In this document: positions 1 to 64,000 of the stretch, piece by piece | Layout of the letters: every line of letters starts with the position of its first letter | Position numbering within the stretch: the first letter of the stretch is position 1 | Assembly (NCBI RefSeq): GCF_044324875.1 | Contig: NZ_CP172185.1 | Source of the DNA: Escherichia coli | GTDB lineage: Bacteria; Pseudomonadota; Gammaproteobacteria; Enterobacterales; Enterobacteriaceae | DNA: 64,000 nt | Strand: one strand, 5' to 3' | Notes under the pieces: model-generated | What the model was told of the DNA's origin: nothing | What the model saw: the letters and a program-made list of their open reading frames with translations, nothing else | Database searches by the model: none | Position numbers and translations under genes: made by a program

Positions 1-13
1 GTGACATTGTCGT

Positions 14-1390
14 TCATTGCACTGGCACCTTCAGAGGGATCACCGGCACAAAGCCGGGATGCGTAATGGCATTACGCCGGATAATGTCCGCGTCACGCGC
101 CGCGTTATCAAACCAGGTCGCCGCCAGCACCAGCGCGGGTAAAACCTCATCCGGTGTGCGCTGAATGATCCGCGCAGACTGTTCAAGGCGCATGTTGATA
201 TCCGCATTCAGATCTGCTTTCACCCGGCGCAGCGCCAGAAACAGCGCATCACTGGTTGTACGGGACAACTCCTTATCAATTGTCGTATTCAGTGTGTCGC
301 GAATGTCAGTCAGTTCTTCCCACGTCGGCAGGTCAACCGTGCTTTTCACCGCCGGTGCATTGTTCAGTGCCGGATGCGTGACGGAAGGCCAGCCAGTGCT
401 CTGCGCAGGTGTTGTTGCCTGCCCCATTGCGGCATTCTGCATCACCGCGGAAGTTGTTGGCGCAGGCAATCGTGTGACGGCATACGCCGCTTCGCTGATT
501 GCGGTCGTACGAAGGGTGCTGGCAACCACGTTACGCTGCTGCGTCGCCGTAGCGGTAGTTTTACTGTCCGTTTTCCAGACGCCGCGCGGTTGCAGATCGC
601 TGCCGAGGCTGACACCGGAAAGCGTTTTGATCATGGTGACCAGGTCGCTGGCGTTACCATAAAGGCGTTTCCCGGTACGCCACATTTTCTGCACCTGCTC
701 AACGAAATTTTTGCCTGACGATGGCGGCGGCAGAAGTACCGAGATATCCCCCTGCAACAGCCTGGCGGCATCCGATACGGCAGAATCCACCACTTTCATC
801 GCATCAGAAACATACCCAAGCATTGTGCTGGCATTACCGACGACGTCGTTCTGCACAAAATCTGCCACGCCATCGATACTGAAACCACTGAAACTGTCAC
901 TGATGCAGTCATCCAGTGCAGAACAGGATGACATCAGCGTCTGCGCCGTCGCCGCACCTGATGTGGGGTAAGAGAGTTCTCCCGCTTCGACAAACTTCAG
1001 GTCAAAGCGGACAATACGCCCTTCACTCTTCGATGTGCTGACCCGAACCTCCCCGTCAACACAGACTTTCAGCTCACCGTATGTCGGATGGACAAGCGTG
1101 CCGGGACCGGGTTTATTCAGCGCGTCAATCAGGCGATCGCGCTGGTCAAAGCAGTCATCTCCCACCACATAAGCCGTGATGGACGGGCGAAAAGTGATTT
1201 TCCCCAGGTCTTCGGTATAGGGTTTGTCGCGGTTCGGGTATTCATGTGTTTCCACACGGCGACCGGTTCCCGCACTTTCTTCTTCAACCTTAAACGGCAC
1301 GCCGCGAAATGACGCGTCCTGAAGTCTGTCACGCCAGCCTGAAGACGACGAAAGTAATGAAGGTCGGGTGGGAAATGAGGATAAATCCAT
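14..1390 (-). CDS. Mu N-like DNA circularization protein (tail module)
   Basis: 458-aa ORF, N-terminus WRDRLQDASFRGVPF typical of Mu N family; downstream of tape measure gene. Confidence 0.55.
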   Translation of the reverse strand: MDLSSFPTRPSLLSSSSGWRDRLQDASFRGVPFKVEEESAGTGRRVETHEYPNRDKPYTEDLGKITFRPSITAYVVGDDCFDQRDRLIDALNKPGPGTLVHPTYGELKVCVDGEVRVSTSKSEGRIVRFDLKFVEAGELSYPTSGAATAQTLMSSCSALDDCISDSFSGFSIDGVADFVQNDVVGNASTMLGYVSDAMKVVDSAVSDAARLLQGDISVLLPPPSSGKNFVEQVQKMWRTGKRLYGNASDLVTMIKTLSGVSLGSDLQPRGVWKTDSKTTATATQQRNVVASTLRTTAISEAAYAVTRLPAPTTSAVMQNAAMGQATTPAQSTGWPSVTHPALNNAPAVKSTVDLPTWEELTDIRDTLNTTIDKELSRTTSDALFLALRRVKADLNADINMRLEQSARIIQRTPDEVLPALVLAATWFDNAARDADIIRRNAITHPGFVPVIPLKVPVQ

Positions 1391-1414
1391 AGACTGACCT
1401 CAAAAAGGACTGCA

Positions 1415-3322
1415 TTATCGTGGAAAACGAAAAGGGGAATACCCCACATCGTGCGTGATTTTCATCAGGGGATCGGCTTTGCCCGGTACATCAATTATCT
1501 TCATACCTGGCGGAGCATTCTCGAACGTGACTTTCAGTTCGCTGTGCTGTGTCATGGAAGAAGATGGATTCAACAGCGGAACATTGGGTTTGTACTGGCT
1601 CAGGCTGGCCTGATACTGCTCGTACTCTTTACGATCAAAAAAAGGCGTCCAGTCTGAAGCCAGAAACAGCCCTTTATTATCCAGCCAGTTAACCGTATCT
1701 TCAGGAACAACACTTTCCAGAGTATCTTTAACCGGCTCATACATCAGGGTTCCCAGAAAACCATATCCCCCGGCCTTCCCGATAAAGCCGCGGCCTTTCC
1801 CCATCAATCCCGTTTCTGCCGATACCTTCCCCAGCGTACGCATCTCTCTGGTCACTGCGGTAATGGATTTGGTAACGTCAGCAACCCATTTGGTTGCCAT
1901 AAACAGGGCAATCGCTTTCAGAACAGTTTCCCATCCCCCCATCGCCTGCGCCGTTTCATCCACCACGTGCCAGACTTTTTTTATGACAGGGCCTACGGTT
2001 TCCCAGTTATCAATAATGAGGTAAGCGCCACCAACCAGAAGAGCAATCAGCCCCTTAGCTGGCGTCATATTCATCACACCGCCGAGAACTTTCATAATTC
2101 TGGACAAAGAGCCTGCAGCGGCTCCCACCGTCAGTAAGGCCAGACCGATTTTAGCAATGGTCTTAACGAGCTCCGGGTTTTCACGGACAAACGTTCTCAC
2201 TTCCTCAAGGAGCGGTTTTACCGCTTCAAGACCATCATTAACCTCAGGAAGAAACGTTTCCCCCAGCGTGGAAGAAATGGCATCAAGTTGATTTTGCAGA
2301 AGTAAAAGCTGGTTTTCCGTCGTCGCTGCCCTCGAAGCATATTCCTTCTGCATCGAACTGCCATACTGCTGGGAATCCGCAACCCGCCTGAAGTTGGTAC
2401 GCAACAAATCAAGGTTAGTCAGCAGAGGTGCTATCGCGCCCAGAGACTCTTTCCCGAACAGGGCATTCAGCACAGCGGCCCGTTTTTCTTTAGGCACTTT
2501 AGCCATCGCATCCAGTACAGACAGCATGGTGCCCCGGGCATCTTTCTGCATATCAGCAGCTAATTTCTTCGGATTGATCCGCAGAAAACGCAATGCCTGT
2601 TTCTGCGATTTTGTCGCAGAATTTCCCGCGGTCAGGGAAAGCATGAAGTTCTTGATCCCTGTGGCGGCAATTTCTGACTCCACGCCCATCCCGGCAATGG
2701 TTGCCCCCATTGCCGCAATTTCGCCGGAAGCCACACCTGCAACACCACCTAAAGGACCAATACGCGTAACAATATCGGAGATTTTCTTCGCATTCGCCGG
2801 GCCGGTATTACCAAGGTAGTTGATTTTGTCAGCCAGCCCGGCCACTTCATCCTGCGTCATATTAAACGCAGTACGCCACTGGGCCATCATCTGCCCGGAC
2901 TCTTCAGCCGTTGTATCAAAGGCCACGCCCATCTTCACCGCATCAGTGGCAAACTGCATCAGTTCATCACGTGCAATCCCGGCCTGACCGCCAGCCGCCA
3001 CAATTTCCGCGATCCCGTCTGCAGACATGGGAAGCTCTGTAGACAAAGCGCGTACCTGCTCCGTCATGGCCTTAAATGCATCCGGCGTATCCAGACCGTC
3101 CACCACTTTGCGGACATCAGCCATCTTCGATTCAAGGGTGATGGCTGATTTTACAGGGAGTGCCAGTGCCCCCATTATTGCAGTACCCGCCCCGGCAGCA
3201 CCCAGAGCAAGGCTGGAGACTTCTTTCTGAAATCCCTTAAGCTGACGCTGCATACCTTTAAGCGGGCCGGATAGCCTGTCAACGGCGGTGATGATGGCTT
3301 TCAGCTGAAAATTATCAGCCAT
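1415..3322 (-). CDS. Tail tape measure protein
   Basis: 635-aa ORF, Ala/Gly-rich with hydrophobic central segments, positioned between tail chaperone and Mu N-like gene. Confidence 0.7.
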   Translation of the reverse strand: MADNFQLKAIITAVDRLSGPLKGMQRQLKGFQKEVSSLALGAAGAGTAIMGALALPVKSAITLESKMADVRKVVDGLDTPDAFKAMTEQVRALSTELPMSADGIAEIVAAGGQAGIARDELMQFATDAVKMGVAFDTTAEESGQMMAQWRTAFNMTQDEVAGLADKINYLGNTGPANAKKISDIVTRIGPLGGVAGVASGEIAAMGATIAGMGVESEIAATGIKNFMLSLTAGNSATKSQKQALRFLRINPKKLAADMQKDARGTMLSVLDAMAKVPKEKRAAVLNALFGKESLGAIAPLLTNLDLLRTNFRRVADSQQYGSSMQKEYASRAATTENQLLLLQNQLDAISSTLGETFLPEVNDGLEAVKPLLEEVRTFVRENPELVKTIAKIGLALLTVGAAAGSLSRIMKVLGGVMNMTPAKGLIALLVGGAYLIIDNWETVGPVIKKVWHVVDETAQAMGGWETVLKAIALFMATKWVADVTKSITAVTREMRTLGKVSAETGLMGKGRGFIGKAGGYGFLGTLMYEPVKDTLESVVPEDTVNWLDNKGLFLASDWTPFFDRKEYEQYQASLSQYKPNVPLLNPSSSMTQHSELKVTFENAPPGMKIIDVPGKADPLMKITHDVGYSPFRFPR

Positions 3323-3406
3323 GCTTCATCTCCTCATTTATACGGACGGCCTCTGCCTCCAGATCAGCAAAGTGGGAAATAGCCGTCCGGCGAAGTTCAA
3401 GTGGGT

Positions 3407-3730
3407 TTAATTTCCAGAACCACGCGACATTGTAGAATCGCTTCCTGAGGTCTCTTCCGTCTCCAAGCCGGTAAAAAAACGCATTACAATCATGCCTGCC
3501 TTGAAAATATCCAGCTTCGTCATCTGCGCTGCAGACGAGCGCGGGATCCCGGCCAGAAGCGGGATATATTTCAGCGCCACCTGACTGTCCATTTTCATAC
3601 CACCATCAGGCGAAACAGAGAAAGGGAACCCCAGCGCCTCAATCTCGTCATACGTAGGCTCACGTATTTCCAACACATGCAGTGTTTCTTTGTGGGCGAT
3701 GATCGGTTTTTTAAGTACAAGCTCAATCAC
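3407..3730 (-). CDS. Putative tail assembly chaperone
   Basis: 107-aa ORF between tail tube and tape measure genes; position-based. Confidence 0.35.
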   Translation of the reverse strand: MIELVLKKPIIAHKETLHVLEIREPTYDEIEALGFPFSVSPDGGMKMDSQVALKYIPLLAGIPRSSAAQMTKLDIFKAGMIVMRFFTGLETEETSGSDSTMSRGSGN

Positions 3731-4083
3731 TGGTAATCCCCTTCTTCACCGTGAAATTCAATATCGACCGTGCCTTCTTCGGCATTATGGTTCGCTTCGC
3801 CGTGCAGCCAGGCTGACGACAATACATAGACCTGACCGTTCGCCAGCTCGGCAGTGATGGTCATCTCATCAGACGAGGTGATTTTGCTCACCGGAAAATT
3901 CTTCGGTACCTTGAAGGTCCCTTTGACATAAGGTGCACGGTGAGTTTCCTTGCGGTCCACTGAACCGTCCAGACCGATGATGTCATCATTAACCGTTTTG
4001 TTCATGGGCACCTCAATGCCGCCGGTCAGCGATAGCTGCTGACCGTCAATCTTGAAATAACAGGTTCCCCCGATACGGGCCAT
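3727..4083 (-). CDS. Tail tube protein (Mu M-like)
   Basis: 118-aa ORF immediately downstream of the sheath gene, 1-nt junction. Confidence 0.5.
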   Translation of the reverse strand: MARIGGTCYFKIDGQQLSLTGGIEVPMNKTVNDDIIGLDGSVDRKETHRAPYVKGTFKVPKNFPVSKITSSDEMTITAELANGQVYVLSSAWLHGEANHNAEEGTVDIEFHGEEGDYQ

Positions 4084-5579
4084 TATGCGGACTCCTCTGA
4101 ATACTGAAGACGGAACTGGTTAACCACGGCAAAGACACGCAGCTGGTTAACATAGTCAGGCGGGAACAGCGTGTTCAGGCGATTTGGATCGCTGGCATCA
4201 CGCTCCACAACCAGGTACTGCTTAAACAGTTCGTAGTTTTCCACGATGCCCGCACGCTCGAGCTGACGGTAGGTTGCCAGCAGTTCCCCTTTGATCACCG
4301 CCGGGGTGACAATCGCCTGACCGGGACCAAAGCGGGTACCGTCGCTGGCAAGCTTGTGACGCCCGTACTTACTGGTAATGACGGATTTCAGTTTGCGCAG
4401 TACATACGCACTGGTATGCAGCGTCTCGCTGTCGAGGTAGCTGTTATCCGCAACCCCGTAAGCATTTTCCCTGTACGTGGTGACATCACGCTGAATGCGC
4501 AGCACCCCGCTTTCGACATACGCCGTTGCCACGCCATGAGACAGCAGGGTCTGTTGTTCTGTCATCGTGAACCGTTTCCCCTTCGGCGCAGGCAGCATAC
4601 CCACCAGCTCACCGGTCTGCGTGGGACGTGCCGGATCGTTGCGAATAAACACCGCTGCGCGGGCGGTACGGCTTGCCGCCAGCTCGTCGGCAGGCGTCTG
4701 GGTGTCTTTTTCGTATCCCGCCAGGGTAATGTGCTGCTGGTTAAACTGGTCACCTGCGGTCACCAGTTCTGACAGCGTGCCGATCTTTGCCGTATACACA
4801 TGACCATACAGCTGACGCGCATAGCTCCAGCGACCGCTGGTATCGTTCATCTCGGTCACCAGCGTGTTAACGGAGGCCGTGTCGTTGAACGGCAGGCCGA
4901 TATAATCAAACGGCTCATCCGCCATTGCAGCCACCGCGCCGGTGAGAACCGGAGCGCCCGTTCCGGCGGTACCCGTCGCCACAGCAATCTGTACACCCGC
5001 TGGCAGCACTTCGCCACCACCAAAGCCGTAGTAATTGAGGCTGACAGGAATTTCATTCCCGCAAAGCCCCTTATGACGCGCGGTCAGCGTGACCACGCCT
5101 GCCGAAGATGAGGCCGTAAACGGCAGGGTCGGAACGGCATTGATGGCATCCTGGATACTGCTGGCAATCGTCGTGACGTTATCGCCGTTGGTCACCGGTG
5201 CCTGCACGCGGGTACGTCCCACATAAACATTCACCGTGCCGCTTTCGGTTGCTGCTCCAGTCACCGTCAGCGTAACCGTTGCCGCCGCGCCCGTGGATTC
5301 AGGAACGGCAATCACATACAGCTCACCAAACGGGTCGGTCTGGCGATAAGCCTCGACCATACGCGCCAGCTGACTTCCCGCACCACAAATCTGGCATGCA
5401 TAGTCTGCCGACGGCATCAGCACCAGACTGTTGGCAACAATCTCTGCACCGTTATTGGCATGACCAATCAGCAGCGATGCTCCGCTGTCCTGTGCAGTAT
5501 TCGCAGCCTGGTTATCCATTTCCGCATAAAACAGCGGAACCAGCGTATTCGACGGAATGGTGTTAAAGCTTATCGTCAT
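4083..5579 (-). CDS. Contractile tail sheath protein (Mu L-like)
   Basis: 498-aa ORF, MTISFNTIPSNTLVPLFYAEMDN N-terminus typical of myovirus sheath proteins. Confidence 0.75.
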   Translation of the reverse strand: MTISFNTIPSNTLVPLFYAEMDNQAANTAQDSGASLLIGHANNGAEIVANSLVLMPSADYACQICGAGSQLARMVEAYRQTDPFGELYVIAVPESTGAAATVTLTVTGAATESGTVNVYVGRTRVQAPVTNGDNVTTIASSIQDAINAVPTLPFTASSSAGVVTLTARHKGLCGNEIPVSLNYYGFGGGEVLPAGVQIAVATGTAGTGAPVLTGAVAAMADEPFDYIGLPFNDTASVNTLVTEMNDTSGRWSYARQLYGHVYTAKIGTLSELVTAGDQFNQQHITLAGYEKDTQTPADELAASRTARAAVFIRNDPARPTQTGELVGMLPAPKGKRFTMTEQQTLLSHGVATAYVESGVLRIQRDVTTYRENAYGVADNSYLDSETLHTSAYVLRKLKSVITSKYGRHKLASDGTRFGPGQAIVTPAVIKGELLATYRQLERAGIVENYELFKQYLVVERDASDPNRLNTLFPPDYVNQLRVFAVVNQFRLQYSEESA

Positions 5580-5741
5580 CGGTATTCACCTTTTTATTCA
5601 CGCGCCGGATATCACCCGCTGCTTCACGGCGCAGCCAGTAGTTGTTCTCGTCAACATTTCGCCCTTCGGCGGGCAAAAGGTCGCCGCGGGCAGGGTCAGG
5701 CACTGACCGCCCTTTAACAGGTTTCACAAACATGAGGATCC

Positions 5742-6302
5742 TCAGGAAGGAAGGGTTATTTCGGTGTGATGTTCGATATCGCCGTCAGGCCCGTTACCGG
5801 GATCGAGATAATCAACATCAATCGCCAGCGTTCGCAGTTCATCCAGACTGTTCAGGTCATCCTGCTGGCGGGTATCGTCTTCGGTCAGCTCGCTGATGAC
5901 CGAAAAATCGAACTGATAAATCAGCTCATGACGATTCAGATCCAGCAGCGTGCCGCCGTCATAGGTAATCGGGTTACCGCACGCTTCCGGGTTCCAGCCC
6001 AGCAGAGCCTTAAAGAGCATCTGCCGGACATCGTCCACCACATCATACGAGGCAAACTGACCGCGCTCATCACGCCCGTTACTCAGTATGACAACCACGG
6101 AGAAGCCCTCTTTCAGCTCCTGCCAGTAGTCGGTCTGGCTTTTGTTTTCTCCCGGAGAGTCATCACCCGGTACCACATACGCCGCCGGGAGTCTCAGCTT
6201 TCCGACCTCCGGCAGATTTTTGAACTGTGCCGCGCCTGCCACCCGGTTTTCAAAATACGGGCAGCGGGCACGCAGCGCAGCAATAACAGGCGTCAGTTTC
6301 AT
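5742..6302 (-). CDS. Phage structural protein (head-tail joining or tail completion)
   Basis: 186-aa ORF in head-tail joining block; position-based. Confidence 0.4.
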   Translation of the reverse strand: MKLTPVIAALRARCPYFENRVAGAAQFKNLPEVGKLRLPAAYVVPGDDSPGENKSQTDYWQELKEGFSVVVILSNGRDERGQFASYDVVDDVRQMLFKALLGWNPEACGNPITYDGGTLLDLNRHELIYQFDFSVISELTEDDTRQQDDLNSLDELRTLAIDVDYLDPGNGPDGDIEHHTEITLPS

Positions 6303-6805
6303 CTGTGTCGTCGCTCCGGCTTCAGTGATTTACGCAATTCCCGCGCCAGAAAATAGCGTGTCCAGCTGCGGTTCTTTTCAAGAGTTTCCACCATAAAGTT
6401 ATTACGTGGAGCCAGCCGCCAGCCGCTGCCACCGGATGCACCACGATGATGGCTACGACGACGTTTTGCTCCTCCCCGGACACCAAAAAACAGAAACGCC
6501 GGATAGAAGTCACCAGAGATCATCCGGTTCCCCTTCCCGTTGCGCTGGTTAGGGGCAATGCGTGTCATAAAACCGGCTCGCTTTTTACTGGCTCTCGGCA
6601 CCATGTAACCAATCGAACGAGCCAGACGTCCGGTCTGATAACCGGGATTTTCACCCGGTGCCGACCGCGCACGGCGCATCACCAGCCGACGGGCATTACG
6701 CATATGACGCTGCCCAATCGTGACAAACGCCCGCCGGACACGGGCGCGGTTAAAGCGCATCTCCGCGGGCTGCTGAACATCAACGTGAAAAAAGGGAGTC
6801 GCCAT
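6299..6805 (-). CDS. Phage structural protein, Arg-rich
   Basis: 168-aa basic ORF overlapping neighbours by a few nt in operon arrangement. Confidence 0.35.
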   Translation of the reverse strand: MATPFFHVDVQQPAEMRFNRARVRRAFVTIGQRHMRNARRLVMRRARSAPGENPGYQTGRLARSIGYMVPRASKKRAGFMTRIAPNQRNGKGNRMISGDFYPAFLFFGVRGGAKRRRSHHRGASGGSGWRLAPRNNFMVETLEKNRSWTRYFLARELRKSLKPERRHR

Positions 6806-7190
6806 TGCTGCCTCCGTGACTCTGCGTAAATTCGCCCAGTTCCGTACACTCCAGCAGCAGAAAGCGCCGCGCCCCGTTCAGATCGCGCTGACGTTTCACC
6901 CGGTACACACTGTCACCGCAGACCACCTCATAATCAGCGGTGATCCCCCGGCGGTAGCGAATGGTGATGTAATGGGTGATGGCGTCTCCAGTCTGCGCGG
7001 TTTCCTGCCAGGTGGTGGCACTGGTCTGGATAACCTTCGCCCATGTCCGGAACGTAACCGGGTATTGATGCTCCACGCCAAAGTTATCCGCGGGCATATC
7101 CACCCGCTGGCGGATCAGGACGCGTTTATTCAGTTCACCGGGGTCCGGCAGAATGTAGGTTGCGCTGGTCTGCGCCTGACGAATTTTCAT
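6780..7190 (-). CDS. Head-tail adaptor or head closure protein
   Basis: 136-aa ORF in conserved position after connector gene. Confidence 0.45.
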   Translation of the reverse strand: MKIRQAQTSATYILPDPGELNKRVLIRQRVDMPADNFGVEHQYPVTFRTWAKVIQTSATTWQETAQTGDAITHYITIRYRRGITADYEVVCGDSVYRVKRQRDLNGARRFLLLECTELGEFTQSHGGSNGDSLFSR

Positions 7191-7510
7191 TGCGGAAAGT
7201 ACCTGTACGGGCCGACAAGCCAGCCAAAACTCTGCGGCATGTCGAGTTTCTCCACTTCCGTAACCGACGAGTGGTTTTCGTAAAAATGGCTGATAAGCAT
7301 CAGCATCCCCAGACGAATATCATCCGGCAGGTGCAGCCCGTCCGGATCGCTGTCCGGAATGGTTTCATCCGGTGCATAGAGCTTCCGGTTCAGATACGTT
7401 TCCGTCCGCTTTTGCGCCGCACAGGCCAGCAGTTGCAGATGGCGGTCATCAGCATCGAAATCCTCATCCAGCCGGAGTTGGGCTTTAATCTCTTCCATTG
7501 TCAGAAGCAT
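7187..7510 (-). CDS. Head-tail connector protein (gp6-like)
   Basis: 107-aa acidic ORF directly downstream of capsid gene block. Confidence 0.5.
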   Translation of the reverse strand: MLLTMEEIKAQLRLDEDFDADDRHLQLLACAAQKRTETYLNRKLYAPDETIPDSDPDGLHLPDDIRLGMLMLISHFYENHSSVTEVEKLDMPQSFGWLVGPYRYFPQ

Positions 7511-7512
7511 AC

Positions 7513-7713
7513 TCAGCCCTCTTTACTGGTCGTGGCTTTTTTCTCTTTTGCCGCTTTACTGCTTTTTGTACTGATTCCGCGCTCTGCTAACCCAGCCTGA
7601 AGTGCAATCTCCTGCACCCGGGCAGGAAGCGCCCCGTCGTCATACTCACCGGCCCGAATGACCTCAACACGCATACCGTCCGGTGACCATTTCAGATCTT
7701 GTTTCAGGATCAT
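7513..7713 (-). CDS. Small phage protein, hypothetical
   Basis: 66-aa ORF between capsid and connector genes. Confidence 0.3.
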   Translation of the reverse strand: MILKQDLKWSPDGMRVEVIRAGEYDDGALPARVQEIALQAGLAERGISTKSSKAAKEKKATTSKEG

Positions 7714-7761
7714 GATTCTTCACCCGTCAGAACAGGGGCGCGGTTCCGCGCCCCTGAGTGA

Positions 7762-8967
7762 TTACGCCGCTGCAATCTTCAGCAGTTTGATGGCCTGCGA
7801 ATCGACCAGCATCCCGCCGGTGCGCTTGGTGGTATAAAAACCGACAAACGGTTTATTGGTGTACGGGTCACGCAGAATGCGGGTGCCGATACGGTCAACG
7901 ATGGTGTAACCCCGTTTGAAGTTACCAAATGCAATGGCTTTCGCATCAGCGGCGATATCCGGCATCTGTTCGTTTTCAGCGATACCGTAACCCGCCAGAG
8001 AGGACGGCTGCCCCAGTTCCAGCCCCGGACGCCACAGATAGTTACCCTCGGTGTCTTTCAGCAGACGGATGGCAAACAGGCTGTTGTTGTTCATCATGAA
8101 CTTCGCGCCAGTGCGGTGTGCCTTACGCAGCGTGTAAATCAGTTTGATAATGGCGTCTGCGGTCACCGCCGTCGCTTCGCCGGATACAATATGCTGAAGT
8201 TTGCCGAACGCCCGGACCTTATCGGTTTCATCAGTGGATTCATACGCCAGGAACCCTTTCGGCTTCTTGGTACCATCGCCGGTGGTAAAGGCAATTTCTT
8301 CCTGTTCGGCAAATTCGGTTGCCAGCTCGCTGTTGATCCATGCTTCCACGTTGAAAAAGGCATCATCCAGCATTTTCTGGGTAGCCTGCGGGTTACCGTA
8401 GATTTCCCCCATGAAAGGTTCAATCAGTCCCAGTTTTGAGGTGGCAGTCTGGGAGCGCGCGTCAGTCTCGCCAACCCATCCGGAAGCCGTGCCGCCCAGA
8501 TTCACCAGTTTTTTGTAGTCGGAACCGCCAACGGTGATCACCGTGGCTTCCTGGCGCATCACCACTTCATCTTTCAGCAGGGTAAGAATGTTGCGATCCA
8601 GTGCTTCCGGCACGGCATAGCCGCCGTCTTCATCGGTGCCCACCTGTAATGCCTTGCGCTCCAGATCGCGCAGACCATCTTCACGGCCTTTACGCAGGAA
8701 GCCCACAAACGCTTCTTTATGCTCGGTGGCCAGTTTATTTTGCGCACCACCTGCCGGACGTTTCAGCTCAAGAAGCTCTTTTTCAAGATCGCTTTTGAGG
8801 TTTTCCAGCTCGCTGAGTTTCCCGTTCAGGGTTTCCACCTGCCCGGCAAGTTTGCCTTTTTCCTGCTCAATCGCATCCACGCGCTTGTCGTTCTTTGCTT
8901 TGAAGTCGTCAAACTTCTGCTGCAGCTCCTGCGCGACCTGTTCGACATCTTTAATATCAACCGCCAT
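7762..8967 (-). CDS. Major capsid protein, HK97 family
   Basis: 401-aa ORF with coiled-coil N-terminal delta domain then HK97-fold region; follows prohead protease. Confidence 0.85.
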   Translation of the reverse strand: MAVDIKDVEQVAQELQQKFDDFKAKNDKRVDAIEQEKGKLAGQVETLNGKLSELENLKSDLEKELLELKRPAGGAQNKLATEHKEAFVGFLRKGREDGLRDLERKALQVGTDEDGGYAVPEALDRNILTLLKDEVVMRQEATVITVGGSDYKKLVNLGGTASGWVGETDARSQTATSKLGLIEPFMGEIYGNPQATQKMLDDAFFNVEAWINSELATEFAEQEEIAFTTGDGTKKPKGFLAYESTDETDKVRAFGKLQHIVSGEATAVTADAIIKLIYTLRKAHRTGAKFMMNNNSLFAIRLLKDTEGNYLWRPGLELGQPSSLAGYGIAENEQMPDIAADAKAIAFGNFKRGYTIVDRIGTRILRDPYTNKPFVGFYTTKRTGGMLVDSQAIKLLKIAAA

Positions 8968-8981
8968 CGTATTTCTCCTGA

Positions 8982-9668
8982 TTAGAAGTTCAGATTTTTC
9001 AGTGCATTCAGTGCAGAGCCCACATCCTCAGCGTCGCGCAGGGACAGTGCGCCATAGCCCCCGGCCATGAATGCTTTGGCCTGGGTACGGGAGAGTCCGA
9101 CATCACGCAGGACTCTTTCGATTTTTTTCTGTTCGGGGATTTCCCCGCGGGCCAGTGCGTTCTTGACGTCGCTGATCCGCGCCTCGTCGTTAGACGGGAA
9201 CGTCACCAGGCTGACTTCCCAGAGGTCGATTTCTTTCAGCAGAAAGGCTTCTTTGCTCCGGTCGTATTCCCAGTCTTTCAGGACATACCCAATAGAAAGG
9301 CCGGTTAACGAACCGGCCTTCATGTGTGCATGTGCGCGTTTTGCGAGGGGATCATCATCAATAAGCAACCGTCCCCTGACGTAAAGCCCGACATCGTCTT
9401 CCTTCATTTCGGTGTAAACACCGATGGGTTCATCCATGCGGTGCTGCCAGAGCAGCGCAGGTAACGCTTTTCTGTCACTCCACGCCCGCAGGGAAGCAGC
9501 AAATGCCCCGGACATCACCACATCATCGTGGCTGTCCTTTACACCAAAGACGGAGCCATACCCTTCAAACTCACCGGAGTCACTGACAGATTTCAGACTC
9601 AGCGGTACATCAAGACGTTGTTTCGTCTGCATTGGCGTTATCCTTCTGCTTACCGGCTTTACTGCCAT
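8982..9668 (-). CDS. Prohead protease, HK97 family (true start may be an internal Met)
   Basis: 228-aa ORF between portal and capsid; 5' end overlaps portal gene. Confidence 0.8.
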   Translation of the reverse strand: MAVKPVSRRITPMQTKQRLDVPLSLKSVSDSGEFEGYGSVFGVKDSHDDVVMSGAFAASLRAWSDRKALPALLWQHRMDEPIGVYTEMKEDDVGLYVRGRLLIDDDPLAKRAHAHMKAGSLTGLSIGYVLKDWEYDRSKEAFLLKEIDLWEVSLVTFPSNDEARISDVKNALARGEIPEQKKIERVLRDVGLSRTQAKAFMAGGYGALSLRDAEDVGSALNALKNLNF

Positions 9669-10851
9669 CGGAGGGTTTCGTGGTCATGTTCATCGGTGTG
9701 AGATAGACATCCCCACCGGGACGCGGATTCATATCTTCCAGGTCGCGGCAGTCATTGGGAGAGTAAATTCCCCAGTTGATCCCGGTGGCGTAGGCTTCAA
9801 AACGGGACTTCATATCCCCGCGCAGTAACGCCCCGGCGTTAAATTTGGCGTAATAAACGCCCTGCTTACTTTTTCGTACCAGTCCGGTGTTGATCCGCTG
9901 TTCGATGCGGGTCAGATACGGCACCAGTGAATAGTTGATAAATCCCAGCCCCAGCTCTTCGATATTGTTGAAGGTGGCGCGATCGGTGTTCTGCACCATG
10001 TGCAACGGCACCCGGAACAGACGACAGATTTCTTCAAGCTGAAACTTGCGGGTTTCCAGGAACTGGCTGTCCTCGGCGTTCAGCGCCATCGACTTCCAGT
10101 CCAGCCCCATCTCAAGGATCATCGGGCGGTGAGCATTGCCAAGCCCGGTGTGACGCTCCTCAAAATCTTTCTTCAGGCGCTCATAAGCCTGATCTGACAG
10201 CGTCTGCTCTGTACGCAACACCCCCGACGTCACCGCGCCATTGCTGAACAGTCTGGCCCCGTGCTCTTCGGTCGCTGCCGCCAGCGATATTGCCTCGCGG
10301 GCATAGGCGACGGGATTCAGCCCCACCAGTCCGTCCAGCGTCAGCGTGCGCACATGCCAGATATCCTCCTGGCTCAGTACATCCGTGGAGCCATCCGGGA
10401 ATGTGACCTGATAGACCGGCTCCCAGCTACTGTTAAGCTTCGGTACCACACAACCGGGATCGACGGGCAGCAGTTCAGCCACTTCGCCAAATGCTTTCAC
10501 TTTGTAGGCGTAAAAATTTCCCCTCAGACACAGACAGGTGACCACCAGCTCCCAGAACTCCTGCGGCGTCATATAGCTATTGGGATGCGTGGAGATCAGT
10601 TTATGCAGACGTTCGCCGGTGGCTCTCTGCTTCAGGCTGCCGTTCAGGTGATACAGATTGCAGGGCAACATCCCGACCGACTCTGCCAGCACTCTGACGC
10701 AGGAAAAAACCGCCGTCAGTCGCATGGCTCGCTGACTGCTGATCTGCTTTCCGGTATAGGTGTCGTAGGACAACCCGATGGCATCCGCCAGCTCTGCTGG
10801 CGTGGTCACCGGTGCGTCACTTTTTCGTTGAAATAATCCCGAAAAGAACAC
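9610..10851 (-). CDS. Portal protein
   Basis: 413-aa ORF downstream of large terminase, HK97-type portal features. Confidence 0.8.
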   Translation of the reverse strand: MFFSGLFQRKSDAPVTTPAELADAIGLSYDTYTGKQISSQRAMRLTAVFSCVRVLAESVGMLPCNLYHLNGSLKQRATGERLHKLISTHPNSYMTPQEFWELVVTCLCLRGNFYAYKVKAFGEVAELLPVDPGCVVPKLNSSWEPVYQVTFPDGSTDVLSQEDIWHVRTLTLDGLVGLNPVAYAREAISLAAATEEHGARLFSNGAVTSGVLRTEQTLSDQAYERLKKDFEERHTGLGNAHRPMILEMGLDWKSMALNAEDSQFLETRKFQLEEICRLFRVPLHMVQNTDRATFNNIEELGLGFINYSLVPYLTRIEQRINTGLVRKSKQGVYYAKFNAGALLRGDMKSRFEAYATGINWGIYSPNDCRDLEDMNPRPGGDVYLTPMNMTTKPSDGSKAGKQKDNANADETTS

Positions 10852-11033
10852 TATTTACCTCCACCAACAGACAGCTGTGTACGGTCGAGATATCGCGCCA
10901 CCAGCCACGACCAGAACAGGCACAACGCCCCGGCAACAACAAACCCCGCCGGGGGATAAATCAGCCAGGCACCATACGCCAGCAAAAGCGCCCCCAGCAC
11001 GCCCACCAGAGGCGCGAGAATCAGCATGATCAT
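10851..11033 (-). CDS. Small two-helix membrane protein
   Basis: 60-aa ORF with two hydrophobic segments between large terminase and portal. Confidence 0.35.
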
Positions 11034-11044
11034 AATTACCTCAG

Positions 11045-12778
11045 TTAAAGCGAGCGGATCCCATAGGACTCAATGTGGTCAGACAGCGTGTCTTCTTTCT
11101 CGTACAGCATGGCTCTGCCAACCGCCATAATCAGCGCAACTGCACCATCGATTTTGTTTTCCGCCTGCTCTTTGACGGGCTTCACCACATCATCGTTACC
11201 CGGAATGGTTTTGCCGACCACGTTGCCGATACACCAGGTCATGATGGGATTGCCATCATGATGAAAGCGCCCCGATTCAATTGCCGCTTCCAGCTCTTTC
11301 ATCGGGTCGGACATGTTGGTGTAGTTCTGAATGATAGTGATGGGGTTCAGGTCTTCATCAGCAAGGTCATGTGAGAGCCCGGTCGCCCCGAAGGGGTCGA
11401 TGGGTGACTCGCTGACCGGGCTGATTTTGTTCGCCGCTTTGGCCTCTTCGAGGATGTAGCGATAATCCACCTCCGCACCATCGGTAACGGTCAGAACGCC
11501 CATTTCCACCCATTTCTGAAAGCGTTCGGCTGTCCGGCGATCTTCATTTTTCTCGACGCTGTACACCGTGTCATACGGTACCCAGAAACGCGGGGCTACA
11601 CTGTAGTAATGCGTTTTACCGTCAATCTCGCGGGTATAAAGTCGCGCCATGCTGTTCATATCCAGTTTACGCGCCAGGTCAAAGGCCAGAATGCACGGCT
11701 GCCCCTCGAACTGCTCAAGGGACAGTGATTTATCCTCGCAGCTCTGCCAGCTCACCAGGTTGAAATACGCCGAACGCGCCGACACCCAGATATTGAGGTG
11801 TTTTGTTTTAAAGACGTTTGCCAGACGGGCGTTATTTTTCGCACGCTGCTGCTGACTTAACAAAAATTCGCGATAAACCGACACGCCAATATTTGGATTG
11901 GCTTTTTCCAGCACCTGCGGGTCGGTCCAGTCGTCACCTTCATCAACGGTATAGATGATCCCGAACAGTTCATCGTTAGGCACCGAGCCGTTGAGCATCT
12001 CGATGACTTCCCGCCGTTTGTCGTAGCACGGCCCCTCAATGTTGTACCCGGCGGCAGTGATAGCCCACATCAGTGGCTGACGTCGCGCCCCCATCCCGGT
12101 AAGCATCGTGGTGTAAAGCGCATCTGTGGCGTGCTCGTGATATTCATCCACCACCGCACAGTGGGGTGATGAACCATCACCGGGGTTACCGATCAGCGGT
12201 TCAAAACGCGCACCATCCTCCGGACGGTTCATGTTTGAGGCGTTAACCTCAATCCCGAACGCTTCCGTCAGCATGGGTGTGCGTTTACACATCAGTCTTG
12301 CCGGGCGAAAGACTTCCCATGCCTGTTTCTCTGTCGTGGCACCGGAATACACTTCCGCGCCGAACTCGTTATCACAGGCAAAACAATACAGGGCGACACC
12401 GGCAGAGATTGCCGATTTGCCGTTCTTACGGGGGATTTCGGTATACACCTCACGGAAGCGGCGCAGCCGGGAGCCTTTATTGACCCAGCCAAACGCGCAG
12501 CAGATCACAAAGAGCTGCCACGGCTCCAGCGTGATGGGCATCCTCTTAAATGCCCACTCACCCTTGGTGTGCGGCAACAGCTGAATAAATTTGGCGGCCC
12601 GTTCAGCCAGGTCCTTGTCGAAGCGGTAACGAAACGACTTACTTTTTTCCGCCATCAGGTCATCAAGATGGCGCTGGCAGGCCTGAATCACAAACTGGCA
12701 GGCCACAATCTTTCCGCGCACGACATCACGGGCATACTGATTGGCAGCATTTACGTTGGGGTAAGATTTCCGGCTCAT
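11045..12778 (-). CDS. Terminase large subunit
   Basis: 577-aa ORF with ATPase and nuclease regions, overlapping small terminase by 4 nt. Confidence 0.85.
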
Positions 12779-13278
12779 GATTCGATGATTTTCAGAAACG
12801 GGTTAGTGGTTTTCTTCTGCCCCGCCAGGCCAATCAGACGCTGACGGCTGCTGGGGTCGAGTCCGAGCATTGCCCCCGTGCTGCTCATCTCGGACTCCTG
12901 TTCTTTTTTGGCGGTCAGCTCCGGATTTTTGACCATGCCGCCCATTGCACCGGTGATGGTGTTGCCCTGTCTGGCAATATTTTTCACGGCACGTCGCCAG
13001 AACTCGTAGGCCACGCACCACCGCTCAAGCACCGCGAGGTCAGTCACGCACAGCAGGCCCTGACCGCAGAGTTCTTTAGTTGTCAGTTGCCACATGATCG
13101 TAGCGAGAGGGAGATCTTCTTCAGCGAACCACTCCGGTGGCTCAACACCTTTGATGGGCGTAAAAACAGGTTCATCTTTATTCAGGGCTCGCTTGCCGGG
13201 GTTTCCGGCCAGCGCCTTGCGCGCCGTTGGCTTGGGGCGACGCCCGGAACGCCCCGCCGTTCCAGCCATATGCGGCAC
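12775..13278 (-). CDS. Terminase small subunit (P27 family-like)
   Basis: 167-aa ORF immediately upstream of large terminase. Confidence 0.65.
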
Positions 13279-13394
13279 TCCTGGTTAAATTTCATTTTTC
13301 GCGGGTATAAAAAAACGATGGGGCGGGCAGTCCGGAAGACGTCAGGTCACAGAGATTTGACCCGCCCCTCCCCTCAGACAGTTGAGAGTTATTA
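13279..13394. other. Putative cos / packaging recognition region
   Basis: Inverted repeat GGGGCGGGC...GCCCGCCCC at about 13321-13370 between HNH endonuclease and small terminase. Confidence 0.3.
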
Positions 13395-13745
13395 TCACTT
13401 AAGCCGTTCACGGGCCGTCTTCGCCTTATGGCACGGCCAGCACAGACTCTGCATATTACTGTCGGCATCAGTGCCACCATGTGCTTTAGGGATGATGTGG
13501 TCAACGGTTTTCGCTTCACGCGCCACACCAGCACGCAGACATAACTGACACAGGCCTTTGTCACGTTGCAGCACACGCACACGGATAACATCCCACTTAG
13601 AACCATAACCGCGCTGATGACGGGATTGTCCAGGTTTGTATTGCTTCCAGCCTTCGCTTTTGTGGCTTTCGCAGTAGCCTGAAGGGTCCGTGGTTGTAGA
13701 GCGGCAGCCGCGAACACGGCAGGCTTTTGGGGTTCGTGGGGGCAT
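13395..13745 (-). CDS. HNH endonuclease (packaging-associated)
   Basis: 116-aa ORF, Cys-rich zinc-finger pattern and HNH catalytic core (DHIIPKAHGGTD...CHPCH-like). Confidence 0.85.
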   Translation of the reverse strand: MPPRTPKACRVRGCRSTTTDPSGYCESHKSEGWKQYKPGQSRHQRGYGSKWDVIRVRVLQRDKGLCQLCLRAGVAREAKTVDHIIPKAHGGTDADSNMQSLCWPCHKAKTARERLK

Positions 13746-13876
13746 CCAATCACCTCTTAAATTATTACTATAGTTCTATCTATAACTTCGCAAATAAAAA
13801 TACCGGAGAACTAATCATCAAAAAAGATAATTAGTTCAACCAGCATTAATAATATGGAATATCCAGACAATCTATT

Positions 13877-14332
13877 TCATTTTAAATCTATATATAACAT
13901 TTTCCCTGCAAGCAAGGCCAATTCTGATTTAAAACCCTTTCCGGCCAAGAAAGCCATTTGAAGTTCTCGTAAATTATCCATGGTTTTAGAAATATCATCA
14001 TTTGAGTTAGATGATAGATAAATATTGCACCTAGATTGCAATTCATTAAAGGCTCTGATAATCAACTTTCTATTAACATAACCTTCATCATTTTCTAAAT
14101 TCTTTGGCATAGAAATCAAAGTATTATTATACTCAATGATAGCATCCATCAATTTCAATTTTTTGTCTTCATTATACTGTTTTTTCCATTGCCCTAATGC
14201 GAGAAAACCCACAATCCCTGCGAACAAAGTAACTCCAATACTCGCCAGACTCACAAGAGCAGAAAATTTAGCCCAAAATGCAGCATCTCTGTTAGCTACA
14301 AGAGTTTCATAAGCAATATAAGTAGCGTCCAT
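13877..14332 (-). CDS. Hypothetical single-pass membrane protein (AT-rich cargo)
   Basis: 151-aa ORF with one hydrophobic helix, very AT-rich, in bor-equivalent moron position. Confidence 0.45.
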   Translation of the reverse strand: MDATYIAYETLVANRDAAFWAKFSALVSLASIGVTLFAGIVGFLALGQWKKQYNEDKKLKLMDAIIEYNNTLISMPKNLENDEGYVNRKLIIRAFNELQSRCNIYLSSNSNDDISKTMDNLRELQMAFLAGKGFKSELALLAGKMLYIDLK

Positions 14333-14448
14333 TTACACCTCACTTTATTTTAGAGGTGATTATAGCAAATTACATTCAATCAGGGCTGTACAGTTTTTTA
14401 TCAATTATACTTCGCCATCTCGCTATTATATAACAATATCTTTACATA

Positions 14449-15078
14449 TTGATGGCGTGCCAGCACAATACTGTCACGTACAACCATTCGGATTACTCAG
14501 AGAAAAGTATGATTCAGGATTTACTGATCGAAGCAATTAGTCACGATAGGATGCATAAAAAGTTAAATGAACTGAATTGCTACTTCTACAATCGCAAACA
14601 TGAAACACAAATACGTGATGAGTTAGTTGTTATAATCAATCAAATCAGCACACTAACTGCTTTAAGTGAGCATCCAAAACTCGGTATCGGCGCTGTTGAC
14701 ATATCACTTTATAACCAGTCGATATTGACGCCTGAACATAATGGCAATGTTGCAACCATCGAGATAAAACATCATTACCCAAAAGATTTGCTTTATCGGC
14801 AGGTTCAAGAAGATATCACTTCCGATATTTCAAGAGTAATAGTTTCACCAACTACACACTTTATCCATATAATCCAGCAAAGAACCAGAATTAAAACTCC
14901 TTCTTTTGGTCAAGTGAAATTCCTTGAACGTGATGCAAGTGATATCAGCACTTATGTGCAATATCTTGAGGAGCTAAGTTCATTTCCCAGTAATTTTCAT
15001 AAAAAAAGTGTATGTATTGAGGTAATTGGTGAAATTATGTCGACATATACCTTTAACGTATATTCATTTGACAACTGA
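14449..15078 (+). CDS. Hypothetical protein (AT-rich cargo, opposite to late genes)
   Basis: 209-aa ORF, AT-rich, divergent from 13877-14332; true start may be internal Met near 14509. Confidence 0.45.
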   Translation: MMACQHNTVTYNHSDYSEKSMIQDLLIEAISHDRMHKKLNELNCYFYNRKHETQIRDELVVIINQISTLTALSEHPKLGIGAVDISLYNQSILTPEHNGNVATIEIKHHYPKDLLYRQVQEDITSDISRVIVSPTTHFIHIIQQRTRIKTPSFGQVKFLERDASDISTYVQYLEELSSFPSNFHKKSVCIEVIGEIMSTYTFNVYSFDN

Positions 15079-15099
15079 TTAAACTGTCAATTTTATTGC

Positions 15100-15357
15100 T
15101 TAATGGTTAGTTCTCTCTGAATCTATTTTACGAATGTCAGCTTTATCTCGATTGCAGTTAGCCAGCGCAGACAACAGACTCACATTCAACTCCAGACTAG
15201 CACCATACGTCAGCGGATTAGGTATAAACGGTACAGGAGTATCAGAAGTCAGGCTGGCTGGCAGTGGTGCCACCGGAGCGCTCACGTAAACCGTCCGCGA
15301 ATTTCCGCAACCGGTCAGCAGCGGCAGCAGGCACATGACGTGAAGCACAATCATCAT
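15100..15357 (-). CDS. Rz1: Rz1-type outer-membrane lipoprotein spanin (o-spanin)
   Basis: Lipobox LLTGC and proline-rich tail in alternative frame overlapping 3' end of Rz. Confidence 0.6.
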   Translation of the reverse strand: MMIVLHVMCLLPLLTGCGNSRTVYVSAPVAPLPASLTSDTPVPFIPNPLTYGASLELNVSLLSALANCNRDKADIRKIDSERTNH

Positions 15358-15634
15358 CCGTAACAGCCACTTTGATATCTTCCTGGGTTCTCTGTGACTC
15401 CAGTGCGATCTGCTGTTTTGCATGCTGGTTAGCCTCCAGAACTGTATTGACGATTTGTAGTGATTGCAGGACGTTATTGGTAATGGCAGTTGCTGATTCA
15501 GCATTTCGTACAGCCTCATCAGCACGTTTCTTTTCGTACTGATATTTGCTGTAGTAGTGGTTGGCTGACCAGATGAAAGAACCAATGACAGTAACGAAGA
15601 AAGCAGCGATAACCAGCTTATAGCTCAACTTCAT
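15242..15634 (-). CDS. Rz: Rz-type inner-membrane spanin (i-spanin)
   Basis: 130-aa ORF with N-terminal TM helix and coiled coil, directly after endolysin. Confidence 0.7.
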   Translation of the reverse strand: MKLSYKLVIAAFFVTVIGSFIWSANHYYSKYQYEKKRADEAVRNAESATAITNNVLQSLQIVNTVLEANQHAKQQIALESQRTQEDIKVAVTDDDCASRHVPAAAADRLRKFADGLRERSGGTTASQPDF

Positions 15635-16094
15635 TTACCACCCCACCAGCCTCTTTAAACCGGGCAATCAGGTCACCGATTTTATGTTCATACTGACCGT
15701 AACCAGCACCCGGCAGTGAAGCCCAGATATTGCTGCAACGGTCGATTGCCTGACGGATATCACCGCGATCAATCATCGGTAAAGCGCCACGCTCTTTAAT
15801 CTGCTGCAGAGCTACAGCGTCCTGGCTTTCTGGAGAAAAATCTTTCAGGCCAAGCTGTTTACGGTAAGCATCCCACCAGCGTGAAAGAAGCTGGTAACGT
15901 CCGGCGGCTGTTGATTTGAGTTTGGGGTTTAGCGTGACAAGTTTGCGAGGGTGATCGGAGTAATCAGTGAACAGTTCACCACCAACAATAACATCATAAC
16001 CGTGGTTACGTGTCGGTTGTCGCCCGTTATCCGTTCCTTCTGACCATGCCACCATATCGAGGAAAGCTTTACGCTGGGAATTTAGTACCTGCAT
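15618..16094 (-). CDS. R: Endolysin, lambda R-type lytic transglycosylase
   Basis: 158-aa ORF near-identical over most of its length to recalled lambda R (NQRKAFLDM...AWSEGTDNGRQ...). Confidence 0.9.
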   Translation of the reverse strand: MQVLNSQRKAFLDMVAWSEGTDNGRQPTRNHGYDVIVGGELFTDYSDHPRKLVTLNPKLKSTAAGRYQLLSRWWDAYRKQLGLKDFSPESQDAVALQQIKERGALPMIDRGDIRQAIDRCSNIWASLPGAGYGQYEHKIGDLIARFKEAGGVVNEVEL

Positions 16095-16097
16095 AAA

Positions 16098-16424
16098 TTA
16101 CTCCTTAGAGCCACCAAACTTATTACCGATTACTCTCATTGCAGCCCCACGAATAGCATCGACACCGATCAGCCCCACCCCACCACCAATGGCAACAGAA
16201 AGCGATTTAGGCCATCCGACATACTCAAGAGCGGATGCAAAAGTCAGCGTCAGAGCGCCACAGAGTAGAATTTCGAGTGTTTTTCGCTTCCAGCCACCAC
16301 CACCGCCAAAATAGGCAATGCGCAAGCCAGCCATAACGATCGACATAATCACTGCGCCCAGTGGTGTGTCTCCACGCCACCAGCTCTGGACCAACTCCAG
16401 CCAGGTATTTGGGTTATGAGGCAT
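16098..16424 (-). CDS. S: Holin, lambda S-like class I
   Basis: 108-aa ORF with three hydrophobic segments and charged C-terminus, immediately upstream of R. Confidence 0.75.
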   Translation of the reverse strand: MPHNPNTWLELVQSWWRGDTPLGAVIMSIVMAGLRIAYFGGGGGWKRKTLEILLCGALTLTFASALEYVGWPKSLSVAIGGGVGLIGVDAIRGAAMRVIGNKFGGSKE

Positions 16425-16564
16425 TTGTAGTTATCTCTCACCTCGCCGATACAGGAGGTGCAAATTGAGGGAGTACCACGAACCGCAAACCAGAAGCGGA
16501 AACGTAAAAGAAGCCGAGCCAATGGATAAGTACTAGATAGACCAAGCCCAACGAATACCAAGGC

Positions 16565-16598
16565 CCAGAAATGACAAAACCCGCTCGACGGCGGGTTT
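16565..16598 (-). terminator. Intrinsic terminator upstream of holin (tR'-like)
   Basis: Hairpin AAACCCGC-cgtcga-GCGGGTTT followed by T-rich tract on minus strand. Confidence 0.5.
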
Positions 16599-16755
16599 AA
16601 GCTGTGTGGCAAAGTAACCACTCTTAACACGATATAATACTTTTTGCGTACGCGTTAACTTTTTCTGTAGTATTTAGTGTAAGATTCTTCACAAGATAGA
16701 TACTTTGGAGTACATGATGTAAAGTGCTGTATGCATAAACAGTACAAAGGATATC

Positions 16756-17277
16756 ATGATGAACAAATTAGCACGCTTATTATTAACAGCCAGCTCAATT
16801 GCACCTGTTTGCGCAACTCTATTTTTTATTGGATATGTAAAAGATACGGTTTGGCTGATGCAATATAGCTTATGCGTTGGCATAGCAAGTTGGTTATTAG
16901 CAATAGGCCTGATTCAATATGCTGAGAAACAACTTGAACCTCTGACAAAAAATATTAGTTCAGTTTCTCCCGCTAACAAAGAAGTAACTAATTATTTCTT
17001 AAGCTATTTATTCCCTCTCCTAGGAACAGATTCTATTGCTGAAAATAAAGCATATGCGTTATTCTTTTATTTATCATTGTTATTTTACATCAGCTTTTCC
17101 GAGAACTATAACTTTAACCCAGTATTGTCACTTATCGGTTATAAATTTTACGAAGCTGAAGATGACACCGGCGTAGGTTTTGTATTGATTTCTAAATCAG
17201 TTATTACTGATATTAAAGATATCAAATTTACAGTTATTCAATTAACAGACTACACATTTCTACATGTTAAAGGATAA
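16756..17277 (+). CDS. Multi-pass membrane protein, first gene of AT-rich cargo cassette
   Basis: 173-aa ORF with 3-4 hydrophobic helices, AAGGA ribosome-binding site, opposite strand to flanking late genes. Confidence 0.6.
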   Translation: MMNKLARLLLTASSIAPVCATLFFIGYVKDTVWLMQYSLCVGIASWLLAIGLIQYAEKQLEPLTKNISSVSPANKEVTNYFLSYLFPLLGTDSIAENKAYALFFYLSLLFYISFSENYNFNPVLSLIGYKFYEAEDDTGVGFVLISKSVITDIKDIKFTVIQLTDYTFLHVKG

Positions 17278-17282
17278 TAACC

Positions 17283-18167
17283 ATGGCACTTTTTGCAGTA
17301 ATAGATAATACAATTGCAACGAGAATTGTTAGAGTCGAACTTGATGCAACAGCAAGTACTTCTGTTACGGCCATTTTCCAACAACAGCGTCAATATTTTG
17401 AAAGTCATCATAACAATATGATACCATTCTATGCCGGTTATACACCAAAACATAGTGAGTGTTTTGAAATACAAAACTTTACTGATTCTGCACGCCTGAT
17501 TGACGCAGTCAATAGGCCTACCGCCGTGCCTATCTGGGATCCTAGCCAAATTGATATTGGTTATATTAAAGCATTATTTGTTGGTGTTGACGCGCCAGCA
17601 AACCCCAATATTATTGCACTACAAACTTTCAACAAAAAACAAATCTTAGATACCTCAAAATCATTCTTTGGAAAGCTTTTTGCAAGCAAAACTACCTTTA
17701 GTAAAGCTAATAGCATCGGTTTTAATGTTGATGATAAACTAGTTGCAATAATTATCAATGATACAATACGATTTAAGAGTTTCTTTAATCTAAGAAGCAT
17801 TTTTGACATGTCGTCCTATTTTTCTGCTGCTACTGACCAAGAACTTAATGCATTTAGTCAACTTAGTGTATTTTCTACTCCCCAAGGTTTTGATCTAAAA
17901 TCCGTTGCAGATACAGTGATAAGAAATAAAGTAACACTAATAAATCAGACTGGGATGCTAACACCCCAAAATATGTCAAAGTTTAAATCCGAAGCTGCTA
18001 AAGTTAATTTCCCCTTACAAACCATAATAGTTGGCGGTGTTGAGAAAATTGTCATGCCTTCATCAAAAAAAGAAATAAAAGCCCTTCTTGACTTTCTTGA
18101 GGAAGACATTTGGGTTTCTGGAATAAGTGGAAGACGCTTTAAATCGAATTCAAAGCGCCCAATATAA
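17283..18167 (+). CDS. Hypothetical soluble protein, second gene of cargo cassette
   Basis: 294-aa ORF starting 5 nt after the preceding stop with its own AAAGGA ribosome-binding site; AT-rich. Confidence 0.6.
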   Translation: MALFAVIDNTIATRIVRVELDATASTSVTAIFQQQRQYFESHHNNMIPFYAGYTPKHSECFEIQNFTDSARLIDAVNRPTAVPIWDPSQIDIGYIKALFVGVDAPANPNIIALQTFNKKQILDTSKSFFGKLFASKTTFSKANSIGFNVDDKLVAIIINDTIRFKSFFNLRSIFDMSSYFSAATDQELNAFSQLSVFSTPQGFDLKSVADTVIRNKVTLINQTGMLTPQNMSKFKSEAAKVNFPLQTIIVGGVEKIVMPSSKKEIKALLDFLEEDIWVSGISGRRFKSNSKRPI

Positions 18168-18188
18168 CTAGAAGACAGTTAAGAATAG

Positions 18189-18551
18189 TTAACAGGCAAG
18201 AGTGCAAACAATGCCTTCAATGAAACCAAGCGATGTTTGCAACTCTTTCCTGATAGTCCCATCCGAACACTTTCTCTTCTTAGCAATGGCTCGCAATGAA
18301 ATCCCTACCACAAAATGGGCTATAACTAACTCATACTCTTCTGGTTTGTACTTTCTTAATCTAGCTACGCACCCATCGATCATGAGCCCCTCATCATCAT
18401 CACACTGAATCCGGGACTTTTTGCCATGAGGTAAAAGCCCCTTGAAGCCAGCGGCTACCGGTTGCCAGTCCACTCCGCTATTGTCTGAAGCAGCCCAAGC
18501 TCCCCAACGATCCATCACTTCATACATATCACGCATCAACTTTCTCCACAA
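18189..18551 (-). CDS. Late-gene antiterminator Q (DLP12 QuuD-like); start probably at Met 18533
   Basis: ORF shares the WGAWAA...AAGFKGL...CSDG pattern of the small Q family as recalled. Confidence 0.75.
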   Translation of the reverse strand: MWRKLMRDMYEVMDRWGAWAASDNSGVDWQPVAAGFKGLLPHGKKSRIQCDDDEGLMIDGCVARLRKYKPEEYELVIAHFVVGISLRAIAKKRKCSDGTIRKELQTSLGFIEGIVCTLAC

Positions 18552-18553
18552 AA

Positions 18554-19549
18554 TCAGGCCAGTACGCCAATTGCCAGCGCACGATCGATAAAACGAAATA
18601 TCAGCTCCAGCTGAGAGCCATACTTCTCTTCAAATGCCACGGTATCCGCATGCAGCTCGTCGTGATGCTTTCTGCACAAAGGCAACACAAAGAGGTCATG
18701 CGCTTTTGTACCCATTCCACCCTGACCGTGGCCTATCAGATGGTGGGGATCATCAGCAGGCTTTCCACAACATGCACACGGCTGTGTCTTAACCCAGCGC
18801 GTGTACTTTTCATTAACCCAGCGGCGGCTTTTTGGGCGTAACATAAAAGACTCCGGCGACTCCGGATCCACTTTCAGCGCCAGCACCTTTTTCGCTTTAT
18901 CCAGGATGATGCTGGTGGCAGGAACCGAAGGCACAAGGTCACTTTCCCGGGTGACAGACGGCACAACAGGTTTCGGTAATCTCAGCGCCTTACGGGCTGC
19001 GCTTTCAGGTAAGGCATCCGCCAGGTCATTACGAATCAGCCACCAGCACAGTTCCGGCATTGTCACGGCATGGTTATCATCAGAATCGAGATCCCGACGG
19101 ACTACAGACAACACCCAACGGGCACAGTTATCCGTTGCCATTGATTCCAGCCGCTCCGTGAACTGATCACGTAACTGATTATCGCAGTGCCAGCACAGAC
19201 GGATTGCACCCGGCGCGTGTCGCATTGTGGTCATGTTCTCGCTGTGCCAGTCGGAATGAGGCCACTGGCAGCCTTTTTCACGAAGTAACCAGCTTTCAAG
19301 ACATTCCAACCCACCAGCACGACGAATCACTGCCTCATTACGGAACACGGCCCGAACGGCAGGATCATCCGCCAGCGGTTGTGATGCCGCCGGAACGGCA
19401 CCACTGGCGAAAGATGAATAACGTTCCGGCTCAGGCTCCAGCAGGACACGCCCCTGCATAAACAGGGGCATCAGCTCTGAACCTGGCCTGAACAATACGA
19501 TCCCCATACGCGGGGCAATTTCAGGGGTCAGTAGCGCTCTCACGGTCAC
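18554..19549 (-). CDS. DUF968-family prophage protein
   Basis: 331-aa ORF with C-terminal Cys/His cluster CACCGKP...HHLIGHGQGGMG typical of this prophage family. Confidence 0.6.
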   Translation of the reverse strand: MTVRALLTPEIAPRMGIVLFRPGSELMPLFMQGRVLLEPEPERYSSFASGAVPAASQPLADDPAVRAVFRNEAVIRRAGGLECLESWLLREKGCQWPHSDWHSENMTTMRHAPGAIRLCWHCDNQLRDQFTERLESMATDNCARWVLSVVRRDLDSDDNHAVTMPELCWWLIRNDLADALPESAARKALRLPKPVVPSVTRESDLVPSVPATSIILDKAKKVLALKVDPESPESFMLRPKSRRWVNEKYTRWVKTQPCACCGKPADDPHHLIGHGQGGMGTKAHDLFVLPLCRKHHDELHADTVAFEEKYGSQLELIFRFIDRALAIGVLA

Positions 19550-19550
19550 C

Positions 19551-20381
19551 TCAATGAACGGTATCGAGCAGCTTTAACAGCTCAGGGAACCGGGATTCGA
19601 AGAAATGCGGCTGCGTCTCGCGCGGATTTGCGGGACTGGTGATGTTCTTGCCGAACATGCAGCCTTTCGCCGTCAGCGACCAGAATTTTTTGATGTTGTT
19701 AATCGCAGTGCGGCTGTATCGTTCACGTTGTTCAACGATCCCCAGCTTCGCCATCTGGTGATATGCCTGATTAGCTGTCAGGCGGATACCATACTGCTTC
19801 AGCAGTGCACTCAGTGACAGCGTGGGGCGGCTTGAGCCATCAGGCGCGTCAGCAGGAGCATCAATGGCATAGCGCGGTGCCAGATTCGGTAAGCCAACAG
19901 CCTCCTGGAGTTTCTGACAGGCACCAAGCACTGAAGAGTTAGACAGGTTTAATTCCCGGCGCATAAAGTCCAGCAGAATCACACCAGCCTGCATCTTGTC
20001 AGCAGCCTGTCCGGATAATTTTTCCGGTGCGCTGGTTACCATGTCGAAAGTACGGATCACCTTCAGATGGAATGACGGGCTTATCCACATTGCATAGGCA
20101 TACACCAGTTCTTTGCAGACATACGTCCCCTGGTTATTTCCGCCACGAATAACGTTAACTGGCTCTATATTGACCGAGTTGCAAATCTGCAACTCGCTTA
20201 TTAAACGTTCAGTTTGCTCATTGCGGAGCCAGAATGCAGGCTTATGCTTATCCAGAGAACCGGCAGCCCTGTGCAGATCGTTCAGGCTGTAACGACCATA
20301 AGCATCACGACGAACTTCAATACCATCAATGACCATCAGATTATTCATACTTCGTTTCTCCTCTTGATCAGGCGGCTGCAC
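19551..20381 (-). CDS. KilA-N domain protein
   Basis: N-terminal VIDGIEVRRDAYGRYSLNDLHRAAG motif of the KilA-N DNA-binding domain. Confidence 0.7.
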   Translation of the reverse strand: MQPPDQEEKRSMNNLMVIDGIEVRRDAYGRYSLNDLHRAAGSLDKHKPAFWLRNEQTERLISELQICNSVNIEPVNVIRGGNNQGTYVCKELVYAYAMWISPSFHLKVIRTFDMVTSAPEKLSGQAADKMQAGVILLDFMRRELNLSNSSVLGACQKLQEAVGLPNLAPRYAIDAPADAPDGSSRPTLSLSALLKQYGIRLTANQAYHQMAKLGIVEQRERYSRTAINNIKKFWSLTAKGCMFGKNITSPANPRETQPHFFESRFPELLKLLDTVH

Positions 20382-20757
20382 CCGCCGTTTTCTCGTACTT
20401 ACTGATGGTGATCTCGACCTTCCCTTTCGGGATAACCGGTCCCCACTCCACCAGCATTCTTTTCACCTGTCTGTCGTCTTCCCACACACCCGCGTGGGTC
20501 AACGCGTCAAACAGCGCCTTGTTATAGTTGTCCAGATCGCGGATCCGGTTATCCGGAGGAAACAACACGATCTCCACTGAAGCAGGTGCCGACGTTGGTT
20601 TTGGCAGACGACGTAACTGCTCAACTATTGCTGCGCACGCCGCGCTCTGAAATTTTCGCCCCGCCGCGCTTATCAGGCTCTTACCAGCAAATGCCCCTTT
20701 GTTGGGGTGTCGCCAGTACGTGTTCACGCTGGGCGGGAAAGGCAGGATCAGCTTCAT
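20368..20757 (-). CDS. rusA: Holliday junction resolvase RusA
   Basis: 129-aa ORF with RusA-like sequence in the ninR-equivalent region. Confidence 0.85.
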   Translation of the reverse strand: MKLILPFPPSVNTYWRHPNKGAFAGKSLISAAGRKFQSAACAAIVEQLRRLPKPTSAPASVEIVLFPPDNRIRDLDNYNKALFDALTHAGVWEDDRQVKRMLVEWGPVIPKGKVEITISKYEKTAGAAA

Positions 20758-21080
20758 ACTTTCAGGCCTCTCTCATGTAACCAGTGGGTTGCACGCAGCC
20801 TGGCGTTTTCCTCACCGGCAAGCAGTGAGCGGATAATCCCGACCGCCTCGCTGTCGTCGTCCTTCACCGCGGTATGAAGAGTGATACCCCGGGCCACGCC
20901 ACGCTTTATCGTGATGACGCCTTTTTTCTCCAGTGCGCGAAGATGTTCCACCGCTGCATTCACTGAACGGTATCCCAGCATGGTTGCCACCTCCTGATTG
21001 GTTGGCGGGAAGCCACGTTCTTTCTGGTAAGAAATCAGCATATCCAGCACCTGCTGCTGGCATTGAGTTAACGTCGTCAT
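20754..21080 (-). CDS. LexA DNA-binding-domain-like protein lacking peptidase domain
   Basis: 108-aa ORF aligning by eye to the LexA N-terminal winged helix (QQQVLDML...GFPPT..E.A..LGYRS.NAA.EHL.AL.KKGVI). Confidence 0.6.
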   Translation of the reverse strand: MTTLTQCQQQVLDMLISYQKERGFPPTNQEVATMLGYRSVNAAVEHLRALEKKGVITIKRGVARGITLHTAVKDDDSEAVGIIRSLLAGEENARLRATHWLHERGLKV

Positions 21081-21729
21081 GCCGCCATCTCCCTGACCAG
21101 TTTTTCCGCCTGCTGGCGAACCTGCGCCAGAAACGCCTCACCACATGCCTCAAGTTCATCGCGCCCGATGTAGCTGATTGCCGGTCCCTTCCAGGTCTTG
21201 TCGAAAACAGCAATAGCACCAGCGAAGAAAGCGCCTGTCGGCACCTGCTTCTCGTCCTTCGGTATAAACCAGGCAGGCAGTTCAAAACCAATACGCCCGC
21301 GAATAAAAGCAATATGATCTGCATCTTCCGGCCACCACACTTCGCTGGTGGCCGCTTTGATCAGGAAAACATAGCGCCCGCCCTTATCACGCATGGCACT
21401 GGCATGTTTCATGATGTAACGCATGCCGGTGATGTATTGCCCCTCATGCTGACTGGCGCGGCTGTATGGGGATTACCAAAGGCAGCACCTTTAAGCTCCG
21501 CAAGACGTTCTGACCAGTCATGCGCCAGCGCGTTATCTTCCGCCGTGTAATACGCGGCACATTTGGCGTTATCACCGTCAGTAAACAGATCCAGAACAAA
21601 CGGGCCAAACAGTGTGTTAATTCCCCAGAAAATGTTGTCCGGCGTGCGCCACTGATCGCCCACTTCCTTCAGTTCATGGGCTGGTTTGTTCCGCAGTTCC
21701 ACCAGTGCCTGACAATATTTATTACTCAT
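21077..21729 (-). pseudogene. Phage DNA N6-adenine methyltransferase (Dam family) split by a 1-nt frameshift
   Basis: ORFs 21409-21762 and 21077-21424 together match the Dam family (WRTPD...NAKC..YYT...FGNP); frame breaks in a G4 run at 21469-21472 exactly at the NPPY motif. Confidence 0.7.
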
Positions 21730-22223
21730 TAAGCCCCCACGTAATTCCCTGACAGATACCACTCTTCACCCGATGCTGCGCGCTTGCTGCTTTTCTGTAA
21801 GCACTGCTCACGACGCGCCAGAAAATTGTTTCGTTCTGGCTGGGAGTGGCTTTCACGGAATGCCGCCATCCACACCGTTGCAGCACGACGGTATAAGCCC
21901 CTGGACTCCAGTTCTTCAGCCTGGCGGGTCAGGCACAAAATCACCCGGGGATCGTTAGTGCCGACATAGAAATTGCGCACAGGTCTAGTTTCACGAACTG
22001 GTTGTGGTTCCGGCTCCTGCGCTCTCTCAGTCAGGCGCGGGAAATGTCTGCGTGTATCTCCTTCACAACGGTGAGCCACACGCCCACTCTGACGTAACTT
22101 GCTTGCTGACTGCAGAACGCGCTGTCGTGAGTAACCTGCAAAAGCATCCGCAATGTCTCCGGAAGTACACCCCGGATGGGCTTCAATGAATTTCTGAACT
22201 TCATTCAAAAGACTCATAATCAC
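21729..22223 (-). CDS. Phage early protein, putative regulator
   Basis: 164-aa ORF whose stop overlaps the Dam start (TAATG). Confidence 0.4.
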   Translation of the reverse strand: MIMSLLNEVQKFIEAHPGCTSGDIADAFAGYSRQRVLQSASKLRQSGRVAHRCEGDTRRHFPRLTERAQEPEPQPVRETRPVRNFYVGTNDPRVILCLTRQAEELESRGLYRRAATVWMAAFRESHSQPERNNFLARREQCLQKSSKRAASGEEWYLSGNYVGA

Positions 22224-23161
22224 CCCCTGAATCCTGCCGGGATCTGGCTGTAGTCCACGTTGTCGTAACTGGCTTTGAAGTACGGGTCTTCGCGTTTTTC
22301 TGTGTGCGTGCTGACGGACGGCGATAAGCGCAGGGAAAGCTCATCCCATTTTTCCCGCAACTTCGACGGGCTGAGCACGTTACGGCACCAGAACGGATCG
22401 CGGCTGACGCGGCTGTACATCTCGCAGATTTGTTTGTGAGTACGACCATCCTGCACACACATCAGGCGAATTTCGTTTGCCCAGGCTGTCCAGTTAGGTT
22501 CTTTGGGACGAACCACCTCGCCGTCACATTCGGCGGCCTGCTCGTACAGGGCGATGATTTTTTTCCAGAGCCACTGTGCGCAGGTCAAATCATCCTGCGT
22601 TCCCCACTGGCGCTTTTTAGGGCTGAATACAACCGCATCAGGATGGCGAGTTAAAAAATCCTGTTCATCCATCTGCGTGTCCGGTTGCGAAGCGTCCGGA
22701 CGAGAAGGTTTTTTATCTGATGGATCATGTTTTGATTTTACTGACGGATCCCCGCCAGATTCTGACGGGTGAAAACCCGCTTTTTTGCCAGATTTCGACG
22801 CATCAAATTTTGACGGGTCAGATTTTGATGCGTCAGATTTTGACGGGTCAGAATCTGACAGTTGAGAAAATGCCGCTGCCTGAAGCTTCGCAACGTTAAG
22901 CTGATAAACATTCGACGCATTGCGGTTACCCTGGCGACGCGCCTTACGCGTTAACCAGCCTTCTGCTTCCAGCCGTGCGATAGCCGTTCTGACGGTACTC
23001 ATCCCCGCGCCAATCTGGCGGGCAATGGTTTCAATTGATGGCCAGCACACACCTTCGTCATTACTGAAATCAGCCAGGCGGGCCATAATTGCCACGCTGG
23101 ATAATTTCATGCCTGACGCAGCGCAACCATCCCATACATAGCCGGTTAATTTAGTGCTCAT
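22220..23161 (-). CDS. Replication initiation protein, O-like with N-terminal HTH
   Basis: 313-aa ORF with HTH near the N-terminus and an internal iteron-encoded repeat, in the O position. Confidence 0.65.
   Translation of the reverse strand: MSTKLTGYVWDGCAASGMKLSSVAIMARLADFSNDEGVCWPSIETIARQIGAGMSTVRTAIARLEAEGWLTRKARRQGNRNASNVYQLNVAKLQAAAFSQLSDSDPSKSDASKSDPSKFDASKSGKKAGFHPSESGGDPSVKSKHDPSDKKPSRPDASQPDTQMDEQDFLTRHPDAVVFSPKKRQWGTQDDLTCAQWLWKKIIALYEQAAECDGEVVRPKEPNWTAWANEIRLMCVQDGRTHKQICEMYSRVSRDPFWCRNVLSPSKLREKWDELSLRLSPSVSTHTEKREDPYFKASYDNVDYSQIPAGFRG
22762..22860. repeat. Iteron array (putative phage origin) inside the O-like gene
   Basis: About six direct repeats of a 12-15 bp unit related to GATTTTGACGGG. 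Confidence 0.5.
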
Positions 23162-23509
23162 GACCGACCTCTATTTCCCTGAATTTACGACGAAACTGTT
23201 CGAGCGGACTGAAGCATTCATGCTCATAGCCTTCGCGGAGGTAGATAACCCGTTGTGTTTCCGGCTCCCAACGAATGACTCTGACGGGCACTCCGTAGTG
23301 ATCTTTGAACCAGCGGTTAACTTGTCGCAAAGGACTGTCTCCTTCTGCCGGTTGAAATCACCCACAGCCCACTCTGCAAAGCTGTGGGTTACAATTTCCC
23401 TGTCACCTAGTACATTCACTGCATAGCAATATTCCACCTTCGCTTTTCCACCCGGTACAGGAAGCGCAATCAGTTGCGAGCGACGGTAGTGTGTTGTTAA
23501 ACTGTTCAT
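23151..23509 (-). pseudogene. Small early gene upstream of O, apparently frameshifted (or two overlapping short ORFs)
   Basis: Protein-like N-terminal half in one frame and protein-like C-terminal half (...[23 protein letters not shown]...) in the -1 frame ending at the O start; junction near 23325-23350. Confidence 0.35.
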
Positions 23510-24075
23510 GCGTTAGTTTCTCCACAACCAGAAGCAATCGACGCCACGACGCCCGGAGCTGCACACTCGCGGGCGTCATTACTTTCTGAAATGCAAAAAA
23601 TTTTGTAGACAAGTGCTGCATGCTCCTGCAGCTTCGAAATTGAGAGATACAGCTCGTCGTTAATTGCTGTCTTCTCATGCGGTTCCACTACACCGTCTTC
23701 GATTGCTGAACGAATCTGTTTTGAATAACTGCCGATCTGTTCAATGACTTCCAGCAGACGCTGGTTAATATCGGCGTTGTCCACATCCTCGACGTCAGGA
23801 AGAGACACAAAGACGCCATTTGCAGACTGCGCCACAGCATCAGCAATGAAATGAGTGCCACCAGCACGCTGTAAAACCATTGCCCATCCCAGCGGGAAAA
23901 TCTGATCGCCATCTGCACGAAGGCGGTTGAATAAAGCGTTTTCTGTTACATCGAGCCAGTCAGCCGCTTCAGCGTAACCACCCGGCAACGCCGCGATAGT
24001 TTTTCTGACAGCTTTCACGTACCACTCAGGCTGTTTTTCTATTTTCCAGTGATGCTTACCCACGATTAGCCTCAT
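23506..24075 (-). CDS. Putative CII-like early regulatory protein
   Basis: 189-aa ORF in the cII-equivalent position directly downstream of cro; position-based. Confidence 0.35.
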
Positions 24076-24106
24076 CGTTCTGTGGTTAAAAATTGAAAGT
24101 GTTCTG

Positions 24107-24310
24107 CTAATCTTTCGGATAGATATCCGGTCTTAAGTCAGATTTCGTAATTGCACCTGACGTGCATTGCTCAAGTTTTTTAGCCAGCACAAAACTGGCT
24201 TTTTTATAGCCATTGAAAACCAGCCGTAAGTAGCCAGGTGTTGAGCCAACTTTTCCGGCCAACTCGCCCTGCTGTTCTTTGGTTAAAGAGTCCCAATACG
24301 CTTTCATACA
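24107..24310 (-). CDS. Cro-like repressor (YdaS/Cro family HTH)
   Basis: 67-aa product from Met 24310 with C-terminal DLRPDIYP-like motif; the listed longer ORF reads through the operator region. Confidence 0.7.
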   Translation of the reverse strand, partial: CMKAYWDSLTKEQQGELAGKVGSTPGYLRLVFNGYKKASFVLAKKLEQCTSGAITKSDLRPDIYPKD

Positions 24311-24397
24311 ATATGTACCTCCGGTATACATATTACATGATTGAAATGAACCTTCAAGATACTTGTACCTTAACGGTACAAGGGTTTTAATTTCGTT
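24311..24397. promoter_or_regulatory. Immunity switch: divergent promoters with palindromic operators
   Basis: Palindromes ATGTACC-tcc-GGTATACAT (24314-24332) and CTTGTACC-ttaac-GGTACAAG (24362-24382); no Shine-Dalgarno before the cI ATG. Confidence 0.6.
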
Positions 24398-25072
24398 ATG
24401 AAAACAATCCATGACATCCGGCGGTCTAACGCCAGAAAACTGAGAGATGGTGTTGGCGGGAATTCTTCCTTTGCCACTATGATTGATCGCGAGCCAACCC
24501 AGACCAGCAGGTTTATGGGAGATGGTGCTACTAAAAATATCGGTGACAGCATGGCACGACACATCGAAAAATGTTTCGACCTGCCTGTCGGATGGCTCGA
24601 TCAAGAACACCAGACAACGAACATCACAAAAAAACCTGATGTTTCAATCACTAATAAACAAATCACATTAGTCCCTGTCATATCATGGGTACAGGCCGGA
24701 GCATGGAAAGAAGTTGGATATTCTGAGGTTGATTTGAGCACAGCAGAAACGTATCCCTGCCCTGTACCCTGTGGGGAAATGACTTATATCTTGCGGGTGA
24801 TAGGTGATTCAATGATTGATGAGTACCGCCCGGGAGACATGATTTTTGTCGATCCTGAAGTACCTGCCTGCCACGGTGACGACGTTATTGCATTGATGCA
24901 CGATACAGGTGAAACCACCTTCAAAAGGTTGATAGAAGATGGGACACAGCGTTATCTCAAAGCGTTAAACCCAAACTGGCCTGAGCCTTACATTAAGATC
25001 AACGGTAATTGCTCTATAATTGGAACTGTGATTTTCTCAGGAAAACCAAGAAGATACAAAATCAAAGCCTAA
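24398..25072 (+). CDS. CI-like repressor with HTH and LexA-like S24 peptidase domain
   Basis: 224-aa ORF; N-terminal HTH and C-terminal GDSM...K autocleavage domain. Confidence 0.85.
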   Translation: MKTIHDIRRSNARKLRDGVGGNSSFATMIDREPTQTSRFMGDGATKNIGDSMARHIEKCFDLPVGWLDQEHQTTNITKKPDVSITNKQITLVPVISWVQAGAWKEVGYSEVDLSTAETYPCPVPCGEMTYILRVIGDSMIDEYRPGDMIFVDPEVPACHGDDVIALMHDTGETTFKRLIEDGTQRYLKALNPNWPEPYIKINGNCSIIGTVIFSGKPRRYKIKA

Positions 25073-25084
25073 TCAATGTTTATG

Positions 25085-25108
25085 AACCTGCTTCGGCAGG
25101 TTTTTTTA
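25085..25108 (+). terminator. Intrinsic terminator after the repressor gene
   Basis: CCTGC-ttcg-GCAGG hairpin followed by seven T. Confidence 0.6.
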
Positions 25109-25111
25109 TAC

Positions 25112-25140
25112 TTGACAATGTACCTTTGGGATACATAATG
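25112..25140 (+). promoter_or_regulatory. pL-like promoter with overlapping operator
   Basis: TTGACA, 16-17 bp spacer containing TGTACC...GGATACA operator-like half-sites, then CATAAT. Confidence 0.55.
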
Positions 25141-25226
25141 TGCCCAAGAGAAACAACAAACAGGCAGGACGCCCACGAAGTAGCCGCCTGGAGCATATGA
25201 AGTCTAGGATGATTCGTTAGCAACAA

Positions 25227-25261
25227 AAAAGCGCCCTACAGGACGCTTAGCTCTTTAACAA
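25227..25261 (+). promoter_or_regulatory. Hairpin plus rrn-type boxA-like element in pL leader
   Basis: GC-rich hairpin 25231-25246 then GCTCTTTAACAA at 25250-25261, matching the rrn boxA core. Confidence 0.4.
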
Positions 25262-25306
25262 TCAGGTCCCCATCAACAAGTAACTGATAACTTGAGGAGG
25301 TGTGAA

Positions 25307-25513
25307 ATGCACAAAACAGAACCAAAAATCGTCGCGCCCGGATACACAAATGAGGAAATTTACGAGTGGATGGCAAAGAAGCTGGCAGCTATAAACCAGC
25401 TTCGTGAAGTGCTGTCTTATCGACAGGAAACAATAGACTCCTTAAAAAAACTGGATCAGGAAATCACGGTTTTATCACAGGATGTTACTTTAGATATTGT
25501 GCAGACAAATTAG
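25307..25513 (+). CDS. Hypothetical 68-aa protein, first gene after pL
   Basis: Strong GAGGAGG ribosome-binding site 6 nt before ATG; no arginine-rich motif. Confidence 0.5.
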   Translation: MHKTEPKIVAPGYTNEEIYEWMAKKLAAINQLREVLSYRQETIDSLKKLDQEITVLSQDVTLDIVQTN

Positions 25514-25919
25514 GATCCCATTCATTTTCGTCAAAATCATCAAAGTGATGAATTTGTGATCTCCAGTCTCGATAATCTAAAAATTTCTGGGCGGTTACGC
25601 TTATTTTATCAAGCGTGAGTTCATCCTGAATTGAAAGAAGAAGTTCATCAAATTTCATCTCATTAATCTGTTTTGGCATCCAGTGATGCTTCATCAGAAT
25701 AAGGTGAACCAGAGCTTTTTTCCCATTCAACTGATTATAGGGAGTGCCGAATTTCTTCCGGTGCTCATGTAAGACAAGGTCCAGAAGAGTAAGTAATGTT
25801 GCCCTTGATTCAACTTTGCTTATTTCGACTGATGACACTACCCCACTGATTTCAATGCCCCGATACTTTCCAACATTTTCACAGTGGGATTTGTACAGCG
25901 TATAGATATTACCGGACAT
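25485..25919 (-). CDS. Hypothetical 144-aa protein antisense to the pL operon
   Basis: AT-rich ORF with AAGGA ribosome-binding site; 3' end overlaps 25307-25513 convergently by 29 nt. Confidence 0.5.
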   Translation of the reverse strand: MSGNIYTLYKSHCENVGKYRGIEISGVVSSVEISKVESRATLLTLLDLVLHEHRKKFGTPYNQLNGKKALVHLILMKHHWMPKQINEMKFDELLLSIQDELTLDKISVTAQKFLDYRDWRSQIHHFDDFDENEWDPNLSAQYLK

Positions 25920-26070
25920 TTCTTTTCCTTTTGCGTTGTTGGGGATAACCAGATTAACCGAATCCTTGTTGTTGGGGAATAACCAGGTCCACCTCGCCTG
26001 ATGTGGCTAAAAGCAGGCACATAACAGCTAAGTATTTTCAACCAGAGAGAATCCTTAGCGTTGTGGTGAA

Positions 26071-26387
26071 TGCGGCTCAGCGCACGCGGGTTAAGGTTGA
26101 GGCTGACAGTCGACCTTCTGTGGATACCCACCCGCCTGGTGTGCAACCTTCGCCAGGCACCGGGAGGCACCCGGCACCACAACTTTATGCTGCGTGTAGT
26201 CTTGGCGGTACCAGCTTTTACCCTTGCTTCCGGCTGGTACCGTCCTTTTTACAAAACAGAGAAGAGCATTACCGGACGACGGGCTCATAACTCAATCCAT
26301 CCGGGCGGCTGCCACCGCAGGTGTTCTTCTCTGTTTTGTGGAGAAACTAATCGGCTTTGCAGGGTCGATATGATGAGGAGCAGCAAA
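26071..26387. other. GC-rich structured noncoding segment (candidate cis-acting RNA or ncRNA)
   Basis: Nested inverted repeats including a 12-bp stem GGCGGTACCAGC/GCTGGTACCGTC (26211-26251); short ORFs in several frames without ribosome-binding sites. Confidence 0.3.
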
Positions 26388-26750
26388 ATGGCTAGCGAAC
26401 GCAGTACTGATGTGCAAGCATTTATCGGGGAGCTGGACGGCGGCGTATTTGAAACCAAAATCGGCGCAGTTCTCAGTGAAGTCGCTTCCGGTGTGATGAA
26501 CACGAAAACCAAAGGTAAGGTCTCACTCAACCTGGAAATCGAACCATTTGATGAAAACCGTGTGAAAATCAAACACAAACTCTCATATGTTCGCCCGACT
26601 AACCGCGGGAAAATTTCCGAAGAAGACACCACCGAAACGCCGATGTATGTCAATCGCGGTGGTCGCCTGACTATTCTGCAGGAAGACCAGGGACAATTAC
26701 TGACTCTTGCCGGTGAACCTGACGGAAAACTCCGCGCAGCAGGTCATTAA
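26388..26750 (+). CDS. Hypothetical early-left protein (CPS-53 YfdP-like)
   Basis: 120-aa product from Met 26388 preceded by GAGGAG; the upstream in-frame extension from 26070 looks noncoding. Confidence 0.5.
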   Translation: MASERSTDVQAFIGELDGGVFETKIGAVLSEVASGVMNTKTKGKVSLNLEIEPFDENRVKIKHKLSYVRPTNRGKISEEDTTETPMYVNRGGRLTILQEDQGQLLTLAGEPDGKLRAAGH

Positions 26751-26815
26751 TATCGTTCTTAATTAACCGATTATTTATCTCATCACTGAATATCTTAATA
26801 TAGTGAGGACTTATT

Positions 26816-27640
26816 ATGTCTCAAAACTTAGACGCAACCGCATTTAATCAAATCCATGCCCTTATTTCTGCTCAGGGTGTTAATGAAATTATCAGTAAGA
26901 TTGGTGCCGATGCTGTGGCATTGCCTGAGAATTTCCGCATTCATGATCTGGAAAAATTTAATTTAAATCGCTTCCGTTTCCGTGGTGCGCTTTCCACTGC
27001 CAGCATCGATGACTTTACCCGTTATTCTAAAGATCTTGCAGATGAAGGCACCCGCTGCTTTATCGATGCTGATAATATGCGTGCCGTCAGTGTGCTTAAC
27101 CTGGGTACTATTGATGAACCAGGTCACGCAGATAACACCGCCACTCTCAAACTGAAAAAGACAGCACCGTTCTCTGCTCTGTTGTCTGTTAATGGCGAGC
27201 GTAACTCCCAGAAATCACTGGCAGAATGGATTGAAAACTGGGCCGACTACCTTGTGGGCTTTGATGCTAATGGTGACGCCATTCAGGCAACCAAAGCGGC
27301 GGCGGCTATCCGTAAAATCACAATTGAAGCGAACCAGACCGCTGATTTTGAAGATAATGACTTCAGCGGCAAACGCTCCCTGATGGAGTCTGTCGAAGCG
27401 AAGACCAAAGACATTATGCCAGTGGCATTTGAATTTAAATGCGTTCCGTTTGAAGGCCTGAAAGAACGTCCATTTAAATTACGCCTCAGCATTATCACTG
27501 GCGATCGTCCTGTACTGGTTCTGCGCATTATTCAGCTGGAAGCGGTGCAGGAAGAAATGGCTAACGAATTTCGTGATCTGCTTGTTGAGAAATTCAAAGA
27601 CAGCAAAGTAGAAACCTTTATTGGTACTTTCACCGCCTGA
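26816..27640 (+). CDS. DUF2303-type protein (YfdQ-like)
   Basis: 274-aa ORF recalled as matching E. coli CPS-53 YfdQ. Confidence 0.6.
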
Positions 27641-27767
27641 TTTCATTACTGCAAATGCCCCTGCGGGGGAATTTATGGAAACGTAATTAACTCAATAATC
27701 GCCGGATGGTGAGGACTTCCTTTTACCAGAATTCAGCGCGGTGCAGCGCATATACGTGGAGAACAAA

Positions 27768-28304
27768 ATGTCATTTATTAAAACTTTTTCCGGGAAGCAT
27801 TTTTATTATGACAAGATAAATCAAGACGACATCGTTATTAACGATATCGCGGTTTCCCTTTCAAATATCTGTCGCTTTGCAGGACATCTTTCACATTTCT
27901 ACAGCGTCGCCCAACATGCGGTGCTTTGCAGCCAACTGGTGCCGCAGGAATTTGCTTTTGAAGCGTTAATGCATGATGCAACAGAAGCGTATTGCCAGGA
28001 CATCCCGGCGCCACTGAAACGCCTTCTTCCTGACTATAAACGGATGGAAGAAAAAATAGACGCCGTAATCCGTGAGAAATACGGGTTACCCCCAGTTATG
28101 AGTACACCCGTGAAATATGCCGATCTCATCATGCTGGCAACTGAACGCCGCGATCTCGGGCTTGATGATGGCTCTTTCTGGCCAGTACTGGAAGGTATCC
28201 CGGCAACAGAGATGTTCAAAGTTATTCCACTGGCACCGGGCCATGCCTACGGGATGTTTATGGAACGCTTCAACGAGTTATCGGAATTACGCAAATGTGC
28301 ATAA
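27768..28304 (+). CDS. HD-domain phosphohydrolase (YfdR-like 5'-deoxynucleotidase)
   Basis: 178-aa product with H..HD metal-binding signature (HAVL...MHDATEAY). Confidence 0.65.
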   Translation: MSFIKTFSGKHFYYDKINQDDIVINDIAVSLSNICRFAGHLSHFYSVAQHAVLCSQLVPQEFAFEALMHDATEAYCQDIPAPLKRLLPDYKRMEEKIDAVIREKYGLPPVMSTPVKYADLIMLATERRDLGLDDGSFWPVLEGIPATEMFKVIPLAPGHAYGMFMERFNELSELRKCA

Positions 28305-29173
28305 CTCATGTAGTTAGTTTTTCTGGCGGGAGAACATCCGCATATCTTGTTCACCTGATGGAAGAACAAAGAAAGGCTGGCAATAACGTCTGCTACATCT
28401 TTATGGATACCGGTTGCGAACATCCGCTGACATACCGCTTTATCCGGGAGGTTGTGAAGTTCTGGGACATACCACTAACTGTGTTACAGGTCGATATAAA
28501 TCCTGAGCTTGGGCAGCCAAATGGTTATACAGAATGGGAGCCAACGGATATTCAGACACGAATGCCGGTGCTTAAACCGTTTATGGACATGGTTAAAAAG
28601 TACGGCACGCCATACATCGGCGGCGCGTTCTGTACTGACAGGCTAAAACTCATCCCTTTCACGAAATACTGCGATAACCATTTCGGGCGAGGTAATTACA
28701 TCACATGGCTGGGTATTCGTGCAGACGAACCCCGTAGGCTGAAACCGAAATCGGGCGTCCGGTATCTTGCCGAGCTGTCAGATTTTGATAAGTCGGATGT
28801 TATCCGGTGGTGGCGAAAACAACCTTTTGATTTGCAAATCCCGGAGCATCTCGGGAACTGTGTTTTCTGCATCAAAAAGTCAACGCAAAAGCTGGGGCTT
28901 GCATGTAAAGACGAACCAGGTCTGATGCGAGTTTTTAATGAGCTGGTTACAGGCAAACACGTCAGGGATGGTCATCGCAGAACAGGTAAAGACATTATGT
29001 ACCGTGGTCACCTGACGCTTGACGGAATTGCCAGAATGTCTGCCAACAGCGACTACAGAAATTTGTATCAGGCGATGGTACAGGCCAGGCGATTCGATAC
29101 CGGCTCGTGTTCAGAGTCATGTGAAATCTGGGGTGATCAATTGGAATTGGAATTCGAAGAGGTAGGGGTATGA
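28295..29173 (+). CDS. PAPS reductase-like PP-loop protein
   Basis: 292-aa ORF with N-terminal SFSGGRTS PP-loop ATP-pyrophosphatase motif. Confidence 0.7.
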   Translation: MCITHVVSFSGGRTSAYLVHLMEEQRKAGNNVCYIFMDTGCEHPLTYRFIREVVKFWDIPLTVLQVDINPELGQPNGYTEWEPTDIQTRMPVLKPFMDMVKKYGTPYIGGAFCTDRLKLIPFTKYCDNHFGRGNYITWLGIRADEPRRLKPKSGVRYLAELSDFDKSDVIRWWRKQPFDLQIPEHLGNCVFCIKKSTQKLGLACKDEPGLMRVFNELVTGKHVRDGHRRTGKDIMYRGHLTLDGIARMSANSDYRNLYQAMVQARRFDTGSCSESCEIWGDQLELEFEEVGV

Positions 29174-29514
29174 CAACCGAAATTAACTACCATGCACTGC
29201 TTGAGCGCGCACGGAATAAAGTGCAGAGCATTGAGTTCGCCTTAACACAGAGTGCATTCGCTGAGATTCGCGCTGAGCTTGAAAATGATTTAGAACTGGC
29301 ACGGATTGCACTGGCATCTCTGGAAGTTGAGCCAGATGAACGCGCAGCCTATGAATTATTTATGGAAAAGCGTTTCGGTAAAACAGTCGATCGTCGGAGA
29401 GCAAAAAACGGCGATAACGAATACATGGCATGGGATATGACTCTCGGTTGGATCATCTGGCAGCAACGAGCTGGTATCCATTTTTCAACAATGTCACAAC
29501 AAGAGGTGAAATAA
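29170..29514 (+). CDS. Hypothetical protein
   Basis: 114-aa ORF overlapping previous stop by 4 nt. Confidence 0.45.
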   Translation: MTTEINYHALLERARNKVQSIEFALTQSAFAEIRAELENDLELARIALASLEVEPDERAAYELFMEKRFGKTVDRRRAKNGDNEYMAWDMTLGWIIWQQRAGIHFSTMSQQEVK

Positions 29515-29628
29515 TAGAGCCATACAGCCTCACACTCGATGAGGCCTGTTCATTGCTCAATGATATCCAGACCTACCATCGCCGCATCAATGCGGCTTTT
29601 TCTTGCGTGTAATTGCGGAGACTTTGCG

Positions 29629-29847
29629 ATGTACTTGACACTTCAGGAGTGGAACGCTCGCCAGCGACGCCCAAGAAGCCTTGAAACAGTTCGTCGATGG
29701 GTGCGCGAATGCAGGATATTCCCTCCTCCGGTTAAGGATGGAAGAGAGTATCTGTTCCACGAATCAGCGGTAAAGGTTGACTTAAATCGACCAGTAACAG
29801 GTAGCCTTTTGAAGAGGATCAGAAATGGGAAGAAGGCGAAGTCATGA
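29629..29847 (+). CDS. xis: Excisionase Xis (lambda)
   Basis: 72-aa product MYLTLQEWNARQRRPRSLETVRRW... matches lambda Xis as recalled. Confidence 0.9.
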   Translation: MYLTLQEWNARQRRPRSLETVRRWVRECRIFPPPVKDGREYLFHESAVKVDLNRPVTGSLLKRIRNGKKAKS

Positions 29848-30895
29848 GCGCCGGGATTTACCCCCTAACCTTTATATAAGAAACAATGGATATTACTGCT
29901 ACAGGGACCCAAGGACGGGTAAAGAGTTCGGATTAGGCAGAGACAGGAGGATAGCAATTACTGAAGCAATACAGGCAAACATTGAGTTATTTTCAGGACA
30001 CAAACACAAGCCTCTGACAGCGAGAATCAACAGTGATAATTCTGTTACGTTACATTCATGGCTTGATCGCTACGAAAAAATCCTCGCCAGCAGAGGAATC
30101 AAGCAGAAGACACTTATAAATTACATGAGCAAAATTAAAGCAATAAGGAGGGGGCTACCTGATGTTCCACTTGAAGACATCACCACAAAAGAAATTGCAG
30201 CAATGCTCAATGGATACATAGACGAGGGCAAGGCGGCGTCAGCCAAGTTAATCAGATCAACACTGAGCGATGCATTCCGAGAGGCAATAGCTGAAGGCCA
30301 TATAACAACAAACCCGGTCGCTGCCACTCGCGCAGCAAAATCAGAGGTAAGGAGATCAAGACTTACGGCTGACGAATACCTGAAAATTTATCAAGCAGCA
30401 GAATCATCACCATGTTGGCTTAGACTTGCAATGGAACTGGCTGTTGTTACCGGGCAGCGAGTTGGTGATTTATGCGAAATGAAGTGGTCTGATATCGTAG
30501 ATGGATATCTTTATGTCGAGCAAAGCAAAACAGGCGTAAAAATTGCCATCCCAACAGCATTGCATGTTGATGCTCTCGGAATATCAATGAAGGAAACACT
30601 TGATAAATGCAAAGAGATTCTTGGCGGAGAAACCATAATTGCATCTACTCGTCGCGAACCGCTTTCATCCGGCACAGTATCAAGGTATTTTATGCGCGCA
30701 CGAAAAGCATCAGGTCTTTCCTTCGAAGGGGATCCGCCTACCTTTCACGAGTTGCGCAGTTTGTCTGCAAGACTCTATGAGAAGCAGATAAGCGATAAGT
30801 TTGCTCAACATCTTCTCGGGCATAAGTCGGACACCATGGCATCACAGTATCGTGATGACAGAGGCAGGGAGTGGGACAAAATTGAAATCAAATAA
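29825..30895 (+). CDS. int: Integrase Int (lambda, tyrosine recombinase)
   Basis: 356-aa product MGRRRSHERRDLPPNLYIRNNGYYCYRDPRTGKEF... matches lambda Int as recalled. Confidence 0.95.
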   Translation: MGRRRSHERRDLPPNLYIRNNGYYCYRDPRTGKEFGLGRDRRIAITEAIQANIELFSGHKHKPLTARINSDNSVTLHSWLDRYEKILASRGIKQKTLINYMSKIKAIRRGLPDVPLEDITTKEIAAMLNGYIDEGKAASAKLIRSTLSDAFREAIAEGHITTNPVAATRAAKSEVRRSRLTADEYLKIYQAAESSPCWLRLAMELAVVTGQRVGDLCEMKWSDIVDGYLYVEQSKTGVKIAIPTALHVDALGISMKETLDKCKEILGGETIIASTRREPLSSGTVSRYFMRARKASGLSFEGDPPTFHELRSLSARLYEKQISDKFAQHLLGHKSDTMASQYRDDRGREWDKIEIK

Positions 30896-30983
30896 TGATT
30901 TTATTTTGACTGATAGTGACCTGTTCGTTGCAACAAATTGATAAGCAATGCTTTTTTATAATGCCAACTTAGTATAAAAAAGC
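30896..30983. other. attL: phage P' arm and 15-bp att core
   Basis: TTAGTATAAAAAAGC at 30969-30983 is the reverse complement of the lambda core GCTTTTTTATACTAA, preceded by lambda P' arm sequence. Confidence 0.85.
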
Positions 30984-31029
30984 AGGCTTCAACGGATTCA
31001 TTTTTCTATTTCATAGCCCGGAGCAACCT

Positions 31030-32313
31030 GTGAACACATTTTCAGTTTCCCGTCTGGCGCTGGCATTGGCTTTTGGCGTGACGCTGACCGCCTGTAGCTC
31101 AACACCACCCGATCAACGTCCTTCTGATCAAACCGCGCCTGGTACCTCTTCTCGCCCGATTCTGTCGGCAAAAGAAGCGCAGAATTTCGATGCTCAACAC
31201 TATTTTGCGTCCCTGACGCCAGGTGCTGCAGCGTGGAATCCTTCCCCGATTTCCCTGCCTGCGCAACCTGACTTTGTTGTCGGCCCGGCAGGTACTCAAG
31301 GTGTAACGCATACCACGATTCAGGCGGCGGTAGATGCGGCAATTATCAAGCGTACCAACAAGCGCCAGTATATTGCCGTGATGCCTGGTGAGTATCAGGG
31401 AACGGTGTATGTCCCTGCTGCTCCGGGTGGAATTACTCTGTACGGTACAGGTGAAAAACCGATTGATGTGAAGATTGGGCTTTCCCTTGATGGGGGCATG
31501 AGCCCTGCCGACTGGCGTCACGACGTCAACCCGCGCGGCAAATATATGCCAGGTAAACCAGCGTGGTATATGTACGATAGCTGCCAGAGCAAACGCAGCG
31601 ACAGTATCGGTGTTCTCTGCTCTGCGGTCTTCTGGTCACAAAACAATGGCCTGCAACTGCAAAATCTGACCATCGAAAACACGCTGGGCGATAGCGTAGA
31701 TGCGGGTAACCATCCGGCGGTGGCACTGCGTACTGATGGTGACAAAGTGCAGATCAATAACGTCAACATTCTCGGTCGTCAGAATACCTTCTTTGTCACC
31801 AACAGTGGTGTGCAAAACCGTCTGGAAACCAACCGTCAGCCGCGTACTCTGGTGACCAACAGTTACATTGAAGGGGATGTGGATATCGTTTCTGGTCGCG
31901 GCGCAGTGGTGTTCGATAATACCGAATTCCGCGTGGTGAACTCTCGTACTCAGCAAGAAGCTTATGTGTTTGCACCGGCAACACTGTCTAACATCTATTA
32001 CGGTTTCCTCGCCGTAAACAGCCGTTTCAATGCTTCAGGTGATGGCGTGGCGCAACTGGGCCGCTCGCTGGATGTTGATGCTAATACCAACGGTCAGGTG
32101 GTGATCCGTGATAGTGCCATCAACGAAGGTTTTAACACGGCGAAACCGTGGGCCGATGCGGTGATTTCCAATCGTCCGTTTGCGGGTAACACCGGCAGCG
32201 TTGATGATAACGACGAAGTACAGCGTAATCTGAATGACACTAACTACAACCGCATGTGGGAATACAATAACCGCGGCGTGGGTAGCAAAGTGGTTGCAGA
32301 GGCGAAGAAGTAA
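31030..32313 (+). CDS. ybhC: Outer-membrane lipoprotein YbhC (pectinesterase-like), GTG start
   Basis: 427-aa product with lipoprotein signal LTACSS; K-12 synteny. Confidence 0.9.
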   Translation: MNTFSVSRLALALAFGVTLTACSSTPPDQRPSDQTAPGTSSRPILSAKEAQNFDAQHYFASLTPGAAAWNPSPISLPAQPDFVVGPAGTQGVTHTTIQAAVDAAIIKRTNKRQYIAVMPGEYQGTVYVPAAPGGITLYGTGEKPIDVKIGLSLDGGMSPADWRHDVNPRGKYMPGKPAWYMYDSCQSKRSDSIGVLCSAVFWSQNNGLQLQNLTIENTLGDSVDAGNHPAVALRTDGDKVQINNVNILGRQNTFFVTNSGVQNRLETNRQPRTLVTNSYIEGDVDIVSGRGAVVFDNTEFRVVNSRTQQEAYVFAPATLSNIYYGFLAVNSRFNASGDGVAQLGRSLDVDANTNGQVVIRDSAINEGFNTAKPWADAVISNRPFAGNTGSVDDNDEVQRNLNDTNYNRMWEYNNRGVGSKVVAEAKK

Positions 32314-32384
32314 AAAAGAAAACCCGATAGTCTGAACCATCGGGTTAATGAAACTGGGCGCTATATTTCATAGCGCCTTTTTTT
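32312..32384. terminator. Convergent intrinsic terminators between ybhC and ybhJ
   Basis: Two hairpins (32321-32348 and 32357-32384) with flanking A/T runs. Confidence 0.55.
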
Positions 32385-34644
32385 ACATCTGACGGTTTTT
32401 ATTGAAGTTAATCAAACTACCCGCCTTGATAATCTCGCGCTCTTCAGCAGTCAGACTTTCCATATAGAGCGTAATCTCTGTTACTGGCGCATCTTCATGG
32501 ATCACATAACCCTTAAACGTCGTACCCGGATTATCCAGCGCCGCTTTAATGCCAGGGATGTAAATGTAATCCCCCACTTCAAACGTTGGTGCTTCCGCCA
32601 TCTGCAGCGGTAACATCCCCCAGTTGATGACGTTAGAACGGTAGCGTTTAGTCGCGTACTCCTCGGCAATATTCGCCAGACCGCCAATCACACGCTGGCA
32701 GCTCGCCGCCTGCTCACGCGCAGAACCATCGCCTGGTTTCACCGCATAGACCATGCTGCCAATTTCAGTTTGCAGCGGATCAATATGCTCCTGACCAGCA
32801 ATCTGCTTAATGCGCGCAAACACCTCTGTCAGCTCGCTGACATTCCCCGCCAGACGCTGATTTTCCAGCTCAGCAGTCACTTTACTTCTGCCAACATAAC
32901 CGGGATCGCGGCGTGACAGGGTAAACTCCGCCAGACCAATCGGATTTGAACGATAAGAAGAGGTTTCACCGGAAGGGATCAGTTCGTCGGTGGTGGTCAC
33001 TTCGTCGAGGATCTTCGAGCACACTTTGAGGACGATATTGTCAGTCAGCGCCCCCAATTCCGGCCAGTCTTTAATGTTCGGTCCGTAAATCAGCGGTTGC
33101 TGAGTTGCCCCTTTCACAAAGCCCTGATAAACACGGTTTTTATACGGCGTTACATCGAAGGCGTACTCCGGCACGTTGTCCCAGCAATCGAGTTCGCTGG
33201 CAGAAGTTAAATAGCCACCGTTTGCCGCAGTCGCAGCGATAGAACGAGCGTCCATCAACGCCACCGCTGACATCTGCCCATTGGCTGGCTTAGAGCCTTC
33301 GCGGTTCGGGAAGTTACGCGTGGTGTGGCGAATACTCAAACCGTTGTTGATTGGCGTATCGCCCGCGCCAAAGCATGGGCCGCAGAACGCGGTTCTGATG
33401 ATTGCGCCTGCGCCAATCAAATCTGCTACCACACCTTTTTTGGCGAGATCCATAAACACCGGCTGTGATGACGGGTAAACCGCTAACGAGAAGGTGTCAT
33501 TGCCACAGGATTGACCGCGCAGTGCATTCGCCGCCGCGATGACGTTTTCGTAGTTACCGCCAGAACAGCCCGCGATAATCCCCTGCTGCACTTTCAGGCG
33601 ACCATTTTCCACTTTATCCAGCAGCGAGAGTTTGGCTTTACCGTGCGCCACGCGTTCGGACTCAATTTCAATCTCACGCAGAATGTCGGTCAGGTTCTGG
33701 TTCAGCGTGTCGATTTCATACACGTTGCTCGGGTGAAACGGCAGCGCAATCATTGGTTTGATGGCGCTTAAATCAACGCTGATGCAGCCATCGTAGTACG
33801 CCATCGGTTGAGGGTTAAGCTGGCAGTAATCCTGGCCGCGACCGTGCAGCGCCAGCCAGTTATGGACTTCTTCATCGGTTTGCCAGACAGAACTTAAACA
33901 GGTCGTTTCAGTGGTCATAACGTCAACGCTGTTACGGAAATCGGTAGAGAGCGCAGCAACACCGGGACCTACGAATTCCATCACTTTGTTTTTGACGTAG
34001 CCGTTTTTGAACACGGCACCGATGATAGCCAGCGCCACATCCTGTGGCCCCACATACGGCGCTGGTTTTCCGGTCAGATGCACCGCAACAACTCCCGGAT
34101 AGTCGATATCCCAGGTGTCATTAAGCAATTGTTTTACCAACTCGCCGCCGCCCTCACCGACTGCCATTGTCCCTAATGCACCGTAACGGGTGTGGCTGTC
34201 TGACCCGAGGATCATTTTGCCGCCGCCTGCCATCATCTCACGCATATATTGATGGATGACCGCAATATGCGGAGGCACAAAAATACCGCCATAACGCTGC
34301 GCTGCCGATAAACCAAAAACATGGTCATCACCGTTAATGGTGCCGCCGACGGCGCAAAGTGAGTTATGGCAGTTGGTCAGCACATACGGCAGCGGGAAAC
34401 GTTCCATACCGGACGCTTTAGCAGTCTGTACAATCCCAACAAAGGTAATATCGTGAGAGGCTAATGAATTAAACTTAATTTTAAGTTTATCCATATTTCC
34501 GGACGTATTATGAGAAGAGAGAATAGACCAGGCAATAGTGCCTTTTTTGGCTTCTTCTTTTTTAATTTCGCCGGTGAAATGTTCTTCGGCAATTATTTCG
34601 TTATTACTGGCGAGAAACACGCCTTTTTCAGATAACTTGATCAT
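32383..34644 (-). CDS. ybhJ: Aconitase-family protein YbhJ
   Basis: 753-aa product from Met 34644 with GGAG ribosome-binding site; K-12 synteny. Confidence 0.85.
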
Positions 34645-34721
34645 CAAATGCTCCAGATATCTGCGCACCGAGAAGTGCGCAGAAAGATAATAAATGGATA
34701 TACTCTAAATAATTAGAGTTG

Positions 34722-34826
34722 CAGGAAGGCGACTAGCGAGTGAATCCCCAGGCGCTTACATAAGTAAGTGACTGGGGTGAGCGAACGCAGACGCAGCACA
34801 TGCAACTTGAAGTATGACGAGTATAT
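34722..34826. repeat. ERIC-like intergenic repeat element
   Basis: GTGAATCCCCAGGCGCTTACATAAGTAAGTGACTGGGGTGAGCGAACGCAG... matches the enterobacterial repetitive intergenic consensus as recalled. Confidence 0.6.
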
Positions 34827-36260
34827 TTACAGCATGTTCCAGCCGATCAGCATATTCCACCACCACACACCGAGGGTGATATGTACCAGGAAGGTTAATA
34901 TCGTCAGTACCGCACCGACCAACCACCAGGATTTAATATCGTTGTAACCCACGCCAAAGATGACCGGACCTGCCGCGCCGCCATAGTGAGTAACCATGCC
35001 GCCATAGGAGTTGGAGAACAACAGTGCCAGCGCGGTTAACATTAACGGTGCGCCGGAGACGTTCGCCAGCATGGCAAATACCGGTAACATAGCAACGATA
35101 TAGGCACTACCGGAAGCGAAGAAATAACGAACGATGATGCTGAGGAAAATAATAACGAAGAAAGCAACGTTACCGTGACCATCAAATGCCAGGTTATTTT
35201 TAAAGACTTCAGCTAACCATTCGAAGAATTTAACTTTCGATAATAAGGAGCTTAAGCCGATAATACCGCCGTACCAGATTAAGGTATTCCAGCCGCCTTT
35301 ATTTTTAACCACGTCTTCCCAGGTAACGATACCCAGCAGCAGCATAGTCGCCATAACAACGATTGCCACGGTGGATTCATCAACCCCCAGTGACTTACTG
35401 AAAATCCAGCCCAGCAGCGCCAGCACGAAGACACCGAGCAGCATTTTTTCGCGGATTTTCATCGGTCCCAGTTCGGCAAGGCCCGCTTTGGCGATAGTTT
35501 TGTTATCCACCTTCTTAATTTCTGGCGGATACATGGTGTAAATCACCAGCGGGGTGACCAGCAGCATAATGATACCCGGCAATCCGGCGGCCAGCGCCCA
35601 TCCACCCCAGCTAATTTGCAGGTGCAGAATGTCGTTGATCATTTTCAGCGCCAGAATGTTCCCCGCCATTGCGGTAAAGAACATATAGCTGGTGGTTTTG
35701 GTGACCATGTAAATGGACATCATCAGGTAATGTCCGACACGACGCGGGCTTTTTTCAGGTTCTGACCCCAAAGCCACCGCCACGCTGTTGATGATCGGTA
35801 ACACAATGCCGCCCGCACGCGCGGTGTTAGACGGTGTTGCCGGAGCCAGTACCAGATCGAGAAATACCGTAACGTAACCCAGGCCCAGGGTAGTGCTACC
35901 AATTTTACCAATCAGCAAATAGGCAATACGTTTACCTAAGCCGGTGGTCACAAATGCGGCGCTTAAGGTAAACGCCGAGAACACCAGCCAGGTGGTACCT
36001 GAAGAGTAACCGCTTAATACGGCGGTGGTTTTAAACGCACCGTCGGATAAGTTACCGACCACCACCATGGAGGCAGCAACGGCAATTAACAGTACGACAG
36101 GTTCCGGGAAAGGCTTGATAACCAGCCCCACAATGGCCGCCAGGTAAATACCAAAAAGCACCCACGCCAGTTCGCTTAATCCTGCCGGAGCTGGCATAAA
36201 GCCAATAATACATGGGATCGCTAATATCAGAATTAGCTTCCATAACGATTTTTTATTCAT
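34827..36260 (-). CDS. ybhI: Anion permease YbhI (DASS family)
   Basis: 477-aa polytopic membrane protein; K-12 synteny. Confidence 0.9.
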   Translation of the reverse strand: MNKKSLWKLILILAIPCIIGFMPAPAGLSELAWVLFGIYLAAIVGLVIKPFPEPVVLLIAVAASMVVVGNLSDGAFKTTAVLSGYSSGTTWLVFSAFTLSAAFVTTGLGKRIAYLLIGKIGSTTLGLGYVTVFLDLVLAPATPSNTARAGGIVLPIINSVAVALGSEPEKSPRRVGHYLMMSIYMVTKTTSYMFFTAMAGNILALKMINDILHLQISWGGWALAAGLPGIIMLLVTPLVIYTMYPPEIKKVDNKTIAKAGLAELGPMKIREKMLLGVFVLALLGWIFSKSLGVDESTVAIVVMATMLLLGIVTWEDVVKNKGGWNTLIWYGGIIGLSSLLSKVKFFEWLAEVFKNNLAFDGHGNVAFFVIIFLSIIVRYFFASGSAYIVAMLPVFAMLANVSGAPLMLTALALLFSNSYGGMVTHYGGAAGPVIFGVGYNDIKSWWLVGAVLTILTFLVHITLGVWWWNMLIGWNML

Positions 36261-36335
36261 TTAAAATCCTGTTCTTTCTGTATGACTCATACAGAAGTCC
36301 TTTATTGATTGTCCTTATCCTGACAACGAATTTTT

Positions 36336-37388
36336 TCAGGGAAGAAAAACTTCACCGGAAAATATTTTTCTGGTTGTCCGAATAACAGATGCGCGTAACG
36401 TCGTGGCATCCTGACCTTCATTACTTAAATGAACGTCGAGCGCACCACTGGGGTGTTCAATATTGATATTGCCGTATCCTACAGAAGGGACGATTTGTCG
36501 GGTGACGGTGCCTTCCAATGCACAACTACTGGAAATGGCAATAGCACCGGTTATCGCCAGCGCGCGATGGCAAGAATGCGGCATAAAATAACGCACATTA
36601 ATTGCTCCGCCTTTCTGCGCTGGAGAAATAAGCACAGGTTTAGGGATAACCATATTACTGACATCGCCTAATCCCATTGCTTTACCCGCTTGTAGACGGA
36701 TAGATTCAATGCGGGCTAATAATGCTTTGTCGGCATCCAGCTCCGCCGGTAATTCATAGCCTGTTTTTCCCAGATATTCAGCAGGAATAATGACAACTGG
36801 CATCGCCATATCGATACAGGTCACCGGGACATCGTCAAAATAATCAATCTGATTATCAGTCGGGAAGATTTTTCCGGTTTTGGTTCCGGCGGCATTCAGG
36901 AAAGTGAGCGCAACCGGTGCGGCAGTACCCGGTACGCCGTCAATTCTGGCGCTACCCTCGTACTCGACAACACCATTTGGCGTTTGCACATCAGCTTCGA
37001 TGAACGTACCCGTATTGACGTTGCGGATACGTACGCGGGTAACTGGCGAAGTCGCTGCAATCAAACCATTTTCAATGGCGAATGCCCCAACCCCAGACAA
37101 CATATTGCCGCAGTTTGGTGTTGTATCGACACGCTGCTCATGGACAATAACCTGAGCAAACAGATAATCGACATCAGCACGCGGATCGTCGGAATGGCTA
37201 ATAATGGCGACTTTACTGGTCAGCGGATTACCGCCGCCAATACCGTCAATTTCCAGATCGTTACCGGAACCCATAATTGCCATCAATATTTTATCGCGCT
37301 GCGTTTGATCTTCGGGTAGATGTTCCGCTAACAGGAACGCGCCCCTCGAGGTTCCCCCTCTCATCATCACGCAGGGTATTTTTTTCAT
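36336..37388 (-). CDS. ybhH: PrpF-family isomerase YbhH
   Basis: 350-aa product; K-12 synteny. Confidence 0.9.
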   Translation of the reverse strand: MKKIPCVMMRGGTSRGAFLLAEHLPEDQTQRDKILMAIMGSGNDLEIDGIGGGNPLTSKVAIISHSDDPRADVDYLFAQVIVHEQRVDTTPNCGNMLSGVGAFAIENGLIAATSPVTRVRIRNVNTGTFIEADVQTPNGVVEYEGSARIDGVPGTAAPVALTFLNAAGTKTGKIFPTDNQIDYFDDVPVTCIDMAMPVVIIPAEYLGKTGYELPAELDADKALLARIESIRLQAGKAMGLGDVSNMVIPKPVLISPAQKGGAINVRYFMPHSCHRALAITGAIAISSSCALEGTVTRQIVPSVGYGNINIEHPSGALDVHLSNEGQDATTLRASVIRTTRKIFSGEVFLP

Positions 37389-37571
37389 AATAATGCCCTC
37401 AATTTAAAAACATAACTTATTGCGATATGGTTACATTAAGGGCAAAGCATCTCTAATGACTTTAGCTCAACGATTAATAACATTTTTTCATTAATTTAAG
37501 TTAGCTAAATGCAGTTAAAATTTTTAACGGCCAGTCACCCAAAATCGACGCTTCCATTTTCCGGAGTAATA

Positions 37572-38525
37572 ATGAAGCATGAATTATCAAGTATGAAGGC
37601 ATTTGTCATACTGGCAGAGTCCAGTTCATTTAACAATGCCGCTAAATTACTCAATATTACGCAACCTGCATTAACGCGAAGAATAAAAAAGATGGAGGAA
37701 GATTTACATATCCAACTATTTGAGCGTACAACTCGCAAGGTTACGTTAACAAAAGCAGGAAAAAGATTGCTCCCGGAGGCGCGGGAATTAATAAAGAAAT
37801 TCGATGAAACGCTTTTTAATATTCGTGATATGAATGCTTATCATCGTGGTATGGTGACATTAGCGTGTATTCCGACCGCAGTATTTTATTTTTTACCGCT
37901 GGCAATCGGTAAATTTAATGAGCTTTATCCCAATATTAAAGTGCGGATTCTGGAACAAGGTACGAATAATTGCATGGAATCGGTGCTGTGTAACGAATCA
38001 GACTTTGGCATAAACATGAACAACGTCACAAATTCATCCATCGATTTTACCCCCCTGGTCAACGAGCCGTTCGTGCTGGCCTGTCGGCGTGACCATCCAT
38101 TGGCCAAAAAGCAGCTTGTAGAATGGCAGGAGTTAGTGGGTTACAAAATGATTGGCGTACGCTCCTCCAGCGGCAACCGACTGTTGATAGAACAACAGCT
38201 GGCCGACAAGCCCTGGAAGCTGGACTGGTTTTACGAAGTGCGTCATCTTTCGACGTCATTAGGACTGGTGGAGGCGGGACTGGGAATTTCGGCGCTTCCT
38301 GGTCTGGCAATGCCCCATGCACCCTATTCTTCGATTATTGGTATCCCGCTGGTGGAACCGGTTATACGTCGAACATTGGGGATTATTCGCCGCAAAGATG
38401 CCGTGCTTTCTCCGGCAGCTGAACGCTTTTTTGCCTTGCTGATTAATTTGTGGACTGACGATAAAGACAATTTGTGGACCAATATCGTCGAACGCCAGAG
38501 ACATGCGTTACAGGAGATAGGTTAA
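37572..38525 (+). CDS. ybhD: LysR-type transcriptional regulator YbhD
   Basis: 317-aa product from Met 37572 with GGAG ribosome-binding site; divergent from ybhH. Confidence 0.85.
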   Translation: MKHELSSMKAFVILAESSSFNNAAKLLNITQPALTRRIKKMEEDLHIQLFERTTRKVTLTKAGKRLLPEARELIKKFDETLFNIRDMNAYHRGMVTLACIPTAVFYFLPLAIGKFNELYPNIKVRILEQGTNNCMESVLCNESDFGINMNNVTNSSIDFTPLVNEPFVLACRRDHPLAKKQLVEWQELVGYKMIGVRSSSGNRLLIEQQLADKPWKLDWFYEVRHLSTSLGLVEAGLGISALPGLAMPHAPYSSIIGIPLVEPVIRRTLGIIRRKDAVLSPAAERFFALLINLWTDDKDNLWTNIVERQRHALQEIG

Positions 38526-38565
38526 TACACCGGCGCAGAAGAGACTGCGCCGGGTAAATCAGCGG

Positions 38566-39597
<1,032 letters not shown>

Positions 39598-39715
39598 CTA
39601 AAATTAGTCGCTTTTGGCGGTGAATGCTGAATTAAAACGCAGAATTTTGTCCGATAGTGGTATCGGTGTACCATTCGCGCAGAAGAAAATTCTTAACCTT
39701 AATCTGGAATACGCC

Positions 39716-40534
39716 ATGACCACACGCGTGATTGCTCTCGACTTAGACGGCACCTTATTGACCCCGAAAAAGACCCTGCTTCCTTCATCGATAGAAGCCC
39801 TGGCCCGCGCTCGCGAAGCAGGCTATCAATTAATCATCGTCACAGGTCGCCATCACGTCGCTATTCATCCTTTTTATCAGGCGCTGGCGCTGGATACACC
39901 TGCTATTTGCTGTAATGGCACCTATTTGTATGATTATCATGCAAAAACAGTGCTGGAAGCGGACCCAATGCCCGTTAATAAAGCCCTGCAACTCATTGAG
40001 ATGCTGAATGAACACCACATTCACGGTCTGATGTATGTGGATGATGCAATGGTCTATGAGCACCCGACCGGGCATGTCATTCGCACGTCTAACTGGGCGC
40101 AAACCCTGCCGCCGGAACAGCGTCCGACTTTCACACAAGTCGCTTCTCTGGCTGAAACGGCGCAACAAGTTAACGCCGTATGGAAGTTCGCTCTGACGCA
40201 CGATGACCTGCCGCAATTGCAGCATTTTGGTAAGCATGTCGAACATGAACTGGGACTGGAGTGTGAATGGTCCTGGCACGATCAGGTTGATATTGCACGC
40301 GGCGGCAACAGCAAAGGTAAACGTTTGACGAAATGGGTTGAGGCACAAGGTTGGTCGATGGAAAACGTCGTGGCATTCGGCGATAACTTTAATGATATCA
40401 GTATGCTGGAAGCCGCTGGTACGGGCGTGGCGATGGGCAACGCCGATGACGCGGTAAAAGCGCGCGCCAACATTGTGATTGGTGATAACACCACCGACAG
40501 CATTGCCCGGTTCATTTATAGCCACCTGATTTAA
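39716..40534 (+). CDS. ybhA: Pyridoxal phosphate phosphatase YbhA (HAD family)
   Basis: 272-aa product from MTTRVIALDLDGTLL. Confidence 0.9.
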   Translation: MTTRVIALDLDGTLLTPKKTLLPSSIEALARAREAGYQLIIVTGRHHVAIHPFYQALALDTPAICCNGTYLYDYHAKTVLEADPMPVNKALQLIEMLNEHHIHGLMYVDDAMVYEHPTGHVIRTSNWAQTLPPEQRPTFTQVASLAETAQQVNAVWKFALTHDDLPQLQHFGKHVEHELGLECEWSWHDQVDIARGGNSKGKRLTKWVEAQGWSMENVVAFGDNFNDISMLEAAGTGVAMGNADDAVKARANIVIGDNTTDSIARFIYSHLI

Positions 40535-41593
40535 TCAGGCGGTTATCGACACACTTTTAATTTGCGCGTACAGCCACAGGCCAGGTTTGATCGCCAGTTC
40601 ATCCCTGGCCCACGGGCTGATACGCGCCCACAGCGTTTTACCGCCGACTTCCAGCTCCACTTCCACCTGGCCGTTGTCGTCATAACTATTAACAACTTTT
40701 GCCCGCAATACGTTACGAATGCTGGTTTGCTGCGGCGGTTGTAAAACCAGAGAAACATCGGAAGCCTGAATGCGGATACGTAGCGCAGCTTGCAGCGGTT
40801 CGTCCAGCTTATTAACCCACAAATGCTGATCGCCCAGCGCCAGCGCGGTCATCGCGTAATGCGGATGATGCTCAAGCACCGTCACTTTCAGAATGCTACT
40901 TTGTTGCTCTTTCGGCAGCCACGGATTCATCACGCTACTGCCCCACACTTCCTCCAGCGCGCCAAAGGCTTTCACCTGACCGTTTTCCAGTACCATCACT
41001 CTGTCTGCCAGATGGAGGATCTCATCCAGCGAATGGCTGACATACAACATCGGAATGTTGATTTCCCGTGTCAGCCGTTGCAGATAAGGCAACAGTTCGC
41101 GTTTACGCGGAATATCCAGTGACGCCAGCGGTTCATCCAGCAACAGCAATTCCGGTGCTGTCAGCAAAGCCCGACCAATCGCCACGCGCTGTTTTTCGCC
41201 TCCGGAAAGGCTGCCCGGTAAACGCTCAAGAAACGGTTCAATGCCTAAAAGCGCCACCAGCTTATCGAACTGATCGACCATACTTTTCGACATGCCGTAG
41301 CGCAGATTGCCACGCACTTTGTAATGCGGGAACAGCCGCGCATCCTGAAAAACATAGCCAACGCGACGCTTTTCCGGCGTCAGGCAGATACCTTTTTCGG
41401 CATCATTTAGTACCCGCCCATTGAGGACAATCCGCCCTTTTTGCGGACGCGTCAGTCCACTGATGGCGTTAATCAGCGAAGTTTTTCCGGCACCGGAGAC
41501 GCCAAAGATAGCAGTGATGCCATTGGCGGGCAGCGTTTCATTAATGGTCAGGCAATGGTTGCCCAACGTCTGGGAAAAATTCAGTTCCAGCAT
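40535..41593 (-). CDS. modC: Molybdate ABC transporter ATPase
   Basis: 352-aa product with Walker [10 protein letters not shown] and C-terminal MOP domain. Confidence 0.95.
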
Positions 41594-41595
41594 GA

Positions 41596-42285
41596 TTAGC
41601 GCCCCGCCCGTTCACGGCTGATTCTGGCCAGCCATTCTGAAATCAACAGGGAGATCATCGCCAGCGCAATAGAAATAATGCACAGTCTCGCCGCGCCACT
41701 TTCCCCGCCGGGGGTCTGGATCAGGGTATACATGGCAGAGGGAATAGTTCGCGTTTCGCCAGGAATGTTCGACACAAAGGTGATGGTTGCACCAAACTCA
41801 CCGAGAGAACGAGCAAAAGCCAGTACCGTACCAACAATAATGCCCGGTAAGGTCAGCGGTAACGTGATAGTAAAGAAAACTCGCCAGCGCCCGGCCCCCA
41901 GTGTTCTTGCGGCCTGCTCCAGTTTGATATCAACACCTTCCAGCGCCAGACGAATCGCCCGCACCATCAGCGGAAAAGACATGACAGCGGCAGCGAGAAC
42001 CGCACCGCGCCAGCTAAAGGCGAAGGTAATGCCAAACCAGTCATACAGACGTTCACCGATAAATCCGCGCCGTCCCATCGAAACTAATAATAAGTAACCG
42101 ACGACCACGGGCGGTAACACCAGCGGTAGATGCAGTACGCTATCGAGCAGAGCTTTGCCCGGAAACGTGCAACGTACCAGTAACCAGGCAAAAAAGATCC
42201 CAAACGGCAGGCTAAACAGCACAGCCAGGGAAGAAACTTTCAGGCTTAATAAAACTGCCTGCCATTCTGGATCGGTCAGTATCAT
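41596..42285 (-). CDS. modB: Molybdate ABC transporter permease
   Basis: 229-aa membrane product; operon position. Confidence 0.95.
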
Positions 42286-43058
42286 TACTTGGTTGTAAAT
42301 CCGTAACGTTTAAAGATTTCCGCAGCCTGCGGCCCCTTCAGATAATCATAAAATGCTATCACTGTCGCATTATTATGCCCTTCCACAACAGCAACCGGAT
42401 ATTCCACTTTTTTATGTGAATCTTCCGGGAAGGTGGCAACCACTTTTACCCCTTTGCTGGCAACTGCGTCAGAACCGTAAACAATACCCAGCGGCGCTTC
42501 ATTGCGTTCGACCAACGCCAGCGCGCCACGAACATCTTCCGCCGGAGCCAGTTTCGGGGAGAGCGTATCCCATGCGCCCAGTTTTTGCAGTGCTTCTTTT
42601 GCATAAATGCCAGCAGGGACATGTTCCGGATCGCCAACCGCGAGGCGACCGCCATTCAGCAGCGAAGTCCAGTTAGTTTTGCTGTCGATGGTGAAATCTT
42701 TCTGCTCGCTGGCTTTCGGTGCTACAACGACCAGGCTATTGCCGAGCAGTGTCTGGCGCGAAGCTGTATCGATCGCTTTTTTATCAACCGCATAATCCAT
42801 CCATTTCTGATCGGCAGAAATAAACAGATCCGCAGGCGCACCCGCTTCAATCTGACGGGCCAAAGTAGATGACGAAGCGAAAGAAGAAACCACATCCACG
42901 CCTTTCTCTTTTTTATACTGCGTAGCAATGTCCTGCATTGCGTTAGTCAGTGATGCGGCGGCGAACACCGTGATTTTCCCTTCATCTGCCAGTGCATTGC
43001 CAGCAACAGCGAAAGAGAGTGCCGCCCCGGTAAACAAGTTCAACCATTTACGAGCCAT
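42285..43058 (-). CDS. modA: Molybdate periplasmic binding protein
   Basis: 257-aa product with signal peptide. Confidence 0.95.
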   Translation of the reverse strand: MARKWLNLFTGAALSFAVAGNALADEGKITVFAAASLTNAMQDIATQYKKEKGVDVVSSFASSSTLARQIEAGAPADLFISADQKWMDYAVDKKAIDTASRQTLLGNSLVVVAPKASEQKDFTIDSKTNWTSLLNGGRLAVGDPEHVPAGIYAKEALQKLGAWDTLSPKLAPAEDVRGALALVERNEAPLGIVYGSDAVASKGVKVVATFPEDSHKKVEYPVAVVEGHNNATVIAFYDYLKGPQAAEIFKRYGFTTK

Positions 43059-43067
43059 TGGTAACCC

Positions 43068-43102
43068 CTTAATGTAACGTTATGTAGGCGTCAATATAAC
43101 GG
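43068..43102 (-). promoter_or_regulatory. modA operator region (ModE binding site)
   Basis: Reverse complement reads CGTTATATTGACGCCTACATAACGTTACATTAAGG just upstream of modA, resembling the recalled ModE operator. Confidence 0.45.
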
Positions 43103-43224
43103 CAAGTTCGGAATTTTCCCAGCAGTTATTGTTAACCTTTGTGAGGTAGATGAGAAAAAATATCGGCAGGAAAAGCAGGAAGTTGAGAAAAAGAAAATGC
43201 CCGACTAAGCGGGCATTCAGGGAA

Positions 43225-43392
<168 letters not shown>

Positions 43393-43502
43393 TCATGAGA
43401 CTATTCTAACCGCTAAGCACAGAAAAGCACTCCCCTTTTGTGCGGTCAGCTTTGCGTGGCGTTCGTTTTCCGTCACAATAAGACTTTTGCCAGGACATTG
43501 TT

Positions 43503-44291
43503 ATGCAGGCCGAAATCCTTCTCACCCTTAAGCTCCAACAAAAATTATTCGCCGACCCGCGCCGCATTTCGCTACTAAAACACATTGCGCTTTCCGGTTC
43601 CATTAGCCAGGGAGCGAAAGATGCCGGTATCAGCTATAAAAGCGCCTGGGATGCCATTAACGAGATGAATCAGTTAAGTGAGCATATTCTGGTCGAGCGC
43701 GCAACAGGCGGTAAAGGTGGCGGCGGCGCAGTACTGACCCGCTATGGTCAGCGACTGATTCAGCTCTATGACTTACTGGCGCAAATCCAGCAAAAAGCCT
43801 TTGATGTGTTAAGTGACGATGACGCCCTGCCGCTGAACAGCCTGCTGGCCGCGATCTCACGTTTTTCACTGCAAACCAGCGCCCGTAACCAGTGGTTCGG
43901 TACCATCACCGCCCGCGATCATGATGACGTTCAACAGCATGTTGATGTCTTACTGGCTGACGGAAAAACACGCCTGAAAGTCGCAATTACCGCACAAAGC
44001 GGCGCGCGTCTGGGGCTGGATGAAGGCAAAGAAGTGTTGATATTACTAAAAGCGCCGTGGGTAGGCATTACTCAGGACGAAGCGGTCGCACAAAACGCCG
44101 ACAACCAATTACCGGGTATTATTAGTCATATTGAGCGCGGCGCAGAGCAGTGCGAAGTATTAATGGCGCTACCCGACGGGCAAACACTGTGCGCCACAGT
44201 GCCGGTAAATGAAGCGACTTCTCTTCAGCAAGGACAGAATGTCACGGCCTACTTTAATGCCGACAGCGTGATTATCGCCACGCTGTGCTAA
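43503..44291 (+). CDS. modE: Molybdate-responsive transcriptional regulator ModE
   Basis: 262-aa product; divergent from acrZ-modABC. Confidence 0.95.
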   Translation: MQAEILLTLKLQQKLFADPRRISLLKHIALSGSISQGAKDAGISYKSAWDAINEMNQLSEHILVERATGGKGGGGAVLTRYGQRLIQLYDLLAQIQQKAFDVLSDDDALPLNSLLAAISRFSLQTSARNQWFGTITARDHDDVQQHVDVLLADGKTRLKVAITAQSGARLGLDEGKEVLILLKAPWVGITQDEAVAQNADNQLPGIISHIERGAEQCEVLMALPDGQTLCATVPVNEATSLQQGQNVTAYFNADSVIIATLC

Positions 44292-44358
44292 GCGTGTTGA
44301 CAATTTGTTATGAAACACGTATCCCTGTCAGTAATCGCTGCACAAAATGGGATATAAA

Positions 44359-45831
44359 ATGTCATTGTTGCAAATTTTGCAAGGCACGTTTCGTCTTAGC
44401 GACACAAAAACGCTGCAATTGCCTCAGCTAACGTTAAACGCGGGTGATAGTTGGGCGTTTGTCGGTTCGAATGGAAGCGGGAAATCGGCCCTGGCCCGCG
44501 CGCTGGCGGGGGAACTTCCGCTTTTGAAAGGTGAACGGCAAAGCCAGTTTTCCCACATCACTCGTCTCTCCTTCGAGCAATTGCAAAAGCTCGTCAGCGA
44601 CGAATGGCAGCGGAATAACACCGATATGCTCGGCCCTGGCGAAGATGACACCGGGCGTACCACGGCTGAAATCATTCAGGATGAAGTAAAGGATGCACCG
44701 CGTTGTATGCAACTGGCGCAGCAGTTCGGTATTACCGCCCTCCTCGACCGACGCTTTAAATACCTTTCCACTGGCGAGACGCGAAAAACCCTGCTGTGTC
44801 AGGCGCTGATGTCGGAGCCTGACTTGTTGATTCTTGATGAGCCGTTCGATGGCCTGGATGTTGCCTCACGTCAGCAGCTGGCTGAGCTACTCGCCTCGTT
44901 ACATCAGTCCGGTATTACTCTGGTACTGGTGCTCAATCGCTTCGATGAGATCCCGGAATTTGTCCAGTTTGCTGGCGTGCTGGCGGATTGTACGTTAGCG
45001 GAAACGGGCGCTAAAGAGGAACTGCTCCAACAAGCACTCGTTGCGCAACTGGCGCATAGCGAACAGCTTGAAGGTGTACAACTGCCGGAGCCGGATGAAC
45101 CTTCAGCACGTCACGCCTTACCCGCCAACGAACCGCGCATTGTGCTGAACAACGGCGTGGTTTCTTATAATGATCGCCCCATTCTTAATAACCTTAGCTG
45201 GCAGGTGAATCCAGGTGAACACTGGCAAATTGTCGGGCCAAATGGCGCGGGAAAATCGACGTTATTAAGCCTGATTACTGGCGATCATCCGCAAGGTTAC
45301 AGCAACGATTTGACGCTTTTCGGACGACGTCGCGGCAGCGGCGAAACCATCTGGGATATCAAAAAGCATATCGGTTACGTCAGCAGTAGTTTGCATCTGG
45401 ATTACCGGGTCAGTACTACTGTGCGTAATGTGATTCTTTCTGGCTATTTTGATTCGATTGGCATTTATCAGGCCGTTTCGGATCGCCAGCAAAAACTGGT
45501 GCAGCAGTGGCTGGATATTCTCGGCATTGATAAACGCACGGCTGACGCTCCGTTCCATAGTCTTTCCTGGGGGCAACAACGCCTGGCGCTGATCGTCCGC
45601 GCGCTGGTGAAACATCCGACGTTGCTTATTCTCGATGAACCACTACAGGGGCTTGATCCGCTCAATCGCCAGCTTATCCGCCGGTTTGTTGATGTGCTGA
45701 TTAGCGAAGGTGAAACGCAATTGTTGTTTGTTTCGCACCACGCTGAAGATGCGCCTGCCTGTATTACCCATCGTCTTGAGTTCGTGCCAGACGGCGGACT
45801 CTATCGCTATGTGCTGACAAAAATAAATTGA
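44359..45831 (+). CDS. modF: ABC-type ATPase ModF
   Basis: 490-aa product from Met 44359 with two ATP-binding cassettes. Confidence 0.9.
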   Translation: MSLLQILQGTFRLSDTKTLQLPQLTLNAGDSWAFVGSNGSGKSALARALAGELPLLKGERQSQFSHITRLSFEQLQKLVSDEWQRNNTDMLGPGEDDTGRTTAEIIQDEVKDAPRCMQLAQQFGITALLDRRFKYLSTGETRKTLLCQALMSEPDLLILDEPFDGLDVASRQQLAELLASLHQSGITLVLVLNRFDEIPEFVQFAGVLADCTLAETGAKEELLQQALVAQLAHSEQLEGVQLPEPDEPSARHALPANEPRIVLNNGVVSYNDRPILNNLSWQVNPGEHWQIVGPNGAGKSTLLSLITGDHPQGYSNDLTLFGRRRGSGETIWDIKKHIGYVSSSLHLDYRVSTTVRNVILSGYFDSIGIYQAVSDRQQKLVQQWLDILGIDKRTADAPFHSLSWGQQRLALIVRALVKHPTLLILDEPLQGLDPLNRQLIRRFVDVLISEGETQLLFVSHHAEDAPACITHRLEFVPDGGLYRYVLTKIN

Positions 45832-45994
45832 GTCGGTAGTGCTGACCGTGCCGGAGGCGGCCTAAGCGCCCTCTCCGGCCAACGGTTCGACGCATCCAGG
45901 CATGAAACCGCGTCTTTTTTTTCAGATAAAAAGCGCAATCATTCATAAACCCTCTGTTTTATAATCACTTAATCGCGCATAAAAAACGGCTAAA

Positions 45995-46130
45995 TTCTTG
46001 TGTAAACGATTCCACTAATTTATTCCATGTCACACTTTTCGCATCTTTGTTATGCTATGGTTATTTCATACCATAAGCCTAATGGAGCGAATTATGAGAG
46101 TTCTGGTTACCGGTGGTAGCGGTTACATTG
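45995..46130 (+). promoter_or_regulatory. gal operon control region: GalR operators OE and OI, P1/P2 promoters
   Basis: GTGTAAACGATTCCAC at 46000-46015 (OE) and GTGGTAGCGGTTACAT at 46113-46128 (OI, inside galE). Confidence 0.7.
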
Positions 46131-47110
46131 GAAGTCATACCTGTGTGCAATTACTGCAAAACGGTCATGATGTCATCATTCTTGATAACCTCTGTAACAG
46201 TAAGCGCAGCGTACTGCCCGTTATCGAGCGTTTAGGCGGCAAACATCCAACGTTTGTTGAAGGCGATATTCGTAACGAAGCGTTGATGACCGAGATCCTG
46301 CACGATCACGCTATCGACACCGTGATCCACTTCGCCGGGCTGAAAGCCGTTGGCGAATCGGTACAAAAACCGCTGGAATATTACGACAACAATGTCAACG
46401 GTACTCTCCGCCTGATTAGCGCCATGCGCGCCGCGAACGTCAAAAACTTTATTTTTAGCTCCTCTGCCACCGTTTATGGCGATCAGCCCAAAATTCCATA
46501 CGTTGAAAGCTTCCCGACCGGCACACCGCAAAGCCCTTACGGCAAAAGCAAACTGATGGTTGAACAGATCCTCACCGATCTGCAAAAAGCCCAGCCGGAC
46601 TGGAGCATTGCCCTGCTGCGCTACTTCAACCCGGTTGGCGCACATCCGTCGGGCGATATGGGCGAAGATCCGCAAGGCATTCCGAATAACCTGATGCCAT
46701 ACATCGCCCAGGTTGCTGTAGGCCGTCGCGACTCGCTGGCGATTTTTGGTAACGATTATCCGACCGAAGACGGTACTGGCGTACGCGATTACATCCACGT
46801 AATGGATCTGGCGGACGGTCACGTCGTGGCGATGGAGAAACTGGCGAACAAGCCAGGCGTACACATCTACAACCTCGGCGCTGGCGTAGGCAGCAGCGTG
46901 CTGGACGTGGTTAATGCCTTCAGCAAAGCCTGCGGCAAACCAGTTAACTATCATTTTGCACCGCGTCGCGAGGGCGACCTTCCGGCCTACTGGGCGGACG
47001 CCAGCAAAGCCGACCGTGAACTGAACTGGCGCGTGACGCGCACACTCGATGAAATGGCGCAGGACACCTGGCACTGGCAGTCACGCCATCCACAGGGATA
47101 TCCCGATTAA
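46094..47110 (+). CDS. galE: UDP-glucose 4-epimerase
   Basis: 338-aa product MRVLVTGGSGYIGSH. Confidence 0.97.
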   Translation: MRVLVTGGSGYIGSHTCVQLLQNGHDVIILDNLCNSKRSVLPVIERLGGKHPTFVEGDIRNEALMTEILHDHAIDTVIHFAGLKAVGESVQKPLEYYDNNVNGTLRLISAMRAANVKNFIFSSSATVYGDQPKIPYVESFPTGTPQSPYGKSKLMVEQILTDLQKAQPDWSIALLRYFNPVGAHPSGDMGEDPQGIPNNLMPYIAQVAVGRRDSLAIFGNDYPTEDGTGVRDYIHVMDLADGHVVAMEKLANKPGVHIYNLGAGVGSSVLDVVNAFSKACGKPVNYHFAPRREGDLPAYWADASKADRELNWRVTRTLDEMAQDTWHWQSRHPQGYPD

Positions 47111-47119
47111 GGAACGACC

Positions 47120-48166
47120 ATGACGCAATTTAATCCCGTTGATCATCCACATCGCCGCTACAACCCGCTCACCGGGCAATGGATTCTGGTTTCACCGCAC
47201 CGCGCTAAGCGCCCCTGGCAGGGGGCGCAGGAAACGCCAGCCAAACAGGTGTTACCTGCGCACGATCCAGATTGCTTCCTCTGCGCAGGTAATGTGCGGG
47301 TGACAGGCGATAAAAACCCCGATTACACCGGGACTTACGTTTTCACTAATGACTTTGCGGCCTTGATGTCTGACACGCCAGATGCGCCAGAAAGCAACGA
47401 TCCGCTGATGCGTTGCCAGAGCGCGCGCGGTGCCAGCCGGGTGATCTGCTTTTCACCGGATCACAGTAAAACGTTGCCAGAACTCAGCGTTGCGGCATTG
47501 ACGGAAATCGTCAAAACCTGGCAGGAGCAAACCGCAGAACTGGGGAAAACATACCCATGGGTGCAGGTCTTTGAAAACAAAGGTGCGGCGATGGGCTGCT
47601 CTAACCCGCATCCGCACGGACAGATTTGGGCAAATAGCTTCCTGCCTAACGAAGCTGAGCGCGAAGACCGCCTGCAAAAAGAATATTTTGCCGAACAGAA
47701 ATCACCAATGCTGGTGGATTATGTTCAGCGCGAGCTGGCAGACGGTAGCCGTACCGTTGTCGAAACCGAACACTGGTTAGCCGTCGTGCCTTACTGGGCT
47801 GCCTGGCCGTTCGAAACGCTACTGCTGCCCAAAGCCCACGTTTTACGGATCACCGATTTGACCGACGCCCAGCGCAGCGATTTGGCACTGGCGTTGAAAA
47901 AGCTGACCAGTCGTTATGACAACCTCTTCCAGTGCTCCTTCCCCTACTCTATGGGCTGGCACGGCGCGCCATTTAATGGCGAAGAGAATCAACACTGGCA
48001 GCTGCACGCGCACTTTTATCCGCCTCTGTTGCGCTCCGCCACCGTACGTAAATTTATGGTTGGTTATGAAATGCTGGCAGAGACCCAGCGAGACCTGACC
48101 GCAGAACAGGCAGCAGAGCGTTTGCGCGCAGTCAGCGATATCCATTTTCGCGAATCCGGAGTGTAA
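47120..48166 (+). CDS. galT: Galactose-1-phosphate uridylyltransferase
   Basis: 348-aa product with HPHGQ active-site motif. Confidence 0.97.
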
Positions 48167-48169
48167 GAA

Positions 48170-49318
48170 ATGAGTCTGAAAGAAAAAACACAATCTCTGT
48201 TTGCCAACGCATTTGGCTACCCTGCCACTCACACCATTCAGGCGCCTGGCCGCGTGAATTTGATTGGTGAACACACCGACTACAACGACGGTTTCGTTCT
48301 GCCCTGCGCGATTGATTATCAAACCGTGATCAGCTGTGCGCCACGCGATGACCATAAAGTTCGCGTAATGGCAGCCGATTATGAAAATCAGCTCGACGAG
48401 TTTTCCCTCGATGCGCCCATTGTCGCGCATGAAAACTATCAATGGGCTAACTACGTTCGTGGCGTGGTGAAACATCTGCAACTGCGTAACAACAGCTTCG
48501 GCGGCGTGGACATGGTGATCAGCGGCAATGTGCCGCAGGGTGCCGGGTTAAGTTCTTCCGCTTCACTGGAAGTCGCGGTCGGAACCGTATTGCAGCAGCT
48601 TTATCATTTGCCGCTGGATGGCGCACAAATCGCGCTTAACGGTCAGGAAGCAGAAAACCAGTTTGTTGGCTGTAACTGCGGGATCATGGATCAGCTAATT
48701 TCCGCACTCGGCAAGAAAGATCATGCCTTGCTGATTGACTGCCGCTCACTGGGGACTAAAGCAGTTTCCATGCCGAAAGGTGTGGCTGTCGTCATCATTA
48801 ACAGTAACTTCAAACGTACCCTGGTTGGCAGCGAATACAACACCCGTCGTGAACAGTGCGAAACCGGTGCGCGTTTCTTCCAGCAGCCAGCGCTGCGCGA
48901 TGTCACCATTGAAGAGTTCAACGCTGTTGCGCATGAACTGGACCCGATCGTGGCAAAACGTGTGCGTCATATACTGACTGAAAACGCCCGCACCGTTGAA
49001 GCTGCCAGTGCGCTGGAGCAAGGCGACCTGAAACGTATGGGCGAGTTGATGGCGGAGTCTCATGCCTCTATGCGCGATGATTTCGAAATCACCGTTCCGC
49101 AAATTGACACTCTGGTAGAAATCGTCAAAGCTGTGATTGGCGACAAAGGTGGCGTACGCATGACCGGCGGCGGATTTGGCGGCTGTATCGTCGCGCTGAT
49201 CCCGGAAGAGCTGGTGCCTGCCGTACAGCAAGCTGTCGCTGAACAATATGAAGCAAAAACAGGTATTAAAGAGACTTTTTACGTTTGTAAACCATCACAA
49301 GGAGCAGGACAGTGCTGA
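48170..49318 (+). CDS. galK: Galactokinase
   Basis: 382-aa GHMP kinase product. Confidence 0.97.
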
Positions 49319-50352
49319 ACGAAACTCCCGCACTGGCACCCGATGGTCAGCCGTACCGACTGTTAACTTTGCGTAACAACGCAGGGATGGTAGTCACGCT
49401 GATGGACTGGGGTGCGACTTTACTTTCAGCCCGTATTCCGCTTTCCGATGGCAGCGTCCGCGAGGCGCTGCTCGGCTGTGCCAGCCCGGAATGCTATCAG
49501 GATCTGGCCGCGTTTCTGGGGGCCTCTATTGGTCGTTATGCCAACCGCATCGCCAATAGCCGTTATACCTTTGACGGTGAAACCGTGACGCTTTCGCCAA
49601 GTCAGGGCGTCAACCAATTGCACGGCGGCCCGGAAGGGTTCGACAAACGTCGCTGGCAGATTGTGAACCAGAACGATCGTCAGGTGCTGTTTGCCCTGAG
49701 TTCAGATGATGGCGATCAGGGCTTCCCGGGTAATCTCGGCGCGACGGTGCAATATCGTCTGACCGACGATAACCGTATCTCCATTACTTATCGCGCCACA
49801 GTTGATAAACCTTGCCCGGTGAATATGACTAATCACGTCTATTTCAATCTTGACGGCGAGCAGTCTGACGTGCGCAATCACAAGTTGCAGATTCTGGCGG
49901 ACGAATATCTGCCGGTTGATGAAGGCGGCATTCCCCACGACGGCCTGAAATCTGTCGCCGGAACGTCTTTTGATTTCCGCAGCGCCAAAATCATCGCCAG
50001 TGAGTTTCTTGCCGACGACGATCAGCGCAAAGTGAAAGGTTACGATCACGCGTTCTTGTTACAGGCCAAAGGCGATGGCAAGAAAGTGGCGGCGCATGTC
50101 TGGTCAGCAGATGAAAAATTGCAGCTGAAGGTCTACACCACCGCTCCGGCTCTGCAATTCTACTCCGGCAACTTCCTCGGCGGCACACCGTCGCGGGGAA
50201 CCGAACCTTACGCCGACTGGCAAGGGCTGGCTCTGGAAAGCGAATTTCTGCCGGACAGCCCGAACCACCCTGAATGGCCGCAACCAGACTGCTTCCTGCG
50301 TCCTGGCGAAGAGTATTCCAGCCTGACGGAATATCAGTTTATTGCTCAGTAA
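49312..50352 (+). CDS. galM: Aldose 1-epimerase (galactose mutarotase)
   Basis: 346-aa product; overlaps galK stop. Confidence 0.95.
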
Positions 50353-50505
50353 TGTTAAGCCCTCGTCATGAGGGCTTTATCCTCATATTGTTCAAATCAC
50401 CAGCAAACACCGACATATTTGCAACTCAATATTCACAACAACCTTACACTGCGACACTATTTTCGCTATGGTTATGCGTAAGCATTGCTGTTGCTTCGTC
50501 ACGGC

Positions 50506-50530
50506 AATATAATGAGAATTATTATCATTA
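50506..50530 (+). promoter_or_regulatory. Putative Fur box upstream of gpmA
   Basis: AATATAATGAGAATTATTATCATT resembles the Fur consensus GATAATGATAATCATTATC. Confidence 0.45.
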
Positions 50531-50554
50531 AAAGATGATTTGAGGAGTAAGTAT

Positions 50555-51307
50555 ATGGCTGTAACTAAGCTGGTTCTGGTTCGTCATGGCGAAAGTCAGT
50601 GGAACAAAGAAAACCGTTTCACCGGTTGGTACGACGTGGATCTGTCTGAGAAAGGCGTAAGCGAAGCAAAAGCAGCAGGTAAGCTGCTGAAAGAGGAAGG
50701 TTACAGCTTTGACTTTGCTTACACCTCTGTGCTGAAACGCGCTATCCATACCCTGTGGAATGTGCTGGACGAACTGGATCAGGCATGGCTGCCCGTTGAG
50801 AAATCCTGGAAACTGAACGAACGTCACTACGGTGCGTTGCAGGGTCTGAACAAAGCGGAAACTGCTGAAAAGTATGGCGACGAGCAGGTGAAACAGTGGC
50901 GTCGTGGTTTTGCAGTGACTCCGCCGGAACTGACTAAAGATGATGAGCGTTATCCGGGTCACGATCCACGTTACGCGAAGCTGAGCGAGAAAGAACTGCC
51001 ACTGACGGAAAGCCTGGCGCTGACCATTGACCGCGTGATCCCTTACTGGAATGAAACCATTCTGCCGCGTATGAAGAGCGGTGAGCGCGTAATCATCGCT
51101 GCACACGGTAACTCGTTACGTGCGCTGGTGAAATATCTTGATAACATGAGCGAAGAAGAGATTCTTGAGCTGAATATCCCGACCGGCGTGCCGCTGGTTT
51201 ATGAGTTTGACGAGAACTTCAAACCGCTGAAACGCTATTATCTGGGTAATGCTGACGAGATCGCGGCGAAAGCAGCAGCCGTTGCGAACCAGGGTAAAGC
51301 GAAGTAA
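50555..51307 (+). CDS. gpmA: 2,3-bisphosphoglycerate-dependent phosphoglycerate mutase
   Basis: 250-aa product [17 protein letters not shown]. Confidence 0.95.
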
Positions 51308-51329
51308 ACGTCATTCGCTTAAAAATGAG

Positions 51330-51360
51330 AAAGCCGACTGCAAGTGAGTCGGCTTTTTTA
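51330..51360. terminator. Intrinsic terminator between gpmA and aroG
   Basis: AGCCGACT-gcaagtg-AGTCGGCT hairpin followed by T run; REP-like palindromes follow at about 51370-51460. Confidence 0.6.
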
Positions 51361-51472
51361 TTTTTCGTTGCTACCAATGGAGCACATTGCCTGATGCGAC
51401 GCTGCGCGTCTTGTCAGGGCTACGGTGATTCATCGGATACGCCACTCTGACGGCGCATCCGACAATTAAACC

Positions 51473-52525
51473 TTACCCGCGACGCGCTTTTACTGCATTC
51501 GCCAGTTGACGTAATAGAGCATCGGTATCTTCCCAGCCGATGCAGGCATCAGTGATGCTCTTTCCGTAGGCCAGCGGCTCCCCGCTCTCGAGGCTCTGAT
51601 TGCCTTCCACCAGATGGCTTTCCACCATCACGCCAATAATGGCCTTTTCGCCACCGGCAATCTGCTGGCAAACGTCAGCACAAACATCCATCTGCTTTTT
51701 GAATTGTTTGGACGAATTAGCATGGCTGAAATCGATCATCACCTGTGCTGGCAGGCCTGCTTTGTTCAGCCCTTCTTTCACTTCAGCAACGTGCTTCGCA
51801 CTGTAGTTAGGCTCTTTACCGCCGCGCAGAATGATATGGCAATCGCCGTTACCGCTGGTATTCACAATCGCCGAATGCCCCCATTTCGTTACGGACAGGA
51901 AGCAGTGCGGCGCACCGGCGGCATTAATGGCATCGATAGCCACTTTAATCGTACCATCAGTGCCATTTTTGAAGCCTACCGGGCAAGAAAGCCCTGATGC
52001 CAGTTCGCGGTGCACCTGCGATTCCGTAGTACGTGCGCCAATTGCGCCCCAGCTCATCAGGTCAGCGAGATATTGTGGGGTGATCATATCCAGGAATTCA
52101 CCCGCCGCTGGCAGACCGCTGTCGTTAATATCGAGCAGCAATTTGCGGGCAATACGCAGACCGTCGTTGATCTGGAAGCTGTTATCCATATGCGGATCGT
52201 TAATCAGCCCTTTCCAGCCCACCGTAGTACGCGGCTTTTCAAAATAGACGCGCATCACGATTTCCAGCTCATCTTGCAGCTCTTCACGCAGCGTCAGCAA
52301 GCGAGCGGCATACTCTTTAGCCGCGACAGGATCATGAATTGAGCACGGACCAATCACCACCAACAGGCGATCATCATTACCTTTCAGGATTTTATGGATC
52401 GCTTTTCGGGCATGGGCGACCGTATTCGCGGCATTTTCAGTAGCGGGGAATTTTTCCAGCAATGCGACAGGAGGAAGTAACTCTTTGATTTCTTTGATGC
52501 GTAAATCGTCGTTCTGATAATTCAT
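51473..52525 (-). CDS. aroG: DAHP synthase, Phe-sensitive
   Basis: 350-aa product MNYQNDDLRIKEIKELLPP. Confidence 0.95.
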   Translation of the reverse strand: MNYQNDDLRIKEIKELLPPVALLEKFPATENAANTVAHARKAIHKILKGNDDRLLVVIGPCSIHDPVAAKEYAARLLTLREELQDELEIVMRVYFEKPRTTVGWKGLINDPHMDNSFQINDGLRIARKLLLDINDSGLPAAGEFLDMITPQYLADLMSWGAIGARTTESQVHRELASGLSCPVGFKNGTDGTIKVAIDAINAAGAPHCFLSVTKWGHSAIVNTSGNGDCHIILRGGKEPNYSAKHVAEVKEGLNKAGLPAQVMIDFSHANSSKQFKKQMDVCADVCQQIAGGEKAIIGVMVESHLVEGNQSLESGEPLAYGKSITDACIGWEDTDALLRQLANAVKARRG

Positions 52526-52839
52526 GTCTGTTCCAGTGTTGCCATACTTATCTTAGTGAATGCAATACTTCCAATCTATATCTTCCGTCAGAATGTGTAA
52601 ACGGGGTTTTACACTATGAACGGATTAATCCTGGAATTAGCAAGAAAAACGCCAGATTGTCGCGAAAAACGAGATCTCTCCTACAATTTCTAACTGTAAC
52701 TCCTTTGTTTGTTAATTATTTCAAGATTCTCTGCTGGGTATCTTAGCCTGGCTGAAATCTTAAACCATTGCCTATATTCACCTGCAAATGCACTGTTGGA
52801 AGAGGTTATCCGACATAACGACCATAACAGGAGCATCCT

Positions 52840-53220
52840 ATGAAAATGACAAAACTGGCCACACTATTTTTGACTGCCACTCTAAGCCTTGCCAGCGGTG
52901 CCGCACTGGCTGCCGATAGCGGAGCGCAAAGCAATAACGGCCAGGCAAACGCCGCAGCTGATGCGGGCCAGGTAGCCCCTGATGCCCGTGAAAATGTCGC
53001 GCCAAATAACGTCGACAATAACGGGGTAAATACCGGTTCTGGTGGCACAATGCTGCATCCGGATGGTTCTTCAATGAACAATGACGGCATGACCAAAGAT
53101 GAAGAGCACAAGAACACCATGTGCAAAGATGGTCGCTGCCCGGATATCAATAAAAAAGTCCAAACCGGTGATGGCATCAACAATGATGTCGATACCAAAA
53201 CCGACGGTACCACGCAGTAA
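52840..53220 (+). CDS. ybgS: Secreted low-complexity protein YbgS
   Basis: 126-aa product with signal peptide and N/G/D-rich body. Confidence 0.9.
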
Positions 53221-53333
53221 CCCTGCGAAATAGCCAATAATGGGAGAGCGGAGTCTCTCCCTTTTAATTTTTCCCTTCTAAAAGCAGTATGATGTCATAA
53301 AGTTAAGTGAGAATAATTAAGGGATGACTCGTC

Positions 53334-54275
53334 ATGGCGCACTCACACTCACACACTTCCTCACACCTGCCAGAAGATAATAATGCTCGTCGCTTGTTGT
53401 ATGCTTTCGGCGTGACTGCCGGGTTTATGCTGGTAGAAGTCATTGGTGGTTTTCTTTCCGGTTCTCTGGCATTGCTGGCCGATGCGGGTCATATGTTGAC
53501 CGATACTGCCGCCCTGCTTTTCGCCCTACTCGCAGTGCAATTTTCCCGTCGTCCTCCCACCATTCGCCACACTTTCGGTTGGCTAAGATTGACCACGCTC
53601 GCGGCGTTTGTGAATGCCATCGCCCTGGTGGTGATTACTATTTTGATTGTCTGGGAGGCGATAGAACGCTTCCGCACTCCGCTTCCGGTCGAGGGCGGCA
53701 TGATGATGGCAATTGCCGTGGCTGGGCTGCTGGCAAATATACTTTCTTTCTGGTTACTTCATCACGGCAGCGAAGAGAAAAACCTCAACGTGCGAGCAGC
53801 GGCACTGCATGTGCTCGGGGACCTGCTGGGTTCGGTTGGGGCTATTATTGCCGCGTTGATTATTATCTGGACCGGCTGGACACCTGCTGACCCCATTCTC
53901 TCAATACTGGTGTCGCTTCTGGTTCTGCGTAGCGCGTGGCGACTGTTGAAAGATAGCGTGAATGAATTACTTGAAGGTGCACCGGTATCGCTGGATATCG
54001 CCGAACTGAAGCGTCGTATGTGCCGGGAAATCCCGGAAGTCCGCAATGTGCACCATGTACATGTATGGATGGTAGGCGAGAAGCCGGTGATGACGCTGCA
54101 TGTGCAGGTGATCCCGCCACACGATCACGATGCCTTGTTAGATCAGATCCAACACTACCTGATGGATCACTATCAGATTGAACACGCCACTATTCAGATG
54201 GAATATCAACCTTGTCATGGGCCAGACTGCCACCTGAATGAAGGGGTGTCTGGCCATTCACATCATCACCATTAA
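53334..54275 (+). CDS. zitB: Zinc efflux transporter ZitB (CDF family)
   Basis: 313-aa membrane product with His-rich termini. Confidence 0.95.
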
Positions 54276-54991
54276 TGGGACAGCGCGCGTGAACCTCTTT
54301 CGCGTGCGCTGTTGATCCACATCCGGCTGCCGTTGAGGGCAATAAAGGTCAGGATGATGTACTCCAGAGACATGGCGTAAACGCCCTGAAGTGCAAAAAT
54401 AACGACGCTAATCACGTTAATAATCACCCACAACAGCCAGTTTTCCACATACTTACGCGTCATCAGAATCATTGCCACGATAGATAACACCATCATGCAG
54501 GAATCCCAGAACGGGAAAGCGTCCGGCTGTAGTTCAGGCATCGCAACCTGTAATCCTAATGCTTGCATGATCATGACTGCCACGCGGGTCAAAAATGCAA
54601 ACACCGGATTGATAAATACCGTCATCAGACCAATCGAAACAACGCAAACCGCCAACCAGCTTAGCGCCTTCGGCAATGGCAACCAGCGAATTTTCAACTC
54701 CGCCTCGTTCTGACTGGTTTGTCGCGACCACGCATACCAGCCGTAAATATTCGCGGCAAAGAAAAACACCTGTAATAGCAGGCTGGCATACAGCTGAATC
54801 TGAAAGAAAATAATGCCAAACAATGTGACGTTGATCAGGCCAAAGAAGTAGTTGCTGATCTTCTCCAGACTGGCAAGGCCAATACACAGCAACCCGGCGA
54901 TCGTGCCTACCGCTTCGATCCATGAGAGATCATAACCGCCTGCTCCTATTGGTATATGTACCAGGATATTCTGCACACTAAAAAAATCCAT
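54272..54991 (-). CDS. pnuC: Nicotinamide riboside transporter PnuC
   Basis: 239-aa membrane product. Confidence 0.95.
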
Positions 54992-55028
54992 CTTTCCCCC
55001 AAAGCGTAACGTTACGCCTTATTATTCG

Positions 55029-56073
55029 TTATCCACGTAGTGTAGCCGCAAAATCCAGCATACGATTGAGCGGCACCAGCGCCCTCTCTCGCAGCCTTTC
55101 CTCAACATGAACCTCGTGGATTGCTTCCTTCCTGTTCTAATGCCTCTGCGATGGCCTGAAGGCCATTCATGGCCATCCACGGACAATGCGCGCAGCTGCG
55201 GCAGGTTGCGCCCTCACCCGCGGTTGGTGCTTCCAGTAACTCTTTATCTGGTACCGCCTGCTGCATTTTGTAGAAAATACCCCGATCGGTTGCCACGATA
55301 AGTCGCTGATGTGGCAATGTTTTCGCAGCAGCAATCAGTTGACTGGTGGAACCGACCGCATCCGCCATCTCTACAATAGCTTGCGGTGATTCTGGATGCA
55401 CCAGTATGGCAGCATCCGGGTATTCTTCTTGCAAGCGGGTTAACGCCTGAGTCTTAAACTCATCATGCACAATGCAGGCACCCTGCCAGCATAAAATGTC
55501 TGCGCCCGTCTGTTTTTGCACGTAACGCCCCAGATGTTTGTCGGGTGCCCAGATGATTTTTTCACCCAAACTATCCAGATGATCAATAAGTTCGACGGCA
55601 ATGCTTGAAGTTATCACCCAATCTGCCCGCGCTTTTACCGCAGCAGAAGTGTTGGCGTAGACGACGACAGTATGATCGGGATGGGCATCGCAAAATGCGT
55701 TAAATTCTTCAACTGGGCAGCCGAGATCCAGTGAACATTCAGCCTGAAGTGTCGGCATCAGAATTGTTTTTTCCGGACTGAGAATTTTGGCGGTTTCTCC
55801 CATAAATCTCACCCCAGCGACTAACAACGTAGAAGCGGGATGCTTTGCACCGAAGCGCGCCATTTCCAGAGAATCAGAAATACAGCCACCGGTTTCTTCT
55901 GCCAGTTGTTGAATTTCGGGATCGGTATAGTAGTGGGCAACCATCACCGCATTACGTTCTTTTAGCAGACGTTTTATCTTCTCGCGGTAATACACTTTTT
56001 CATCAATGCTTAACGGCGTCGGCTTCGGGGGGAAAGGATAAATCGCCGTGTCTGGATCAAACATCACGCTCAT
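55029..56073 (-). pseudogene. nadA: Quinolinate synthase NadA with 1-nt insertion near 3' end (C-terminal frameshift)
   Basis: ORF 55102-56073 gives 323 aa ending ...[11 protein letters not shown]; deleting one C at about 55118-55119 restores ...[30 protein letters not shown] ending at 55029 (347 aa). Confidence 0.7.
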
Positions 56074-56145
56074 CTTACCATCTCGTTTTACAGGATTAAC
56101 GTTAAAGCCGACCTAAGCGTGATATTCGCTATTATCGGCGTAATT

Positions 56146-56163
56146 TGTTTTATATGCTAAACA
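56146..56163 (-). promoter_or_regulatory. Putative NadR operator in nadA promoter
   Basis: TGTTTTATATGCTAAACA resembles the TGTTTA-N6-TAAACA NAD box. Confidence 0.4.
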
Positions 56164-56319
56164 AGATAGTCGAATGGTGGGGAAAAGTCACTCGAATTAC
56201 GTATGAGATGACGAATGCCACACTTTGCGTCTTATTCCTCCGACGTAGAGTTGTTTACGCAGCAAGCGCGGAGTATGTCATCAGGGTTAAGAATTGAAAT
56301 TGAGAGATGCCTGAATAGC

Positions 56320-56347
56320 AAAAAAGCGCCTTTAGGGCGCTTTTTTA
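56320..56347. terminator. Bidirectional intrinsic terminator after lysQ
   Basis: A-run, GCGCC-ttta-GGCGC hairpin, T-run. Confidence 0.6.
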
Positions 56348-56350
56348 CAT

Positions 56351-56426
56351 TGGTGGGTCGTGCAGGATTCGAACCTGCGACCAATTGATTAAAAGTCAAC
56401 TGCTCTACCAACTGAGCTAACGACCC
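56351..56426 (-). tRNA. lysQ: tRNA-Lys (UUU)
   Basis: Reverse complement is a 76-nt tRNA-Lys with CCA end; position 7 of the lysT operon. Confidence 0.95.
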
Positions 56427-56459
56427 CTTGCGGGATTATGCTGCTTTAATCATTCAGGA

Positions 56460-56535
56460 TGGTGGGTCGTGCAGGATTCGAACCTGCGACCAATTGATTA
56501 AAAGTCAACTGCTCTACCAACTGAGCTAACGACCC
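56460..56535 (-). tRNA. lysZ: tRNA-Lys (UUU)
   Basis: Identical 76-nt tRNA-Lys copy. Confidence 0.95.
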
Positions 56536-56583
56536 ATACGGGTGTTACCTGAAAGATTTCTACTCGGAACCAATCTTTAAAAT

Positions 56584-56600
56584 TGGTGGGTCGTGCAGGA
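56584..56600 (-). repeat. tRNA-Lys 3'-end fragment at start of a ~70-bp spacer repeat
   Basis: TGGTGGGTCGTGCAGGA then diverges; the spacer recurs at 57077-57150. Confidence 0.5.
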
Positions 56601-56681
56601 TGACTCGCTTCGCTCGCCCTACGGGCCGTTGCTGGCGCAACGTTATCCTTCACGCTTAACATCTGAGTTTGATGTTAAAAT

Positions 56682-56757
56682 TGGTGGGTCGTGCAGGATT
56701 CGAACCTGCGACCAATTGATTAAAAGTCAACTGCTCTACCAACTGAGCTAACGACCC
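56682..56757 (-). tRNA. lysY: tRNA-Lys (UUU)
   Basis: 76-nt tRNA-Lys. Confidence 0.95.
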
Positions 56758-56760
56758 GAG

Positions 56761-56836
56761 TGGTGGGTGATGACGGGATCGAACCGCCGACCCCCTCCTT
56801 GTAAGGGAGGTGCTCTCCCAGCTGAGCTAATCACCC
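56761..56836 (-). tRNA. valZ: tRNA-Val (UAC)
   Basis: Reverse complement GGGTGATTAGCTCAGCTGGGAGAGCACCTCCCTTACAAGGAGG...CCA. Confidence 0.95.
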
Positions 56837-56887
56837 GATACTGCGCTGGATACTACAAACTACTTCCACCGAACCCACCGTAATTAG

Positions 56888-56963
56888 TGGTGGGTCGTGC
56901 AGGATTCGAACCTGCGACCAATTGATTAAAAGTCAACTGCTCTACCAACTGAGCTAACGACCC
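56888..56963 (-). tRNA. lysW: tRNA-Lys (UUU)
   Basis: 76-nt tRNA-Lys. Confidence 0.95.
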
Positions 56964-56965
56964 GG

Positions 56966-57041
56966 TGGTGGGTGATGACGGGATCGAACCGCCGACCCCC
57001 TCCTTGTAAGGGAGGTGCTCTCCCAGCTGAGCTAATCACCC
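56966..57041 (-). tRNA. valT: tRNA-Val (UAC)
   Basis: 76-nt tRNA-Val. Confidence 0.95.
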
Positions 57042-57076
57042 GATACTACGCTGGATACTACAACTAACTAGGTTAG

Positions 57077-57093
57077 TGGTGGATCGTGCAGGA
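57077..57093 (-). repeat. Second tRNA 3'-end fragment with spacer repeat
   Basis: TGGTGGATCGTGCAGGA followed by the same ~55-nt spacer as at 56601. Confidence 0.5.
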
Positions 57094-57176
57094 TGACTCG
57101 ACTTCGTCTCGCCCTTCGGGCCGTTGCTGATGCAACGTTATCCTTCACGTTTTACTACCGCTTCCACCTTAGCGAT

Positions 57177-57252
57177 TGGTGGGTCGTGCAGGATTCGAAC
57201 CTGCGACCAATTGATTAAAAGTCAACTGCTCTACCAACTGAGCTAACGACCC
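57177..57252 (-). tRNA. lysT: tRNA-Lys (UUU)
   Basis: 76-nt tRNA-Lys, first gene of the operon. Confidence 0.95.
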
Positions 57253-57415
57253 ACTTTTCGTTGCTTTCGGGTTGTTTGATATCCCGTGGCAACGGCGGCA
57301 TATATTACTGATTTCAGACTTGAGCGCAACAAAAATTTCGATGCAGATCACTCAACTGCTTATGATTCGCACGACACGACCAGAAATAATGCGACTTCTG
57401 GTCGTGTGTTATGCA

Positions 57416-58207
57416 TTACATCGCGTTCAGACGTTTTTGCGCCTGTTTAGCGCCATCAGTACCAGGATATTTACTGATAACCTGCTGGTATACGGCTTTC
57501 GCTTTTGCGGTGTCACCTTTGTCCTGCATGATGACGCCGACTTTAAACATCGCATCTGCAGCCTTTGGTGACTTCGGATAGTTTTTCACTACCGAAGCAA
57601 AATAGTACGCCGCATCATCTTTTTTACCCTTGTTGTAGTTTAACTGACCCAGCCAATAATTGGCGTTTGGCAGGTAAGTTGAATCAGGGTAATTTTTGAT
57701 GAAATTCTGAAATGCCACCATTGCGTCATCCTGGCGGGATTTATCCTGCACCAGCGCAATAGCTGCATTGTAATCCGTGTTTGCATCACCGCTTTTCACC
57801 GGCGCGCCAGCATTCGCAGTACCAGCATCAGCTGTCGGCGTCGTTGATGCCGCCGCACCGCTTTGATCGCCGCTGGTTGATTGCGCCGCTGCACCACCGC
57901 TGCTGAGGCTATCGATCTGCAACAGGATCTGCTTTTGCCGCTCCACGACCTGATTCAGTTGATACTGATTTTCCTGAATCTGACCACGCAGGGAATCAAT
58001 ATCGGATTGATTATCAGAGAGTTGTTGCTGGAGTTGGGTTAAAAGCTGGCTGTGAGCATTTGAAATACGCTCAAGTTGAGTGACGCGGTCTTCGACCGAG
58101 CCTGAGCCGACACTACTGATTGGTGCCTGAGCAAAAGCGGCCCAGGGGGCCGCTATACCAACCAGTAACGACAGACTCAATAGTTGATGTCTGAAGTTAC
58201 TGCTCAT
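57416..58207 (-). CDS. cpoB: Cell division coordinator CpoB (YbgF)
   Basis: 263-aa product with signal peptide, coiled coil and TPR region. Confidence 0.95.
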   Translation of the reverse strand: MSSNFRHQLLSLSLLVGIAAPWAAFAQAPISSVGSGSVEDRVTQLERISNAHSQLLTQLQQQLSDNQSDIDSLRGQIQENQYQLNQVVERQKQILLQIDSLSSGGAAAQSTSGDQSGAAASTTPTADAGTANAGAPVKSGDANTDYNAAIALVQDKSRQDDAMVAFQNFIKNYPDSTYLPNANYWLGQLNYNKGKKDDAAYYFASVVKNYPKSPKAADAMFKVGVIMQDKGDTAKAKAVYQQVISKYPGTDGAKQAQKRLNAM

Positions 58208-58216
58208 GCAATTCTC

Positions 58217-58762
<546 letters not shown>

Positions 58763-58772
58763 TTAATTATTA

Positions 58773-60065
58773 TCACAGATACGGCGACCAGGCAGGAAAT
58801 TTGACCTGTCCATCAGTTGCCGGAAGACGCGCTTTGAAACGCCCATCTGTAGAAACCAAATTCAGCACGGATCCCATCCCCTGAGAAGAGCTGTAGATTA
58901 CCATAGTGCCGTTAGGTGCCAGACTTGGCGTTTCATCCAGGAACGTGGACGACAGAACTTGTACGCCTCCCGTTGCCAGATCTTGTTTGGCAATGTGCTG
59001 CTGCCCACCATTGGAGCTGACCATTACCATAAATTTACCGTCGCTGCTGACATCCGCATCCTGGTTCTGCGAACCTTCCCAGGTAATACGTTGTGGCGCA
59101 CCGCCGTTGATATTCACTTTATAAACCTGTGGACGACCGGCCTGGTCAGAAGTAAATGCCAGGTTCTGGCTGTCCGGGAACCAGGTCGGTTCGGTATTGT
59201 TACTGCGACCATCCGTCACCTGGCGGATCTGACCAGAAGCCAAATCCATTACGTACAGGTTCAGACTACCGGTTTTCGACAAGGCGAATGCCAGTTTGCT
59301 GCCGTCTGGCGAGAATGCAGGTGCACCGTTGTGACGCGGGAACGAAGCCACCTGACGTACTGCGCCATTTGCCAGCGTTTGGATGACCAGCGCGGAACGA
59401 CCGCTTTCGAAGGTCACATAAGCCAGTTTAGAACCGTCTGGTGACCACGCCGGAGACATCAGCGGCTGCGGTGAACGGTGAACGACAAACTGGTTGTAAC
59501 CGTCATAGTCAGATACGCGCAGTTCATACGGGAACTGACCGCCGTTGGTCTGAACAACGTAGGCAATACGGGTACGGAACGCACCTTTAATGCCGGTCAG
59601 TTTTTCAAACACTTCATCACTGGCGGTATGACCAGCATAACGCAGCCACTGCTTGTTCACTTTGTACGAGTTCTGAGCAAGTACAGTACCCGGTGCGCCG
59701 CCAGTGTCAACAAGTTGATAAGCAACATTGTAAGAACCGTCCGGATTCGGAGTGACCTGGCCGACAACCACTGCGTCGATCCCCAGCGCAGACCATGCAG
59801 CTGGTTGTACTTCCTGCGCACTACCCGGCTGCTGTGGCAGACGAGCGCGATCTAACGGATTAAATTTACCGCTGTTACGCAAGTCAGCAGCAACGATACC
59901 GCCAATATCTTCAGGTGCCGCACCAGGACCCGCCCACTGGAAAGGAACAACGCCAATAGGACGACCGGAATCTACACCGCTGTCGATCACAATGCGGACT
60001 TCAGCATGCAGAACTGATGCCCACAGTATGAGAAAACCAAATGCTACTCGTAATGCCTGCTTCAT
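58773..60065 (-). CDS. tolB: Tol-Pal system periplasmic protein TolB
   Basis: 430-aa product from [14 protein letters not shown]. Confidence 0.95.
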
Positions 60066-60197
60066 CATATCTCCCTTATCTGGACCGATGGCCCACGATA
60101 ATTTAGCAGAATGTTAACAAACTAAAATACACAAAACTACCAGAACCCCGTGGCAACCGGTGCCTGATGTTGACCGTCGGAACAGTCAACATCGCGA

Positions 60198-61463
60198 TTA
60201 CGGTTTGAAGTCCAATGGCGCGTTTTTGAACACTTCATATACTGCCTGGCTTGGTGGTTTCGGGATCTTCGCAAGTTTAGCTGCTGCCAACGCAGCCTGA
60301 CAAAGTGCGGGATCGCCACCTTCAGGTTTGATATCCAGTAACATACCATCGGGTGCCAGTTTTATGCGCAGCGTACAGGTTTTGCCTGCATAGGACGATG
60401 CGTCATAGAACTTACTTTCGATAGCAGATTTAATCTGCCCGGCATAGTTATTGATATCGGCCCCTGATGCGCCATTGTTTTTAGTATTACCACTCCCGGC
60501 TGGCGAAGCATTGTTCCCTTTCGCCCCTCCCCCCGTTTTCGGTGCATTCTTACCAGAGCTTAGCTCACCGAAAATATCATCTGCCTCTGCGGCCGCTTTT
60601 GCTGCAGCGGCTTTTTCAGCTGCTGCTTTTGCAGCTGCCGCTTTTTTGTCTGCGGCGGCTTTTTCTGCCGCTGCTTTCTTATCAGCTGCTGCCTTTTCAG
60701 CAGCCGCTTTTTCTGCTGCTTTTTTGTCGGCTGCAGCTTTCTCTGCTGCCGCTTTCTTATCAGCTGCAGCCTTTTCAGCAGCCGCTTTCTTCTCAGCTTC
60801 TGCCTTGGCTTTTTCAGCAGCTTCAGTTGCCGCTTTCTTTCTTGCTTCAGCTGCAGCTGCTTCTGCCGCTTCCGCTTTCTTCTTCAGTGCCGCCGCGGCT
60901 GCCTCGGCTTTTTTCTGCGCTTCGGCTGCGGCTTTGGCGGCTTCTGCTTCTGCTTTTTTCTTCGCGTCTGCAGCCGCTTTCTTCGCAGCTTCTTCCGCAG
61001 CTTTAGCATCCGCTTCGGCCTTCGCTTTAGCATCTGCCGCCGCTTTCGCTGCCGCCTCTTCCGCTTGCTTCTGCTTTAACTCGGCCTGTTTTGCGGCTTC
61101 TTCAGCCTGCTTTTTCTGCTCCTGAGCCGCTAACCGCTCTTTCTCAAGTTGCTTCAGGCGTTCCTGTTCAGCCGCTTGTTTCTCACGCAGTTCTTCAGCA
61201 GCCTGCTGTTCCTTCATCTTGCGCTGCTCATCAGAACGCTTCGCGCTTGATTCCTGGCTTTGCATGCGTTTGTACTGCTCAACTACCGCACCTGAATCAA
61301 CCATGACAGCGTCGATGGACGAACCACCGCCGCCTCCGGCTGAAGCTTCTATATTCTCATCGAACGAACTCCAGATCAGCGCCGCAAATAAGATGACATG
61401 CAGCACTGCTGAAATAATTATCGCCCGCTTGAGCTTGTCGTTTTGTTCGGTTGCCTTTGACAC
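60198..61463 (-). CDS. tolA: Tol-Pal system protein TolA
   Basis: 421-aa product with Ala/Lys/Glu-rich repetitive helical domain. Confidence 0.95.
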   Translation of the reverse strand: MSKATEQNDKLKRAIIISAVLHVILFAALIWSSFDENIEASAGGGGGSSIDAVMVDSGAVVEQYKRMQSQESSAKRSDEQRKMKEQQAAEELREKQAAEQERLKQLEKERLAAQEQKKQAEEAAKQAELKQKQAEEAAAKAAADAKAKAEADAKAAEEAAKKAAADAKKKAEAEAAKAAAEAQKKAEAAAAALKKKAEAAEAAAAEARKKAATEAAEKAKAEAEKKAAAEKAAADKKAAAEKAAADKKAAEKAAAEKAAADKKAAAEKAAADKKAAAAKAAAEKAAAAKAAAEADDIFGELSSGKNAPKTGGGAKGNNASPAGSGNTKNNGASGADINNYAGQIKSAIESKFYDASSYAGKTCTLRIKLAPDGMLLDIKPEGGDPALCQAALAAAKLAKIPKPPSQAVYEVFKNAPLDFKP

Positions 61464-61527
61464 TCTCGGTTTCCAAAAACTGTTCGCCTGTTACCCGCTC
61501 TCTTTCAAGCAAGGGAAACGCAGATGT

Positions 61528-61956
61528 TTAGATAGGCTGCGTCATTAAACCAACCGATTTCACACCCGCACTATGTAACAAGTTCAGTGCTTTAATTATT
61601 TCATCGTAAGGCACATCTTTTGCGCCACCGATCAGAAAGACCGTTTTCGGGTTGGCCTTGAAACGGCTGGACACTTCCGCCACCACCTGCTCTGGTGGTA
61701 AACGCTCCAGGCGATCTTTCTCAACCACCACGGTGTACTGACCAATACCAGACACTTCAACAATCACTGGCGGATTATCGTTACTGCTCACCGCCTGTGA
61801 TTCAGTAGCGTCTGGCAGATCGACCTCCACGCTCTGGGTGATGATGGGCGCTGTCGCCATAAAGATCAGCAACAGCACCAGCAGTACGTCCAGCAACGGT
61901 ACAATGTTGATTTCGGACTTGAGATCGCGACGACCTCGTCCACGCGCTCTGGCCAT
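61528..61956 (-). CDS. tolR: Tol-Pal system protein TolR
   Basis: 142-aa product. Confidence 0.95.
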   Translation of the reverse strand: MARARGRGRRDLKSEINIVPLLDVLLVLLLIFMATAPIITQSVEVDLPDATESQAVSSNDNPPVIVEVSGIGQYTVVVEKDRLERLPPEQVVAEVSSRFKANPKTVFLIGGAKDVPYDEIIKALNLLHSAGVKSVGLMTQPI

Positions 61957-61959
61957 GGC

Positions 61960-63053
<1,094 letters not shown>

Positions 63054-63151
63054 TTTACATCCCGGTAATGCAACAAAAGTTAGAGCTTTTAAACGCTGCT
63101 ACTATACGCGCGCGATTGAGGTTTGGGAATGAGGGCAAGTTAAGGGAGCGT

Positions 63152-63187
63152 AAAAATTTATGGGCCTGGAGCGGCCCATAATTTTTT
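63152..63187. terminator. Bidirectional intrinsic terminator after ybgE
   Basis: A-run, TGGGCC-tggagc-GGCCCA hairpin, T-run. Confidence 0.55.
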
Positions 63188-63202
63188 AAAGAGAATTCTG
63201 AT

Positions 63203-63496
63203 TTAAAAGAAGAAGAAAATCAGCCCGACAATGAGAACAATATCGGCAAGCAATGGGCAAAAAATCCCTTGCCAAAGAACCTTCTGCGGACGAAAGCCCA
63301 CGCCGTGAATCACACCAGCACAGACGGCCCACATCAGCAATAAACCATGCCAGATTTCCAGTTCACTGGTCTTCGCGGCGAAACGTGATGGGTCCCAAAA
63401 CATACATCCTGCTAACAGAAGCGCCATCACGAAGGAAAGCGCCCGCAGGGGGCGCTTGTCCATTACCGCATACAAGGTTGCGATAATCTTACTCAT
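63203..63496 (-). CDS. ybgE: Small membrane protein YbgE
   Basis: 97-aa membrane product. Confidence 0.9.
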   Translation of the reverse strand: MSKIIATLYAVMDKRPLRALSFVMALLLAGCMFWDPSRFAAKTSELEIWHGLLLMWAVCAGVIHGVGFRPQKVLWQGIFCPLLADIVLIVGLIFFFF

Positions 63497-63609
63497 CAGA
63501 TGTCTTCTTGACCGGCTTTGCCTGATTCGACGTGCTCAAGCGCCAGCGCGGTGATTACCCCAAACGAACAGGCAAGAAGCGTTCCCAGAATCCATGCGAA
63601 ATACCACAT
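63496..63609 (-). CDS. cydX: Cytochrome bd-I accessory subunit CydX
   Basis: 37-aa product MWYFAWILGTLLACSFGVITALALEHVESGKAGQEDI; stop overlaps ybgE start. Confidence 0.85.
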   Translation of the reverse strand: MWYFAWILGTLLACSFGVITALALEHVESGKAGQEDI

Positions 63610-63623
63610 TTTTAGCTCCTTAC

Positions 63624-64000
63624 TTAGTACAGAGAGTGGGTGTTACGTTCAATATCTTCTTTGGTGATACGACCGAACATTTTCCAGTAACACCAGGCGG
63701 TGTAGAGCAGAATGATCGGTACCAGAACCACCGCAACCCAGGTCATGACGTTAAGTGTCAGCTGGCTGGAAGTTGCATCCCACATTGTCAGACTTGCGTT
63801 CATCATGGTGCTGGACGGCATCACAAACGGGAACATTGCGATACCGGCAGTCAGGATGATGCAGGCCAGCGTCAGGGAGGAGAACACAAACGCCCACGCG
63901 GCTTTATCCATACGTGCAGTCAGGATGGTCAGCAGCGGCAGAACCACACCCAGTGCCGGAATAGCCCACAGAATTGGCGTGTTGTTGAAGTTTACCAGCC
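63624..64000 (-). CDS. cydB: Cytochrome bd-I ubiquinol oxidase subunit II, 3' part (continues beyond window)
   Basis: C-terminal sequence ...YTAWCYWKMFGRITKEDIERNTHSLY; frame stays open to the window edge. Confidence 0.9.
   Translation of the reverse strand, partial: LVNFNNTPILWAIPALGVVLPLLTILTARMDKAAWAFVFSSLTLACIILTAGIAMFPFVMPSSTMMNASLTMWDATSSQLTLNVMTWVAVVLVPIILLYTAWCYWKMFGRITKEDIERNTHSLY

Follow-up and report, generated by a model that had tools for sequence, protein, structure and literature searches.

A Kiwa anti-phage cassette carried between the Q antiterminator and lysis genes of an Escherichia coli prophage, with a conserved candidate LexA operator over its predicted promoter

Kiwa is an already known two-gene anti-phage system consisting of a membrane sensor, KwaA, and a DNA-binding partner, KwaB, the mechanism of which has been characterised (PMC11785009). 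The system is recognised by protection against phages, reduced conjugation, a requirement for both genes and antagonism by Gam; it reportedly leaves the cell alive and is often carried by prophages or other mobile elements (PMC11785009), as is the copy described here. Experimentally tested operons come from ECOR8, ECOR12, ECOR49, D9, Ralstonia and O55:H7, and solved chains belong to the O55:H7 RM12579/ECOR49 type (9mrx, 9mrg, 9mrr, 9mtn, 9nyu; PMC11785009). Other enterobacterial lineages encode shorter proteins ('short' Kiwa; KwaB models PDLC00222/PDLC00234, KwaA model PDLC00221), as exemplified by a 297-aa KwaB of E. coli (cluster P0329) and a 289-aa KwaB of Salmonella and Klebsiella (cluster P0344). 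Here, we analysed a 64-kb stretch of E. coli DNA (hereafter, the window), in which a two-gene cassette is a copy of Kiwa from a clade far from the structurally studied one. An identical locus is already labelled Kiwa in RefSeq, and the new point that emerges from the sequences is a putative LexA operator which lies over the predicted kwaAB promoter, is conserved and travels with the cassette.

The element hosting the cassette is an E. coli prophage with lambdoid regulation and a contractile tail (Table 1). The two genes are co-oriented, in the order kwaA to kwaB which is identical in all related loci, and the initial description of them as tightly linked and equipped with strong ribosome-binding sites is borne out by the 5-nt gap and by the AAAGGA motif preceding each. 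Also in line with that description, the neighbouring Q, holin, lysozyme and Rz-like genes are all encoded on the opposite strand, and the cassette is considerably more AT-rich than its surroundings, with a GC content of 0.34 versus 0.505 for the window and a GC3 of 0.25-0.26 versus 0.43-0.49 for Q, holin and lysozyme. The second ATG of kwaA, at 16759, is more likely to be the true start, yielding a protein of 172 aa, because it is placed 7 nt from the ribosome-binding site and because most homologues are 172 aa long and begin with MNKLARLL. Comparison with the Citrobacter orthologues gave dN/dS values of 0.025 for kwaA and 0.10 for kwaB, that is, strong purifying selection on both; thus, both ORFs are real genes, contrary to the possibility, raised at the outset, that they might not be translated. 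No plus-strand terminator was found 3' of kwaB in the promoter and terminator scan.

Table 1. Coordinates of the cassette, its candidate control sites and neighbouring prophage features in the window
Feature	Position	Strand	Remarks
Rz-like gene	15242-15634	-	flanking gene
Lysozyme gene	15618-16094	-	flanking gene
Lambda-family holin gene	16098-16424	-	first lysis gene; context
Conserved non-coding element	16576-16657	-	76-82 nt; holin-side boundary of the cargo slot
Predicted kwaAB promoter	16697-16725	+	-35 TAGATA 16697-16702, 17-nt spacer, -10 TAAAGT 16720-16725; from sequence only
LexA (SOS) box TGCTGTATGCATAAACAGTA	16725-16744	+	candidate operator; ends 11 nt before the first kwaA ATG
kwaA ribosome-binding site AAAGGA	16746-16751	+	Shine-Dalgarno
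kwaA	16756-17277	+	173-aa ORF; upstream member of the pair
kwaB ribosome-binding site AAAGGA	17269-17274	+	within the kwaA 3' end, 8 nt ahead of the kwaB ATG
kwaB	17283-18167	+	294-aa ORF; 5 nt past kwaA
Antiterminator Q gene (PF06530 type)	18189-18551	-	convergent with kwaB, stops 21 nt apart; context
LexA-DNA-binding-domain-only protein, 108 aa	20754-21080		Pfam PF01726, E=2.2e-18

The cassette had been placed between Q and the holin, which is correct in that it lies between them, with the refinement that it directly adjoins Q and is parted from the holin gene by a conserved non-coding element. This element, which contains a terminator-like hairpin on the minus strand (16598-16577) and possibly belongs to the leader of the late operon, shows 89-94% identity to its counterparts in phages Stx2_14040 and vB_EcoS-569R4. 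In the former phage, the slot is empty and the Q stop codon is located 16 nt from the element, and in the latter the slot is occupied by a different antisense two-gene cargo; the suggestion that the region between Q and the holin is a hotspot for morons is therefore upheld. Rfam searches over positions 13000-19500 returned chance miRNA-like matches only, with no known RNA accounting for the element, and no convincing minus-strand -35/-10 pair that could serve as a Q-dependent late promoter was detected near the Q stop or within the element. The prophage repressor is of the LexA/S24 type and cI-like, and no Gam was found among the early-left genes of the prophage with PHROGs. Another AT-rich island (13.8-15.1 kb) contains one further plus-strand ORF.

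Assignment of the pair to Kiwa, at which the initial annotation had guessed from gene architecture, is supported jointly by PADLOC, by the Pfam KwaB/DUF4868 domain and by fold searches. KwaA matched the PADLOC KwaA model PDLC00216 (E=1.9e-83) over residues 1-172 of 173, with 11 further KwaA models also matching, and its homologues carry the precomputed Pfam assignment PF28043 (KwaA). KwaB matched the PADLOC model PDLC00225 over its full length (E=2.3e-150), the Pfam family PF16162 (KwaB/DUF4868) with residues 108-281 (E=2.1e-7; model positions 16-185 of 186) and phrog_15620 (E=1e-182), and its RefSeq name is 'Kiwa anti-phage protein KwaB-like domain-containing protein'. Furthermore, the homologous loci pair a PF28043 KwaA with a PF16162 KwaB. 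The NCBIfam equivalog for O55:H7-type KwaA, NF041622, aligned with residues 34-161 of KwaA at 46 bits (E=5e-12), below its curated cut-off of 100; the present protein is related to the curated group but falls outside it.

Structural models point in the same direction. Hydropathy analysis of KwaA revealed four hydrophobic segments, two of them strong and two weaker and rich in aromatics, and the AlphaFold2 model (pLDDT 78.6) contains four transmembrane helices (residues 2-28, 32-59, 76-96 and 98-114), in agreement with the three to four hydrophobic helices originally counted. The strands of the model (62-72, 130-136, 141-146, 157-162 and 167-170) belong to a cytoplasmic beta-rich domain to which the TM2-TM3 loop and the C-terminus both contribute, matching published KwaA (PMC11785009). 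When the model was compared to the PDB with Foldseek, the top seven hits were all KwaA chains (probability 1.0, TM-score 0.56-0.69, 18% identity), and the only significant matches were to 9mrx_A, 9mrg and 9mrr. KwaB is devoid of hydrophobic segments, as anticipated for a soluble partner, and is basic, with a predicted pI of 9.2. The quality of its AlphaFold2 model is moderate (pLDDT 76.5), with three disordered stretches, and at E<=1e-3 the model retrieved from the PDB only KwaB chains (9mrx_D, 9mtn_B/K and 9nyu_A), over about 300 aligned columns with TM-scores of 0.47-0.50 and 11-12% identity. Since these TM-scores are moderate, the agreement of the modelled two-domain architecture, a Rossmann-like N-terminal domain followed by the C-terminal DUF4868, should be read at the level of the fold only.

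Comparison with the O55:H7-type systems thus combines a shared plan with a large sequence distance. The two have in common the kwaA-kwaB operon, the folds, in that the present models specifically retrieve the solved chains, and, judging from the models, a KwaA with four transmembrane helices and a cytoplasmic beta domain and a KwaB whose N-terminal domain is alpha/beta and whose C-terminal one is DUF4868. However, the O55:H7-type proteins are about 195 and 315 aa long compared to 172/173 and 294 aa here, the present KwaA and KwaB are only 18% and 12% identical to them, respectively, beyond the reach of sequence profiles, and KwaA scores under the equivalog threshold. Indeed, neither phmmer with both proteins nor searches with profiles of the clade reached any PDB chain. 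Given the low identity, the missing profile link to the PDB and the sub-threshold NCBIfam score, the published interface and DNA-contact residues are unmappable onto the present proteins, and the published numbering of KwaB DNA contacts (R142, R167, K187 and R233) does not correspond to this KwaB, for which the basic pI is the one indication in favour of such contacts. The 'short' Kiwa lineages are more similar in protein lengths, gene order and the PF28043 plus PF16162 pairing, and they likewise possess a LexA box directly upstream of kwaA, but their KwaB proteins are just 35-39% identical to the present one and their sites are an ICE-like element or integrase islands and not the slot between Q and the holin.

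By homology with the characterised Kiwa, KwaA would form a homotetramer in the inner membrane, each subunit contributing four transmembrane helices, with KwaB dimers docked on its cytoplasmic beta-barrel. The complex would be activated by membrane disturbance at the site of attachment of a phage or a conjugative pilus, and the same homology leads us to infer that the cassette protects its host. The kwaAB genes would be transcribed independently, as a moron.

The new point concerns the regulatory region upstream of kwaA. The candidate LexA box agrees with the consensus TACTGTATATATATACAGTA at 16 of its 20 positions and contains the only occurrence of CTGT-N8-ACAG in the window. A box at the equivalent position was found in 70 of the 72 related loci that could be evaluated, representing 35 distinct sequence contexts, with 15-18 of 20 consensus positions retained; the more distant relatives were examined through exact-sequence look-ups of representative proteins, and an Avibacterium locus carries a near-consensus box. 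Across the loci, the information content of the box is 2 bits across CTGT and CAG, falling to near zero in the flanks. The box-bearing loci come from across Enterobacterales and lie in prophages, an ICE-like element and genomic islands, with flanking DNA that cannot be aligned. The promoter listed in Table 1 was proposed from the alignment of these loci and not from a generic promoter scan, which did not list it and yielded only sub-threshold sites at chance level (6 found versus 7.5 expected). Its predicted -10 hexamer shares the first base of the box, in 30 of the 35 distinct contexts a -10-like hexamer (TAnnnT) extends over the left edge of the box, and in many of them a -35 resembling T(G/A)GATA is present 16-18 nt further upstream. 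Preservation of the box in nearly all loci despite unalignable flanks points to SOS-controlled expression of Kiwa, and it is most likely that kwaAB is held low by LexA and de-repressed in the SOS response. The searchable literature yielded no mention of a LexA box at Kiwa loci, and the text of PMC11785009 names neither LexA nor SOS. A preprint, which does not mention Kiwa, describes an overall negative correlation between the expression of E. coli defence systems and that of recA, a result which speaks against general SOS induction of defence systems.

The distribution of the relatives shows that the cassette moves between contexts. The same cassette occupies the slot between Q and the holin also in prophages of Citrobacter, Klebsiella and Proteus, and is found elsewhere in a Salmonella island, in an E. 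coli ICE-like element and at the tail end of a Photorhabdus prophage. In nearly all IMG/VR loci, a Q homologue (65-100% amino acid identity) is encoded convergently just past kwaB. Among the 60 genomes listed out of 70 E. coli genomes matching the cassette, none is that of an ECOR strain.

We consider it very probable that the locus as a whole is a Kiwa moron between Q and the lysis genes, with a mechanism expected from homology and a kwaAB promoter overlapped by a LexA box. A different, undescribed membrane-plus-partner system, which had initially been deemed equally conceivable, or an accessory of phage lysis or structure, would fit with the low identity to solved Kiwa proteins, with the NCBIfam result and with the filing of both protein families under 'unknown function' in PHROGs. 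Against it stand the full-length matches to Kiwa profiles with very strong E-values, the Pfam KwaB domain, the retrieval of Kiwa chains alone from the PDB and the occurrence of the cassette without phage genes nearby; no defence family besides Kiwa matched either protein in PADLOC. We therefore reject that alternative for the pair, regarding it as extremely improbable. The identity of the regulator is a second matter: LexA binding and SOS induction at kwaAB are predictions from sequence, and the box in the window departs from the consensus at four positions. The palindrome might instead be a site for another regulator, which could be the phage's own protein consisting of only a LexA DNA-binding domain, relatives of which are encoded in about half of the phage loci, or it might be a chance look-alike within the promoter or untranslated region. 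The latter is countered by the background of the relaxed pattern, which occurs about once per 6-8 kb, so that its presence in 35 independent contexts cannot be due to chance. As to the former, the box is retained in loci lacking the phage LexA-like gene, including those outside phages. Conservation is limited to the positions read by LexA (CTGT, ACAG and the TA-rich flanks and centre) whereas the surroundings diverge. The operator of the E. coli lexA gene itself likewise starts with TGCTGT. A palindrome that does not function as a LexA operator therefore appears improbable.

A further question is who benefits. Kiwa by descent could have been enlisted by the phage as a superinfection-exclusion device that is switched on with prophage induction: cleavage of LexA would de-repress Kiwa as the prophage repressor is cleaved, and competing phages and plasmids would be excluded during the lytic cycle. 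The box implies a rise in expression exactly when SOS-inducible prophages are induced, and the prophage repressor is of the cI-like LexA/S24 type. Moreover, the adjacency of kwaB and Q persists in almost every viral locus even where KwaB identity is 45-60%, suggesting long co-evolution with the phage lineage. However, the boxed cassette is also found outside prophages, in the ICE-like element and integrase islands, so the box is no phage-specific adaptation, and rightward lytic transcription through Q, being antisense to kwaB, should oppose kwaAB expression. This phage-serving role, which differs from the favoured account in the beneficiary rather than in the mechanism, seems to us unlikely, if less so than the two preceding alternatives.

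Under the favoured account, in which the cassette is a LexA-controlled Kiwa moron, LexA bound over the -10 and start site of kwaAB would limit the DNA-clamping KwaB to low levels as long as DNA is intact and release it once damage occurs. As DNA damage is the signal that induces resident prophages throughout a population, the defence would already be up when a wave of temperate phages arrives. For the prophage copies, a second layer can be envisaged, whereby the LexA-domain-only protein, being uncleavable, and antisense transcription from Q could jointly silence Kiwa during the phage lytic cycle. We lean moderately towards the view that a whole gammaproteobacterial Kiwa clade is wired to the SOS response in this manner, with the prophage copies possibly silenced again by these two routes.

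Two further comparisons help to place such an arrangement. Classically, the Rex system of phage lambda is described as acting through membrane depolarisation and abortive infection, and it is expressed with cI and not under LexA. RexA/RexB resembles the present cassette as a prophage-borne two-gene exclusion module (PMC11077077), but the two are unrelated in sequence and fold, and no Rex model matched in PADLOC. LexA-controlled accessory operons are typified by the colicin operons and by umuDC-type boxes. What the present locus appears to share with LexA-controlled operons of mobile elements is a 20-bp TACTGT-N8-ACAGTA operator over the -10 and start site of a mobile and potentially costly function; it differs from them in that the cargo is an anti-phage system.

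Taken alone, the locus is a routine match to a known defence system and adds little. The space that separates Q from the lysis genes acts, in this phage lineage, as a slot for interchangeable cargo, and the uncharacterised antisense two-gene cassette which occupies it in the sister phage is a reasonable place to seek new defence genes. The sequence distance of the clade from solved Kiwa provides a natural test of the generality of the 'membrane sensor plus DNA clamp' arrangement. Finally, judging from the conserved LexA operator, this defence may be expressed in step with DNA damage and prophage induction, which would be a concrete and easily testable case of regulated immunity; if SOS control holds true, assays of Kiwa from its native promoter without SOS induction could underestimate its strength.

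Profile searches identify the antisense gene pair in the late region of the prophage as kwaA and kwaB of the Kiwa anti-phage system. The 173-aa and 294-aa proteins matched end to end the PADLOC models for KwaA (PDLC00216; E = 1.9e-83; residues 1-172) and KwaB (PDLC00225; E = 2.3e-150; residues 1-294), respectively, with several weaker matches to additional KwaA and KwaB models, and PADLOC matched neither protein to any other defence family. In Pfam, the KwaB/DUF4868 domain (PF16162) was recognized in residues 108-281 of the 294-aa protein (E = 2.1e-7), and homologues of the 173-aa protein carry the newer family PF28043 (KwaA). The curated NCBIfam KwaA equivalog scored 46 bits against the 173-aa protein, below its cut-off of 100, and PHROGs places both proteins in families of "unknown function". 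In the fold search, the best seven PDB matches of the KwaA model (pLDDT 78.6) were all KwaA chains (9mrx_A, 9mrg, 9mrr; probability 1.0, TM 0.56-0.69, 18% identity), the next PDB match having E = 0.7, and the KwaB model (pLDDT 76.5, three low-confidence stretches) matched only KwaB chains in the PDB (9mrx_D, 9mtn_B/K, 9nyu_A; E 4e-6 to 1e-4, TM about 0.5, 11-12% identity). The KwaA model contains four helices (2-28, 32-59, 76-96, 98-114); of its five strands, one (62-72) belongs to the TM2-TM3 loop and the other four are C-terminal. The Kiwa reading put forward in the initial annotation is thus upheld by the profile searches proposed there, including DUF4868, and by fold comparison: the cassette is Kiwa at the family and fold level. 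Kiwa has been described before, and existing annotation of this locus already names it: in RefSeq, the large protein of the identical locus is listed as "Kiwa anti-phage protein KwaB-like domain-containing protein", and the small one is a "KwaA family protein" in more recent annotations.

The clade to which the cassette belongs is nevertheless far from the structurally studied one. No PDB chain was found by sequence with either protein or with profiles of 41-47 relatives. The clade is large: a profile search (E<=1e-3) returned 1,037 representatives of 50%-identity clusters, and almost all of the best 150 are 285-300 aa long. According to the published mechanism (PMC11785009), KwaA assembles as a tetramer and KwaB as a dimer, and together they make up a membrane supercomplex that senses membrane disturbance where a phage attaches or conjugation occurs; the incoming DNA is then bound by KwaB via DUF4868, without specificity, so that replication and with it late transcription are stalled, and the infection is not abortive. 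The basic predicted pI of the present KwaB (9.2) is compatible with DNA binding. In all comparisons of the window with four related loci (L004, L007, L010 and L013), amino acid identity is higher for KwaA than for KwaB (97/82, 83/76, 77/62 and 72/50%, respectively), and the membrane sensor therefore evolves more slowly than the effector. Pressure from phage inhibitors, Gam for example, would be compatible with this pattern. KwaB is inhibited by lambda Gam, for which RecBCD competes (PMC11785009). No Gam was found by PHROGs among the early-left genes of the prophage.

Both genes are real, as indicated by dN/dS of 0.025 (kwaA) and 0.10 (kwaB) against the Citrobacter orthologues. The two tightly linked reading frames described previously are separated by 5 nt, each preceded by the ribosome-binding site AAAGGA, and their antisense orientation relative to the flanking genes and AT-richness were also borne out: GC is 0.34 in the cassette vs 0.505 in the window, and third-position GC is 0.25-0.26 vs 0.43-0.49 in the Q, holin and lysozyme genes. 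Translation of kwaA more probably begins at the second ATG (16759), given the better spacing from the ribosome-binding site and the 172-aa length of most homologues. In some assemblies, KwaA gene calls are over-extended at the 5′ end (L083, 3001-3573, 190 aa; L081, 3001-3639, 212 aa), crossing the LexA box and ribosome-binding site; the true start is an internal ATG after GGAGG.

Features of the Kiwa cassette and its prophage surroundings (window positions)
Feature	Position	Strand	Remark
Second-island protein	13877-14332	-	151 aa; N-terminal hydrophobic segment
Second-island protein	14449-15078	+	209 aa
Rz-like spanin	15242-15634	-	ORF; name from RefSeq annotation of identical locus
GH104 lysozyme	15618-16094	-	ORF; name from RefSeq annotation of identical locus
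Lambda-family holin	16098-16424	-	ORF; name from RefSeq annotation of identical locus
Conserved non-coding element	16576-16657		76-82 nt; bounds slot opposite Q stop codon
Predicted -35	16697-16702		TAGATA
Predicted -10	16720-16725		TAAAGT
LexA box	16725-16744		TGCTGTATGCATAAACAGTA; ends 11 nt before first kwaA ATG
kwaA	16756-17277	+	173-aa ORF
kwaB	17283-18167	+	294-aa ORF
Antiterminator Q	18189-18551	-	ORF; name from RefSeq annotation of identical locus
LexA-DNA-binding-domain-only protein	20754-21080	-	108 aa; PF01726, E = 2.2e-18; nin-like region upstream of Q
Prophage integrase	29825-30892

The prophage combines lambdoid regulatory and replication modules and Q with a late region encoding a contractile tail. 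The slot that the cassette occupies extends from the Q stop codon to a conserved non-coding element. This element carries a terminator-like hairpin on the minus strand (16598-16577), is found ahead of the late genes in three phages that otherwise differ and has no match in Rfam. That the interval between Q and the holin is a cargo hotspot, as suggested earlier, is corroborated by phage Stx2_14040, in which the slot is empty, with 16 nt between the Q stop and the element, and by phage vB_EcoS-569R4 (ON470598.1; L003, 1708-3103), which carries another antisense pair of genes there (286 and 182 aa, GC 0.31), overlapping at their ends. The latter pair, with no PADLOC match and no LexA box, is a candidate uncharacterized defence or exclusion module. 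The slot region is also a target of insertion sequences, since the Q-Kiwa-holin stretch of E. coli ES8 (NZ_CM184330.1) and ES10 (NZ_CM184320.1) includes annotated transposase genes of IS150 and ISKox3. A second AT-rich island (13746-15142, GC 0.30-0.37) separates the Rz-like gene from the HNH/terminase genes; neither of its proteins was matched in PADLOC or Pfam, both belonging to PHROGs families of "unknown function" (151 aa, phrog_6169; 209 aa, phrog_12494). Strain H1827/12 has a different 168-aa gene at this position and megablast detected the 151-aa gene in none of the complete E. coli genomes, which suggests a putative second variable moron slot. Another accessory gene, phosphoadenosine-phosphosulfate-reductase-like (28295-29173, plus strand; phrog_424, E = 9.5e-91), adjoins the excisionase and integrase at the prophage end.

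A 2.2-kb stretch containing the cassette is 100% identical in E. coli strains H1827/12 and GPEC1035, and 32 of the 5,426 complete genomes of this species carry the cassette at >=99% identity. Citrobacter and Klebsiella prophages carry it in the same antisense site by Q, with different holins and lysozymes, and Proteus prophages carry it in the same site beside a different antiterminator type. Nearly all of the 54 IMG/VR viral contigs encode a Q homologue convergent after kwaB, with 65-100% identity even where KwaB is only 45-60% identical. Related cassettes occur outside the slot, namely, in a Salmonella integrase/methylase island, an E. coli ICE-like element, a HipA/integrase island and the tail end of a Photorhabdus prophage. 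About one-sixth of dereplicated Kiwa loci reside in a prophage (PMC11785009).

Alignment of the sequences upstream of kwaA from five genera revealed one conserved block, the palindrome TACTGT-N8-ACAGTA immediately 5′ of the ribosome-binding site, which has the form of the gammaproteobacterial LexA (SOS) box. Its core, CTGT-N8-ACAG, occurs once in the 64-kb window, at this position. The box is present 11-31 nt before kwaA in 70 of the 72 loci with enough upstream sequence, representing 35 distinct sequence contexts, matches the 20-nt consensus at 15-18 positions, and carries 2 bits of information per position in CTGT and CAG, against close to zero in the flanks. It extends to lineages in which KwaB is 35-39% identical (the E. 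coli 297-aa type, the Salmonella/Klebsiella 289-aa type and Photorhabdus) and to a metagenomic lineage in which the gene call is over-extended across it; Avibacterium has the near-consensus CTGT-N8-TCAG. Given that the rest of these loci shows a relaxed version of the pattern at a frequency of about one per 6-8 kb, the constant position of the box is not explicable by chance. Both evaluable loci without it come from one organism of 29% GC; further exceptions are truncated contigs and L034 (IMGVR_UViG_2811995320_000003). In the latter, at approximately 60-105, unrelated sequence stands in place of the promoter and the left half-site (…GGGGAAGACC|CACAAATAAACAGTG), the only such replacement among the loci; possible origins are natural deletion of the promoter and a breakpoint due to rearrangement or assembly.

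In 30 of the 35 contexts, a -10-like hexamer, TAnnnT, extends into the left arm of the box, and many contexts also have a T(G/A)GATA-like -35 element 16-18 nt upstream. LexA bound to the box would sit on both the -10 and the start site of kwaAB, and occupancy of these two elements is the classical geometry of repression. We infer that this Kiwa clade is probably LexA-repressed and SOS-inducible; the conservation of the box is well supported, and its role as a regulatory operator is putative. The box is the sole element of the locus for which we found no description in the literature searched: no report linking Kiwa or DUF4868 with LexA or SOS was found, the Kiwa mechanism paper (PMC11785009) mentions neither, and a preprint on defence-system expression, which describes a generally negative correlation with recA, does not mention Kiwa.

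Other layers of control are conceivable in prophage-borne copies. With the Q and kwaB stop codons 21 nt apart, rightward transcription through Q would enter kwaB antisense. Furthermore, the 108-aa LexA-domain protein is devoid of the S24 self-cleavage domain and, being uncleavable, could re-occupy SOS boxes in lytic growth after LexA has been destroyed; its association with Kiwa is not an obligatory one, because relatives (41-100% identity) are found in roughly half of the Kiwa-carrying phage loci. As for the possible benefit of SOS control, clamping of DNA and stalling of forks by KwaB would be costly, so that tight basal repression would limit the cost, and because SOS also induces temperate phages population-wide, de-repression would raise defence as phage release nears.

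Follow-up and report, generated by a model that had tools for sequence, protein, structure and literature searches.

A LexA-type winged helix lacking the protease domain in lambdoid prophages: a widespread, probable regulator gene associated with SOS boxes

What can a phage do with the DNA-binding head of LexA when the rest of the repressor is missing? Cleavage of LexA is the trigger of the SOS response and of most prophage induction. The question is raised by a gene at positions 20754..21080 (minus strand) of a 64,000-nucleotide stretch of Escherichia coli DNA (contig NZ_CP172185.1), subsequently referred to as the window. Its 108-aa ORF begins with an ATG at 21080, and our reading of the ORF places a GGAG 9 nt 5' of this start. 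The gene encodes a real and widespread lambdoid-phage regulator that joins a LexA winged-helix domain to a family-specific two-helix tail. We tentatively propose that its product acts as an uncleavable stand-in for LexA.

The gene itself is not new to the databases. It corresponds to orf42 of phage SfV and to WP_000210170.1, and its family is catalogued as PHROG 362, annotated as transcription regulator, while the NCBI label is "LexA family transcriptional regulator". The PHROG 362 profile matches the window protein over its full length, including the tail consensus (E 1.1e-59, residues 1-108 on positions 1-106 of 106). There is not a single difference to the copy in the PMV-1 locus, which likewise carries the annotation "LexA family transcriptional regulator", and identity to phage copies (SfV orf42, mEp460 gp46, cdtI, SfII, Stx2a, Stx2c) amounts to 95-100%. 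Carriers of the gene include phages mEp460, SfII, SfIV, SfV, cdtI, Stx2a and Stx2c; it is found in 2668 of 5426 complete E. coli genomes, i.e. about half, and the sequence clusters of the family hold thousands of members. Strain K-12 does not have it, the CPS-53 remnant ending at yfdM, immediately before the place of the gene, and this absence may be a reason why it has not been studied. Computational labels attached to family members range from "transcriptional repressor" and "LexA repressor" to "SOS-response repressor and protease LexA", the last of which is plainly wrong. No experiment behind these annotations could be found in the literature, and a full-text search for functional studies of the enterobacterial family turned up only gp6 of phage GIL01. 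As a gene of a defense system the ORF was dismissed, PADLOC giving one marginal and irrelevant CARF match for the protein.

That the product contains the LexA DNA-binding domain was confirmed by several independent comparisons. The Pfam model PF01726 (LexA_DNA_bind) is matched across all of its 65 positions by residues 1-65 (E 2.9e-19), phmmer against the PDB returned the N-terminal domain of E. coli LexA (1lea, E 6.9e-16, residues 2-69), and profile-profile comparison with true LexAs by hhalign gave a probability of 99.9% (E 3e-32) for residues 1-74. Fold prediction and superposition on the LexA N-terminal domain agreed with this picture. The AF2 monomer (pLDDT 84.5, pTM 0.57) was aligned by Foldseek to 3jso_B, a LexA-DNA complex, with an rmsd of 1.1 Å over 68 columns and 50% identity. 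AF2, Foldseek and hhalign thus place a winged helix-turn-helix in residues 1-68 (20877..21080, minus strand), with helices 6-22, 28-35 and 40-52 and wing strands 56-58 and 66-68 in the AF2 model. The original prediction had described the product as aligning with LexA along its length, which is wrong for the last third: homology ends at residue 74, and residues 75-108 have no LexA counterpart.

The prediction was also right in calling the protein non-cleavable for want of an S24 peptidase. Pfam detects no such domain in the 108 residues, nor any other domain besides PF01726. The protein ends at residue 108 and has no C-terminal domain with the Ser119/Lys156 dyad, and the Ala84-Gly85 cleavage site of the LexA hinge is absent, as is any protease that could cut in cis. 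In LexA, the C-terminal S24 domain is also the dimer interface. Because cleavage site, protease and dimerization domain are all missing, the protein is structurally incapable of RecA-stimulated self-cleavage. An isolated LexA N-terminal fragment keeps weak operator binding and is cleared from the cell via ClpXP, which makes operator binding by the phage protein plausible.

In place of the LexA C-terminus, alignments and AF2 show a two-helix hairpin at residues 75-103 (20772..20858, minus strand). Its consensus, EAxxIIRxLLAGExxARxRAxxWL, is conserved in homologues of only 38-52% identity, its helices (75-88 and 93-103) are modeled with a pLDDT of about 87-90, and profile-profile comparison with true LexAs reveals no counterpart beyond residue 74. 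The hairpin is a candidate module for oligomerization or for binding of a partner. When two copies were fused by a 30-residue Gly-Ser linker and modeled by AF2 with a paired alignment, the scores (pLDDT 66.8, pTM 0.35) were below those of the monomer and lend no support to a homodimer. Mixed dimers with host LexA, which had been suggested for this protein, are not supported, since the LexA dimerization domain is missing and the tail has no LexA homology. We also considered whether the LLAGEE stretch might be a relic of the cleavage site (VAAGEP in LexA), given that a pairwise HMMER alignment runs to residue 90 and sets A88-G89 opposite LexA A84-G85. This idea was rejected: distant members have no Ala-Gly pair at this place, the stretch is unaligned at the profile level, and AF2 predicts a helix where LexA has a strand and a loop.

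The prophage setting that had been assumed for the gene is evident from its surroundings, which comprise lysis genes, Q, a cI-like S24 repressor and an integrase (29825-30895); the prophage also has a Cro-like gene of its own adjoining cI. The LexA-like gene is tightly packed between its neighbors on the minus strand. Its start overlaps by 4 bases the stop of a phage dam methyltransferase gene (21077..21762), and its stop overlaps by 4 bases (ATGA) the start of rusA (20368..20757), a Holliday-junction resolvase gene identified by PF05866 and synteny. In the window, a G run near 21467 has lost one base and the dam gene is thereby broken into two ORFs, as is apparent from PF05869 matches on both halves and from the PMV-1 alignment. 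Pfam matches define the module 3' of rusA (18189..20381), which consists of genes for a KilA-N protein (19551-20381), a DUF968/HNH protein (18554-19549) and the Q antiterminator (18189-18551), all on the minus strand, in an order shared by related and distant loci.

Across the family, all lineages that we examined have rusA immediately or shortly 3' of the gene, at protein identities from 38 to 100%. In most it is directly adjacent, and a small ORF or short gap intervenes in L007, L090 and L094. The upstream neighbor varies by lineage and can be Dam, a C5 methylase, a replication gene or small ORFs. The placement typical of PHROG 362, with rusA following the gene and DUF968 and an antiterminator closing a nin-type module, is thus also found in the window, where the nin operon reads replication gene, PerC, dam, LexA-like gene, rusA, kilA-N, DUF968, Q. 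From the gene up to the cro region, the minus strand shows no promoter-like site. Since the gene belongs to this delayed-early nin operon, synthesis of the protein is expected upon prophage induction or infection, whereas a repressed lysogen would make none.

Which operator the protein might recognize can be approached through the residues at its DNA surface. The recognition helix SVNAAVEHLRALEK (residues 39-52; 20925..20966, minus strand), assessed with a published contact list (PMC3091678) and our residue tables, belongs to the type found in proteobacterial LexAs (SVNAAVEHLRAL versus SPNAAEEHLKAL). Four of the five LexA contacts listed there (S39, N41, A42, E44 and E45) are retained in the window protein and V replaces E44; S39, N41, A42 and E45 are kept throughout the E. 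coli clade of the family, and the wing residues R64-G65-I66 are retained in the family as well. Two positions, whose role at the DNA surface we take from this secondary source (PMC3091678) and from conservation, separate the family from LexA proper. R28 occurs in 12 of 12 true LexAs and in 0 of 28 family members, which have N, Y or other residues instead (N in the window protein), and E44 in 11 of 12 true LexAs and again in 0 of 28 family members (V, A, F, T, L or Y). The window protein thus lacks the full LexA surface set of R28, S39, N41, A42, A43, E44, H46 and R64. Within the family the recognition helix varies far more than it does in true LexAs, and distant members show further changes (N41Y in P0219, TVFI in P0242), yet they are accompanied by canonical SOS boxes. 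These changes in distant members would fit an operator that has drifted away from that of LexA. With R28 and E44 replaced, a specificity for SOS boxes identical to that of LexA is not assured.

The DNA around the gene indirectly favors SOS boxes. Strong boxes (PWM >=20) were present in 42 of 80 gene-carrying loci (59 sites), but in only 3 of 160 control loci lacking the gene, namely 1 of 80 lambda-type ninG loci and 2 of 80 DLP12-type rusA loci. The Fisher p value of 5e-21 counts related loci as independent; the enriched sites come down to about 10-12 distinct contexts in related mosaic phages, so that lineage history could be an alternative source of the enrichment. When all 4- and 5-mer half-sites with spacers of 0-12 were enumerated in the intergenic DNA of nine divergent lineages, CTGT-N8-ACAG ranked first among the recurrent palindromes and nothing stood above this canonical SOS box that could serve as a private operator. 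An inverted-repeat scan of 15500-27000 for such an operator likewise yielded nothing but the cI/cro operators and weak pairs at scattered positions.

In three lineages whose protein is only 38-42% identical (L007/L008, L091 and L094), an SOS-box promoter heads the operon of the gene in the same orientation. A strong box lies 440-760 bp upstream and adjoins or overlaps hexamers that look sigma-70-like by eye, and in L007 and L091 a terminator hairpin precedes the promoter. The operon so headed contains a small ORF, the LexA-like gene, rusA and DUF968, joined in L007 and L091 by a Q-type antiterminator. L004 and L090 have no SOS box within 5-6 kb on either side of the gene. We also looked at the two main SOS-box-bearing modules in our phage collection, a cI allele with an internal box and a methylase moron. 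The gene accompanies the former in 13 of 13 and the latter in 27 of 27 E. coli/Shigella phage records; the methylase also has two remoter matches, one of which, Klebsiella phage Kp4866-6, carries a homologue of the gene too.

In the window, the only strong SOS box is TGCTGTATGCATAAACAGTA (16725..16744), an exact CTGT-N8-ACAG match whose PWM score of 22.7 falls among the scores of genuine E. coli operators; the runner-up scores 11.3. It lies 12 bp 5' of the start of kwaA (ATG at 16756). This gene (16756-17277, plus strand; PADLOC KwaA, E 1.9e-83) and kwaB (17283-18167, plus strand; PADLOC KwaB, E 2.3e-150, and Pfam KwaB) form a Kiwa defense cassette (16756..18167) inserted between Q and the holin, on the strand opposite to the phage late genes. 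Both other Kiwa-carrying prophages that were checked have the identical box. Host LexA is a candidate to bind this box; for the phage protein the same can be said by inference only. No literature linking Kiwa with LexA was found in a full-text search. The cassette is 100% identical to that of E. coli H1827/12, the flanks only to about 97.6%.

These observations leave several readings, of which we favor, at a probability of about 0.4, an uncleavable LexA stand-in acting at SOS-type operators. Here we infer the DNA target, the oligomeric state and the direction of regulation: the protein would bind operators of the LexA type that contain CTGT, perhaps with the tail holding several copies together, and repression at SOS-box promoters would be restored or limited once host LexA has been destroyed. 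This would amount to a Cro-like role at SOS boxes. Candidate targets are the SOS boxes of the phage itself, here the one in front of Kiwa, and possibly host SOS promoters. The original prediction that the protein occupies SOS boxes gains indirect support from the enrichment, the top-ranking palindrome and the three SOS-box-headed operons, and loses from the replacement of R28 and E44 and from the different palindrome bound by gp6. Somewhat doubtful is the stronger version, in which a RecA-proof replacement re-occupies the SOS boxes after destruction of host LexA and shuts off LexA-controlled phage genes. If it holds, the shut-off would cover the Kiwa genes, the methylase morons and the SOS-driven nin/Q operons of the prophage itself; the host SOS regulon, together with antirepressors under LexA control in rival prophages, might be silenced as well. 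Alternatively, the captured LexA domain may have evolved a new specificity, as in gp6, so that the protein is a dedicated regulator that switches a phage promoter on or off from a private operator and leaves host SOS boxes alone. We hold this possible explanation with similar reserve; the promoter could drive a late, a moron or a nin-region gene. The loss of R28 and E44 throughout the family, the variable recognition helix, the transcription-regulator annotation of PHROG 362 and the precedent of gp6, which activates from a palindrome at the -35 element of P3, are all in its favor. However, no alternative conserved palindrome emerged, the canonical SOS box coming first across nine lineages, and the E. 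coli clade has kept S39, N41, A42 and E45.

The constant company of rusA, usually with overlapping stop and start and at any degree of divergence while the upstream neighbor changes, could also mean that the protein is no transcription factor but a DNA-binding accessory of the adjoining RusA, DUF968/HNH and Dam proteins, perhaps guiding the resolvase on phage DNA or keeping it in check. In lambda, small DNA-binding Nin proteins adjoining Rap have been suggested to do likewise. We consider this improbable, as the fold of the domain is one for sequence-specific operator binding, the order of a nin region can be passed on as a block, and the SOS-box association would be left unexplained; moreover, DLP12-type RusA was present in 80 of 80 sampled loci without the gene and is thus independent of it. 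Antagonism of LexA by protein contact, be it through mixed dimers or through LLAGEE as a pseudo-substrate for S24 peptidases/RecA*, would draw on the pairing of A88-G89 with LexA A84-G85. It is very unlikely, given that profile homology ends at residue 74, that distant members lack the Ala-Gly pair, that AF2 predicts a helix at this stretch of the window protein, and that LexA dimerizes via the C-terminal domain missing here. Least credible of all is the idea that a captured lexA has decayed into a non-functional remnant. Nothing specific speaks for it, although the adjoining dam is frameshifted in the window, and it is at odds with an intact ORF, conservation over 38-100% identity, a conserved tail, invariant core and wing residues, thousands of cluster members and the presence in 2668 of 5426 complete E. 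coli genomes.

If our preferred reading of a LexA stand-in is correct, an uncleavable phage LexA head would uncouple SOS-box promoters from RecA signaling during the lytic cycle, and would alter the time during which SOS genes, SOS-controlled defense systems and rival prophages are on. Should the stronger version hold, the gene, which about half of the complete E. coli genomes as well as Stx2a and Stx2c phages carry, would be a common but unrecognized modifier of SOS responses, of prophage competition and possibly of the induction of toxin phages. Even with an operator of its own, the family would be a second case, independent of gp6, in which phages have made a lytic-cycle regulator out of the DNA-binding domain of LexA. 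New in this work are the synteny with the rusA module, the SOS-box enrichment, the SOS-box-headed operons in three lineages and the Kiwa box.

Compared with host LexA (1lea, 1jhh, 3jso), the phage protein shares an N-terminal winged helix of about 50% identity that superimposes at 1.1 Å, the proteobacterial type of recognition helix, and residues S39, N41, A42, E45 and R64-G65-I66. It differs in the lack of hinge, cleavage site, S24 Ser/Lys protease and C-terminal dimerization domain, in its family-only two-helix tail and in the replacement of R28 and E44. The phage gene is part of a nin operon, whereas the lexA locus is autoregulated.

The closest tested analogue is gp6 of the Bacillus thuringiensis tectivirus GIL01, a truncated LexA homologue that activates the late promoter P3, whose -35 element is overlapped by the non-SOS palindrome that gp6 binds, GaCACAC/GTGTGaC (PMC6182141). 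Both are temperate-phage proteins that are essentially a LexA DNA-binding domain alone. LexA boxes on the phage genome tie GIL01, too, to host LexA and the SOS response, and gp6 acts after SOS induction. However, gp6 has 66 aa and no C-terminal hairpin, whereas the window protein carries an extra tail of 35 aa; the recognition helix of gp6 (SHKTAHRYL) is of the Bacillus/Firmicute type, and phage type and gene position differ as well. A common family was rejected: there is no BLASTP alignment between the two and their helix types differ, so the LexA domain was captured independently in each case. Neither the scan of 15500-27000 nor the nine-lineage enumeration provided a candidate for a gp6-type palindrome on a late-promoter -35 element; for late transcription, this prophage has a Q antiterminator.

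The functional analogy with lambda Cro belongs to our hypothesis. Fold and operators are unrelated, but like Cro the phage protein would be a small early lytic DNA-binder that lowers promoters once held by a cleavable repressor.

The LexA-like ORF runs on the minus strand from an ATG at 21080 to 20754 and encodes 108 aa. A GGAG lies 9 nt 5' of the start codon, which shares four bases with the stop of the upstream dam-like ORF, and the start of rusA downstream shares four bases with the stop of the LexA-like gene. Overlaps like these usually mark an operon with translational coupling. The product matched the Pfam model LexA_DNA_bind across all 65 positions (E 2.9e-19), and the Pfam search yielded no second significant domain, in agreement with the original prediction that an S24 peptidase domain is missing. 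The top PDB sequence matches were all LexA (1lea, E 6.9e-16), with full-length LexAs aligning over their N-terminal ~70–86 residues. An AF2 model from 28 family sequences (pLDDT 84.5) consists of three helices plus a wing of two strands, with another two helices behind them (residues 75–88 and 93–103). The expected superposition on the N-terminal domain of LexA was borne out by Foldseek, which placed residues 1–68 on LexA of the LexA-operator crystal 3jso at 1.0–1.1 Å rmsd and ~50% identity. However, the supposed alignment along the whole length did not hold: in a profile-profile comparison with twelve true LexAs, only residues 1–74 aligned (probability 99.9%, E 3e-32).

Among 1.84 billion representative proteins we found 4580 relatives, most of which are true LexAs. 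Some are short proteins of 100–135 aa that are 38–52% identical to the window protein and align over its tail too. [quoted passage not shown] Each tail helix displays one hydrophobic face, and a hairpin of this kind would normally require pairing, with a further copy of itself or with a different protein. When two copies joined by a linker were modelled with AF2, the result was poor (pLDDT 66.8, pTM 0.35). The representative library also contains proteins with two tandem LexA DNA-binding domains per chain (P0132, P0149, P0155, P0159, P0161 and P0186), which may be single-chain dimers; their recognition helices are unlike that of LexA (e.g. SPNGVMCHL).

The DNA-contacting residues of E. coli LexA are listed as S39, N41, A42, E44 and E45 (PMC3091678, a secondary source). 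The window protein retains S39, N41, A42 and E45 as well as the wing residues R64-G65-I66, and its helix SVNAAVEHLRAL clearly belongs with the proteobacterial LexAs (SPNAAEEHLKAL), not with the Firmicute type. R28, present in 12/12 true LexAs, is changed in all 28 family members examined (to N, Y or other residues), and E44, present in 11/12, is likewise changed in 28/28 (to V, A, F, T, L or Y). Distant members differ further (N41Y; TVFI). The domain is thus LexA-like with a systematically altered DNA-binding surface, and this is the main reason against assuming LexA's own specificity. As in the phage family, position 44 is V (NAAVTHL) in P0191 (209 aa), a full-length LexA-like protein from the LexA alignment, which may be a full-length relative of the ancestor of the family.

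The minus-strand order in the window is cro-like and cII-like genes, a replication gene, a PerC-family gene, dam, the LexA-like gene, rusA, kilA-N, DUF968/HNH and Q, with a divergent repressor at 24398–25072 that contains an S24 domain. No promoter-like site was found on the minus strand between the LexA-like gene and the immunity region, and the simplest reading is that the gene is expressed from the early rightward promoter in lytic growth. The phage Dam gene is split into two minus-strand ORFs (21409–21762 and 21077–21424). The break, near 21467, is a single-base deletion in a G run (GGGG, versus GGGGG in E. coli PMV-1 and all other matches; aligned spans of 1201 and 1202 bases, respectively), so that dam is either a pseudogene here or affected by a homopolymer sequencing error. 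Two genes 5' of the LexA-like gene, at 21729–22223 on the minus strand, lies the PerC-family gene, a homologue of K-12 yfdN; PerC/Pch relatives control virulence genes in pathogenic E. coli. An imperfect 27-nt inverted repeat (20157–20214, 70% complementary, outer ends AACTGG...CAGTT) within the kilA-N coding region may be due to chance. The prophage ends with a lambda-type integrase (29825–30895) beside a pectinesterase-like host gene (31030–32313), past which lies an aconitase-family gene (32383–34668); its left end runs off the window. A minus-strand array of seven tRNAs at 56351–57252 (five tRNA-Lys UUU, two tRNA-Val UAC) appears to be an ordinary host tRNA operon.

We inspected the contigs of eight more distant lineages. 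In all eight, rusA follows the LexA-like gene, either directly or past a short insertion: L007 and L094 have a 66–67 aa ORF in between, L090 has a minus-strand ORF and L095 a ~200-bp gap. DUF968 comes next, and then an antiterminator where the contig is long enough and the gene identifiable. The 5' neighbour differs by lineage (Dam, a C5 methylase, a replication gene or small ORFs). Conversely, none of eighty loci around DLP12-type rusA carried a LexA-like homologue, so RusA is independent of the LexA-like gene.

The window holds exactly one CTGT-N8-ACAG site, at 16727–16742. Using a weight matrix from twenty E. coli operators, the 20-mer at 16725–16744 (TGCTGTATGCATAAACAGTA) scored 22.7, in the range of real operators, while the runner-up in the 64 kb scored 11.3. 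This strong SOS box lies 12 bp 5' of the kwaA ORF start (ATG 16756) and heads a complete Kiwa cassette, kwaA plus kwaB, on the opposite strand between Q and holin (box and cassette, 16725–18167; PADLOC E 1.9e-83 for KwaA, 2.3e-150 for KwaB). Of 5426 complete E. coli genomes, 32 have the cassette; no phage-collection record has it. A literature search found no paper tying Kiwa to LexA control.

Strong SOS boxes are also a feature of other phages with the gene. Eighty IMG/VR loci containing it (1.25 Mb) harbored 59 sites scoring at least 20, located in 42 loci, versus one such site in eighty lambda-type ninG loci and two in eighty DLP12-type rusA loci (1.11 Mb each). The Fisher p of 5e-21 (42/80 versus 3/160 loci) overstates independence, given that the loci are mosaics related to each other and that the sites represent some ten to twelve distinct contexts. 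These include a cI-allele linker, the 5' end of a methylase moron, the Kiwa cassette, the mEp460 dinI promoter and several others. The near-consensus box within cI (L001, PMV-1, 10364–10383; L003, 836–855; L178, 16991–17010; L009, mEp460, 31970–31989) lies in the sequence coding for the HTH–S24 linker of a cleavable repressor, an allele that is not the window's. Its CTGT/ACAG arms are kept between 71%-identical alleles despite a differing linker peptide, and no obvious promoter flanks it. The box of the DNA-methyltransferase moron, which sits between Q and holin, was found in SfV (orf48; L002, 2856–2875), mEp460 (41021–41040) and L091 (7739–7758). In the phage collection, the box-bearing cI allele occurs only in phages with the LexA-like gene (13/13 records), as does, among E. 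coli/Shigella phages, the moron (27/27 records). A LexA-like homologue is also present in a moron-bearing Klebsiella phage that is more distant.

In the intergenic DNA of nine divergent lineages (~11.5 kb), we tallied all palindromic half-sites (4- and 5-mers) at spacers from 0 to 12. CTGT-N8-ACAG came out on top, with five sites in four lineages. Three distant lineages are the most telling: L007, L091 and L094, whose proteins are 38–42% identical, carry a strong SOS box 440–760 bp 5' of the LexA-like gene in the same orientation (promoter regions 5503–6001, 4478–5001 and 4200–5001, respectively), adjoining or overlapping sigma-70-like hexamers as read by eye. L007 shows a terminator hairpin, then TTGCAA, 16 nt, TAATAA and the box; L091 resembles it, including the hairpin in front, and in L094 two boxes overlap. 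The operon headed by the box comprises, in all three lineages, small ORF(s), the LexA-like gene, rusA and DUF968, past which L007 and L091 have a Q-type antiterminator, putting a late-gene antiterminator under putative direct LexA control. The L007 immunity repressor has no S24 domain, and LexA cleavage appears to turn on the whole L007 module directly, the LexA-like gene included. Inspection by eye suggests homology between the small ORFs of L007 and L091, and the first ORF behind the double box of L094 has a RecA_C Pfam match.

A LexA-type domain, the lack of RecA-dependent inactivation, probable synthesis in lytic growth or under SOS control, and SOS-box-rich genomes are together best fitted by operator occupancy after LexA loss, to which we assign a probability of roughly 40%. 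The protein would be made during lytic growth, or an SOS promoter would drive it directly; with no means of RecA-dependent inactivation, it would sit on LexA-type operators after LexA itself is lost. SOS-box promoters would then be restrained or silenced, among them those of its own operon in distant lineages and of the Kiwa cassette in the window, a Cro-like role at SOS boxes. The main rival, somewhat unlikely in our view, holds that through drift the domain now recognises a private operator, as in GIL01 gp6. The systematic loss of R28 and E44 speaks for such drift, but a search for another conserved palindrome found none. That the protein is an accessory to RusA seems improbable, synteny being the sole pointer. 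Two further ideas, the mixed dimers with host LexA envisaged in the original prediction and a role as pseudo-substrate, are unlikely, given that past residue 74 the profile-profile comparison shows no LexA homology in the tail and that the Ala-Gly pair is not conserved in the family.

The region 20300–21466 shows no difference from PMV-1, where the gene product is annotated as a "LexA family transcriptional regulator" (WP_000210170.1). The gene is SfV orf42 (labelled "unknown"). It also occurs in phages mEp460, SfII, SfIV, cdtI and Stx2a and in each of the fifteen records of Stx2c phages. Its labels there vary; at one end stands "LexA DNA binding domain protein", at the other "SOS-response repressor and protease LexA", which is wrong. 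A 1.2-kb stretch comprising the gene and parts of dam and rusA has matches in 2668 of 5426 complete E. coli genomes; in 1629 of these the match covers at least 80% of the stretch. The gene is absent from K-12, where the CPS-53 remnant breaks off after yfdN (PerC family) and yfdM (truncated Dam). The protein belongs to PHROG 362, "transcriptional repressor"; a full-text literature search found no experimental work on the family.

A protease-less LexA DNA-binding domain in a prophage is thus already visible in public annotation, and for phage regulation by a truncated LexA homologue there is one experimental precedent, gp6 of the Bacillus thuringiensis tectivirus GIL01 (PMC6182141). What is new here is that the lineage is independent and differs in architecture by its extra hairpin, that it is very widely distributed in E. 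coli and toxin-converting phages, and that cis-element evidence ties the gene to SOS-box promoters. GIL01 gp6 has 66 aa, was truncated independently and carries a Firmicute-type LexA domain, whereas the window family is of the proteobacterial type. gp6 binds GaCACAC/GTGTGaC over the -35 element of the late promoter P3 and activates P3.

Follow-up and report, generated by a model that had tools for sequence, protein, structure and literature searches.

The gene analysed here lies in a window of 64,000 nucleotides of Escherichia coli (contig NZ_CP172185.1 of assembly GCF_044324875.1), which contains a lambdoid-type prophage with a contractile-tail late region, inserted beside ybhC. The genes of its early-right operon follow the order replication gene, perC/yfdN, methyltransferase, lexA-like, rusA, kilA-N, DUF968 and Q, which means that the methyltransferase gene, located between the replication/perC genes and the lexA-like/rusA/Q genes, is indeed a prophage gene, as a preliminary description of this DNA had proposed. 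It extends over positions 21077-21729 of the minus strand, from an ATG at 21729-21727 to a TGA at 21079-21077, and its length of 653 nt is not a multiple of three, being one nucleotide short of the 654 nt (217 aa) of the ancestral form. Upstream, the stop codon of the perC/yfdN-family gene (PF06069; 21729-22223, minus strand) overlaps the ATG of the methyltransferase gene as TAATG (21727-21731). Downstream, the ATG of the gene for a protein with a LexA N-terminal domain (20754-21080, minus strand) overlaps the methyltransferase stop codon as ATGA, from which we conclude that these genes are translationally coupled. A scan for promoters and terminators across positions 20700-24200 detected neither a promoter-like site nor any remarkable feature on the coding strand.

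The window does not contain a single uninterrupted methyltransferase ORF of about 217 aa. Instead, the gene is divided into two overlapping ORFs on the minus strand. The N-terminal ORF (21409-21729) codes for 106 aa and a stop and ends with ...AAFGNPHTAAPVSMRGNTSPACVTS, a C-terminal end that is also quoted as ...KGAAFGNPHTAAPVSMRGNTSPACVTS; it consists of 87 native residues (through N86-P87) followed by 19 out-of-frame residues (HTAAPVSMRGNTSPACVTS). The C-terminal ORF (21077-21424) is read in the original frame and codes for 115 aa from Met103 (start MRYIMKHAS) or for 111 aa from Met107, and both forms are called by gene callers in other assemblies. The ATG of Met107 (21412-21410) overlaps the TGA of the upstream ORF (21411-21409), here too as ATGA. 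The frame breaks in a run of four C on the coding strand (four G on the plus strand), which has five in relatives and marks the site of a 1-nt deletion. The preliminary description had located the break in a four-G run at 21469-21472; the run is as described, but its coordinates are 21468-21471, one base further to the left. It is part of the remnant of the catalytic-motif codons (21464-21474, minus strand), in which AAT CCC CAT AC, translated as N-P-H-T, takes the place of the ancestral AAT CCC CCA TAC for N-P-P-Y. Thus, the loss does fall inside the codons of the family-invariant NPPY motif, where it had been suspected. Inserting one base into the run generates an ORF of 654 nt and 217 aa, which reads ...AAFGNPPYSRASQHEGQYITGMRYIMKHAS... 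and contains FGNPPYSRAS, the motif that one added G had been expected to restore, and the exact sequence of this repaired protein was found on at least 1000 public contigs. Within the gene, the ancestral C5 run ranks among the two longest homopolymers.

The N-terminal half matches positions 3-68 of the Pfam model PF05869 (E=4e-21, 75.8 bits) and the C-terminal half positions 73-167 (E=1.5e-16, 61 bits). Two halves that match consecutive stretches of one model are beyond chance, and the adjacent ORFs therefore reconstitute one methyltransferase, in agreement with the earlier claim. The same holds for its assignment to the phage-type N6-adenine methyltransferases (Dam family), because the repaired protein scores far above the respective cut-offs, with 156 bits on PF05869 ("Dam"; cut-off 28.1) and 255.6 bits on the NCBIfam equivalog TIGR01712, "phage N-6-adenine-methyltransferase" (cut-off 97.05). 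An AlphaFold model of the repaired protein (pLDDT 88.4) was closest to N6-adenine methyltransferases in a fold comparison, which points to the catalytic fold of these enzymes; a search by sequence for a solved structure of any relative found none.

The (D/N)PPY motif has an established role in N6-adenine methyltransferases. In an alignment of 12 homologues with 28-100% identity, including those of Staphylococcus and Lactococcus phages, N86, P87, P88 and Y89 are invariant. The window encodes N-P-H-T at this place, and an intact (D/N)PPY tetrapeptide is restored only by one extra base. From this we conclude that the locus represents a pseudogene of the PF05869/TIGR01712 family and not a working member. 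Pro88, Tyr89 and residues 90-102 are encoded by neither of the two ORFs, so that no active enzyme is to be expected, even from both fragments together. Based on the invariance of NPPY and the established role of (D/N)PPY, the enzyme would be dead.

Of the 5426 complete E. coli genomes, 2649 carry close copies of the methyltransferase gene, and so do 50 phage records, among them SfV, SfII, mEp460 and several Stx2 phages; more distant family members were found in 587 phage records from many hosts. Intact homologues in a single ORF occur across genera. The nearest intact relative is that of E. coli PMV-1, for which the only differences from positions 21000-21800 of the window (801 nt) are the G that the window lacks and a single synonymous SNP, and the best full-length E. 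coli matches listed cover 802 nt versus the 801 nt of the query. In the alignment with the window, both PMV-1 and PEC41 show GGGGG at the run, and the repaired protein and the methyltransferase of phage PhiR40_1 have the same sequence (100% identity). The known gene (WP_000066917.1 of PMV-1, "dam" of Shigella phage SfV, and its counterpart in PhiR40_1) occupies the same place in the prophage, in the order perC - dam - lexA-like - rusA, with a nucleotide identity of 97-99.8% between the intact gene and the window copy. Unlike the genes of PMV-1, SfV and PhiR40_1, however, the window copy is one C:G pair short in the NPPY codons and can no longer code for the complete protein. The comparison with related prophages, which had been recommended as a check, hence revealed that intact relatives carry five G and that four assemblies of the prophage lineage, described below, share the four-G allele. 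Judging from these alignments, five G is the ancestral and four G the derived state. An intact five-G copy of the same prophage lineage was sought in the complete genomes; none was found, and the nearest prophages there are only about 97% identical.

Three possibilities had been put forward for the break, namely an inactivated gene, a sequencing or assembly error, and a slippage-prone tract. Our results support the first, speak against the second and agree with the third only in a trivial sense, since a C5 run is simply the likeliest place for a spontaneous frameshift. We consider it very likely that the locus is a genuine, vertically inherited pseudogene, which would have originated from the loss of one C:G pair in the C5 run of the NPPY codons. 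The main evidence comes from four further assemblies, all of which carry the four-G allele. L006 (GCA_029450875.1) aligns to positions 11409-31729 of the window with 2 mismatches and 0 gaps in 20,321 nt, and L009 (GCA_902839305.1) shows 12 mismatches to the window, without gaps. L012 (GCA_965643075.1) has the early region in common with the window, with 17 mismatches and 0 gaps over 11.4 kb, and differs from it in the cargo between Q and the lysis genes, while L014 (GCA_000176615.2) is a further prophage variant, in which rusA and kilA-N are deleted. Three of the four prophages adjoin ybhC, as does that of the window, and in L006, PF05869 is the sole Pfam family that is split across two adjacent genes. 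The same or a mosaic prophage with the identical allele, and without other indels, is therefore found in at least four independent assemblies. A random error would not be shared by four separate assemblies whose sequences are otherwise in agreement base by base, so we conclude that the four-G allele is real. In the public collection, 75 blocks list the exact 106-aa frameshift product (P0001). The gene is free of extra degenerative mutations, which is expected of a young pseudogene and is no positive proof of relaxed selection.

An assembly or base-calling error, according to which the gene is intact, with five G in the true genome, and the run was under-called, appears improbable to us. C5/G5 runs are classic under-call sites, and in several of the deletion-bearing assemblies at least 20 indels per 6 kb separate the sequence from that of the window. 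Moreover, SCU-482, which is one of only two complete genomes with the four-G allele, has five other frameshifted genes adjoining, and the window itself contains a second frameshift, in nadA. However, the four assemblies of the prophage lineage share the allele without any other indel over 11-20 kb, although they derive from distinct strains or prophage variants, which are 2 to 17 SNPs apart and differ in their late-region cargo. A systematic homopolymer error is unlikely as well, because other runs would be affected too, yet 45 other G/C runs and 233 A/T runs of at least 5 are preserved in the window without gene breakage. With 31 of the 32 chromosomal genes checked in the window at full length, nadA being the exception, the window is free of general homopolymer undercalling. 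The nadA frameshift was first read as a sign of poor assembly; this reading was rejected because 32 draft contigs carry the exact truncated NadA, and the change (G to GG) lies outside a homopolymer, so that this frameshift is also real.

The four-G allele was counted with an 80-nt query centred on the run. In the complete E. coli genomes, which contain about 1720 full-length copies, exact matches were obtained for two, those of FORC_031 and SCU-482, and among the full-coverage matches listed, all others show one difference and span 81 nt; in the phage records carrying this segment the allele was found in 0 of 40. The two copies are annotated by RefSeq as "phage N-6-adenine-methyltransferase, frameshifted" (FORC31_RS29365 in FORC_031, HHJ51_RS26055 in SCU-482) and have the same 80-mer and break point as the window, and the 106-aa N-terminal product of FORC_031 is identical to that of the window. 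The haplotypes nevertheless differ from the window, with about 98% identity in the gene, and the FORC_031 copy is located in a decayed prophage remnant at another site. In SCU-482 (L004 19648-22874), a "complete" genome, five consecutive early-region prophage genes as well as the methyltransferase gene are all annotated as frameshifted. This cluster looks like a local patch of consensus errors, and the four-G allele of SCU-482 should therefore not be counted as independent biological evidence.

In total, the same 1-nt loss was observed on at least eight other haplotypes of the methyltransferase gene. One haplotype group shows CCCCG in place of CCCCA after the deletion (product ...NPRTAAP...), which implies that the four-G allele arose, or was mis-called, more than once. 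Much of this recurrence sits in error-prone assemblies: compared to the window, 22-24 gap openings were counted over 5.9 kb in L007, L008 and L010 and 11 over 3.8 kb in L011, and L016 carries a second deletion inside the methyltransferase gene itself. Clean-looking contexts for the same deletion are those of L017 and FORC_031. A C5 run is the expected place for spontaneous slippage and for under-calling alike.

Two further copies are disrupted in other ways. E. coli PEC41 (L002 3078-3730) has an independent frameshift of the same gene, CC to C, at the position corresponding to 21649 of the window, which is annotated by RefSeq and shows that the gene decays by several routes. YfdM of K-12, which is encoded in the cryptic prophage CPS-53 (L033 MG1655 8113-8388, minus strand, 91 aa), is 100% identical to the repaired protein over residues 1-89, and its gene adjoins yfdN (perC family), like the window gene. 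In contrast to the latter, yfdM was cut by a large CPS-53 deletion with its junction just after the Tyr codon of NPPY, whereas the C5 run is intact and without the 1-nt frameshift; that this junction lies a few bases from the C5 run is probably a coincidence.

A functional role of the broken run, either as a site of recoding, in which a -1 shift on CCC_C rebuilds N-P-P-Y ("compensated indel"), or as a phase-variable C-run switch, is in our view very improbable. Its recurrence on at least eight haplotypes, some of them clean (L017, FORC_031), would be in line with either. As regards a switch, phase-variable methyltransferases are characterized by a long simple-sequence tract with frequent length changes, and the tracts of contingency loci are far longer than 5 nt. 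The tract considered here has 5 nt, and 4 in the window, only these two lengths were seen, and the four-G state is fixed across diverged copies within the prophage lineage. As regards recoding, ribosomes that slip back by one nucleotide after CCC would continue with CCA UAC, which reconstitutes NPPY exactly, and low-level compensation of G-run indels is known from herpesvirus thymidine kinase (PMC5009743). However, programmed -1 frameshifting is defined by a slippery site of the form X_XXY_YYZ (PMC5009743), and the mRNA, GGU AAU CCC CAU ACA, contains no such heptamer, so that tandem re-pairing is impossible and the P-site tRNA would need to re-pair on UCC (PMC5009743). The identity of 99.7% to intact alleles that need no shift argues that nothing evolved to promote one, and for the same reason an RNA structure downstream of the run would carry no information on this point. 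In addition, the arrangement is not conserved among relatives, being present in about 0.1% of the complete-genome copies and in none of the 40 phages. Programmed frameshifting and transcriptional slippage were rejected on these grounds, i.e. the absence of a slippery heptamer, the shortness of the run and the lack of conservation. The locus does share with phase-variable methyltransferases and with the G7 run of herpesvirus thymidine kinase that a single-nucleotide change in a G/C run turns off an enzyme gene, but it differs from these systems in that the run is only 5 nt long and the off state is rare and lineage-bound. It has no slippery site and probably no stimulator, and the likeness is a resemblance only (PMC5009743). 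By analogy with such systems, the C5 run might act as a recurrent, possibly reversible on/off switch of a widespread prophage orphan Dam, with low-level -1 slippage supplying traces of the full-length enzyme, which we regard as highly doubtful. A split enzyme, in which the products of the two ORFs would be synthesized independently and join to form an active methyltransferase, has next to no probability: both halves keep significant family matches and the ATGA overlap could couple their translation, but neither product contains Pro88, Tyr89 or residues 90-102 (or 90-106), NPPY is invariant, and the split form is rare and derived.

For the pseudogene, the simplest and most likely cause would be replication slippage, by which one C:G pair may have been lost from the C5 run. 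The loss changed AAT CCC CCA TAC to AAT CCC CAT AC, and translation now proceeds through N-P-H-T and the 19 out-of-frame residues to a stop at TGA 21411-21409. The ATGA at Met107 could permit ribosome reinitiation and in this way limit polarity on the lexA-like gene, rusA, kilA-N, DUF968 and Q. The remainder of the prophage looks intact, from which we conclude that the loss of the methyltransferase is a tolerated decay event.

A possible reason for this tolerance lies in the specificity of the enzyme. Orphan methyltransferases of the M.EcoVT2Dam type, which are encoded by Stx2 phages, share the Pfam family with the window gene. Among these, orf32 of VT2-Sakai, which scores 218 bits and probably corresponds to M.EcoVT2Dam, has the same nin-region position as the window gene, and its NPPYS is aligned with that of the repaired protein; it differs in its identity of 31% over 144 residues only and in its length of 175 aa compared to 217. 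M.EcoVT2Dam was reported to methylate GATC (PMC6602927), which was the only such statement found in a literature search on this subfamily (yfdM, PF05869, T1/HP1 Dam). A GATC specificity of the repaired enzyme would be carried over from this family member of 31% identity. If the enzyme has that specificity, host Dam would cover GATC methylation, and the prophage enzyme would be redundant in E. coli, which could explain why the loss persists in an otherwise intact-looking prophage. Redundancy with host Dam together with reinitiation thus probably makes the loss tolerable.

We regard the locus as a case of ordinary prophage gene decay in a well-described phage methyltransferase family; frameshifted pseudogenes of this type have already been flagged by RefSeq in other genomes. 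The window copy should be labelled as a frameshifted pseudogene of phage N-6-adenine-methyltransferase and is of little importance beyond annotation. The prophage is not to be taken as a source of m6A methylation in the lysogen. The four-G allele and the nadA frameshift together provide a handy clonal marker for this E. coli/prophage lineage. Furthermore, the analysis illustrates that independent assemblies of the same lineage can tell a homopolymer frameshift from a sequencing error without resequencing.

Some additional observations were made in the prophage and in the adjoining chromosome. Between the gene for the Q antiterminator and the lysis genes, the prophage carries as cargo a Kiwa anti-phage defence pair, consisting of KwaA (16756-17277, plus strand, 173 aa, 277 bits) and KwaB (17283-18167, plus strand, 294 aa, 498 bits); the related prophage L012 has other cargo at the same place. 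The protein collection contains many PerC-Dam fusion proteins of about 380 aa (PF06069 and PF05869), one of them on 12 contigs, which suggests that perC stop loss or frameshifts occur recurrently at the 1-nt gene overlap.

In nadA, which codes for quinolinate synthase (55032-56073, minus strand), an extra G at 55118 changes GTGATT to GTGGATT and results in 323 aa instead of 347. This allele was found in 0 of the 4034 complete E. coli genomes with this segment, and the 32 contigs with the exact truncated NadA are distributed over 35 blocks and are all draft-sized, from which we conclude that the frameshift genuinely marks this clone. Like Shigella and EIEC, the lineage is probably auxotrophic for nicotinic acid. 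The segment with ybhC, gal and nadA (30965-56201) is only 98.8% identical to the best of the 5426 complete E. coli genomes, while the tol-pal segment (56315-63872) is 99.8% identical to that same genome, which suggests that a divergent or recombinant block adjoins the insertion site of the prophage.

Follow-up and report, generated by a model that had tools for sequence, protein, structure and literature searches.

The window analysed here is a 64,000-nt stretch of Escherichia coli DNA (contig NZ_CP172185.1). It carries a prophage of the e14-like lambdoid type, and the genes described below belong to the early-right operon of this prophage. All of them lie on the minus strand. The first, ymfL (23506-24075), is a regulatory gene in the cII position, and its product matches NCBIfam NF041471 (E = 2.7e-50). 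Directly downstream is an ORF of 112 aa (23171-23509) whose ATG (23507-23509) overlaps the ymfL TGA as ATGA (23506-23509) and which ends at a TAG (23171-23173). Nested in the 3' half of this ORF, in the -1 frame, is a gene of 59 aa (23151-23330) that encodes a DUF4222 protein; it starts at a TTG (23328-23330) and stops at a TAA (23151-23153). The O-like replication initiator gene (22220-23161; 313 aa, helix-turn-helix) follows, with its ATG at 23159-23161. The TAA lies 8 nt inside the O-like gene, the first codons of which encode, in another frame, the C-terminus of the DUF4222 protein. The initiator ATG is in frame with the 112-aa ORF and is separated from its stop by a 9-nt spacer, AGGTCGGTC (23162-23170). 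The GAGG Shine-Dalgarno sequence of the O gene is formed by this spacer and the final G of the TAG stop. Matches to the region, comprising ymfL, a DUF4222 gene and a helix-turn-helix gene, occur in 2707 of 5426 E. coli genomes. Scans of positions 19000-29000 for Rfam families and tRNAs found no RNA element.

An initial annotation had described the ORF at 23171-23509 as protein-like in its N-terminal half and Ser/Thr-rich in its C-terminal half, and we re-derived both features exactly. The product matches phrog_1170 over 112/112 positions (E = 2e-69) and differs by 3 amino acid substitutions from the copy in the K-12 lineage (YmfM, b1148), which has the same length. The gene order ymfL-ymfM-replication gene is common to this locus and the K-12 e14 prophage, with ymfM in the same place between ymfL and an O-like gene; the latter is intact here, whereas it is truncated in K-12 e14. 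By sequence match and synteny, the ORF is the orthologue of E. coli K-12 e14 ymfM, published as sfiC. Database entries with a truncated YmfM correspond to contig ends, insertion/deletion junctions and sporadic frameshifts.

The two halves of YmfM have different properties. The N-terminal domain (23330-23509, approximately codons 1-60) is the conserved part and is predicted to be folded: AlphaFold places three strands and a helix (residues 42-65) there with pLDDT of 63-79. In this half, pN/pS is 0.30-0.52 in the ymfM frame, compared to 0.8-1.75 in control frames, and polymorphisms among 80 near-identical loci are 14 synonymous and 7 non-synonymous. It also matches a stand-alone family, phrog_20047. 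The N-terminal half is encoded without the tail in other lineages and, judged from these sequences, the tail is dispensable for the domain as such. The C-terminal tail (23171-23329) consists of approximately 52 codons in the +1 frame of DUF4222; it is open but its residues are not conserved, and AlphaFold predicts disorder (pLDDT of approximately 40). A structure search with the YmfM model gave no match.

The frame nested in the 3' half of ymfM had been proposed to read as a plausible protein that ends at the start codon of the O-like gene. Our analysis supports this proposal: the frame ends at 23151, overlapping that ATG, and gives a full-length match to Pfam PF13973 (DUF4222; positions 3-52 of the 53 in the profile, 67.3 bits where the cut-off is 27, E = 8.6e-19). 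The protein is identical to the PGAP-annotated RefSeq entry WP_001250269.1 and is identical in the K-12 lineage. NCBIfam holds no model for either YmfM or the DUF4222 protein. The predicted initiation signal is AAGGAG-N8-TTG, with the Shine-Dalgarno sequence (23339-23344) lying within the ymfM coding sequence. We compared this locus with a sample of 29 DUF4222 loci from approximately 10 enterobacterial genera, chosen regardless of ymfM; 28 were usable, and one was cut at a contig end. Among homologues, the start aligned with this TTG is ATG in 23, GTG in 5 and TTG in 1, and a motif of the GGAG or GGAGG type is found at a similar distance from the start in most of the 28 loci. Stops upstream in the DUF4222 frame are as near as -6 in some loci. 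In the E. coli sequence, a TGA in this frame (23358-23360) lies 27 nt upstream of the TTG and hence rules out a long N-terminal extension. Protein length is 59, 61 or 70 aa, varying with the type of initiator because the C-terminus is encoded inside the initiator gene. AlphaFold predicts a small beta-barrel (pLDDT 83.8), for which a structure search returned weak, generic SH3/KOW/Tudor-like matches (best E = 0.056). Across the overlap with ymfM, the DUF4222 frame is under purifying selection (pN/pS 0.22, with pS of 0.65), and polymorphisms in the 80 near-identical loci are 11 synonymous and 1 non-synonymous. Based on its start and ribosome-binding site, we consider DUF4222 to be an independent gene.

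Two reading frames that each look like one half of a protein could reflect a single ancestral gene split by a 1-nt deletion, whether a sequencing error or a recent mutation, and the initial annotation had placed such a deletion near 23325-23350. The halves do resemble complementary pieces, and in-frame fusions of the YmfM N-terminal half to DUF4222 exist in databases, as four protein clusters (P0031, P0050, P0057 and P0062) of 1-14 member sequences each. However, these fusions are rare and join at differing points, as sporadic indels would, whereas clusters with the two-frame arrangement have from hundreds to over a thousand members. An alignment against homologous prophage loci, which had been suggested as a check, revealed no single ancestral frame: the two-frame layout is universal, being found in 28/28 usable loci from other genera, in three Klebsiella phages and in 44/45 near-identical haplotypes. 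Moreover, DUF4222 has its own upstream TGA and a conserved Shine-Dalgarno sequence and start, and in distant homologues of the region the two genes are separate short ORFs, each conserved and each with a start of its own, an arrangement that had been named in advance as incompatible with a deletion. We regard a deletion as extremely unlikely. The other suggestion made at the outset, two short overlapping genes, is right in that there are two genes but not in that both are short, since the upstream gene in this clade continues for approximately 52 codons through DUF4222. We conclude that the locus is intact, which removes a false alarm and makes resequencing unnecessary.

A different way to join the two halves would be programmed -1 ribosomal frameshifting that fuses the YmfM N-terminal half to DUF4222. 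DUF4222 is in the -1 frame relative to ymfM at every locus, which is the geometry required. However, a slippery heptamer of the form X_XXY_YYZ is absent from the permissive window in 28/29 loci, including this one, and in some loci the DUF4222 frame opens just 6-18 nt before the start. Frameshifting would also leave unexplained why the zero frame is open to its end, and DUF4222 has a start of its own. Hence, we consider frameshifting very unlikely.

We asked how the tail of ymfM compares with what DUF4222 alone would impose. The ymfM frame runs without an internal stop across DUF4222 to the same stop site in each of the 28 usable loci, and the ymfM start is conserved as GGAG-N10-ATG(A). The remaining sense frame over DUF4222 has between 1 and 10 stops per locus in these loci. 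As a null model, we resampled synonymous codons in 17 lineages that differ from one another by at least 10% of nucleotides. We expected 34.5 stops in the ymfM frame over the overlap and observed none. Under this null, the probability of an open ymfM frame is 0.03-0.12 per lineage; the joint probability, 1e-21, treats lineages as independent, an assumption that near-saturated synonymous sites (pS 0.65 in the overlap) justify only approximately. Other frames are near the null, with 64 stops observed against 55 expected, 44 against 53, and 4 against 12. The antisense +2 frame departs from the null (106 against 56), as the mirror image of the codon bias in DUF4222 described below.

We rejected the sequence or codon bias of DUF4222 as a trivial cause of the open +1 frame: the null gives approximately 2 stops per locus, codons ending in G or A do occur at harmless positions, and stand-alone DUF4222 genes do carry stops in their +1 frame. 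An antisense ORF on the plus strand (23154-23426) is open in 22/28 loci. We also rejected this ORF as meaningful, since its probability of being open under the null is approximately 0.5 and it needs no explanation.

Codon choice in DUF4222 shows where stops are avoided. Val before Ile is encoded by GTT or GTC only (29/29 and 28/28), whereas GTG and GTA do occur at positions where they create no stop. CTG is never used for Leu before Asn, and Arg after Leu31 is encoded by CGN in 29/29 loci. The ymfM stop itself is formed from the rare codon ATA (21/21) or from TTA (6/6). Of the 27 loci that have a downstream gene, 26 place the ATG of the replication gene in frame with ymfM, at a distance of exactly 9 nt from this stop; the distance is 18 nt in the remaining locus (L012). 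The 9-nt junction is kept across at least four unrelated types of initiator.

Although stops are avoided, amino acid constraint within the overlap falls on the DUF4222 frame only. For the ymfM frame, pN/pS is 1.67, similar to the 1.61 of a control frame, and polymorphisms in the tail are 1 synonymous and 11 non-synonymous in the 80 near-identical loci. The tail has, however, a higher content of polar residues than a null that requires the frame to be open. In the sequences compared, three features are thus the only signs of selection on the tail: avoidance of stops, a fixed stop site and polar composition. The lack of constraint, together with the predicted disorder, the occurrence of the N-terminal half on its own elsewhere and the omission of ymfM by PGAP, is consistent with an account in which only a YmfM N-terminal protein of approximately 60 aa and DUF4222 are real, and the long tail is an accidental read-on that is unselected and serves no purpose when translated, if it is translated at all. 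We consider this account very unlikely. It predicts neither an absence of stops where 34.5 are expected, in contrast to control frames that (antisense +2 excepted) agree with the null, nor the context-specific avoidance of stop-creating codons alongside retention of stop-building ATA or TTA codons in 27/27 loci. It likewise leaves the fixed distance between the stop and the initiator ATG, the polar shift and the +1-frame stops of stand-alone DUF4222 genes without explanation.

Distant relatives indicate how the overlap arose. In nine distant loci (L035-L043), DUF4222 is a gene on its own, and its TGA overlaps the initiator ATG as ATGA; in 6 of the 9, the +1 frame has internal stops. Just upstream is a gene of approximately 60 aa that is homologous to the YmfM N-terminal half (with blastp E values as low as 1e-10). 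Within the e14 clade, the stop of DUF4222 is shifted 8-44 nt into the initiator gene. Since the distant relatives have two adjacent, separate genes, the ymfM tail is a later read-on, an instance of overprinting, that has been kept open. The ancestral layout, which these relatives retain, is a YmfM-N-like gene followed by DUF4222, with ATGA overlaps, directly upstream of the replication initiator. The e14 clade then saw the loss of the stop of the upstream gene, so that ymfM now covers all of DUF4222 in its +1 frame and terminates in frame with the initiator, 9 nt short of its ATG. This locus offers a clean, datable natural case of gene extension by overprinting, in which the ancestral two-gene state survives in relatives.

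We conclude that ymfM and DUF4222 are, with a probability of roughly 85%, two genuine prophage genes that overlap out of frame, with nothing broken. We propose that cleavage of the repressor would lead to transcription of an operon comprising a cro-like gene, ymfL, ymfM/DUF4222 and O. Ribosomes leaving ymfL would restart at the ATGA and translate YmfM across the ribosome-binding site of DUF4222, terminating on the Shine-Dalgarno sequence of the O gene. Separate ribosomes would initiate at the TTG to produce the DUF4222 protein. The SfiC phenotype, an SOS-inducible block of the FtsZ ring, would come from one or both of these small proteins.

Given two genuine genes, the tail may be kept open for one of two reasons: to couple O to the genes upstream, or because YmfM needs a disordered tail. 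With no amino acid constraint and a prediction of disorder, the tail may not matter as a peptide. We entertain, tentatively and as somewhat less than an even chance, that the tail is open for the sake of translation itself, such that ribosomes reach the O Shine-Dalgarno sequence and couple O to ymfL-ymfM; passing ribosomes might, in addition, modulate initiation at DUF4222. The ATGA at the 5' end and the in-frame stop-N9-ATG at the 3' end fit such coupling, the latter being conserved irrespective of initiator type. In distant relatives it is DUF4222 that is coupled to the initiator, through its ATGA; here its stop lies within the initiator gene, and ymfM could have taken over the role. However, the argument for coupling is purely inferential, and the O gene has its own Shine-Dalgarno sequence. 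The polar shift, which goes beyond what an open frame requires, suggests that the peptide is at least tolerated or shaped, and conservation of the stop could be explained solely by the fusion of YmfM to O that would follow from its loss.

Out-of-frame nesting of genes has precedents in phages. In phage lambda, Rz1 is the textbook case of an out-of-frame gene nested in a larger gene, Rz; the two share strand and operon, Rz1 has a ribosome-binding site of its own, and both proteins are under sequence constraint and cooperate in lysis. The likeness to Rz/Rz1 lies in a small gene with its own ribosome-binding site embedded in another frame of a larger gene, and is one of arrangement only: here the embedded DUF4222 gene is the older and more constrained of the two, and the overlapping part of the enclosing ymfM is an unconstrained tail. 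Gene E of phiX174 (within D) and L of MS2 are overprinted genes that encode whole new proteins from their own starts. They resemble ymfM in that a new frame lies over an older gene and in that the product of the younger frame is disordered, biased in composition and under weak constraint; in ymfM, by contrast, overprinting took the form of a C-terminal extension of an upstream gene via loss of its stop. The DUF4222 family itself (PF13973; PHROG 1343) consists of uncharacterised phage and prophage proteins. The gene studied here encodes a full-length member and, like distant members, lies directly upstream of an initiator; it differs from them in being wholly overlapped by another conserved ORF, whereas the gene of distant members has no such overlap and meets the initiator at a clean ATGA junction. 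With respect to function, lambda Kil, Rac KilR and Qin DicB are described in a preprint on ymfM as small prophage inhibitors of division (bioRxiv 10.1101/2020.11.19.390815). Like them, YmfM and the DUF4222 protein are small early-operon prophage proteins, and a Z-ring block on induction has been reported for the K-12 locus. We found no similarity of sequence or fold between Kil, KilR or DicB and DUF4222 or YmfM, the PDB matches of DUF4222 being weak (E > 0.05).

Existing annotations capture one side of the nested pair at a time. None of the annotated records that we inspected calls both genes; each has just one of them, except for a record that calls an antisense ORF instead. DUF4222 is called in E. 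coli annotations by PGAP and in the record of one Klebsiella phage; ymfM is called in PhiR49_1, SfIV and KpF5, and is not called in current RefSeq E. coli annotations (PGAP). The K-12 reference annotation presumably lists ymfM only. Our literature search found no paper in which ymfM is connected to DUF4222 or to any gene that overlaps it, and found no ribosome-profiling or proteomic data for either frame. The nested pair ymfM/DUF4222 thus exposes a blind spot in annotation.

The overlap also bears on the assignment of sfiC. The identity of sfiC reportedly stayed open for 35 years before it was assigned to ymfM in 2020-21 by Ansari et al. (preprint, and J Bacteriol 2021). According to the preprint, cells filament and lose the Z-ring when the K-12 ymfM ORF is induced from a pBAD24 clone, and the SfiC phenotype is independent of SulA, SlmA and MinC (bioRxiv 10.1101/2020.11.19.390815). 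In that account, K-12 ymfM is a single-product gene; here, its 3' half holds a complete and better-conserved DUF4222 gene. Taking the 3' end of the clone from the phrase "the open reading frame" in the preprint, the published clone should include the Shine-Dalgarno sequence, the start and the whole domain of DUF4222, and the deletion, as far as the preprint text shows, removes both genes. The SfiC assignment comes from one preprint/paper with a construct that, as described there, does not separate the two frames. Since DUF4222 is nested inside ymfM, experiments that credit ymfM cannot yet tell which protein blocks division. It is possible, although we think it improbable, that the SfiC division block comes wholly or partly from the nested 59-aa DUF4222 protein. 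If so, the FtsZ-ring inhibitors would gain a new class in DUF4222, a widespread uncharacterised family that always precedes lambdoid replication initiators.

A 112-aa ORF (23171-23509, minus strand) overlaps a 59-aa ORF lying in the -1 frame relative to it (23151-23330, minus strand); this description, made in the initial annotation, was reproduced here. The product of the shorter ORF contains the DUF4222 domain in full (PF13973; score 67.3 bits, cut-off 27) and is identical to RefSeq WP_001250269.1. The longer ORF is ymfM: a phrog_1170 match spans it end to end, and three substitutions (L34P, A94V and V101A) separate it from the K-12-lineage copy. The ymfM ATG overlaps the TGA of ymfL (ATGA, 23506-23509); 9 nt separate the ymfM TAG (23171-23173) from the in-frame ATG (23159-23161) of an O-like replication initiator gene, and DUF4222 ends 8 nt into that gene. 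DUF4222 starts with a TTG (23328-23330) 8 nt after a Shine-Dalgarno sequence, AAGGAG (23339-23344), and its frame has a TGA upstream (23358-23360).

Both ORFs sit in the early-right operon of a lambdoid prophage, with a LexA-family cI-like repressor gene (24398-25072, plus strand), a cro-like gene between this and ymfL (23506-24075, minus strand; NCBIfam NF041471), and the O-like initiator gene (22220-23161, minus strand), which encodes a 313-aa helix-turn-helix protein. By megablast, 2707 of the 5426 complete E. coli genomes searched carry the segment 23100-23600, with the annotations 'ymfL', 'DUF4222 domain-containing protein' and 'helix-turn-helix domain-containing protein' over the matched regions; the K-12 derivative among them has the segment in the prophage e14. 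The initiator gene is intact in the window and is followed by PerC-like, LexA-like, RusA and KilA-N genes, whereas that of e14 has been cut short and lies against a terminase fragment (3440-3616 of the K-12 locus L001); in this operon, the window prophage has therefore decayed far less than e14. We also found seven terminator-like hairpins in 22900-24500 (1.7 expected), four of which cluster, on both strands, at 24182-24382, within and just upstream of the cro-like gene, towards the repressor gene.

The initial annotation proposed either a 1-nt deletion splitting one gene or two overlapping genes, to be distinguished by alignment to homologous prophage regions. We gathered comparison loci through DUF4222 alone, avoiding ascertainment via ymfM, and obtained 29 loci from ~10 enterobacterial genera, one genome per species, 28 of them usable. 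All 28 keep both frames. The ymfM frame (+1 of DUF4222) is open from 152-239 nt upstream to one stop site (+160, +163 or +166), with 1-10 stops per locus in the other sense frame. A length of 108-114 aa and an MNSLT-like start, set in a conserved GGAG-N10-ATG(A) context, are shared by nearly all of these ORFs; the start is GTG in L003 and L004, and the ORFs of L009 and L015 are interrupted by a contig end. Three Klebsiella phages share the arrangement, and both ORFs are intact in 44 of 45 haplotypes among 80 near-identical IMG/VR loci. The two-frame layout across these sets contradicts a deletion. Database proteins in which the N-terminal half of YmfM is fused in frame to DUF4222 (P0031, P0050, P0057 and P0062) are rare forms with few members, joined at differing points; a protein search with YmfM returned full-length ORFs of 112-117 aa down to 44% identity. 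Programmed frameshifting is unlikely, since a slippery heptamer is absent from 28 of 29 loci and DUF4222 has its own start. Natural recombination has altered one IMG/VR locus (L055; UViG_2690316176_000004): unrelated sequence takes the place of the first ~105 nt of ymfM, from ~180 to 75 nt ahead of the DUF4222 start, so that the YmfM start and N-terminus are lost and DUF4222 remains intact.

We compared the open ymfM frame with a null in which the synonymous codons of each DUF4222 gene were resampled using codon usage from the same operons. The probability of an open frame was 0.03-0.15 per locus, with ~2 stops expected; across 17 lineages at least 10% apart in nucleotide sequence, we observed 0 stops against 34.5 expected. 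The product of these probabilities is 1e-21 if lineages are independent, an approximation supported by near-saturated synonymous sites (mean pS 0.65). Three other alternative frames were roughly as predicted (64 observed versus 55 expected, 44 versus 53, and 4 versus 12). The antisense +2 frame has a stop excess (106 versus 56; DUF4222 region of the window and L003-L030), apparently mirroring the way in which avoiding stops enriches the ymfM frame for TCA and TTA. Individual codons follow the same pattern: Val preceding Ile is only GTT or GTC (29/29 and 28/28), GTG and GTA occurring at Val positions unable to create a stop; CTG is never used for Leu preceding Asn; Arg after Leu31 is always CGN; and the codon that supplies the ymfM stop is ATA, a rare Ile codon (21/21), or TTA (6/6). 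Stand-alone DUF4222 genes of distant relatives do carry +1-frame stops, so the DUF4222 protein sequence does not force the ymfM frame open. Apart from stop avoidance, synonymous sites are unusually uniform across genera at Glu22 (GAG, 29/29), Pro23 (CCA, 26/29) and Val28 (GTT, 28/28), columns (window ~23247-23267) that match the GSQK and ALST motifs of the ymfM tail; since GAG to GAA segregates among E. coli sequences (n=24), constraint there, if any, is weak. A 90-aa antisense ORF opposite DUF4222 (23154-23426, plus strand), stop-free in the equivalent frame of 22 of 28 related loci, most likely arises from the codon usage of DUF4222 (null probability of being open ~0.5).

Selection on protein sequence differs between the frames. 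Within the overlap, pN/pS is 0.22 for DUF4222, 1.67 for ymfM and 1.61 for the control (+2) frame, and synonymous to nonsynonymous polymorphisms, counted in a near-identical locus set, are 11:1 for DUF4222 and 1:11 for ymfM. In the N-terminal half, pN/pS is 0.30-0.52 in the ymfM frame (polymorphisms 14:7) versus 0.8-1.75 in control frames. AlphaFold models agree with this picture: DUF4222 is confidently predicted as a small barrel of five strands plus a short helix (pLDDT 83.8), the YmfM N-terminal half with moderate confidence as three strands and a helix at 42-65, and YmfM residues 70-112 have a pLDDT of ~40. Relative to a null conditioned on being open, the tail is somewhat higher in Ser/Thr (0.32 versus 0.25) and lower in hydrophobic residues (0.21 versus 0.29).

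Profile searches identified 83 DUF4222 relatives. At nine loci with distant DUF4222 (30-50% identity), the gene stands alone, sharing an ATGA between its TGA and the initiator ATG, and none of the nine has a long ORF overlapping it. Immediately upstream in four of them, ending at the DUF4222 start, is a gene for a 60-66-aa homologue of the YmfM N-terminal half (blastp E 1e-10 to 6e-5 in the best cases); PHROGs holds a stand-alone YmfM-N family, phrog_20047. These separate genes indicate that two adjacent small genes are the ancestral state; in the e14 clade, as its ORFs read, the upstream gene continues for ~52 codons through DUF4222. The two can also occur apart, since Entomohabitans teleogrylli (KQ947383.1, 2001-2237) has a 78-aa YmfM-N homologue directly before an HTH_36 initiator gene, without DUF4222. 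We conclude that overprinting has produced a nested and conserved pair of genes here, which upholds and sharpens the proposal of two overlapping genes.

The initiator ATG lies exactly 9 nt past the ymfM stop, in frame, in 26 of 27 loci with a downstream gene (18 nt, still in frame, in L012), a junction that recurs with at least four unrelated types of initiator. Because the first initiator codons also encode the end of DUF4222 (window 23151-23161; +160 to +230 from the DUF4222 start in L003-L030), the length of DUF4222 (59, 61 or 70 aa) and its C-terminal tail switch with initiator type. A mosaic recombination boundary falls exactly at the initiator ATG. Upon repressor cleavage, the operon would be transcribed; ribosomes finishing ymfL would restart at the ATGA and translate YmfM through to its TAG, and separate ribosomes would begin at AAGGAG-N8-TTG to make DUF4222. 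Termination at the ymfM stop puts ribosomes on the initiator Shine-Dalgarno sequence, and loss of this stop would yield a YmfM-initiator fusion. Tentatively, the tail might be kept open for translational coupling to the initiator; another candidate reason is that a harmless disordered tail is required.

None of the records inspected calls both genes: ymfM alone is annotated in PhiR49_1, SfIV and KpF5, and DUF4222 alone in PGAP annotations of E. coli and in ST147-VIM1phi7.2; an antisense ORF is called in Klebsiella phage ST101-KPC2phi6.3. Full-text literature searches returned no paper connecting ymfM to DUF4222 or to an overlapping gene. A pBAD24 clone of the K-12 ymfM ORF makes cells filament and lose their Z rings, an effect independent of SulA, SlmA and MinC, and in a sulA background SOS filamentation is reduced when ymfM is deleted; these results led to the naming of ymfM as sfiC, the e14 division inhibitor gene (bioRxiv 10.1101/2020.11.19.390815). 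The preprint text gives the insert as 'the open reading frame' and mentions no frame-specific mutants; such an insert should carry the DUF4222 Shine-Dalgarno sequence, start and codons 1-53, the whole Pfam domain. Earlier library clones contain both genes entire. The published experiments therefore do not tell which product acts. We favour the YmfM N-domain as the division inhibitor (probability roughly 0.6), given that the tie of DUF4222 to replication initiators holds in all relatives, while only some of them have the YmfM-N gene; DUF4222 is a less probable but live candidate. The molecular identity of SfiC is thus a testable consequence of the nested pair.
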